Shown: positions 1 to 38,218 of the stretch, one piece after another
Layout: each line of letters starts with the position of its first letter
How positions within the stretch are numbered: position 1 is the stretch's first letter
DNA from: Accumulibacter sp.
GTDB taxonomy: Bacteria > Pseudomonadota > Gammaproteobacteria > Burkholderiales > Rhodocyclaceae
Reading direction: 5' to 3'
DNA length: 38,218 nucleotides
Assembly (NCBI GenBank): GCA_031284185.1
Contig: JAITAJ010000199.1
Span: 1 to 38,218 of the forward strand
Program-made: the position numbers and the translations under genes
The notes under the pieces: model-generated
Database searches by the model: none
What the model was told of the DNA's origin: nothing
What the model saw: the letters and a program-made list of their open reading frames with translations, nothing else

Positions 1-50
1 CCTTGACTTACTTCTCTTGGCGTAGAAAAAACTTGATTTTGAACACAGTT

Positions 51-184
51 GCTGTCTTCTCAAACCGCTCTGTCCTCTGAACCCGAGCGTTCGGTTTTCT
101 GTCCTCTGGACGGCGCGAAGCGCCGCAAACTCATCTGTCTTCTGTCCTCTCAAATTACTGTCCTCTGAACCCCGTCCTCTGAAA
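51..184. repeat. Modular palindromic/heptamer repeat element (right-half copy)
   Basis: Contains AACCCGAGCGTTCGGTTTT (80-98), CGGCGCGAAGCGCCGC (111-126) and several TCTGTC(C/T) heptamer units; same modules recur at 23078, 36580, 36773, 38019 and 38116. Confidence 0.85.
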
Positions 185-1543
185 CTATTTTCCGACGCAG
201 AAACGGCCAAATATTTCTCCGAGGAGGTCGTCCGGCGAGAATTCGCCGGTAATCGCGCCAAGCGATCGCTGGGCCATGCGCAGCTCTTCGGCGAACAGTT
301 CGAGTTGCGCGATGCGTTCGCGCGCTGCTTGCAGATGTCCGAGCGTTTCGGCGAGCGCGCGCAGATGCCGCTCGCGGGCGACGAACACTTGATCGACCGG
401 CTGCCAGCCGGCGACACGCAGCAATTCCTGCCGCAACAGGTCGATTCCGTCCCCGTTCCCCGCCGACAGCAGAATCGCCGCCCCGCTCGCCTCTTGCCGC
501 CGCTCGGGCCGCATTCCGGCCAGGTCGATTTTGTTGTGCGCGATGATCCGGGCCGGCGACGGCGGCAATCGGGCAAGAATGGCCTGCTCCGCTACGCCGA
601 TGCCTTGCCGCGCGTCGACCAGCAGCACGACGACATCGGCCTTCTCGATTTCGCGCCAGGCGCGCGCGACGCCGATCCGTTCGATCTCGTCATGGGTTTC
701 GCGCAGCCCGGCAGTGTCGATGAACCGCAGGGGGATGCCTTCGATCTGCGCGTTGCCGCGTACCACGTCGCGCGTGGTACCGGCCACCGGCGTGACGATC
801 GCCAGCTCTTCGCCGGCCAGGCGGTTGAGCAGGCTCGACTTGCCGACGTTCGGCCGTCCGGCGAGCACGACGTGCAAACCTTCCTGCAACAGACGGCCCT
901 GCCGCGCGCGCGCGATGATTTCGGCCAGTTTCGCCAGCAGGCGTTCAAGCCGGTCACAGGCATCCGTCGTTTGCAGAAAGTCGATTTCTTCGTCGGGAAA
1001 GTCGAGCGTCGCTTCCGCCAGCGCGCGCAATTCGACGAGCCGATCTCGTAGAGCATGTATTTCCCGCGAAAATTCGCCTTGCAGGGAACGCATGGCGCCA
1101 CGCGCGGCGGCGGCCGTCGAGGCGTCGATCAGGTCGATGACGGCTTCGGCCTGGGCCAGATCGAGCTTGCCGTTGAGAAAGGCGCGACGGGTGAATTCGC
1201 CCGGTTCGGCCAGCCGCGCGCCGAGTTCGAGACAGCGGTCGAGCAGCAGCTTCATCACGACCGGGCCGCCATGCCCGTGCAATTCCAGCACGTCCTCACC
1301 CGTGAAGGAGGCGGGCGCGGGAAAATGGAGCACGAGGCCGCTGTCGATGCCGCCGCCATCGGCGGCCTTGAAGTTGGCGAGGGTGGCGCGGCGCGGGGCC
1401 GGCGCCTTGCCGGTGAGCGCGGCGGCAAAGGCCGCCAGACGCCCACCCGAGACACGGACGATGCCAATGCCGCCACGACCGGGCGCCGTGGCGATGGCGG
1501 CAATCGTGTCAGGCTCTGGCGTCGTTGGCGGCCTTTCCGCCAC
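185..1543 (-). CDS. mnmE: tRNA modification GTPase MnmE (TrmE)
   Basis: [23 protein letters not shown]-terminus, [22 protein letters not shown]-motifs, C-terminal FCVGK; canonical position after yidC. Start codon uncertain (GTG at 1543). Confidence 0.97.
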
Positions 1544-3227
1544 GTTCGATCATCCGCGTGATCTGCCACTGCTGGGCAATGGACAGGATGTTGTTGACCA
1601 CCCAGTAGAGCACCAGACCTGCCGGGAAGAAGAAGAACATGATGCCGAAGGCAAAGGGCATGATCATGGCGACCTTGGCCTGGATCGGGTCGGGCGGCGT
1701 CGGGTTGAGCCTGGTCTGGATCATCATGCTAGTTATCATCACGATCGGCAGCACGTAATACGGGTCCTGCGAGGATAGGTCATGAATCCACAGGATCCAG
1801 GGGGCGTTGCGCATTTCGACGGCGCCCAGCAGCGCCCAGTAGAGGGCGATGAAGACGGGAATCTGAATGAGGATCGGCAGGCAGCCGCCCAGCGGGTTGA
1901 TTTTCTCCGTCTTGTAGAGATTCATCATCTCCATGTTCAGTTTTTGCCGGTCGTCGCCACAACGCTCCTTGAGCGCTTGCAGCCGCGGGGTCAGGGTGCG
2001 CATCCTGGCCATCGATTTGTAACTGGCCGCGGAGAGCGGGAAAAACAGCCCTTTGATGAGGATGGTCAGGATGACGATGGACCAGCCCCAGTTGCCGATG
2101 AGCTTGTTGATGACTTCAAGCAGCCAGAAGATCGGCGCGGCGACGATGGTCAGCCAGCCATAGTCGACGACCAGCGCCAGCCCCTGCGCGCCAATGCCGC
2201 CTTCGGCGACCGGCTTGGCCAGTTGATTGAGAATCGACTGAATCTGCGGACCGGCGTAAAGCGAGACGGCATGGTCGAGTTTGCTTCCGGGAGCGATCAC
2301 CGGAACAGGAACGATCAGGCCGGCAGCCACTACCGGATTGTCTCCTTCTTCGAGACTGCGCACGTAGAATTCGCGTTGCAGCTTCTCCGGCGGTATCCAG
2401 GCGGAGACGAAATAGTGCTGGATCATCGCCATCCAGCCGTTGTCGGCTTTCCGCTCAAACTTGGCGCTGCCTTTTTCGATGTCCGAGAAACCGATCTTCT
2501 GGAACTTGCCTTGCTCGGTATATTCCGCAGGCCCGGTGAAGGTGTTGACCATGCTGCTTTCACCCGCCGGCGCCCGCGTGTCGCGCTGCAACTGGTAGTA
2601 CGCATGCGCCGCGATTTCCTTGTCGCTGCCGTTGTCGATTTCGTGAGTGACGCCAATCAGGTAGCTGCCGCGCCGGAAGGTGTAAATCTTGGTCACTCTG
2701 ACGCCGTTCACGGCGGGCGCTTCCAGTTTCAACTGGATCGTATCTTCGCCATCGGGCAGTTCGCGCTTGCCCGGAAGCGGGGAAAACGAGGTCTTGTGAT
2801 TGGGCAGGCCCTCGCCGATCAGGCCGCTCTGCGCCGCATAGCGATGTTGGATGTCGAACAGCCTGAAAACCCTGGATTTGTCTTCGGTCGCCTTGTAACC
2901 CGGCAGATCCAGCCCGACCAGATCGCCTCCGCGCACGGATACCTGGGCGACGAACAGGTCGGTCCGAACTTCGACGATTTCGTCCTTGCCCACGGGCGCC
3001 GCCGGTGTCGACGCGATCACTGAATCCGCTCCGGTCGAGGCCGACGGAGCCGGTATATTCGCCGATGACGCCGGCGGCACGGCGGATGTCGATACAGGCG
3101 CGGCCGGAACGCTCGAAGACGGCGGCGGCGTCAGATCCCTGGGGTTGTTGTATTTCTGCCAGGCATCCCAAAGCATGGCCAGCGAAAAGAAGAAGACACA
3201 GAACAGGATGAGGCGTCGGTTGTCCAT
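1509..3227 (-). CDS. yidC: Membrane protein insertase YidC
   Basis: N-terminal TM, large periplasmic domain, [31 protein letters not shown] motifs; synteny with yidD/rnpA/rpmH. Confidence 0.97.
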
Positions 3228-3254
3228 GAACAGCCTACTTGGCAGATGAGGATT

Positions 3255-3473
3255 TTAAGGAACGGGATCGAAACCGCCCGGATTCCAGGGATGGCAGCGG
3301 CAGAGGCGTCTGATTCCGAGACATACGCCCTTGCGCGCTCCGTGCTTTTCGATCGCTTGGGCGGTGTAGTCGGAACAACTCGGGAAAAAGCGGCAGTTCC
3401 GCCCCAACAGCGGGCTGATCATGTAGCCATAGCAGCGAATCAGCAGCAGAAGCGGTTTCATCTTAGGGTCCAA
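3255..3473 (-). CDS. yidD: Membrane protein insertion efficiency factor YidD
   Basis: [18 protein letters not shown]...[14 protein letters not shown] signature. Confidence 0.95.
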
Positions 3474-3858
3474 TAGCGCGCACTTTTTCCAGCAGACTCC
3501 GAATTTCTTCAGCCAAGGCCCGCCTGTCGATGGGCAGGTCCGGCTTGCCCGCGAGACGAACGATCAGGTCGCGGGAAGGCAGATCGGAACACCGAACACG
3601 AAAGATTTCACGAACCAGCCGCTTGACCAGGTTGCGATCAACCGAAAGGCGAAGATGGCGCTTTGCCATTACCAGGCCCAATCGAGCGCCGCCGTTTTGC
3701 TCACTCCCGCGAGGGCCGTAATGTAACAGGAAATTCGCGCTCTTGATTGCCTTCCTGAAACTAAAAACGGATGAAAAATCATCCGTTCCAGTCAATCGAT
3801 GGCGTCTCGGAAATCCGTTCGGACGCTTTCGGCTTTCCTGTGCGGGCGGAAGGTTCAA
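3463..3858 (-). CDS. rnpA: Ribonuclease P protein component
   Basis: [29 protein letters not shown] (RNR-like motif); lies between rpmH and yidD. Start approximate. Confidence 0.92.
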
Positions 3859-3989
3859 ACGGCCAGACGATGCCGACCCTTGGCGCGGCGGGCGCGGATC
3901 ACCGCGCGGCCCCCACGGGTAGCCATGCGGACGAGAAAGCCATGCGTGCGTTTGCGGCGAACCACCGACGGTTGATAGGTACGTTTCAT
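3855..3989 (-). CDS. rpmH: 50S ribosomal protein L34 (not in ORF track, 44 aa)
   Basis: Hand translation of the minus strand from CAT at 3987-3989 to TCA at 3855-3857: [44 protein letters not shown]. Confidence 0.97.
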
Positions 3990-4026
3990 GGTAAAACCCT
4001 CGAAATCATTGCGAACCAAACCTTGG

Positions 4027-4056
4027 ATTAGATATCAAAAAGCTCAATTTTGTCAA
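4027..4056 (-). promoter_or_regulatory. Putative sigma70 promoter of the rpmH operon
   Basis: Minus strand TTGACA (4056-4051), 18-nt spacer, TCTAAT (4032-4027). Confidence 0.55.
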
Positions 4057-4073
4057 GTCCTTGCTTTCTTCCT

Positions 4074-4091
4074 TCATGGACTTTTGAATCC
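4074..4091 (+). repeat. Left break-point motif TCATGGACTTTTGAATCC (IS-end-like or att-like)
   Basis: 17/18 identical to 16040-16057; immediately upstream of the rpmH -35. Confidence 0.75.
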
Positions 4092-4207
4092 GTCCGCCTG
4101 AATGATTTCCAGATCGTCCGCCACGGGAATCGCAAACGGGCTTTCCGGCTTCATGCACATTCGCTTGCGGTTAAAATAGAAGTCTTCGGGGATCGAGGAC
4201 TTCTGCC

Positions 4208-6019
4208 GTGAACAACGCGCCCAAAAACAGTAAAGAGACCGCCGCCGTCACACTGGCAAGCAATTTCATCCGCAATATCGTCGAAGCCGATCTGGCCGCC
4301 GGCAAGCATGCTCAACGCCGTTGGTCCGGCAGGCCGGGACCGGCGTCGCAACAGCTCGAAGGCGCGCTCGATCCGGCGCGTATCCGCACCCGCTTTCCGC
4401 CGGAACCGAACGGTTATCTGCACTTCGGCCATGCCAAGTCGATCTGCCTGAATTTCGGGCTGGCGCGCGATTACGGTGGACGCTGCCATTTGCGCTTCGA
4501 TGACACCAATCCGGAAAAGGAGGAAAAGGAATATGTCGATTCGATCATCGATGCCGTGCGCTGGCTCGGTTTTTCCTGGCGGGACGGGGAGGAGGACAAC
4601 CTCTATTACGCTTCGGACTACTTCGACTGGATGGTCGCCTGCGCCGAGTATCTGATCGAATCCGGGAACGCCTACGTCGACAGCCAGAGCGCCGACGAAA
4701 TGCGCCTGAGCCGGGGCACGCTCACCGAATCCGGCAAGGATTCGCCCTACCGCAAGCGCGGCCCGGAAGAAAACATGCTGCTGTTCCGCCGTATGCAGAC
4801 CGGGGAATTCCCGGATGGCGCGCACATCCTGCGCGCCAAGATCGACATGGCCTCGCCCAACATCAATCTGCGCGACCCGGCGATCTACCGCATCCGCCAC
4901 GCCGAACATCACAACACGGGCAACCGCTGGTGCGTTTATCCGATGTATACCTTCGCTCATCCGATCGAGGACGCATTGGAGAACATCACACATTCGATCT
5001 GTACCCTGGAATTCGAGGATCAGCGGCCCTTCTACGACTGGCTGCTGGAGCGCCTGGCCGAAGGCGGCCTCTTGCAGTACCCGCTGCCGCAGCAGATCGA
5101 GTTCTCGCGTCTGAACCTGACCTACGTCGTGCTCTCCAAGCGTAAACTCATCCAGTTGGTCGAGGAAAAGCACGTTTCCGGCTGGGACGATCCACGGATG
5201 CCGACCATCGTCGGCGCGCGCCGCCGCGGGTATACGCCGGAGGGCTTCCGCCTGTTTGCCGAGCGCATCGGCGTGTCCAAGGCCGACTCATTGATCGATT
5301 ACACGCTGTTCGAGGATTGCATGCGCGAGGTGCTCAACGAATCGACCGAGCGTCGCGTCGCCGTGCTCGATCCGTTGAAGCTGATCATCGATAATTACCC
5401 GGCGGGCCATACCGAGGAATGCTTCGCGCCCAATCATCCGTTGAAGCCGGAACTCGGAAAGCGCATGATGCCTTTTGGCCGCGAGCTGTGGATCGAGCGC
5501 GAGGATTTCATGGAAACGCCGGCGCAGGGTTACCACCGGCTTTATCCCGGCAATGTCGCCCGGTTGCGCCACGGTTTCGTGATCAGATGCACCGGCTGCG
5601 ACAAGGATGACAGCGGCAAGGTCGTCGCCGTGCATGGCGAATACCTGCCGGATTCCAGGAGCGGCACGCCCGGCGCTGACAATTACAAGGTCAAGGGCAA
5701 CCTGCACTGGGTGTCGGTGATCGACGCTCATCAGGCCGAGGTGCGCCTCTATGATCGCCTCTTTGCCAATCCCGCCCCTGGATCGGGTGAGCGTGATTTC
5801 CTCGATGACCTGAACCCGAACAGCGTTCGAGTCATTACCGCGCAACTGGAACCCACGCTGAAAAACGCCGGACGGGAGGAACGCTTCCAGTTCGAGCGGC
5901 ATGGCTATTTCGTTGTCGACCCCGTCGATTCGCGCGAGGGCGCGCCGGTCTTCAACCGGACGGTAACGCTCAAGGATTCGTGGGGAAGAGCGGGACAGAA
6001 GGAATCGGCCCGCCGTTGA
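4208..6019 (+). CDS. glnS: Glutamine--tRNA ligase
   Basis: RTRFPPEPNGYLHFGH (HIGH), LRFDDTNP, VLSKRKL (KMSKS-like), FQFERHGYF, FNRTVTLKDSW. Confidence 0.97.
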   Translation: MNNAPKNSKETAAVTLASNFIRNIVEADLAAGKHAQRRWSGRPGPASQQLEGALDPARIRTRFPPEPNGYLHFGHAKSICLNFGLARDYGGRCHLRFDDTNPEKEEKEYVDSIIDAVRWLGFSWRDGEEDNLYYASDYFDWMVACAEYLIESGNAYVDSQSADEMRLSRGTLTESGKDSPYRKRGPEENMLLFRRMQTGEFPDGAHILRAKIDMASPNINLRDPAIYRIRHAEHHNTGNRWCVYPMYTFAHPIEDALENITHSICTLEFEDQRPFYDWLLERLAEGGLLQYPLPQQIEFSRLNLTYVVLSKRKLIQLVEEKHVSGWDDPRMPTIVGARRRGYTPEGFRLFAERIGVSKADSLIDYTLFEDCMREVLNESTERRVAVLDPLKLIIDNYPAGHTEECFAPNHPLKPELGKRMMPFGRELWIEREDFMETPAQGYHRLYPGNVARLRHGFVIRCTGCDKDDSGKVVAVHGEYLPDSRSGTPGADNYKVKGNLHWVSVIDAHQAEVRLYDRLFANPAPGSGERDFLDDLNPNSVRVITAQLEPTLKNAGREERFQFERHGYFVVDPVDSREGAPVFNRTVTLKDSWGRAGQKESARR

Positions 6020-6034
6020 AATTCACGTGAAATC
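6019..6034. promoter_or_regulatory. Degenerate parS-like palindrome
   Basis: AAATTCACGTGAAATC, 11/16 match to TGTTTCACGTGAAACA with intact TTCACGTGAA core; intergenic, just after the glnS stop. Confidence 0.4.
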
Positions 6035-6078
6035 CGGCGCCGCGCGGAGTCGAAGTCACCATGAAACCGAATGGAAAC

Positions 6079-7494
6079 CTATAGCTGGAAGGCCACCCAC
6101 AGCAGCAGACCTTCGGCCAGCGCCCACGCCCGGCCTGGCCATCGACAGGAATAGGGCTTGCAGCCCCCGCGCAGCGACTCCACCCAGCGCGCAAAATCCA
6201 TGACAGCCGACTGATCGTAGAAAGCGATCATCATTTCGTAGTTGAGGAAGAGGCTGCGCCCGTCGAGGTTGGCCGATCCGACCAGTGCCAGTTCATCGTC
6301 TATCAATATGGCTTTGGCATGTACCATGCGCGGATGCAGCCAGACGCGCGCGCCCGCGAGGATCATGTCGCGCAAGGCGCGATGGCGGGCGAAATCGGCC
6401 AGCTTGTGATTCGACCGCTCCGGCATCACCAGATCGACCTCGATCCCGCGGCGGGCCGCCAGCGTCAGTGCCATCAACAACGAGGAATCGGGAACGAAAT
6501 ACGGCGTGACCGCGAGGATGCGTTGCCGCGAGGTGAAACAGGCCGAAACCAGCAAGGTGAAGATGGTATCGTCCGCGCGATCGGGACCGCTGTCGATCAA
6601 CTGCGCCAGGGCCGGCGTCGCGCCGGCGGCGCCGCGCACGGCGGCATCGACGCTGGCCGGCGTTTCTTCCCTTTCATTGGCGAAGGCCCAGTCGCGCTCG
6701 AACTGTCCATAGACCTGCGCCACCAGTTCGCCGGAAAGATCGAAGGAAAGATCGATCCACGGTGTACGCCGAAAAATCGGCCGGGGATCGCCCTCGAAGT
6801 ATTCCGCCGCCAGATTTCTCCCCCCGCACCAGAGATACTTCCCGTCGGCAATGACCATCTTGCGATGGTTGCGCAGATTGGTTCGCCCGCGTTTGGAAGA
6901 GCTGAACGGCGGTACGAAGCGGACGACCTCGATGCCGGCCTTGCTCAGTTTCCGCAGATTGGGATAGCCGCCCAGGTAGATACCGATGCCGTCGATCAGC
7001 AGCCTTACACGCACACCGGCGCGCGCCCGCCGTTCAAGCAGCCTGAGAATTTCACCGCCAAGCACGTCCCGGCCAATGAGAAAGGTCGATATGTCGAGAC
7101 TGGAGGTGGCGCCGGAAATGAGGCGGCGCAAGCCATTCAACGCGCTGCTGCCGTCGGCGTGGATGTTCAGGCTGTCGTAGGAAGCGGGATCGGGAAGCCC
7201 CATGGCCGCGCCCAGTTGCAGCGAGCGGAGCATCGTCGGGTGGCCGGTCGCCGCCGGGATCGAAATGGCATGAGCTTTCGGAGGCTTGCGCAAGGCCGCC
7301 ACCTTGCGGCTGCCAAAAGCCAGATAGAGCGGCAAGGCCAAATAGGGCACCAGCAGAATGCCAAGCACCCAGGCGATCGCCGCCGATGGATGGCGGCGCT
7401 GGTTCAAGGTCCGGGAAACGCTGGCATAGATGGTGAGGCCCACCATGACCAACAACACATCGAGCACCTGCCAGTTTGCCCAGATGAAATCCAT
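6079..7494 (-). CDS. cls: Cardiolipin synthase (ClsA-type phospholipase D)
   Basis: N-terminal TM helices (SAAIAWVLGILLVPYLALPLYLAFGSRK), two HKD motifs (NHRKMVIADG, VHAKAILIDD), TPYFVP, SLFLNYE. Start placed at MDFIW (7494) after a purine-rich RBS. Confidence 0.88.
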   Translation of the reverse strand: MDFIWANWQVLDVLLVMVGLTIYASVSRTLNQRRHPSAAIAWVLGILLVPYLALPLYLAFGSRKVAALRKPPKAHAISIPAATGHPTMLRSLQLGAAMGLPDPASYDSLNIHADGSSALNGLRRLISGATSSLDISTFLIGRDVLGGEILRLLERRARAGVRVRLLIDGIGIYLGGYPNLRKLSKAGIEVVRFVPPFSSSKRGRTNLRNHRKMVIADGKYLWCGGRNLAAEYFEGDPRPIFRRTPWIDLSFDLSGELVAQVYGQFERDWAFANEREETPASVDAAVRGAAGATPALAQLIDSGPDRADDTIFTLLVSACFTSRQRILAVTPYFVPDSSLLMALTLAARRGIEVDLVMPERSNHKLADFARHRALRDMILAGARVWLHPRMVHAKAILIDDELALVGSANLDGRSLFLNYEMMIAFYDQSAVMDFARWVESLRGGCKPYSCRWPGRAWALAEGLLLWVAFQL

Positions 7495-7611
7495 CACCAA
7501 TCCGATTCCCCTTCTGTCAAGTCTCCCGGCGGGCGCGAGCGAAAGCCCGCCCCATGCCATGTCTGGCTTCTGGCGTGCCGCTGGTCTGGACGCCCGTTCA
7601 GACCAGCGGCC

Positions 7612-9441
7612 TCACTCCACGGTAACCGATTTGGCCAGATTGCGCGGCTTGTCGACGTCCGTCCCACGTACCAGGGCCACGTGGTAGGCCAGTAGTTGCA
7701 GCGGAACCACGTGCAGCAACGCGGAAAGCTGTCCGTAATGTTCGGGCAGGCGCACCAGGTGTACACCGTCCGTCGCCGCGATTTCACTGTCGGCGTCGGC
7801 AAATACATAAAGCTCGCCACCCCGCGCCCGGACTTCCTGCAAATTCGATTTCAGCTTTTCCAGCAGCGCGTCGTTCGGCGCCACGGCGATCACGGGCATG
7901 TTCTTATCTACCAGGGCCAGCGGCCCATGCTTCAACTCGCCGGCCGGATACGCTTCGGCATGGATGTAGGTGATTTCCTTGAGCTTGAGAGCCCCTTCGA
8001 GCGCGATCGGATAATGGCGTCCGCGCCCGAGAAACAGCGCGTTCTGTTTCATGGCGAAGCGCTCCGCCCATTCCTGGATCCGTGGTTCGAGTTCGAGCAC
8101 GCGCGAGACGGCCATCGGCAGATGGCGCAAGCGTTCGAGTTCGGCTGTCATGGTGACGTCGGACAGCCGTCCGCGCAACTTGGCAATGACCAGAGTCAAC
8201 AGATACAGCGCGGCGAGCTGTGTGGTAAACGCTTTGGTGGAAGCCACACCGATCTCCGGACCGGCACGTGTGATGAAGCGCAGATCGTTTTCACGTACCA
8301 GCGAGGATTCCGGTACGTTGCAGATGCACAGCGTCCGTTGCATGCCCGAGGATTTCGCATGGCGCAGCGCGGCCAGCGTGTCCGCCGTCTCGCCGGACTG
8401 GGAGAGCGTGATCACCAGGGTGCGCGGATCGGCGACTGATTCGCGGTAGCGATATTCGCTGGCTGCCTCGACGTTGCAAGGCACTCCGGCCAATGCTTCG
8501 AGCCAGTAGCGAGCGACCAGGCCGGCGTGATAGCTGGTGCCACAGGCGATGATCAGCACCTGCCTCAAGTCCTTGAGATTGTCTTCGCAATGAGCGCCGA
8601 AAAATCCCGGATGAACGCTGCGCACTGCGCCTATCATCTCCAGGGTATTACTCAGAGCCGTCGGCTGCTCGAATATTTCCTTTTGCATGTAATGCCGGTA
8701 TTGGGCGAGTTCGATCGAGTCGGCCGAGAGATGGGTTTCACTTTCGGGACGCTCGACCGGCGTACCGTCGACGCGCGTGATACGGTAGCCCACGCGCGTC
8801 AGTTCCGCGCAGTCACCGTTCTCCAGATAAATGATGCGGCGCGTCACCGGCAACAACGCCGAGGCATCCGAGGCCGCGTAGTTGCCTTCGGTGGATAAAC
8901 CAATCAACAGGGGCGAACCTTCACGCGCGACGATCACGTGTCCAGGCTCGGACTCACGCAGAACGGCCAGCGCGTACGCGCCTTGCAGTTGAGCGATCGC
9001 CGCGCGTGTCGCCACGAAAAGATCCGCCGTCTTCTTCAGCTCGGAAACGATCAGATGCGCCACGACCTCGGTGTCCGTATCCGAGGTAAACTCGAATTTT
9101 TCGTCTTTCAGGCGCGCGCGCAGGGCCTCGTGGTTTTCGATGATTCCATTGTGTACGATGGCAAGGCCGCCGGAAACGTGCGGATGCGCATTGCGCTCGT
9201 TGGGCGCGCCGTGTGTCGCCCAGCGCGTGTGAGCGATTCCTGTCTTGCCGTCGACATGCGACGCTTCGGCCTGCGCGGCCAGCTCGGCGACCCGTCCGAC
9301 CGAGCGCAGACGCTTCATTCCCGTCTTGTCGATCAGCGCCAGTCCGGCCGAATCGTAGCCGCGATATTCGAGTCGGCGCAGACCTTCCAGGAGAACGGAA
9401 ACGATATTGCGGTCCGCAACCGCCGCGACGATGCCACACAT
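7612..9441 (-). CDS. glmS: Glutamine--fructose-6-phosphate aminotransferase
   Basis: MCGIV N-terminus, [46 protein letters not shown]. Confidence 0.98.
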
Positions 9442-9541
9442 GATTCATCCGTCCAGAGTGAGGGGAAGGGGAGAGAAAGCGCCGAAGCGGATTTTATTCC
9501 AATTCCGGCAGATGGTGACGCGAAGGTGTGGCGTAGTCGTT

Positions 9542-9557
9542 CGTTTCACGTGAAACA
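9542..9557. promoter_or_regulatory. parS centromere-like site
   Basis: CGTTTCACGTGAAACA, 15/16 to the consensus TGTTTCACGTGAAACA; followed by a tandem duplication of CACGTGAAA. Confidence 0.85.
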
Positions 9558-9568
9558 CGTGAAACGGC

Positions 9569-10486
9569 TCATCCCGAAATTTTGAGCGTGCCGAAAGGCG
9601 GCGCATCACTGATCGCCGCGTGCAGAACGTCGATCACCTGGGGACGAGGGAAAGTGACTCTCCAGGCCAGTCCGACCCGCCGCATCGGTTGCGGCGCGGA
9701 AAAGCGGCGTATCTGGAGCAGCTTCGGGTTTTGCGGCCACGATTTCGCTGCCGATATCGGAACCACCGAAATTCCCGCGCCGCTTGCGACCATGTGTCTG
9801 ATCGTTTCCAGGGAACTCCCTTCCAGCGCGCCTTCGATTCCCCCCGGCTCGGAGAGCTTCGGACAGGCTTCGATCACCTGATCACGAAAACAATTCCCTT
9901 TCCCAAGCAATAACAAATTCTCGGCGGCAACCTGCGCGCTCGATATCACCTTGTTGGACGCCAGAGGATGATCATTGGGCAAAGCAACACAGAAGGGCTC
10001 GTCATATGCCGGGCGAACGACGATTCCGGGTTCCGTGAAAGGAAGCACGATGACGATCACGTCCAGTTCGCCCCGTCGCAACTGTTCGCTCAGATTGACC
10101 GTGAAGTTCTCGCTGATGAACAGCGGCATTTGCGGCGCGTGTGTGTGCAAGGCTGGAATGAGCCTGGGAAGAAGATAGGGGGCGATGGTGTAAATGACTC
10201 CCAGACGCAAGGGCCCGACCAATGGATTTCTGCCCTGTCCGGCAATGTCCTTGAGGCGCTCGGCCTCGTGCAAGACCCGCTCCGCTTGTTGCGCGATCTT
10301 CTCTCCGACCGGAGTCGGACGGACATCGGCGGGAGTTCTTTCAAACAGCGTGATGTTCAGGCGTGATTCAACCTTTTTCAACGCTACCGAAAGCGTCGGC
10401 TGGCTCACATGACATTTTTCCGCCGCACGCCCGAAATGACGCTCACGCGCCAGGCTCACGATGTAGCGAAGCTCGGTAAGCGTCAT
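9569..10486 (-). CDS. oxyR: Hydrogen peroxide-sensing LysR regulator OxyR
   Basis: MTLTELRYIV..RERHFGRAAEKCHVSQPTLS HTH; redox cysteines in GNCFRDQVIEAC (C199/C208 equivalents); EGSSLETIRHMVASG. Confidence 0.92.
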   Translation of the reverse strand: MTLTELRYIVSLARERHFGRAAEKCHVSQPTLSVALKKVESRLNITLFERTPADVRPTPVGEKIAQQAERVLHEAERLKDIAGQGRNPLVGPLRLGVIYTIAPYLLPRLIPALHTHAPQMPLFISENFTVNLSEQLRRGELDVIVIVLPFTEPGIVVRPAYDEPFCVALPNDHPLASNKVISSAQVAAENLLLLGKGNCFRDQVIEACPKLSEPGGIEGALEGSSLETIRHMVASGAGISVVPISAAKSWPQNPKLLQIRRFSAPQPMRRVGLAWRVTFPRPQVIDVLHAAISDAPPFGTLKISG

Positions 10487-10510
10487 TGGCGGTTCGCTGG
10501 CGCCTATCGG

Positions 10511-13018
<2,508 letters not shown>

Positions 13019-13119
13019 CGGTAGCAACACAAAACGAGCCGCAGATGCGATCCGAGCAATATCAGGCGAAACGACCCGAACCACAAAGACATCAGCGTAC
13101 CAGTGAGCTGGAATCGACG

Positions 13120-14232
13120 TCAGATTCTCATCGGCATCACGACGTACTTGAAGAACTCGTTGCCCGGCAGGGTCAACAAGGCGCTGGAATTGGCATCGTT
13201 GAAACCCCATTCGACGAATTCCGACGAGGCATTGTTGAGAACATCGAGCAAGTAACCGACGTTGAATCCCACGTCGATCGCATCCCCGGAATAATCGGTC
13301 TCGATTTCTTCCTGCGCTTCCTCGTGCTCCGCATTTGCCGCTACGATCTTCAAACTGCCCGGCGTCAGGATCAGGCGCACTCCCCGGAACTTTTCGTTGG
13401 TCAGAATCGCGGCTCGATTCAAGGACTGTAGCAAGGTAGTCCTGCTCAGGGTGACCGAATTCTTGAGACTTGGCGGAATGACCCGCTCATAGTCCGGGAA
13501 TTTTCCGTCGATCAACTTGGAAACCAAAACGATATTTCCGAACTGGAAGCGAATCTGGGCCGCCGTCATTTCAATCAGCACCGGGTCATCGCTGTCGGCA
13601 AGTAAACGGCTCAATTCGAGCACGGTCTTGCGCGGCAGAATGAGTTCCTGCTTCGGCACCGAAACATTTTCACCAAATGTCATATGAGCATACGCCAGCC
13701 GATGCCCGTCGGTCGCCACCGCTCGCAATTCGCCGCCATCAACCAACAGCAAGAGCCCGTTCAAATAGTACCGGACATCCTGCAACGCCATCGCGAACTG
13801 GGTCTGTGCCAACAAGTGACGAAACTGCTTCTGAGTCAACTCGATTCTTTTCGGCTCGGTTTCCGACATCGCCATGCGTGGAAAATCCTCGTCCGGCAAG
13901 GTCTGTAAATTGAAACGGCTCTTTCCGGCCTTGATCTGTAGCCGCTTGTCTTCGAGAGCGAGCGTGATTTCGCAATCGTCCGGCAAAGAACGCAAAATGT
14001 CCTGGAGTTTTCTCGCACCGACCGTCATTGCACCATCCCCATCCCCGGCTGACACTTCCGCCGAGGTGGTGATCTGTATCTCGATATCCGTTGCCAGAAA
14101 AGTCAACCTGTCGCCCTTCTTCTCCAGCAGGACGTTGGACAGGATCGGCAAGGTGTGGCGTTTCTCCACAATACCGGAAACCGACTGGAGAGGAACGAGA
14201 AGTGAATCGCGTTGAGTTTTCACTAGTATCAT
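13120..14232 (-). CDS. dnaN: DNA polymerase III beta sliding clamp
   Basis: HTLPILSNVLL, QDVRYYLNG, ATDGHRL, GKFPDYERVIP, YVVMPMRI. Confidence 0.98.
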   Translation of the reverse strand: MILVKTQRDSLLVPLQSVSGIVEKRHTLPILSNVLLEKKGDRLTFLATDIEIQITTSAEVSAGDGDGAMTVGARKLQDILRSLPDDCEITLALEDKRLQIKAGKSRFNLQTLPDEDFPRMAMSETEPKRIELTQKQFRHLLAQTQFAMALQDVRYYLNGLLLLVDGGELRAVATDGHRLAYAHMTFGENVSVPKQELILPRKTVLELSRLLADSDDPVLIEMTAAQIRFQFGNIVLVSKLIDGKFPDYERVIPPSLKNSVTLSRTTLLQSLNRAAILTNEKFRGVRLILTPGSLKIVAANAEHEEAQEEIETDYSGDAIDVGFNVGYLLDVLNNASSEFVEWGFNDANSSALLTLPGNEFFKYVVMPMRI

Positions 14233-14464
14233 TTTTATATAAATCCTATAAAGAGATAATCTTCAGAACAACTCTGTGGGTATCCTGAAATAATACTTGG
14301 ATATCAATGTGTTGGGTGAAAAAATGCACGTGCGGAACCCCTGTACTGTCTTGTGGATGAAAGTTGATAACTTGTTCACAGATGCATTTTCACGACTTTA
14401 TCTACCTTTTGAACACAGCTTTTTCACCCGGTTATCCACAACCCCTGCAGCCGGCTCCAGGGAG
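14233..14464. other. Probable chromosomal replication origin (oriC)
   Basis: dnaA-dnaN intergenic region. DnaA boxes: TTATCCACA 14432-14440 (perfect), TGTGGATGA 14352-14360, TTGTTCACA 14372-14380, AGTTGATAA 14362-14370, TGTGGGTAT 14275-14283, TTATCTACC 14398-14406. IHF consensus TATCAAtgtgTTG 14302-14314. AT-rich DUE-like tract at about 14230-14270. Confidence 0.8.
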
Positions 14465-15844
14465 CTAGCCTTTCAGTACCTGTAATAATACGTGTACATT
14501 GTGGTTGAGTTCATTATCCTTTTCACGCAAGGTGTCGATCGTCCGTACGGCGTGCAGAACCGTCGTATGATCGCGCCCGCCGAAGGCTTCGCCAATGGAT
14601 GGATAGCTTTGTGAAGTCAGGTTCTTGGCCAACCACATGGCGACTTGCCGGGGACGCGCTATCAGGCGTGAGCGCTTTTTTGAAAAAAGGTCCGAGACCT
14701 TGATCTTGAAATAGTCGGCGACCGTTTTCTGGATATTTTCTACGGTAATCTGACGGTTCACGGCGCCAATGAGATCCTTCAAGGCCTCCTTGGTCAATTC
14801 GAGATTGATCCTTCGTCCATAAAAGGATGCGTAAGCCAGCACCTTGTTCAACGCGCCTTCAAGCTCACGCACGTTCGAGTGAAGGTGTTTGGCGATGTAG
14901 AACGCGACCTCGTTATCGAGCGCAATCCCCTTGGTTTCCGCTTTTTTCTTCAGGATCGCCACGCGCATTTCTGTTTCCGGAGGCTCGACCTGTACCGTAA
15001 GTCCCCAGTCGAAACGGGTGATCAGGCGGTTTTCGAGCCCGGAAACATTCTTCGGGTAGGTGTCGCAAGTGATCACGATCTGCTTTTTCGTCTCGGTCAA
15101 TGTATTGAAGACGAAAAAAAACTCTTCCTGCGTCCGGTTCTTGCCGTTGAAGAACTGAACGTCATCGAGCAACAGGACGTCGAGCGAACGGTAATAATGC
15201 TTGAAGGCATCGAACGATTCCGTCTGGTAGGCACGCACCAAGTCAGAAAAATAGTCCTCCGCATGGACATAGCGGATGATCTTTTCGGGGCACTGCTTCA
15301 CGATGTGATTGCCGATGGCGTGGATGAGGTGGGTTTTTCCAAGCCCGGCTCCACCGTAAATGAACATCGGGTTGTAGGCGCCTTCGCCCGGATTCGTGGC
15401 TACGTGCAGCGAGGCGGCGCGCGCCAGATCGTTGGCCTTGCCGACGACCAGATTGTCGAAGCTGAAACTTTGGATCAGGCGCGTCTTTTCGTAGGCGTGG
15501 ATCGAGTAGGTTTTTGAAGCAGGCATATTGACGAAGCTGGGGCGACTGATCGACGCCGCCGGCTTCAAATCTTCGGAATCGGTGGACTGTCCGGCTTGCT
15601 GAAGCTCAACGGACAGGGAAATACAGACCGGGGCGGAGAAGTACTGATTGCCAAGCTCTTCGATGCGCCCGAGGTAGCGCTCCTTCACCCACTTCAGGAT
15701 GAACCCGTTTGGCGCTACGAGACGCAACTCCTTGTCCAGGGCATCCTCACCCTCCAGACGCAACGGACGAATCCAGGTGTTGAATTGCTGGGGTGAAAGC
15801 TCCTGCTCGAACTGACTCAGACAAGAATTCCAGAAACTGCCCAT
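14465..15844 (-). CDS. dnaA: Chromosomal replication initiator DnaA
   Basis: QQFNTWIRPL, GGAGLGKTHL, LLLDDVQF, SNVRELEGAL, FGGRDHTTVLHA. Start moved to MGSFW (15844); the ORF-track extension is likely spurious. Confidence 0.97.
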   Translation of the reverse strand: MGSFWNSCLSQFEQELSPQQFNTWIRPLRLEGEDALDKELRLVAPNGFILKWVKERYLGRIEELGNQYFSAPVCISLSVELQQAGQSTDSEDLKPAASISRPSFVNMPASKTYSIHAYEKTRLIQSFSFDNLVVGKANDLARAASLHVATNPGEGAYNPMFIYGGAGLGKTHLIHAIGNHIVKQCPEKIIRYVHAEDYFSDLVRAYQTESFDAFKHYYRSLDVLLLDDVQFFNGKNRTQEEFFFVFNTLTETKKQIVITCDTYPKNVSGLENRLITRFDWGLTVQVEPPETEMRVAILKKKAETKGIALDNEVAFYIAKHLHSNVRELEGALNKVLAYASFYGRRINLELTKEALKDLIGAVNRQITVENIQKTVADYFKIKVSDLFSKKRSRLIARPRQVAMWLAKNLTSQSYPSIGEAFGGRDHTTVLHAVRTIDTLREKDNELNHNVHVLLQVLKG

Positions 15845-15992
15845 TGCTAATATTTCAATAAAACCGAGACACGCTGGTTGATGAACACTCACGACTTTGA
15901 CACGGATTCGACGCGGAAAACGCATGATGCCTTGACCATCGCCGATGTTTCTCCGATGAACGGACGAACACCGACGACGCATTCAAGTCGGA

Positions 15993-16023
15993 ATTCTAAC
16001 CCGAGCGGGAATAGTTATCCACA
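15993..16023 (-). promoter_or_regulatory. dnaA promoter with overlapping DnaA box (autoregulation)
   Basis: Perfect TTATCCACA at 16015-16023 over the -35 region; minus-strand TAGAAT at 15998-15993. Confidence 0.7.
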
Positions 16024-16039
16024 GCCCGCGAAAAAATTA

Positions 16040-16057
16040 TCATGAACTTTTGAATCC
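16040..16057 (+). repeat. Right break-point motif TCATGAACTTTTGAATCC (IS-end-like or att-like)
   Basis: 17/18 identical to 4074-4091; 16 bp upstream of the dnaA-promoter DnaA box. Confidence 0.75.
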
Positions 16058-16395
16058 TCCTGTCCGGCAAACGGATGGCAAGTCTCCCCCGTCCATCATG
16101 CCGTCGCCTTCGTTTTCATCGGGTCGTTGAAATCGACGGTGCTTGGCAAGCGTCGCATTCCCGCCGCTCCTTCCACCTTTCTCAGGGAAATGGACAGGCT
16201 CGGCATCCATGCAACTGCTCCGGTGAGCCGCATCCTGACGCCTGACGTCCTGAGCCGTGCTAAACTCGGAAAGACAAACGATCGATTTTTCCAACATTGT
16301 CTCCTTTTTTTTCGTCCGCGTCGCAGTCGCGCTCCACTCCCGGCAAGCGCGTCGTCCGCGTCCACAAACCTGATGGGAATGCGAGGAAGGACCGG

Positions 16396-17676
16396 ATGGC
16401 CGCGAACATCCCGCCCTGCGGCCTGGACGCAAGCTCGCTCGGTTACAGTCTGCTGTTGGCGGCGCGGGTTCTCGTCCTCGTCCATGCCGGGAAGAGCCTG
16501 AACGAAGCGTTTTCTTTGCTGGCCGGTGAACCGGATGCCGCCCGCGCGGCGGCGCGGGACGCCATTTATGGGACCTTGCGCAGCCACGGGCGAGGTGAAT
16601 TCATCCTTGGCCGGCTGATGAAACAGCCGCTGACCCACGCCGAAACACAGGCGCTGCTCCTGGCCGCGCTCTATCGCCTGGAAACACGTCTGGAAGCCGC
16701 GCCGATGGTCGTCGATCAGGCCGTGGCGGCGGCAGGCGAGCTGACGAATGGCGCCCTGAAGGGGGTGGTCAACGGCGTGCTGCGTAACTTCCTGCGCCAG
16801 CGTGAGCGCTTGCTCACGGAACTGCGGCAGGATGACGTGGCGTATTTCCAGCATCCCGCCTGGTGGCTTTCGCGCCTACGCCGCGCCTACCCGGAAGACT
16901 GGCAGGGCATCGTCGCGGCGGACAACGGTCCGCCGCCGATGACCTTGCGGGTCAACGCGCGCAGGATTTCCGTCGACGATTATCTCGGGAAGCTACAGGC
17001 GGCGGGGATCGTGGCAAAACCGGCTGGCGCCGTGGGATTGATGCTCGAAACACCACAGCCGGTGAATCGTCTGCCGGGTTTTACCGAGGGATGGGTTTCC
17101 GTACAGGATGCCGGCGCCCAGCGCGCGGCGGAGTTGCTCGATCCGGCGGCTGGCGAGCGCATCCTGGATGCCTGCGCGGCGCCCGGGGGGAAGGCCGCGC
17201 ATCTCCTCGAACGCGCCGAAGCGGATCTGCTGGCGCTGGACATCGATGCCGCGCGCATGTTGCGTGTCGAAAACAACCTGAAGCGCCTGGGCCTGACGGC
17301 CGGAATGCGCGTGGCCGATTGTCTGGCGGTGGAACGGTGGTGGGACGGGCGCCGGTTCGACGCCATTCTCGCCGACGTGCCGTGTTCCGCTTCCGGTGTG
17401 GCGCGCCGCCACCCGGACATCAAGGCGCTGCGGCGCGAGAGCGACATCCGCAGGCTGGCGCATGCGCAGGCGGCGATTCTCGACGCGCTTTGGCCGACGC
17501 TCAAATCCGGCGGCAGATTGCTGTACGCGACCTGCTCGGTGTTCGTCGAGGAAAACGCGGCGCAAACCGATGCGTTCCTGGCGCGTTGGACGGATGCCCG
17601 GCGCATCGCTCAGGAACGGTGCTTGCCGAATCGTGAGAACGATGGTTTTTATTATGCGCTGCTGCGGAAAACCTGA
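16396..17676 (+). CDS. rsmB: 16S rRNA m5C967 methyltransferase RsmB (Sun)
   Basis: NusB-like N-terminus (VVNGVLRNFLR), HPAWW, PMTLRVN, SVQDAG, LDACAAPGGK, DVPCSASG, YATCS, DGFYYALL; ATG at 16396 after GAGGAAGG. Confidence 0.95.
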   Translation: MAANIPPCGLDASSLGYSLLLAARVLVLVHAGKSLNEAFSLLAGEPDAARAAARDAIYGTLRSHGRGEFILGRLMKQPLTHAETQALLLAALYRLETRLEAAPMVVDQAVAAAGELTNGALKGVVNGVLRNFLRQRERLLTELRQDDVAYFQHPAWWLSRLRRAYPEDWQGIVAADNGPPPMTLRVNARRISVDDYLGKLQAAGIVAKPAGAVGLMLETPQPVNRLPGFTEGWVSVQDAGAQRAAELLDPAAGERILDACAAPGGKAAHLLERAEADLLALDIDAARMLRVENNLKRLGLTAGMRVADCLAVERWWDGRRFDAILADVPCSASGVARRHPDIKALRRESDIRRLAHAQAAILDALWPTLKSGGRLLYATCSVFVEENAAQTDAFLARWTDARRIAQERCLPNRENDGFYYALLRKT

Positions 17677-18253
17677 GGCCTTCCTTCTCGGCTTCGCGCT
17701 CTTGCTTGCCGTCTGCGCGGCGCGCGCTTCCGACGTCACCGCCGAAAACGCGCGGCTCATCGCTGGCGAAGATGGCTACAGCCTGACCGCGGATTTCGCG
17801 GTGAACCTGAATCGGCGGCTCAAGGAGGCCGTGAATAAAGGGATCGCGCTTTATTTCACGGCGGACTTCGAGCTGACGCGCTCACGCTGGTACTGGTTCG
17901 ACCAGACGGTCGTGCGGCGCAGCAAGACCTTCCAGTTGTCCTATCACGCGCTGACCCGCCAGTATCGCCTGTCTTCCGGCGCGTTGCACCAGAGCTTCTA
18001 CTCGCTGGAAGACGCCTTGTGGGTGCTCTCTCATCTGCGCCACTGGCGGGTCATCGAAAAAGACGAGATCGACGGCGACGTCGATTATGTGGCCAGCGCC
18101 CGCCTGCGGCTCGATCCCTCCCAGATGCCCAAGACCTTTCAGGTCAGCGCGCTGTCGAACCGGGACTGGAGCCAGTCGTCCGACTGGCTGCTGTGGAGCT
18201 TCTCCGCCGGGGCGCCGCCGGAGGACGCTCACGAAAGCGGGGACGCCGAGTGA
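17642..18253 (+). CDS. DUF4390-family exported protein
   Basis: Signal-peptide-like N-terminus, RSRWYWFD, LSYHALTRQY, LDPSQMPKTFQVSAL; typical position between rsmB and ntrY. Confidence 0.8.
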   Translation: MVFIMRCCGKPEAFLLGFALLLAVCAARASDVTAENARLIAGEDGYSLTADFAVNLNRRLKEAVNKGIALYFTADFELTRSRWYWFDQTVVRRSKTFQLSYHALTRQYRLSSGALHQSFYSLEDALWVLSHLRHWRVIEKDEIDGDVDYVASARLRLDPSQMPKTFQVSALSNRDWSQSSDWLLWSFSAGAPPEDAHESGDAE

Positions 18254-20385
18254 AGACCCTGGTCGTCATCGCCTCGTCGATCGGTGGCATCCTCCTTTTT
18301 CTGCTGGCCTCGGCCAGCGCCAACAGCGCGCTTTTCGCCAAGCACTACCCCTGGCTGCTCGGCCTCAACGCGATCGTCGCGCTGGCGCTGTTCGCGCTCA
18401 TCGTCTGGCAAGTGCGGCTCCTGTGGCGGGAGCACCGGAGCAAAGTGTTCGGCTCGCGCCTGAAGTTCCGGCTGATGCTGGTCTTCGGGCTGATGGCGGT
18501 GCTTCCGGGGATGTTGATTTACGGCGTCTCCGTGCAGTTCGTCACCAAGAGCATCGAAACCTGGTTCGACGTGCGCGTGGAAAAGGCGCTCGAATCCGGT
18601 CTCGACCTCGGCCGGAGCACGCTCGATTCCCTGCTCGACGATCTTTCCGAGAAAGGGCGAACGCTCGCGCTGGAACTCGGCGAAATGCCGGAACAGCAAT
18701 GGCGCATCGCGCTTTCGCGTCTGCGCGAGCGAAGCGGCGTGCAGTACATCGCGCTGTTTTCCACCTCGGGGCAGTTGCAGGTCACGGCGACGAGCGATCT
18801 CTCCGTCATCCTGCCGCCGGCGCCGACGTTCGAGACATTGCGCCAGGCGCGTTCGGGGCGCGGATATCGTGAAATCGAAAGCGTCGGTCAGGATCTGGTG
18901 CTGCGCGTGCTGGTGCCGCTCATTCCCTCGGGTTTGGGCACGGAGATGCGCATCCTGCAACTGACCCAGCCGGTGCCGGGCAATCTTGCGCTCAATGCCC
19001 GGCGGGTACAGGATGTCTATCGTGATTACCAGGAACTTTCGCTCGGGCGGCAGGGACTGACGCGCATCTATGCCATGACCCTGACGCTGACCCTGCTGTT
19101 TGCTCTGTTTACCGCCATTGCCATGTCCTTCGTCATGGCGCGGCGCCTGTCCGCGCCGCTGTCCATTCTGGCCGAGGGCACGCAGGCCGTCGCCGCGGGC
19201 GACTTCACGCCGCGCCAGGCCATCGACAGCCACGACGAGCTGGGCATTCTGACCCATTCCTTCAACCGCATGACGCGGCAGCTCGACGAAGCCCGGCGCG
19301 ACACCGAGCGGCATCGCGTCGAAGTCGAATCGGCGCGCGCCTATCTCGAATCGATACTGGCCAACCTGTCCGCCGGCGTGCTGGTGTTCGACCGGCAATT
19401 TCGCCTGCGCACCGTCAACGACGGCGCGCAGACCATCCTGGATGACATGTTTACCGGGCTCGTGGATGAAGAGGTCAACGCCTGGCCGCGGCAGCAGATC
19501 ATGGGGCGGGTGATCCGCAACGCCTTCATCGAGCATGGCCGCAAGGAATGGCAGATGCAGATCGAGCTTTCCAGGCCGGGCGGCTCGCCGCAGATCCTGT
19601 CCTTGCGCGGCACGCAGCTTCCGGAGGGCATCGGCGGCGGTTTCGTGGTGGTGTTCGACGACGTGACGCAGCTGGTGGCCGCCCAGCGCAGCGCCGCCTG
19701 GGGCGAGGTGGCGCGACGCCTGGCGCACGAGATCAAGAACCCGCTGACGCCCATCCAGCTATCCGCCGAACGCTTGCAGCTCAAGCTGGCCGGCAGGCTG
19801 GACAAGGGCGATGCCGATATGCTCGCCCGTTCGACGCAGACGATCATCAACCAGGTGCAAGCCATGAAACGCATGGTCAACGAGTTTTCCGACTACGCCC
19901 GTCTGCCGCCGCCGACACTCGCCGAGATCGATCTCAACGCCCTGATCCGCGAGGTGCTGAACCTGTATGAGACTTCGCGGGCCGATATCGCGCTTGATCC
20001 CGATACGGCCCTGCCGCCGATTCTGGGCGACGCCGCGCAGTTGCGGCAGATCATCCACAATCTGCTGCGCAACGCCGAGGATGCGCAGATTTCCACGGCG
20101 AATCCGTCCATCCGCCTTTGCACGCGGCGAGCGGACGATATGGCCGAATTCACGGTCACCGACGCCGGGCCGGGGTTCCCGGAAGAAACGATGGGTCGCG
20201 TTTTCGAGCCTTATGTCACGACCAAGGCCGGCGGTACCGGTCTGGGTCTGGCGATCGTCAAGAAAATCGTCGACGAGCATCGCGGGCAGATACGCATCAA
20301 CAATCGTCCGCCGGGCGGCGCCGAAGTCAGTCTGCGCTTGCCGCTCGCGCTGGAACGGATGACACAAACATCGGAAGAGAATTGA
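18250..20385 (+). CDS. ntrY: NtrY-like sensor histidine kinase (HAMP/PAS)
   Basis: Multiple TM helices, HAMP (DELGILTHSFNRMT), H-box AWGEVARRLAHEIKNPLTPIQLSAERL, FEPYVTTK..GTGLGL; GTG at 18250 overlaps the upstream stop. Confidence 0.88.
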   Translation: MKTLVVIASSIGGILLFLLASASANSALFAKHYPWLLGLNAIVALALFALIVWQVRLLWREHRSKVFGSRLKFRLMLVFGLMAVLPGMLIYGVSVQFVTKSIETWFDVRVEKALESGLDLGRSTLDSLLDDLSEKGRTLALELGEMPEQQWRIALSRLRERSGVQYIALFSTSGQLQVTATSDLSVILPPAPTFETLRQARSGRGYREIESVGQDLVLRVLVPLIPSGLGTEMRILQLTQPVPGNLALNARRVQDVYRDYQELSLGRQGLTRIYAMTLTLTLLFALFTAIAMSFVMARRLSAPLSILAEGTQAVAAGDFTPRQAIDSHDELGILTHSFNRMTRQLDEARRDTERHRVEVESARAYLESILANLSAGVLVFDRQFRLRTVNDGAQTILDDMFTGLVDEEVNAWPRQQIMGRVIRNAFIEHGRKEWQMQIELSRPGGSPQILSLRGTQLPEGIGGGFVVVFDDVTQLVAAQRSAAWGEVARRLAHEIKNPLTPIQLSAERLQLKLAGRLDKGDADMLARSTQTIINQVQAMKRMVNEFSDYARLPPPTLAEIDLNALIREVLNLYETSRADIALDPDTALPPILGDAAQLRQIIHNLLRNAEDAQISTANPSIRLCTRRADDMAEFTVTDAGPGFPEETMGRVFEPYVTTKAGGTGLGLAIVKKIVDEHRGQIRINNRPPGGAEVSLRLPLALERMTQTSEEN

Positions 20386-20386
20386 C

Positions 20387-21649
20387 ATGGCGCAAATACT
20401 GGTCGTCGACGACGAAATGGGCATCCGCGAGTTGCTTTCGGAAATCCTGACCGACGAGGGGCACAGCGTCAGCCTGGCCGAAAACGCGGCGGCGGCGCGC
20501 AAGGCACGCAACGAAAAAAGGCCGGACCTGGTGCTGTTGGACATCTGGATGCCGGACACGGACGGTATTTCCCTGCTCAAGGAATGGTCGTCGGCCAATC
20601 TGCTGACCATGCCGGTGGTGATGATGTCCGGGCACGGGACGATCGATTCGGCGGTCGAGGCGACACGTGTCGGCGCGGTGGATTTCCTCGAAAAGCCGAT
20701 CGCCTTGCAGAAACTTTTGCAGACGGTCAAGAAAGCGCTGAAGCACGAGGTGCCCTCGTCCAGGCCGCCGCTGACGCTCGATGCCTTCGCGCGCTCGCCG
20801 CTGCTCAAGGATCTGAAGAAGCGGCTGGAACAGGCCACGGCCAACACGCGGGTTCTGCTGCTCAAGAGCGCCACCGGCAGTATCGCCGAAATCTGCGCGC
20901 GCACCCTGCACGCGCCGAGGACGCCGTGGCTCGACCTGTCGGCGTCGGGCGTGCCGCTGACCCAGGAGATGCTGGAGAACGCGGCGGGCGGCATGTTGTT
21001 CATCGCCGACCTGATGCTGTTCGGCCGTCTGCAACAGAAAAACCTCTCATTCGCCCTGGAACGGCTGGAGAAATACAATCTGCGCCTGGTGGCCGCCGTG
21101 TCGCGCCCGATGAGCGCGCTGGCCGAGGCCGGCTGGGATCATGCGCTGATCGCCCGGCTGGGGGACGTCTGGATCGCCCTGCCGCAACTGTCCGGGCACG
21201 TCGATGAGGTTCCCGAGATCGCCGCGCTGGTGTTGTCGCACCTGGTCGAGCGCCACGGCATCCCGCCCCGGCGGTTTTCCACGGCAGCATTGAATGCGTT
21301 GCGTCTGCATCACTGGCAGGGTGAATGGATGGAACTGCTGGCGGCGGTGAAAAATCTGGCGATCGCGGCGCTGGAGGACGAAATCACCGCCGAGGATGTC
21401 GAAAACATCCTGCAACACGACATGGACGCCGCGCCCCGCGCCGTCTCGCCGCTGCCCCTGTTCAACCGGCCCCTGCGCGACGCGCGCGAAGCCTTCGAGC
21501 GCCAGTATTTCGAGCATCATCTGAAGAACGAGCGCGGCAACATGACCCGCGTGGCCGAGAAGACCGGGCTCGAGCGCACGCATCTTTACCGCAAGCTCAA
21601 GCAACTGGGGCTGAATCTGGCGCGGCGCCCGGACGAAGCGGAACAGTGA
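20387..21649 (+). CDS. ntrX: NtrX-like response regulator (REC, degenerate AAA+, Fis HTH)
   Basis: [25 protein letters not shown] intact receiver; no Walker A or GAFTGA; [16 protein letters not shown]. Confidence 0.85.
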
Positions 21650-21665
21650 TCCGGGGAACATTCCG

Positions 21666-22733
21666 ATGAACCGGCCAGCCAACGATACCTTTCTGCGCGC
21701 CCTGCTGCGCCAGCCGACCGAGTACGCGCCCGTCTGGCTCATGCGTCAGGCGGGGCGCTACCTGCCCGAGTATTGCGAGACGCGCAAGCGGGTGGGCAGC
21801 TTCCCGGATCTGTGCAAGAGTCCGTCGCTCGCCTGCGAAGTGGCATTGCAACCCCTGGCCCGTTACCGCCTCGATGCCGCGATCCTGTTCTCGGACATTC
21901 TGACGGTGCCCGATGCGATGGGGCTGGGTCTGTATTTTTCCGAAAAAGGGCCGTGTTTTGAACGACCGTTGCGCGAGGAACGCGCGATCCGCGACCTCGC
22001 CGTCCCCGACCCTCACGGCCCGCTGCGTTACGTCATGGACGCGGTTACCGAGACCCGGCGCGCCCTGGCCGGTTCCGTGCCGCTGATCGGCTTTGCCGGC
22101 AGCCCGTTCACGCTGGCGTGTTACATGGTCGAGGGCGAGCCGGGCAGCGAATTCGCGCGTCTCAAGACGATGATCTATGACCGGCCGGATCTCGTCCATC
22201 GGATTCTGTCGACCAATGCCGAGGCCGTCACCGAGTACCTGAACGCGCAGATCGAGTCCGGCGTGCATGCCGTGATGCTGTTCGATTCCTGGGGAGGGTG
22301 TCTGTCGGAAGCGGCGTATCGTGAGTTTTCGCTGGCATACATGCGGCGGATCCTTGGCGGCCTGATCCGGGAAAGAGACGGGCAGCGCATTCCGTCGATC
22401 GTGTTCACCAAAGGCGGCGGCCTGTGGCTGGAAGAGATCGCCGCGTGCGGATGCGACGCGCTCGGACTGGACTGGACGATCGGCATCGGCGCGGCGCGGC
22501 GCAGAGTCGGAGAGCGCGTGGCCTTGCAGGGCAACCTCGATCCAAGTGTGCTGCTTGCCTCGCCGGATGCCATCATCCGCGAAACGCGGGCCGTGCTCGA
22601 CGACTTCGGCGCGCCCGGCACCGGGCATGTCTTCAATCTCGGCCACGGCGTTTCTCGATTCACACCGCCCGAGCACGTGGCGGTCCTCGTCGATACGGTG
22701 CATGATTACAGTCGGCGTCTGCGCGAAAAATAG
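21666..22733 (+). CDS. hemE: Uroporphyrinogen decarboxylase
   Basis: [57 protein letters not shown]. Confidence 0.97.
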
Positions 22734-22771
22734 TGGAAAAATCGTTTCGCGATCCGCTGCCGGGGGTTGAC

Positions 22772-22971
22772 TTATGCACAAAACTGTGTCGCCGCCAGCG
22801 ATTGCCGCAGAAAACCAGAAAAATCAGGAGCTTATTTTTATCTACATGATTTTATTGTGTTTTTTTGATTGCTGTTTTTTGCGGCAAGGGGTGACAAATC
22901 CTTGAAATGCTTGGATTCGGGACGTTTCGCCATGCACAATCCACAAACTTATCCACAGAAAATGTGCACAA
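22772..22971. promoter_or_regulatory. Second DnaA-box/IHF cluster
   Basis: TTATGCACA 22772-22780, CAATCCACA 22937-22945, TTATCCACA 22949-22957, TGTGCACAA 22963-22971; IHF-like AATCAGgagcTTA 22822-22834; T-rich tract 22832-22880. Confidence 0.7.
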
Positions 22972-23077
22972 CGGAAAATAGCCCGGCAGCTTAAGGAGTT
23001 ACGGTGGTTTTGCAGAAACCGGACGAGCAAGATGCGCCAAGTTACTCGCGGGATCATCGTAAATGCTCTGAATATAT

Positions 23078-23158
23078 GCGGCGCTTCGCGCCGGGTAAGA
23101 CGGAAAAACCGAGCGCTCGGGTTCTCTGTCTTCTGACTCCTGTCTTCCGTTCGCTGAA
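23078..23158. repeat. Modular palindromic/heptamer repeat element
   Basis: GCGGCGCTTCGCGCCGGGTAAGACGGAAAAACCGAGCGCTCGGGTTCTCTGTCTTCTGACTCCTGTCTTC, abutting the pilin stop codon. Confidence 0.85.
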
Positions 23159-23878
23159 CTACGGCAACCGGCCGGCGGCGATCATGCGGTTGAAGAGGAG
23201 GTAAGGCGGAATCCAGACGAGGATGTCGTCGAATTCCCCGCCGGTGGGGACGTTGGACGGTTCGCGGGCGAAGAACGTCTCCGTCGCGGTAGCGTTGGCA
23301 TCCTCGTCCGCGTTCGTCGCCGAATCATCCGCGATGGCCGCGCCGTCGGACGTGCTTCCCCAGTTGTTTTTTCCGAAGGAAAAAATCACGGCGGGCGCGC
23401 AGGGAGACGAACCGCAAGCGCTGTCGGAACCGACGAGATAACTCAAGGCGCCGGCACTGTCCCGCGTCCGCACCTTTTTTCCGCCGGACACGGCCAGGGT
23501 GAAGGCGGCGTTCGCATACGCGCGGGCAACGCTGTAGCGGATCATTTTGTTCCATGCGTCGGTTTTTTTCACGCCCAGGGTGCTCCAGGGAATGAAGCCG
23601 GTACAATCGGACTCGCCGGCGCAACCGGCCGGATTTTCCAGCCCGTCGGTCAGCGAGGTGGCCGGGCGCGGAAGACGTCCGTGGGCGACGGCAAAGCCGA
23701 TCAATGATTCGCGTATTTCATCCAGCTGCCGCCGCGTCCCGTTGTAGTTGCGCCGATCGATTTGCGCCGAGAGCGGAACCGTCATTCCTCCGATCAGCGC
23801 GGCCACGATGACCAGCACGATGGCCAGTTCGGCCAGCGTGAACCCCTTGTTCGTCGAATGCCGCAAGACGGGTTTCAT
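23159..23878 (-). CDS. Type IV prepilin-like (pseudo)pilin
   Basis: MKPVLRHSTNKG|FTLAELAIVLVIV class III signal peptide with E5; ATG overlaps the upstream stop (ATGA). Confidence 0.88.
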   Translation of the reverse strand: MKPVLRHSTNKGFTLAELAIVLVIVAALIGGMTVPLSAQIDRRNYNGTRRQLDEIRESLIGFAVAHGRLPRPATSLTDGLENPAGCAGESDCTGFIPWSTLGVKKTDAWNKMIRYSVARAYANAAFTLAVSGGKKVRTRDSAGALSYLVGSDSACGSSPCAPAVIFSFGKNNWGSTSDGAAIADDSATNADEDANATATETFFAREPSNVPTGGEFDDILVWIPPYLLFNRMIAAGRLP

Positions 23879-25101
23879 GGCTCGGCCCGAAGCTGATCGT
23901 TGCTGCTCGCGCCTGGAGCGGAGAAATTCGGATCGCCCGACCAGCCATCCGTGTTGGCCGCGTCTTCGAGATAATCCGGGAGCGCCGTTGACGGACGGTG
24001 CTGTCCGGCGCGCGCCGCGCCGGGGGCGAAGAGCACGTATTTCTCCGGTTTTCCGTCGACGTTCAGAAAGGTCGCGCAACCGGCGCCGCTGTCGTGGATC
24101 GCGTAGATCATGACGCGCCCCCATCCATTCTGCGAAAACCACGGCGCAAGGCCGGAAGCGGCAAGATCCTCGGGAAACCGGCCGAGGCAGGTCGGCGTCA
24201 CGCCGTCACCGGCGCACGGAGTGACGGCCGACTTCACGTCCCCGATGGACGACGTGCAGCCGGGGGCATCGAAGGGCGCGGGATTCGGATAGCGCCCATT
24301 GTCATCGGCATACTTCTTCAATGCTTTCCCCGCTTCATTCAAGGCGCGTTTCTCCAGTCCGGACAGAAGTTCCCGCGCGGTGATGCCGACGATCAGATCG
24401 TTCACGACGCGATTGCCGCCGGAATCCTTCGCCGGCCCCGCGATGAACGGTCCGCCGGCCTTGGCGTTGTTTTTTCCGTCGAAGGCGTCGAGATAGCTCG
24501 ACGCGGCGTCCGGCAGAGCCTCCCTGTCTTGTCCCGGCAGCGGGGGACCGGGCGCGAAGATGACGGCGGAGAGTTCCTCGCCGGCGGGCGTCAGAAGCGT
24601 GCTTCCATCGGCGGCGTAAAGTAGCAGCGTGCCTTTCGTATCGCTGTTGATCGCGGCCTTGGCGAGCTCCGGATTGCGGAAACTGTCGCTGACCGCGTAC
24701 CAGAGCATTTCGCCATGAGCGTCACGCAATCTGTCCATGCCGAGGGATTTCCAGGGCAGACGGCCCAGGGACGTTCCTCCGCCGATGGAACAGCTTCCCG
24801 AGGCGTTGCCCGATTCGGTGTCGCCGAAAAATTTGGTATCGGGACAAGGCAGGGTACCCGGGCGATGATGGCTGTCCGCCCCGAAATCGCCCCGCACGAC
24901 CGCCCAGGCGATGAGCGCCTGTTTGGCTTGCATCAGCGTTTCAAAGGTTCTTTGCCGCCGCTCGGCATCCGGGTCGCTTTCGGCCAGCGAGGCGATCAGA
25001 AACGCGCTGAACGCCAGCGTCATCGCCAGCAGCATGATGAGCAGCGCGGCCCCCGCGCTCGCGCGCGGATGCGGATATTCCGCGCGCCGTTTGCCGTTCA
25101 T
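23875..25101 (-). CDS. PilX/MshP-like large minor pilin, Cys-rich
   Basis: RASAG|AALLIMLLAMTL (pilin-like leader lacking E5), several Cys pairs, translationally coupled in the operon. Confidence 0.65.
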   Translation of the reverse strand: MNGKRRAEYPHPRASAGAALLIMLLAMTLAFSAFLIASLAESDPDAERRQRTFETLMQAKQALIAWAVVRGDFGADSHHRPGTLPCPDTKFFGDTESGNASGSCSIGGGTSLGRLPWKSLGMDRLRDAHGEMLWYAVSDSFRNPELAKAAINSDTKGTLLLYAADGSTLLTPAGEELSAVIFAPGPPLPGQDREALPDAASSYLDAFDGKNNAKAGGPFIAGPAKDSGGNRVVNDLIVGITARELLSGLEKRALNEAGKALKKYADDNGRYPNPAPFDAPGCTSSIGDVKSAVTPCAGDGVTPTCLGRFPEDLAASGLAPWFSQNGWGRVMIYAIHDSGAGCATFLNVDGKPEKYVLFAPGAARAGQHRPSTALPDYLEDAANTDGWSGDPNFSAPGASSNDQLRAEP

Positions 25102-25571
25102 CGGAGCGGCCCAGGCTCGACGCGAATCCGGCCGCCGCCCAGGCGATCGACCGCTTCACCGGTATCCCGGCGCACCGTGTCGCCGACGCCGGCCCGAATG
25201 GGCGGGCTGCCGCCGGAACGGACGACGACCCGACCGGGATTCGCGCGTTCCGGGATGACCGCGACGCCGTCGCCGGCCCATTCGTCATCCCGCGCGACGC
25301 CGTTGATCCATACGGTACGCTTGCCGCTGCTGCGCGTCACCACGCCGTCGATGGTCAGCGCCGGATCCTCGGGAATTTCACCGCGTCCGGAGATGCTGGA
25401 TTGCCGCTGCCGGTCGAGCGCCTCCCGGTGTTCGGGAGTGAAGAACAGGCGGCCGAGTTCCTCCGCCGCCGCCAGCGGCGGCGCGGCGGCCAGAAGGACG
25501 GCGCAGACGGACAGACCCAGCGGCCACGCGCGTCCCGGCCAACGGGACGATCGAGTCCGTGACGGGTTCAT
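25098..25571 (-). CDS. MshK-like exported pilus biogenesis protein
   Basis: Signal peptide then LGRLFFTPEHREALDRQR ... TIDGVVTRSSGKRTVWING; ATGA overlaps at both ends; start set at 25571. Confidence 0.6.
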   Translation of the reverse strand: MNPSRTRSSRWPGRAWPLGLSVCAVLLAAAPPLAAAEELGRLFFTPEHREALDRQRQSSISGRGEIPEDPALTIDGVVTRSSGKRTVWINGVARDDEWAGDGVAVIPERANPGRVVVRSGGSPPIRAGVGDTVRRDTGEAVDRLGGGRIRVEPGPLR

Positions 25572-26176
25572 TCCGCGCCCCCCTTGTCTTTCCCGGCCTC
25601 GCGCAGCGTGATCCAGTCGATCAGGCAGTCCGCCCGCAACGATCCCTGCAAGGCGTCGTCCACGCCCTTCCGGCGCGTCACGTCGCAGTATCTGACCCGG
25701 ATCAGGGCGCGCGCCCGCCGGCGCAGTTCGTCGAGCAGGCGAATCAGGTCTTCCTCGTGCAACAGAGGCGCCCGCAATCTCATGGCGCTGGCATGCGGAC
25801 CGAAGCGGCCCGCCTGATCGCCGCCCAGCGCGCGCGGCGGGGCAAATTCGTAACGGACCTCGATCAGGCGGTATTGGTCGCGGATGTCCTCGAGCAGCTC
25901 GGCCCATTCCAGGCGCCGTTCTTCTCCGACCACGCCGCGTTCTTCGAGACGCTTGAACAGGGTGGCCTTCCAGCGGATTTCGTGTTCCTCGCCGCGCATC
26001 CGCCGGAGTTTTCCATCGATTTCGTTGCGTTCGGCCCGCGCCGCGGAGAATGCCGCCCGCGCGGTGACGATTCTGTCACGCGACGAGAGGATGGCAAGGC
26101 CGCCGGACACGAGCATCAGCGCCACCGCCAGCAAGGTGGCGCGCAATCCGGCGAGATCGCGCGATCCGAAGCTCAT
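25568..26176 (-). CDS. PilO/MshJ-like inner-membrane alignment protein
   Basis: Single N-terminal TM, coiled coil, C-terminal domain ending in ADCLIDWITL; operon position. Confidence 0.6.
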   Translation of the reverse strand: MSFGSRDLAGLRATLLAVALMLVSGGLAILSSRDRIVTARAAFSAARAERNEIDGKLRRMRGEEHEIRWKATLFKRLEERGVVGEERRLEWAELLEDIRDQYRLIEVRYEFAPPRALGGDQAGRFGPHASAMRLRAPLLHEEDLIRLLDELRRRARALIRVRYCDVTRRKGVDDALQGSLRADCLIDWITLREAGKDKGGAE

Positions 26177-27705
26177 GGCGCGATCTCCCGGATGACGAGC
26201 AGTTCGAATTCACGGGGTGTTTCTTCCTTCCGCGAGCCATCGGCGCGCAGTGACACGCCGGAAGCGATGTCGAAAGGCGAGCGGAGTATCTCCACCCGCA
26301 GATTCGCGTTGGCCCGCAAGGCATCGACGAAACGGCCGAACGCGGCAAGCGACTGGCGGACCGTGGCGCCGGCGCCGGGCCGCAGCGTTCCCCGCACGGT
26401 GACGCGCTCGCCGTTTTCCGGCATCGGGCGGATCTCCACGCCCACGCCCTCCGTGACGCCGGACTCGGCGCCGTCGGCCTTCCATTCGAGACGATCGATA
26501 TCGATGGCGGGTTCGGCTTGCAGGGCGCGGCTGATTTCTTGGTAAAGGGCGGTGGGCATCGCGCCGCGCCGTTCTTCCGCGAGATAGCGGTCGATCACGT
26601 CCTTGAGCGTTTCGTTGTCGACCGGGACGCGGGGGAGGGTCTCGACGATGTTTTCGTATTCTCGCCGGGCAAGCGCCGCTTCATTGCGCAGCGCTTCGGC
26701 ATCCCACGCCATCTGCCGGGCGTCGAACAGATATTTTCCCGACAGCAGCAGACAAGCGGCCAGGGTCAGGGCGCCGGCGCCCTGGAGCAGGGAGCGAATC
26801 CGCGCGATCCGGAAGCCGTGGCGCAAGTCTTCGCCGGCAAACTGTACCCCCGGCGGATCGGTCGCCAGCAAATGGAGGAAGATCCCTTCGGCGCGCGTGT
26901 CCTGCGGCACGGTCTTGAGGCCGATGCGCCGCGCGCATTCGGTGACGTCGATGACGTTGAAGCGAAGCGCCGGCGTATCGGCGCAGCGGCTCCGAATGGC
27001 CTCGAACGCGCCGGGGTGGGCCAGGATGTGCGCGACGAGGGGCTGTCCGCGCCCGATCAGGCGCTGGCTGAACAGATATTGTTGAAGTTTGCCCGCCTCG
27101 GCGGAAAAAACCTGGGCAAGCTCGCCGATGCCGTTGTGTTGCAGAAGCGTCAGCCGGGAAAAACGCAGTTCGCCCTTCTCGAAGAAACTCTGCCGGATGC
27201 TCTGATCCTGGACGGAAAGCAGCAGACAGGGTTCCGGCGGGACACGCAGTTTTCCGAATAGCGCGGGAGCGACGAGCGGCAGGGAAAAGATTCCCGAGAG
27301 CGCCGCGTCCGCGGCGCGGATGCCGTCGAGCCACGGCTGGAAAAAATCCGGGTTGTTCAGCGCGACCAGGAGCAGGCGCTCGTCCTTGCGGCGATTCTTT
27401 TCGTGTCCCAGCGAGAGCGCCGCGCCGAGCGGCGGGTTGAAGAAAGTCTGCGCGAGCCGGCGTTCGATGACCAGCCGGCGATCGGCGCCGCGCAGGTACG
27501 GGATGGTCTCGACGTGAAATCCTTCGTCCGTGGCGTTGACCAGCAGCGAAAACGCGCTCCCGGAATGCTGCGCGAGATAATGCGCGAACTGCCGCCACCC
27601 GGTCTCCACCGGCGGGAATGCCGCCTCGCGGGCCAGCGTCCCCCCAAGCCAATGATAGGCGGCCATCTCTTGCGGGCCGAGGTAGAGCAGGCGCCTGGAT
27701 CTCAT
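26173..27705 (-). CDS. PilM/PilN (MshI)-like fused alignment protein
   Basis: Large cytoplasmic N-terminal region, TM near residue 310, coiled coil and PilN-like C-terminus; operon position after the PilC/GspF homologue. Confidence 0.6.
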   Translation of the reverse strand: MRSRRLLYLGPQEMAAYHWLGGTLAREAAFPPVETGWRQFAHYLAQHSGSAFSLLVNATDEGFHVETIPYLRGADRRLVIERRLAQTFFNPPLGAALSLGHEKNRRKDERLLLVALNNPDFFQPWLDGIRAADAALSGIFSLPLVAPALFGKLRVPPEPCLLLSVQDQSIRQSFFEKGELRFSRLTLLQHNGIGELAQVFSAEAGKLQQYLFSQRLIGRGQPLVAHILAHPGAFEAIRSRCADTPALRFNVIDVTECARRIGLKTVPQDTRAEGIFLHLLATDPPGVQFAGEDLRHGFRIARIRSLLQGAGALTLAACLLLSGKYLFDARQMAWDAEALRNEAALARREYENIVETLPRVPVDNETLKDVIDRYLAEERRGAMPTALYQEISRALQAEPAIDIDRLEWKADGAESGVTEGVGVEIRPMPENGERVTVRGTLRPGAGATVRQSLAAFGRFVDALRANANLRVEILRSPFDIASGVSLRADGSRKEETPREFELLVIREIAP

Positions 27706-27712
27706 GGGACGC

Positions 27713-28924
27713 CTAGGTCCTGATCCGGCTGATCACGTCGTAGACCGGCCCCAGCACGGAAAGCATGATCCATCCGAGCAGGCAGCCGAGCGCCAGGGTC
27801 AACAGCGGTTCGATGAGCTGCTGCGCTTTCTCGACCGATTCCTGCACGTCGCGGTTGTAGAAATAGCAGACGTTGGTGAGCGCCTCGTCCAGCGCGCCGG
27901 TGTTTTCCCCCACGCGCAGCATACGGATCACCAGCGGCGGAAAGAACCCGGCGCGCTGAAACGCGGAGGCCACGTTCTGGCCTTCGCCGATCAGTTGCTC
28001 GACGTGTTCCAGACCCCGCTGCACGACCAGGTTGCCGACGATGTTCTGCGTCGTGTGCACGGCATCGATGATCGGGATGCCCGAGGCGTAGAGCAGGGCG
28101 AAGATATTGGCGAAGCGCGAGAGAACGATCTTGCGCAGAATCTCGCCGGCGAAGGGAAGCCGGAGCTTGAGAGCGTCGAAACGGAGGCGCGCCAGCGGAT
28201 TGGTGTTGACGAGAATGCCGAGTCCGGCGGCAAGGGCGATCGGCGTGAGCAGCGCGGCGTGCCAATAGTCGACCAGCAGATCGGAGACGAAGAACAGCGC
28301 CCGTGTCTGCGGCGGCAGCGCCTCGCCCATGCTGTTCACGAACTGCTTGAGTTCCGGCACCACTTTCCACATCAGGAAAACCGTGGCGATCACCACGATG
28401 CCGCCGACGAAGGCCGGATAGATGGACAGCTTCCGGGTCTGGGAAACGAGTTCGTCTTCCCACTTGAGCGAATCGGTCAGGCGGCGCAGGATTTCGGGCA
28501 GATTGCCGCTCGCTTCGCCGGCGCGGATCAGGTTGACGAATACCCGGCCGAAGGCGCGCGGGTGCGCCTCCATGGCCTGTGACAGCGTTTGCCCGCCCTG
28601 GATGCTCTCGATCAGGCTGGCGGTGATTTCGCGGAAACGCGGGTTTTCGAGGCTGTCGCGCAGATCGCCGAGTCCGTCGAGGATCGGCACCCCGGCCCGC
28701 GCGAGATGTTCCAGGTGAAAGCAGAAATGGATCAGTTCGCGCCGCGGGATGCGCTTCGATCCCTGCGGATTGCGGACGCTCGGGGGCGCGCCGTCGATCA
28801 GGTCGAGTTCCATGCGCTTCAGGCGCGTTTCGAGATCGGTGAGATTCGAGGCGTCGATGCGGCCGGCGACGGCGCGTCCGTCGGAATCGACCGCCCGGTA
28901 GTTGAAAATCGGCATCCGCGTCAC
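27713..28924 (-). CDS. Platform protein, GspF/PilC/MshG family
   Basis: FNYRAVD, IQGGQTLSQAM, AGEASGNL, YPAFV, RVGENTGALD, LIEPLL. Confidence 0.92.
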   Translation of the reverse strand: MTRMPIFNYRAVDSDGRAVAGRIDASNLTDLETRLKRMELDLIDGAPPSVRNPQGSKRIPRRELIHFCFHLEHLARAGVPILDGLGDLRDSLENPRFREITASLIESIQGGQTLSQAMEAHPRAFGRVFVNLIRAGEASGNLPEILRRLTDSLKWEDELVSQTRKLSIYPAFVGGIVVIATVFLMWKVVPELKQFVNSMGEALPPQTRALFFVSDLLVDYWHAALLTPIALAAGLGILVNTNPLARLRFDALKLRLPFAGEILRKIVLSRFANIFALLYASGIPIIDAVHTTQNIVGNLVVQRGLEHVEQLIGEGQNVASAFQRAGFFPPLVIRMLRVGENTGALDEALTNVCYFYNRDVQESVEKAQQLIEPLLTLALGCLLGWIMLSVLGPVYDVISRIRT

Positions 28925-30621
28925 ATCCTGCCGGTGAGGTCGACCACGCGGGCCAGCTCTTCGAGCGAGGTCGAACCGTCGAGGACGCGGCGCAGCCCGT
29001 CATCCGCCAGCGGCGTGAAGCCGATCCGGGCCGCCGCCTGCCGGATCTCGCGCGCGGTGCCGCGGCGGGCCACCAGATCATCCAGATCATCGTTCATGCG
29101 CAGAATTTCCATGATCGCCAGGCGTCCGCGATAGCCCTGAAAGTCGCAGCGCTCGCAGGCGCCGGGACGGAAGAGCGCCGGGGGCGGCGCCGCGGGCGGG
29201 TTGCCGAGCAGGCGCGCCTCGTAATCCTCGACCTGGCAGGGAATCTTGCAATGCGGGCACAGGCGGCGTATCAGCCGCTGCGCGACGATGCCGATGACGT
29301 TGCCGGCCATGATGCCCGGCAGCACGCCGATGTCGAGCAGGCGCGGTATGGCGCCGATGGCCGAATTGGTGTGCAGCGTCGAATAGACCTGATGCCCGGT
29401 CATGGCCGCGCGGAACGCCATTTCCGCCGTCTCCGCGTCGCGGATTTCACCGACCAGGATCACGTCCGGGTCCTGGCGCATCATCGAGCGGATGCCGTTG
29501 GCGAAGCCCAGCTTGACCGACTCGGACACCGAAGTCTGCCGGACGAGCGCCATCGGGTATTCGACCGGGTCTTCCAGGGTCATGATGTTCAAGCCTTCGG
29601 AATTGATGTGCTTGAGGATCGAGTAGAGCGTCGTCGTCTTGCCGCTGCCGGTCGGCCCGGTAAACAGGATGATGCCTTCCGGGCGGGCGATCATCAGCTT
29701 GAGCAGGTTCAACTGCCCTTCGGTCAGTCCCAACCCTTCCAGCGGCGCAAGCCCCTTGTGCCGGTCGAGGATGCGCAGCACGATGTTTTCGCCGTGGATG
29801 GTCGGCTGCGCGGACACCCGGAAATCGATCTGCCGGCCGCGGATGTTGAGCGTGATGCGCCCGTCCTGCGGCGCGCGGGTCTCGGCGATGTTCATGCCGC
29901 TCATGACCTTGATGCGCACGGCCATCGCCGGCCAGTAGGAGCGGTGCAGCGAGCGGATCTGCCGCAACATGCCGTCGATGCGGTAGCGGATGTGGAGGAA
30001 GCCGTTTTCCGGCTCGAAATGGATGTCGGACGCCTCGCGCTTGACGGCGGCGGTGAGAATCGAGTCGATCAGGCGGACGACCGGCTGGCTGTATTCGTTC
30101 GACGTCGATTGCAACTCACGAAAATCGATTTCGCCGGTCTCGATTTCATGCAGGATTCCGTCGATCGACAATTCGTAACCGTAGGCCTGATCGATGGCCC
30201 GGTCGATCTCGGCCTCGCCGGCCAGCAGGGTGTCGATCTCGATGGCGTTCCCGGCCAGTCCGCGAACGCGGTCGAGGGCGACGATGTCGTTCACGTCGGA
30301 CGTGGCGACGGTCAGGCGCCGCCGGCCCTCGTCGTAATCGATGGGCAGCAGGCGGTGGCGCTTGGCCAGTTCGCGGGGCACCAGCGTCAGCGCCTCGGGA
30401 TCGATGATGAGCTTGGAAAGATCGACGCTCTGTTTGCCGAGGCTTTCCGACAGCGCGTCGCGCAGCGTCGCCTCGGTGACGAAACCGAGGGCGACGAGCA
30501 GCTTGCCGACCGGCAGGTTCGACTTCATCTGTTCGAGCAGCGCGATGCGTAGCTGATCCTCGCTGAGGATGCCCTTGGCGATCAGGATCTGTCCGAGCTG
30601 CCGTGACTGGGGAGCGTTCAT
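28921..30621 (-). CDS. Assembly ATPase, GspE/PilB/MshE family, with MshEN-like N-terminus
   Basis: ASDIHFEP, PQDGRI, GPTGSGKT, TLEDPVEY, RQDPDVILVGEIRD, STLHTN, CPHC/CERC zinc motif. Confidence 0.94.
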   Translation of the reverse strand: MNAPQSRQLGQILIAKGILSEDQLRIALLEQMKSNLPVGKLLVALGFVTEATLRDALSESLGKQSVDLSKLIIDPEALTLVPRELAKRHRLLPIDYDEGRRRLTVATSDVNDIVALDRVRGLAGNAIEIDTLLAGEAEIDRAIDQAYGYELSIDGILHEIETGEIDFRELQSTSNEYSQPVVRLIDSILTAAVKREASDIHFEPENGFLHIRYRIDGMLRQIRSLHRSYWPAMAVRIKVMSGMNIAETRAPQDGRITLNIRGRQIDFRVSAQPTIHGENIVLRILDRHKGLAPLEGLGLTEGQLNLLKLMIARPEGIILFTGPTGSGKTTTLYSILKHINSEGLNIMTLEDPVEYPMALVRQTSVSESVKLGFANGIRSMMRQDPDVILVGEIRDAETAEMAFRAAMTGHQVYSTLHTNSAIGAIPRLLDIGVLPGIMAGNVIGIVAQRLIRRLCPHCKIPCQVEDYEARLLGNPPAAPPPALFRPGACERCDFQGYRGRLAIMEILRMNDDLDDLVARRGTAREIRQAAARIGFTPLADDGLRRVLDGSTSLEELARVVDLTGRM

Positions 30622-30630
30622 CCGTGGGCG

Positions 30631-31851
30631 TCAGGGTTGCAGTTCAAGAAGCCGGGCTTTGACCCGATCCCGGTCGAAGGCCGCCGCCCGGCCATCGGCG
30701 GCGCCGAGCGCCAGACGGTAATACCGGGCGGCCAGCTTGTCCTGGCGCAGATGATCCAGGCTGACCGCGAGATTGAAAATGATGTCGGGATCATCCGGCT
30801 CGCCGGCGTAGGCGTCGAAGTAGCTCTGCTGGGCTTCACTCCAGCGCTGTTGACGGGCATACAGGCCGCCCAGCGCGAAAAGCAGCGGCGGGGAACCGGG
30901 CTGGCGGGCGAGCGCGCCCGTCAGGAGGCTTTCGGCGTCCGCGTCGCTCCGTCCCCCCATGCTGAGCACGCCGGCTCTGGCCGTGGCATCGGCGGGATCG
31001 GTTTCGAGCGCGCGCAGATAGTAGGCATACGCTTCGTCGACCCGCCCCCGCCGGGCGGCGAGCGTCGCCAGACCGAGCAGGGCGTCGGTATTCCTGCCGT
31101 CGGTTTGCAGCGCCCGTTCGTAAGCGTCTCGCGCCTCCTCGTCCCGGCCGGACCGCAGGGCTTCGTAAGCGCGTTCGAGCGGGGTGTTCGTCCGCGGGAT
31201 GGCGCGTGTCAGGCGCGGCGTCTTGTCCGCCGGTTCGGGACGCGGTGGCGCCTCCGCCGGAACGGGGGTGGAATTTTCCGCCGCGCGCGCCGACGGCCTT
31301 GCCGGCGCCGTGGGTCTTTCGGCCGGCGGGGACGGCGGCGCGGCTTCGGGCGCCGGGGGGAGGGGGGCGAGGCCGCTTTCGGCGATCGGCGCAGATGGCG
31401 CGGAGGGTATTCCGTAGACCGGCGCGCCCACGGTCGTCGGCATTGCCGGAGGATGAGCGGCGGGCGGCGGTGGCTGGACAGCCCGCAGTTGCCACCAGAA
31501 ATAGCCCGCCACGCCCAGCGCGGCCAGAAATCCCACCCCGGCGATCGGCCAGAGAAGGCGGGTGGTTTCGGGCGGTTTGGCGGCGAAGACCACGCGCGTG
31601 CTCGAATGTTTTTCCGCCTGGTCGTCGTCGCCGGGAAGCGGACGCTTGCGCGCGGCGTCGACCGACATGGCCGTCAGGTCGGCGTCGACGGTGTCGAGAT
31701 GCAGCGAAAGATCGGGCAAGGAGGAAGCGGTGGCCGGTTCCGCGGCGGAAACCGTGGCCCCGCCGGTGGACGGCCCGGCGGACGCGCCTTTTCCGTCGGT
31801 CTGGCGCCGGGTTTCCTCCGCTTTTCTGAGGGCCTCCATCAGCAGGCTCAT
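30631..31851 (-). CDS. MshN-like TPR protein with Pro-rich linker
   Basis: MSLLMEALRKAEE N-terminus (typical of MshN/ExeB-like proteins), TM, Pro/Ala linker, C-terminal TPR repeats; start 31851 overlaps the secretin stop. Confidence 0.75.
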   Translation of the reverse strand: MSLLMEALRKAEETRRQTDGKGASAGPSTGGATVSAAEPATASSLPDLSLHLDTVDADLTAMSVDAARKRPLPGDDDQAEKHSSTRVVFAAKPPETTRLLWPIAGVGFLAALGVAGYFWWQLRAVQPPPPAAHPPAMPTTVGAPVYGIPSAPSAPIAESGLAPLPPAPEAAPPSPPAERPTAPARPSARAAENSTPVPAEAPPRPEPADKTPRLTRAIPRTNTPLERAYEALRSGRDEEARDAYERALQTDGRNTDALLGLATLAARRGRVDEAYAYYLRALETDPADATARAGVLSMGGRSDADAESLLTGALARQPGSPPLLFALGGLYARQQRWSEAQQSYFDAYAGEPDDPDIIFNLAVSLDHLRQDKLAARYYRLALGAADGRAAAFDRDRVKARLLELQP

Positions 31852-33668
31852 CGGAGCGGCTCCGATGACGCGCCGGGCCACGAGAAAGGCTCGTAAACCC
31901 TGTCCGTGGCGAAGAAATCATTGCCGGGAAGCGCGCCCGACAGATGGCTGAAATCGCCGTCGATCGAGGCGTCCCGGATGATCGTCGGGCGAAGGATGAT
32001 GACCAGTTCGCTCTTGCGCGAGGTATCGTTGCGCGTGGTGAAGACCTCTCCGAACAGCGGGATGTCGCCAATGCCCGGAAAGCGCCCGCTCTTGTTTTCC
32101 ATGCGGTCTTCCATCAATCCGCCGAGCACGGCGATGTCGCCGCTCTTCACGCGCATCATCGATTCGATTTCGCGCGTGCGTATCTGCGGAACCTCGTTGA
32201 CCACGGTGAGCACCGGATTGGGGTCCTGCTTGAGCGCGGAGATACTGGATATGGAGGGCCGGACGTTGAGCGTGACGACGTCGTCGTCGCCGACCTGGGC
32301 CGTCAGATTCATGAAGAAGCCGATCGACACCGATTGCGGCGTGGTGGTCGTGGTCGTCACCGCGTTGGTGTTGGTGTTCCCGGCGGCGATCTCCTGCCTG
32401 ACGCTGAAATAGACGAAGTCCTCCGATACCTTCAGGGTCGCCGTCTGATTGTTCAGCACCGTCAGTTTCGGGCTGGAGAGCACTTTCGTCGTGCCGAATC
32501 CGCGCAGCATGTCGACGATCGCGTCGAGCCCGCGGGAAGCGTTGCGGTAAGCCAGGCTGAACGGCGACACGGTCGATCCGGCGCTCCGGGTGTTCGTCGC
32601 CGGAATCAGCGAAAAGCCGGTCCGGTCGGCCAGCCTCGACCACTCGATGCCTTGCTGGTAATTGTCGGACAGATCGACTTCGATGATCGTCGCTTCGATC
32701 ATGACCTGGCGGCGCGCGCTGCGCACCACGCGGTCGATGAACTCCCGCAGCTTCTCGTGCTGGCGCGAGGTGGCGCGCGCGGCGATCACGCCGGTTTCGG
32801 AATTGACGATCACCGAGGCGGCCTCACGGAAGCTCGCCTGTTTGAACACGGCCTCGCCGCCGCGAATGGATGCCGGATTCGGGCGGCCCGCCGGAGGCCG
32901 CGGGGCCTGGAGGAGAGGCTCGTCCACAAGGCCGGCGTCCCGCGCCATGCCCGGTTCGGTGAAGGTCTCGATGGAGCCTTCGGGGATGAGCTTGTCGGTT
33001 TCGCGCAGCAGATCCTTCAGGTTCTTTTCCAGCGACTCCCAGAAGCTGTTCTTCGATCTACTCTCGATCCGGATGCGCGAGACGTTGCCGCTATTGCCGC
33101 TGCCCGAATTCATCGCGGTCAGGGCGCTGGTCGATATCTGCGTATTCGTCGCCACCGTGCCGGTGACCTCGCGGGTCAGGTTGACATAATCGACGCGGTA
33201 GTGCTCCAGGTAGGGCGAATCGGGCATGACCACGAGGTTCGGGCCATCGAGTCCGAAGCGCATGTCGATCTGCCGGGCAATGCGGCTAAGCAGTTGCGGC
33301 AATGTCTGGTCGATGGCATTCAGGGTCACGCTGCCGGAAATGCCCGGATGGATGTCGATGTTCAGCTTCGCGTCGCGGGCCAGGGCGAACAGCAGATCCC
33401 GCGCCTCGACGCCGTTGACCACCACGCTGTAGGTCTCGGTCCTGTCGGCGCTTCTCGGGCGCGGCAAGGGAAGCGCCCGCGTGACCGGCGCGGGAATCGA
33501 TTCCTGCGCCGCCACCGTGGGCGCGTCGTTTCCGGCGCGCAGATGCCCGGCGGATGGGCCGCCGCTCAAGGTCGCGGGCGCGCACCCCGCGACGAGAAAC
33601 ACGCTCAGGATCGCGCCGGCGTGTCTCGACGCGCCCGGTATCGCCCGGTGAAATCTTGAAATCGTCAT
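31848..33668 (-). CDS. MshL-type secretin (lipoprotein)
   Basis: Lipobox VAGC, LLFALARDAKLNIDI, RQVMIEATIIEV, VLSSPKLTVLNNQTA, GDIPLFGEVF, KSELVIILRP; start approximate. Confidence 0.9.
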   Translation of the reverse strand: MTISRFHRAIPGASRHAGAILSVFLVAGCAPATLSGGPSAGHLRAGNDAPTVAAQESIPAPVTRALPLPRPRSADRTETYSVVVNGVEARDLLFALARDAKLNIDIHPGISGSVTLNAIDQTLPQLLSRIARQIDMRFGLDGPNLVVMPDSPYLEHYRVDYVNLTREVTGTVATNTQISTSALTAMNSGSGNSGNVSRIRIESRSKNSFWESLEKNLKDLLRETDKLIPEGSIETFTEPGMARDAGLVDEPLLQAPRPPAGRPNPASIRGGEAVFKQASFREAASVIVNSETGVIAARATSRQHEKLREFIDRVVRSARRQVMIEATIIEVDLSDNYQQGIEWSRLADRTGFSLIPATNTRSAGSTVSPFSLAYRNASRGLDAIVDMLRGFGTTKVLSSPKLTVLNNQTATLKVSEDFVYFSVRQEIAAGNTNTNAVTTTTTTPQSVSIGFFMNLTAQVGDDDVVTLNVRPSISSISALKQDPNPVLTVVNEVPQIRTREIESMMRVKSGDIAVLGGLMEDRMENKSGRFPGIGDIPLFGEVFTTRNDTSRKSELVIILRPTIIRDASIDGDFSHLSGALPGNDFFATDRVYEPFSWPGASSEPLR

Positions 33669-33807
33669 TTTTTGGAAAACAGATGAGTGCGACGCGCGCA
33701 ACGGACGCGACGGAAAGATTTATTCGCTTTGTGCCATTCGCCGTGCCCGAATCGTGGTTTTGAGGATCATCGCAAATTTTTCTCAAATAATCGAGTCGCG
33801 CGCGCCG

Positions 33808-35088
33808 CTATTTGAGCTTGCCGACGGCGCGCACGTAGGGAAGGCCCGCGGGCGTGATCACGGACAGCCGCGCGAGCGCGTCCTCGGCCTCGGCGCGCCT
33901 GGCGAAGTCGCCGTAGATGACGCCGAGCCGGTCGCTGCCGCTCAGGCGCGAACGGTAAACGCGGATCTGTCGTGGATCGAGCTGGGCGGCCAGCTCATCC
34001 ACCAGGAGCTGGACACTGGAAAGGTTGCCGGCGGCGGTGCTGAAGAACTGAATGAAATAGTGCGAGTCCGGTGTGTTTTTCAGCCACTCATCGGTCGCGG
34101 CAATGCGTTCCCCCAGGGTTGGCGTCCGGCGCGCCGGGCGCGGAGCGCCGGCGGTTTCCTCCGCCGTCACCGGCGCTTCCGTCCGAACGGGCCGTCCCGC
34201 GCCCATCCACCCGCCGAGCAAGGCGGCCACGACAGTCGCGCCGGCCACGGCCATGAATCGCCCGCGCCTTCCGTCCAGGGGAGAAAGCCGGGCATCGCGG
34301 ATCGCGGCTCGCGCCTGCCGGGAATCCACCCGGTGTTCCCCGTCGGAAAAGGCGGCAAGCAGGCTCTTGTCGGCCAGGACGTTGATCCGCCGGGAGAGTC
34401 CCCGCGACGCCCCGGCGATGAGGCGGATGGCGCGCGGCGTGAACAGGTCCGGCCCGCGATATCCCGCGGCCCGCAGACGGAAGTTCAGGTAGTCGCCGAT
34501 ATCGTCGCGGCGCAGCGGCTCCAGCGTGAAATTGTGGGTGATCCGATCCTTCAACTGGCGCATGCTCCTCTCGCCCAGGCGTTCGTCGAGTTCGGGCTGG
34601 CCGAAGAGCGCGATGTGCAACAGCTTGTGACGCGAAGATTCGAGGTTGGACAGCAGACGGATTCCTTCGAGCGTCTCCGCCGGCATGGCGTGCGCCTCGT
34701 CGATCAGCACCACGACCCGGCGCCCGGAAGCGTAGATTTCCAGCAGACGCTCGTACAGGGAATTCATCACCTGGTGCGTCCGCGAGCCGGTTGGCCCGAT
34801 CTTCAACTCGTCGGCGATGACGCGCAGAACGTCGTCATACGATGGCGAGGGCGCGGCGAGATAGACCGTTTCGCCGAATTCCGGCAGACGCTCCAGGAGC
34901 ATCCGGCAAAGCATGGTCTTGCCGCTGCCCACCTCGCCGCTCACTTTGACGATGCCTTCCTCTTGCGTGATGGCGTAGATCAGCGCTTCGAGCGTGGCGC
35001 CGCGCCTGGCGCCGGCAAAAAAGAAATCGGAATACGGAATGATGCTGAACGGCGCTTCGCTCAGGCCGAAATGTTCGAGATAGATCAT
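33808..35088 (-). CDS. ExeA/MshM-family AAA ATPase with SPOR-like C-terminus
   Basis: MIYLEHFGLSEAPF, GEVGSGKT, IDEAH, FGQPEL, RRINVLADKSL; ATG overlaps the regulator stop (ATGA). Confidence 0.88.
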   Translation of the reverse strand: MIYLEHFGLSEAPFSIIPYSDFFFAGARRGATLEALIYAITQEEGIVKVSGEVGSGKTMLCRMLLERLPEFGETVYLAAPSPSYDDVLRVIADELKIGPTGSRTHQVMNSLYERLLEIYASGRRVVVLIDEAHAMPAETLEGIRLLSNLESSRHKLLHIALFGQPELDERLGERSMRQLKDRITHNFTLEPLRRDDIGDYLNFRLRAAGYRGPDLFTPRAIRLIAGASRGLSRRINVLADKSLLAAFSDGEHRVDSRQARAAIRDARLSPLDGRRGRFMAVAGATVVAALLGGWMGAGRPVRTEAPVTAEETAGAPRPARRTPTLGERIAATDEWLKNTPDSHYFIQFFSTAAGNLSSVQLLVDELAAQLDPRQIRVYRSRLSGSDRLGVIYGDFARRAEAEDALARLSVITPAGLPYVRAVGKLK

Positions 35089-36527
35089 GGCTCCCCGGTC
35101 GGGAACGCCATCCGATCGTACAGGGCGGCGCGATCGAGGCCGAGCAGACGCGCCGCCCGACCGCCGTTGCCGTCCGCCAGCCGCAGCGCCGCCTCGACGT
35201 AGCTCCGCTCGGTCTCGGCCAGCAGCCGATCCAGGCTGAATGGCGGCTGCCGCAGGCGGATCATGGCGGATTCCAGCAGATCCTCCCGGAGTTCCGTCAC
35301 GGAAAGCGGCGGGATGGCCGGCGCCGGTTCTTCCTGAACGTCCAGTTCGGCTTCCAGTTCGGTCCGGGCGATGATCCTGCCGGGATGCTTGACGATCAGC
35401 CGGATGACGATGTCGCGCAGCTCCCTGAGGTTGCCGGGAAAGGCGTAGCGCAGCCAGCACTGCCGCGCTTCCTCGCAAAACTCGAACGCCGGGCGCTGTG
35501 CCCGCGCCGCGTAGAGGTGGCGGAAATGATCCAGCAGGAGCAGTTTGTCGGCGCCCATTTCGCGCAAGGGCGGCACGTTGACCCGGCACGCGGAGAGGCG
35601 ATAGTAGAGATCGGCGCGAAAACGGCCCGCCTTGACCTCCTCATACAGATCGCGGTGGCTCGCCGCGATGATTCTGGCCCGGCTTGAGCGTTCCAGGGTT
35701 TCCCCGAGCCGGTGGAAGGCGCCGTTTTCCAGGACGCGCTGCAATCGGGCCTGGAGTTCCAGCGAAAGTCCGCCGATCCGATCGAGAAACAAGGTGCCGT
35801 CGGCGGCATTCTCGAAATATCCCGGCCTTGCCGTGTCGGCGCCGGGGAAGGCGTCTTTCGCGTGGCCGAACAGCATGGGTTCGAGCAGCGCCGGGGGAAC
35901 GGCGGCGCAATTCACCGCAAGAAACGGCTTGCCGTCGCGTTTCGTGCGGTGATGCAGATAGCTGCCGGCCAGCGCTTCCTTGCGCGTGCCCGATTCCCCT
36001 TCGATCAGCACCGGAAAGGGCGAATCCGCGCATTGCAGCAACTGCCGTTTCAGTCTCTCGGTCGCCGCGCTGGTGCCGATGAGCGGCGCCGCTATCGGCG
36101 TTTCCCGCCACTTTTCCAGAACGCGGCAGATCGAGGCCTGGCGCAGCGCGGCGAACAAGTCCTCGGTACCGCACGGCCAGGTCACGAAATCGGCGGCGCC
36201 GAGCGCGCGGGCGTGACGGGCGTTGTCGGTCTCGTCCCGTTCCGCGAGGACGATGATCCTGATCGATGGGCAGATGCCGAGAAGGTCCGTGATCAGCGCG
36301 AAGCCCTCTTCCGGTCGACGCGGAGAAGGCGGCCACCCGAGACCGACGAGCGCCAGTTCGGGCGCGCGCCCGAGCGCGTGGAGCCCTTGGGCGCAGTGCG
36401 AACGGGAATGGCTGGTGACGATCTCGAATGCGGAACCGAGAGAAGAAACCAGCTCCCCGACGACCGGCGGATCGTCGACGATCAGCAGCAGCGGCTTTTG
36501 CGCGGACCCGGTCGGTGCGTCAGTCAT
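35085..36527 (-). CDS. NtrC-family (REC-AAA+-HTH) regulator with degenerate catalytic motifs
   Basis: LIVDD receiver start, FLAVNCAA, FRADLYYRL, FPGNLREL and Fis HTH present, but Walker A is GESGTRK, GAFTGA is DAFPGA and Walker B is LDRIG. Confidence 0.85.
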   Translation of the reverse strand: MTDAPTGSAQKPLLLIVDDPPVVGELVSSLGSAFEIVTSHSRSHCAQGLHALGRAPELALVGLGWPPSPRRPEEGFALITDLLGICPSIRIIVLAERDETDNARHARALGAADFVTWPCGTEDLFAALRQASICRVLEKWRETPIAAPLIGTSAATERLKRQLLQCADSPFPVLIEGESGTRKEALAGSYLHHRTKRDGKPFLAVNCAAVPPALLEPMLFGHAKDAFPGADTARPGYFENAADGTLFLDRIGGLSLELQARLQRVLENGAFHRLGETLERSSRARIIAASHRDLYEEVKAGRFRADLYYRLSACRVNVPPLREMGADKLLLLDHFRHLYAARAQRPAFEFCEEARQCWLRYAFPGNLRELRDIVIRLIVKHPGRIIARTELEAELDVQEEPAPAIPPLSVTELREDLLESAMIRLRQPPFSLDRLLAETERSYVEAALRLADGNGGRAARLLGLDRAALYDRMAFPTGEP

Positions 36528-36535
36528 CGCAGGAC

Positions 36536-36650
36536 TTCAGAGGACGGAGGCTGGAGAGGACGGAAGACCGATTGGTTCGGGCGCTTCGTGCCGGGGAATG
36601 GACGAAAAACCGGGCACGTTTCAGAGGGCGGAGGCTTGAGAAGACGGAGA
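36536..36650. repeat. Degenerate repeat element in the regulator leader
   Basis: TTCAGAGGACGGAGGCTGGAGAGGACGGA (from 36536) is repeated imperfectly from 36620; GGCGCTTCGTGCCGG...GACGAAAAACCGGGC lies between the copies. Confidence 0.7.
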
Positions 36651-36733
36651 TCACGTTCGGCTTCGGCGCATGGATGAAAACGCAAGGATAGCCTGACCAT
36701 CGGGCAGAAGCGATGATTATTCCACATTTTTCG

Positions 36734-36882
36734 GAAGACAGAGGATAGAAAACAGAAGACAGATCGGCTCGCGGCGCTTCGCGCCGGAGTGGGGACGGAA
36801 AACCGGGCGCTCGATTTTTCGTCCCTTACCCGGCGCGAAGCGCCCAAGCTCATCTGTCTTCCCAGGATTCTGTCTTCTGAAC
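36734..36882. repeat. Full-length palindromic (REPIN-like) element
   Basis: GAAGACAGAT(36755-64)/ATCTGTCTTC(36852-61) outer IR; GGCGCTTCGCGCCGG(36773-87)/CCGGCGCGAAGCGCC(36830-44) IR; inner GGGACGGAAAA/TTTTTCGTCCC IR; heptamer arrays on both flanks. Confidence 0.88.
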
Positions 36883-36884
36883 TC

Positions 36885-36925
36885 TTGACTTAGATATTAT
36901 CAAGATGTATCTTGTAAATATCTAA
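36885..36925 (+). promoter_or_regulatory. sigma70 promoter overlapped by a 36-bp palindromic operator (probable PadR autoregulation)
   Basis: TTGACT(36885-90)-17 nt-TATCTT(36908-13); TTAGATATT-at-CAAGAT-gt-ATCTTG-ta-AATATCTAA (36890-36925). Confidence 0.75.
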
Positions 36926-36937
36926 ACATGTCTGGAG

Positions 36938-37525
36938 ATGAAAATGTGTTCTTCCCTTCGTCAATCCTTTTTCGGTCACGAGCATCATCACGGCAGGCAT
37001 TCCGGGCAAATCGACCATCCGCAGGTCCATGCGGAATTCCCCTTTGGCGGGGGTGGCGGGAGACGGGAGCGGATTTTCGCGTCCGGCGACATGAAGTTCG
37101 TGGTCCTGCACCTGCTTGGGCGGAAACCCGCGCACGGCTACGAGATCATCAAGGCCATGAGTGAGCTCGTGGGCGGCGATTACGCGCCGAGTCCCGGAAC
37201 GATCTATCCGACGCTGAGCATGTTGGAAGACCTCGGTTGGGTCGTTTCGGTGCTCCAGGACGGCGGTCGCAAGGAGTATCGAATTTCCGCCGAAGGCCAG
37301 GCCCGGCTCGAAGAGCAGCATGAGACCGTCGAGCGTGTTCTGGCGCATCTGGCGCATGCCAAAAGTCGCGCGCGTGGGCGGCACATGCCGGAAATCATGC
37401 GCGCCATGGAGAACCTGAAAACGGCCCTGAGAATACGCCTGGGCAGCGAGCTTCCCGATCCGGCCGTCACGCGCCGAATTTCCGAAATCATCGATCGCGC
37501 CGCCGTCGAAATCGAGCGCTGTTGA
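36938..37525 (+). CDS. PadR-family regulator, YqjI-like with His-rich N-terminus
   Basis: HGYEIIKAM..GDYAPSPGTIYPTLSMLED...GRKEYRIS...IIDRAA; N-terminal GHEHHHGRH. Confidence 0.88.
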   Translation: MKMCSSLRQSFFGHEHHHGRHSGQIDHPQVHAEFPFGGGGGRRERIFASGDMKFVVLHLLGRKPAHGYEIIKAMSELVGGDYAPSPGTIYPTLSMLEDLGWVVSVLQDGGRKEYRISAEGQARLEEQHETVERVLAHLAHAKSRARGRHMPEIMRAMENLKTALRIRLGSELPDPAVTRRISEIIDRAAVEIERC

Positions 37526-37540
37526 ACTGAAAGGAGATCG

Positions 37541-37936
37541 ATGATGAAACGGCAACATCGTTATCGCGTCACCGTCGAACATCTGGCCTCCGGGGGCGAG
37601 GCGTCGCCGCGGGTTTCCGAGAGCTTGCGTTTCGAGGCCGCGTCGCACGATGAAATTCTCGAACTGGCGCGGCGCATCCGTCAGCGGGGCGGTTTCGATG
37701 AGGACAGCGCGGCGGCGCTCACGGTCGGCCTGAAACTTCTGGGCGAAGTGTGTTTGCGGAACCGGGAGCGTCCGATGTTCGGGGAATTCCTTCCTCATTT
37801 CGGTCAGCTCATAAAGCGTCTCAAGGAAAGTGCCGGCGCCGGGTCGTCCTCCGGTTCGAGCGGCGGGCAGGTGGCGGCGTCGGGAAGCCTGTCCGCCGCC
37901 CGCGGTCACGCCGTGGAGCGGCTTTTCGATGCTTGA
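37541..37936 (+). CDS. DUF3861-family protein
   Basis: HRYRVTVEHL...FEAASHDEI...GLKLLGEV...FLPHFGQLIKRLK; AAGGAG RBS; low-complexity C-terminal tail. Confidence 0.75.
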   Translation: MMKRQHRYRVTVEHLASGGEASPRVSESLRFEAASHDEILELARRIRQRGGFDEDSAAALTVGLKLLGEVCLRNRERPMFGEFLPHFGQLIKRLKESAGAGSSSGSSGGQVAASGSLSAARGHAVERLFDA

Positions 37937-38010
37937 CAGACGATAGGAGACAGACGATAGGAGACAGACGATAGAAGACAGACGATAGAAGACAGACGAT
38001 AGAAGACAGA
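37935..38010. repeat. 14-bp tandem repeat (GACAGACGATAGRA) x5.4
   Basis: Units at 37935 and 37949 (..GGA), 37963, 37977 and 37991 (..GAA), partial unit 38005-38010. Confidence 0.95.
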
Positions 38011-38018
38011 TCAATTTG

Positions 38019-38177
38019 GGCGCTTCGCGCCGGGCAAGGACGAAAACCCGAGCGCCCGGTTTTTCTGTCCTCTGTCTTCTCTAGGCGCTGTCCTCTGAAC
38101 GCTGTCCTCTGAAATGCTTCGCGCCGGGCAAGGACGAAAACCCGAGCGCCCGGTTTTTCTGTTCTCTGTCTTCTCTA
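38019..38177. repeat. Two direct copies (62 bp, 1 mismatch) of the modular repeat element
   Basis: 38022-38083 and 38116-38177: GCTTCGCGCCGGGCAAGGACGAAAACCCGAGCGCCCGGTTTTTCTGT(C/T)CTCTGTCTTCTCTA; the spacer itself holds CGCTGTCCTCTGAA twice. Confidence 0.92.
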
Positions 38178-38218
38178 CAGCGCGGAAGGAGAGGACGGCG
38201 GCCTTTATAATCCGACCT

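What the first reader, a model, noticed from the sequence alone, without database searches (positions are those of the whole stretch)
4074..16057. The ~12 kb oriC/parS block is inverted between two halves of a split 30-bp palindrome (recombinase- or transposase-driven origin inversion)
Established: rpmH and dnaA are normally divergent from one short shared promoter region. Seen: here both are on the minus strand, ~12 kb apart. The rpmH promoter is followed by cctt-CATG-GACTTTTGAATCC (motif 4074-4091) and the dnaA promoter by ttat-CATG-AACTTTTGAATCC (motif 16040-16057), 17/18 identical. Flipping the block between the two CATG cores gives (i) ...TGTCAAgtccttgctttcttcctt-CATG-ataattttttcgcgggcTGTGGATAA..., a normal compact rpmH/dnaA divergent promoter region, and (ii) GGATTCAAAAGTc-CATG-aACTTTTGAATCC, a 30-bp palindrome with one mismatch. 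Inference: this geometry fits either two back-to-back transposon ends attacking a palindromic target (Tn10-type inversion), or an attP-like palindrome recombining with an attB-like site at a CATG core, which could make the origin cassette invertible. The block contains oriC, dnaA-dnaN-gyrB and all parS sites seen, so gene orientation relative to the forks is preserved, which would let it be tolerated. No catalytic gene lies in this window.
Basis: partly seen in the sequence, partly recalled or inferred. Interest (0 to 1): 0.82.

Follow-up and report, generated by a model that had tools for sequence, protein, structure and literature searches.

The report
Origin-spanning inversion with transposon-like scars
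In this bacterium a 12-kb piece of chromosome carrying the replication-start genes is flipped relative to its relatives and has the same 18-base stretch at both ends, likely the scar of a long-gone jumping DNA element rather than a working switch, which makes it an ordinary kind of rearrangement.

Summary
rpmH and dnaA are co-oriented 12 kb apart, and a 17/18-identical 18-mer sits at both breakpoints; its 12-bp core occurs only twice in the genome. 47 of 53 genus relatives keep rpmH–dnaA divergent, 4 are broken or interrupted at the same spacer (one by a transposase gene), 2 are unresolved. Contigs of the likely source run show both junctions and no alternative at about 8x, so the inversion is real and appears fixed. 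Best reading (0.5): CATG is a duplicated target and the 13-bp arms are eroded ends of an IS or MITE; rival (0.28): break in a hairpin loop joined by microhomology. An active invertible origin is unlikely (0.07). The scan's earlier notes hold one loosely similar case in another genome.

The parts
4075..16044 (.). Inverted block, 11,970 bp, between the two CATG cores
   Evidence: polarity from relatives
4074..4091 (+). Left breakpoint repeat (TCATG + 13-bp arm); junction 1, rpmH promoter joined to glnS upstream DNA
   Evidence: crossed by contig 1303-4108 of run X1
16040..16057 (+). Right breakpoint repeat (TCATG + 13-bp arm); junction 2, dnaA promoter joined to rsmB upstream DNA
   Evidence: crossed by contig 14759-16309 of run X1
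4092..4157 (.). Unassigned DNA between the left repeat and the conserved glnS upstream region; candidate element remnant, no homologue found
16058..16234 (.). Unassigned DNA between the right repeat and the conserved rsmB upstream region; candidate element remnant, no homologue found
3855..3989 (-). rpmH (L34), first gene of rpmH-rnpA-yidD-yidC-mnmE, outside the block
   Evidence: NCBIfam TIGR01030
4051..4056 (-). Conserved TTGACA hexamer upstream of rpmH (likely the -35 box), left half of the broken spacer
   Evidence: alignment of relatives
16015..16023 (+). DnaA box upstream of dnaA, right half of the broken spacer; sigma-70-like site 16021-15993 on the minus strand
14465..15844 (-). dnaA
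   Evidence: TIGR00362
14233..14464 (.). Likely oriC: conserved DnaA boxes and AT-rich end next to dnaN; about 10.3 kb from the left and 1.7 kb from the right breakpoint
   Evidence: inferred, not tested
13120..14232 (-). dnaN
   Evidence: TIGR00663
13003..13018 (.). parS-like palindrome
10511..12979 (-). gyrB
   Evidence: TIGR01059
9569..10486 (-). OxyR-like LysR regulator (below the curated cut-off)
9542..9557 (.). parS-like palindrome
7612..9441 (-). glmS
   Evidence: TIGR01135
6079..7560 (-). Cardiolipin-synthase-like gene (below the curated cut-off)
4208..6019 (+). glnS
   Evidence: TIGR00440
16297..17676 (+). rsmB (sun), first gene right of the block
   Evidence: TIGR00563

Best explanation
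The 12-kb block with dnaA, dnaN, gyrB and both parS sites is inverted relative to relatives, and the 18-mers at its ends are likely the scars of a one-off, now fixed event: a small insertion element (IS or MITE) with 13-bp terminal inverted repeats likely entered the palindromic site TCATGA in the rpmH-dnaA spacer, duplicating CATG, and the inversion would then have had its second break inside that element. Each half of the broken promoter spacer thus kept one target copy plus one element end read inward, and the body of the element has since eroded. The 30-bp palindrome need never have existed. Shown: the inversion, the two repeats at the breakpoints, a single orientation in the run's contigs, the spacer as a recurrent break site. 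Inferred: the identity of the arms as element ends, the order of events, oriC. It is tolerated because the break falls between the two promoters' conserved boxes, genes keep their orientation to the forks, and the origin moves by only about 8.6 kb (inference).
For: Geometry: both halves of the broken spacer are followed by CATG and the same 13-bp arm, and the flanking T on both sides is what a 6-bp palindromic target gives; target copies left inverted beside element ends are the described signature of IS-made inversions (PMC4471558, passages). The arm is AT-rich (33% GC) while only 1 of 57 native hairpins with >=12-bp stems has a stem at <=34% GC. The same spacer is broken or interrupted in 4 of 51 resolvable relatives, and in G038 an rve-type transposase gene (relatives named 'transposase InsO family protein') starts right after the rpmH hexamer. 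G000 holds fragments of several IS families (DDE_Tnp_1 4 matches, DDE_3 4, IS110 4, one serine-recombinase fragment). The 38-kb window maps to 5 distant places of the complete relative G057. The re-flipped 39-bp spacer resembles in length and T-tracts the 37-bp spacer of G048, sister to G000 in the DNA tree (85.8/80).
Against: No element with these ends was found: the core occurs only twice in G000; 36 matches of the 11-mer in 21 of 53 genus genomes are in unrelated contexts; 300 order genomes give 21 matches, at most 2 per genome, about the level of the reversed control; nothing in plasmids, viral or metagenome contigs. No distal inverted repeat (<=4 mismatches of 12) in either remnant and no significant likeness between the remnants (129 of 500 shuffles reach the score). 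No transposase fragment in the remnants. The joined remnants fold no better than shuffles (z -1.6, 0.05, -0.4). The first base of the arms differs (G/A). The 'target duplication' test is passed automatically because CATG is a palindrome. The protein tree puts G046 (19-bp spacer) as sister instead (0.655).
Confidence: 0.5

Rival explanations
1. A natural hairpin (the 30-bp palindrome, extendable by 3 more pairs over a one-base bulge) lay between glnS and rsmB; a break or template switch in its loop was joined to the rpmH-dnaA spacer through about 6 bp of microhomology around CATG, in one reciprocal step without any mobile element.
For: One step explains all letters, with no erosion needed. The reconstructed junction folds at -19.2 kcal/mol (DNA parameters) against -6 to -8 for the other three junctions. 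The genome has 57 hairpins of this size class. Palindromes are known to drive rearrangement in E. coli (PMC3315005, abstract only). A REP-like hairpin family of another genus in the family shares 18 of 20 bases with 4075-4094.
Against: No relative shows the hairpin upstream of glnS or rsmB; the 18 GTDB matches to the arm-loop-arm pattern have varied loops and come from unrelated taxa by their titles. The stem is unlike native hairpins in GC. The cited experiment used a 246-bp palindrome and gave inverted duplications, not clean inversions. In the REP-like family the motif is itself the stem-loop centre, a different geometry. Loss-free reciprocal joins on 4-6 bp without an enzyme are uncommon (own knowledge).
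Confidence: 0.28
2. The 18-mer was copied from one breakpoint to the other during repair (templated insertion), or the two copies are leftovers of several successive rearrangements, so that neither an element end nor a palindrome is involved.
For: Five synteny breaks in 38 kb against G057; the order oxyR-glmS-cls-glnS-rsmB that the re-flip implies was seen in none of the 5 close relatives searched.
Against: Does not explain why the shared stretch begins with a palindromic TCATG/A site on both halves of the same broken spacer; a single flip restores both the rpmH-dnaA link and the dnaA-to-rsmB polarity seen in at least 14 relatives.
Confidence: 0.1
3. A site-specific recombinase (serine integrase, tyrosine invertase or IS110-type enzyme) recombined an attP-like palindrome with an attB-like site at CATG and could still flip the origin cassette.
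For: The reconstruction has the form arm-core-arm times unrelated-core-unrelated. G000 encodes a third tyrosine recombinase besides two Xer-like ones, and IS110 fragments. Logan contigs drop rare variants, so a minor orientation cannot be excluded.
Against: The present sites are direct repeats with only a 4-8-bp symmetric core; no recombinase gene in the window; no alternative junction in run X1; the site is not conserved in any relative; IS1111 spacing (7+3) is not met.
Confidence: 0.07
4. The arrangement is an assembly or library artefact.
For: Low depth (about 7-9), fragmented assembly (404 contigs); run X1 may be the source of the assembly and so is not independent; the contig over junction 1 ends 30 letters after CATG, one short of the tool's bridging rule; a perfect 40-bp palindrome ends another contig of this assembly.
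Against: A separate assembly of the reads crosses both junctions and holds no record that lies only partly on 3800-4380; an 18-bp repeat is shorter than the usual assembly word sizes (own knowledge); an artefact would have to create two reciprocal junctions and remove the originals.
Confidence: 0.05

Closest known systems
IS-mediated inversion by intramolecular transposition in trans (IS26, Tn4401; PMC4471558, passages read)
   Same: A target site is split, and its two copies end up inverted, each next to an element end, at the ends of an inverted segment; arm length (13 bp) is like the 14-bp IS26 repeats.
   Different: There two complete element copies with both ends and a transposase remain; here only one 13-bp arm per junction, no distal ends, no transposase, and the element is unidentified.
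Origin-centred chromosomal inversions (RASR; PMC9584773, passages read; PMC5850607, search listing and start of abstract only)
   Same: Inversion spanning dnaA/oriC that keeps genes in the same orientation to the forks; same sequence at both breakpoints.
   Different: Those surveyed are >50 kb and flanked by repeats abundant in the genome; this one is 12 kb, breaks inside the rpmH-dnaA promoter spacer, and its repeat is an orphan in direct orientation.
IS1111/IS110 elements and Piv-type inversion (PMC11187229, passages read)
   Same: Near-perfect 11-13-bp inverted repeats; family members can invert DNA; IS110 fragments exist in this genome.
   Different: IS1111 ends carry 7-bp and 3-bp extensions (10 bp between repeats in the joined form), here 6; none of the 20 IS110 loci fetched carries the motif beyond two weak 4-mismatch hits.
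CGTC/GTAG REP palindromes (PMC3733652, passages read) and the REP-like hairpin of genus g97 (G266, G149, G443, G373)
   Same: Short intergenic palindrome; 18 of 20 bases shared between 4075-4094 and the g97 hairpin core.
   Different: CGTC REPs have 8-9-bp stems, 4-5-bp loops and many copies; this sequence is present twice only, and in g97 the motif is the centre of the hairpin, not one arm.
Site-specific invertible segments (Hin/hix, FimB/E, shufflons; recalled, from no call)
   Same: A defined segment bounded by short related sites.
   Different: Those have inverted sites, a recombinase gene close by and mixed orientations; none of the three is found here.

Membership tests
IS-mediated inversion (intramolecular transposition, incl. 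Tn10-type) | Target duplication split and inverted across the two junctions | tested here: inconclusive
   CATG fits, but any palindromic tetramer inside the shared stretch fits automatically
IS-mediated inversion (intramolecular transposition, incl. Tn10-type) | Two element bodies, each with a distal inverted repeat | tested here: not met
   No distal repeat at <=4 mismatches in 4092-4210 or 16058-16300; remnants not alike
IS-mediated inversion (intramolecular transposition, incl. Tn10-type) | A transposase or further copies with the same ends | tested here: not met
   assembly 86.6% complete; ISfinder not available
Split IS/MITE (one element, broken inside) | Terminal inverted repeats facing inward from both halves of one target | tested here: met
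   13-bp arms, 12 identical, follow CATG on both halves of the rpmH-dnaA spacer
Split IS/MITE (one element, broken inside) | Multi-copy family or structured interior | tested here: not met
   Single-copy depth at both junctions; interior folds like shuffles
Origin-centred inversion (RASR) | Spans dnaA and the origin | tested here: met
   dnaA and the conserved dnaA-dnaN DnaA-box spacer lie inside; oriC itself is inferred
Origin-centred inversion (RASR) | Breakpoints in a repeat abundant in the genome | tested here: not met
   Core occurs twice; self-comparison shows no repeat cover at either breakpoint
IS1111 | 11-13-bp subterminal inverted repeats | tested here: met
   12-bp perfect arms (definition from PMC11187229)
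IS1111 | 7-bp and 3-bp terminal extensions, adjacent DEDD transposase | tested here: not met
   6 bp between arms in the reconstruction; no IS110-family match on this contig
Site-specific invertible segment / attP x attB | Sites in inverted orientation around the segment | tested here: not met
   Longest inverted match between the two zones is 8 bp; the 18-mers are direct
Site-specific invertible segment / attP x attB | Cognate recombinase | tested here: inconclusive
   None in the window; elsewhere 3 tyrosine recombinases and 1 serine fragment; the large-serine-recombinase domain was not searched on its own; specificity not testable
Site-specific invertible segment / attP x attB | Both orientations in the population | tested here: not met
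   One orientation in contigs of run X1 at depth about 7-9; rare variants are invisible
CGTC/GTAG REP | 8-9-bp stem, 4-5-bp loop, tens to thousands of copies | tested here: not met
   12-bp arms, two copies

The most novel reading that the evidence does not exclude
The two 18-mers are the attL/attR-like products of an undescribed recombinase (or of an IS110-type RNA-guided enzyme) that recombines a 30-bp palindrome with a nearly unrelated site at a symmetric CATG core, and that can still flip the whole origin-dnaA-parS cassette at a frequency too low to appear at 8x depth.
Probability: 0.06. Interest if true: 0.7.

Novelty: new member of a known kind. Interest (0 to 1): 0.22.

Why it matters
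As a fixed scar it is a tidy example of a common process: origin-spanning inversions are described as the dominant large rearrangement in bacteria (PMC9584773). Its modest value is that it shows the short spacer between the rpmH and dnaA promoters to be a recurrent, tolerated break site in this genus (5 of 52 resolvable genomes counting this one), and that it may preserve the ends of an element not found in the genomes searched. It would matter much more only if the cassette still flipped, which would be a switchable replication origin; nothing found here supports that.

Tried and rejected
Motif as a genus repeat or IS end: 36 of 36 matches fetched, unrelated contexts or orthologous genes. Exact or near motif in the 5 closest genomes asked: 2 hits at 2 mismatches, both in G038. 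Family draw of 400: 29 matches at <=1 mismatch against 5 for the reversed control; the only family with a shared context is a REP-like hairpin of genus g97; two 2-copy cases in other genomes had unrelated flanks where fetched. Order draw of 300: background. GTDB palindrome scan: 18 unrelated hairpins. JGI metagenomes: 3 chance hits. IMG/VR: 1 hit, unrelated flanks. PLSDB blastn and tblastn: nothing significant. Both repeats end a minus-strand frame in TGA, which could be a transposase C-terminus; no family or homologue. Longer likeness beyond the 18-mer: not significant. My own idea that removing the extra bases restores exactly 20 bp was dropped because the cut point was freely chosen (note). 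Restriction-enzyme origin of the CATG ends: CATG is not avoided in the genome (O/E 1.04). Rfam: no match in the window. GC skew in the window is too weak to place the origin. Runs X2 and X3 hold next to none of the stretch and say nothing. The 40-bp palindrome sharing GATTCAA on C394 sits at the contig's very end and was set aside as a likely assembly end effect. Paper searches for this arrangement (rpmH + dnaA + inversion + oriC + insertion sequence; palindrome + inversion + template switching; Rhodocyclaceae + termite + MAG) listed nothing on it; only listings were seen, so this does not show that it is not in print. No supplements were consulted.
Full report
What is there. The window is contig C259 of a 2.53-Mb, 404-contig, 86.6%-complete assembly; the one public run that holds it is labelled termite gut metagenome. 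From left to right: mnmE-yidC-yidD-rnpA-rpmH (minus), glnS (plus), a cardiolipin-synthase-like gene, glmS, an OxyR-like gene, gyrB, dnaN, dnaA (all minus), then rsmB and downstream genes (plus) (18 of 28 proteins scanned had an NCBIfam match at 1e-20, none a recombinase or transposase; yidD and rnpA are named from position and recall). The two 18-mers lie at 4074-4091 and 16040-16057, differ at one base and are in direct orientation. Their 12-bp core occurs twice in the assembly. Between zones of these sizes, an 18-bp match with one mismatch was reached by 1 of 400 random genome pairs and 0 of 400 shuffles.

The inversion is real. Reading the coordinates by hand (with for G018), 43 of 53 genus relatives have rpmH and dnaA divergent on one contig; 3 more were confirmed by fetching and G063 keeps the promoter link at a contig end: 47 linked. 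G017 and G038 have other genes upstream of both rpmH and dnaA; G013 has other genes upstream of rpmH and G044 has no DnaA box in the 210 bp to its contig end, and dnaA was not found in either: 4 broken or interrupted. G001 and G050 are unresolved. In at least 14 relatives rsmB lies 14-23 kb downstream of dnaA in the same direction, which is the polarity that the re-flip restores. In run X1 one contig crosses junction 2 with over 250 letters on each side and another crosses junction 1, ending 17 letters past the repeat; on 3800-4380 only these two single-copy records of X1 lie, none partly, so neither re-flipped junction is represented. Limits: depth about 7-9, X1 may be the source sample, contigs drop rare variants, and the tables were cut (1 joint and 263 loose ends not shown).

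Where it broke. In relatives the rpmH-side TTGACA hexamer and the dnaA-side DnaA box are 19-22 bp apart in 19 of 22 distinct spacers; the others are 38, 50 and over 200 bp, and G048, missed by that pattern, has 37. The re-flip gives 39. Yet G048 and the dnaA side of G038 also carry a doubled T-tract, and G048 is sister to G000 in a DNA tree of 13 genes (85.8/80; G046 is the weakly supported sister in the protein tree), so a 39-bp ancestral spacer is plausible though unattested. All four other breaks fall just after the same hexamer; in G038 a transposase gene of the rve type starts there. The spacer is thus a recurrent, tolerated break site, likely because it is the only gap between two promoter elements (inference).

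What the block holds. The dnaA-dnaN spacer has DnaA boxes and an AT-rich end conserved across 10 aligned genomes and is likely oriC; both good parS sites of the assembly are inside. An inversion spanning the origin leaves every gene's orientation to the forks unchanged and here shifts the origin by about 8.6 kb (10.3 against 1.7 kb). Origin-centred inversions are reported as the commonest large rearrangement in bacteria, usually with repeats at both ends (PMC9584773, passages). A second DnaA-box cluster conserved in G057 and G038 lies outside the block, so the statement that all origin elements are inside is not established.

What the 18-mer is. It is not a repeat family of this genome, of the genus, or of 300 genomes of the order; in 400 family genomes the only repeated context is a REP-like hairpin of genus g97 whose centre matches 4075-4094 at 18 of 20 bases, a lead that may be chance and has a different geometry. 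The genome carries decayed IS fragments and three tyrosine recombinases, none on this contig and none seen with this end. The 66- and 177-bp stretches behind the repeats have no homologue, no distal repeat and no likeness to each other.

Mechanism. The simplest mobile-element history needs no palindrome and no distal ends: an element with 13-bp ends enters TCATGA in the spacer and duplicates CATG; an inversion with its second break inside the element carries one end away with dnaA; the interior erodes. This matches the described signature of IS-made inversions, target copies inverted beside element ends (PMC4471558, passages), the AT-rich arm and the precedent in G038, but the element is unidentified, so I give it 0.5. 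A hairpin-loop break joined by microhomology explains the letters in one step (fold -19.2 kcal/mol) but has an untypical stem and no witness in relatives: 0.28. Templated copying or several steps: 0.10. A site-specific, still invertible cassette: 0.07, since the sites are direct, unconserved, without a neighbouring enzyme and in one orientation. Artefact: 0.05. Tn10-type and replicative variants require two element bodies and fail that test; IS1111 fails the end-spacing test (PMC11187229, passages); REP families fail on size and copy number (PMC3733652, passages).

Verdict. A real, apparently fixed 12-kb origin-spanning inversion with a neat but orphan breakpoint scar: a new member of a known kind, interest 0.22.

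Noticed in passing
window 22772-22970: A cluster of DnaA boxes (one perfect, two with one mismatch) with a T-rich stretch downstream of hemE, conserved in G057 and G038; could be a DnaA-titrating or reactivating site or a second origin part.
   Followed up: partly
L136 (G040:C43) about 1500-1720: G040 has an inverted oriC-like copy (80% like the dnaN-proximal end of this window's dnaA-dnaN spacer, with DnaA boxes) inserted in its rpmH-dnaA spacer while keeping the normal dnaA-dnaN spacer: an apparent doubled origin.
   Followed up: partly
G044, G013, G001, G050: dnaA was not found with this window's protein in these four genomes, although G044 is rated 95% complete and its rpmH promoter is cut off from any DnaA box; loss or missing contig.
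   Followed up: no
L064 1-760 (G038:C96): An rve-type transposase gene begins directly behind the rpmH hexamer; a similar short sequence follows the hexamer in G044.
   Followed up: partly
window 1-196, 23074-23160, 36530-36891, 37935-38183: Very abundant palindromic and tandem repeat family: up to about 500 self-matches in the assembly, 676 copies of its 11-bp tag at <=1 mismatch, summed contig depth near 19,000 in run X1; repeats touch 183 of 808 contig ends.
   Followed up: partly
L120-L131 (G266, G149, G443): REP-like hairpin family of genus g97 with a 13-bp stem; 9 copies at <=2 mismatches in G266.
   Followed up: partly
window 4074-4091 and 16040-16057: As direct repeats the 18-mers could in principle delete the 12-kb block as a circle with the likely origin, dnaA, dnaN, gyrB and parS, which would be lethal to the rest of the chromosome; no such joint was listed.
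   Followed up: partly
G000:C394 11756-11795: A perfect 40-bp palindrome forms the very end of this contig, likely an assembly end effect.
   Followed up: yes
G000:C131 6831-7823: A third tyrosine recombinase next to a pentapeptide-repeat-like gene (label from the sequence's look), downstream of trxA-rho; possible island edge.
   Followed up: no
window 23159-36527: MSHA-type pilus gene cluster (MshL secretin above cut-off, PilB-like ATPase) on the minus strand, joined to hemE only in this genome among the five compared.
   Followed up: no
window 15956: Run X1's contig reads G where the window has A, at full depth, so assembly and run differ by at least a few bases.
   Followed up: no
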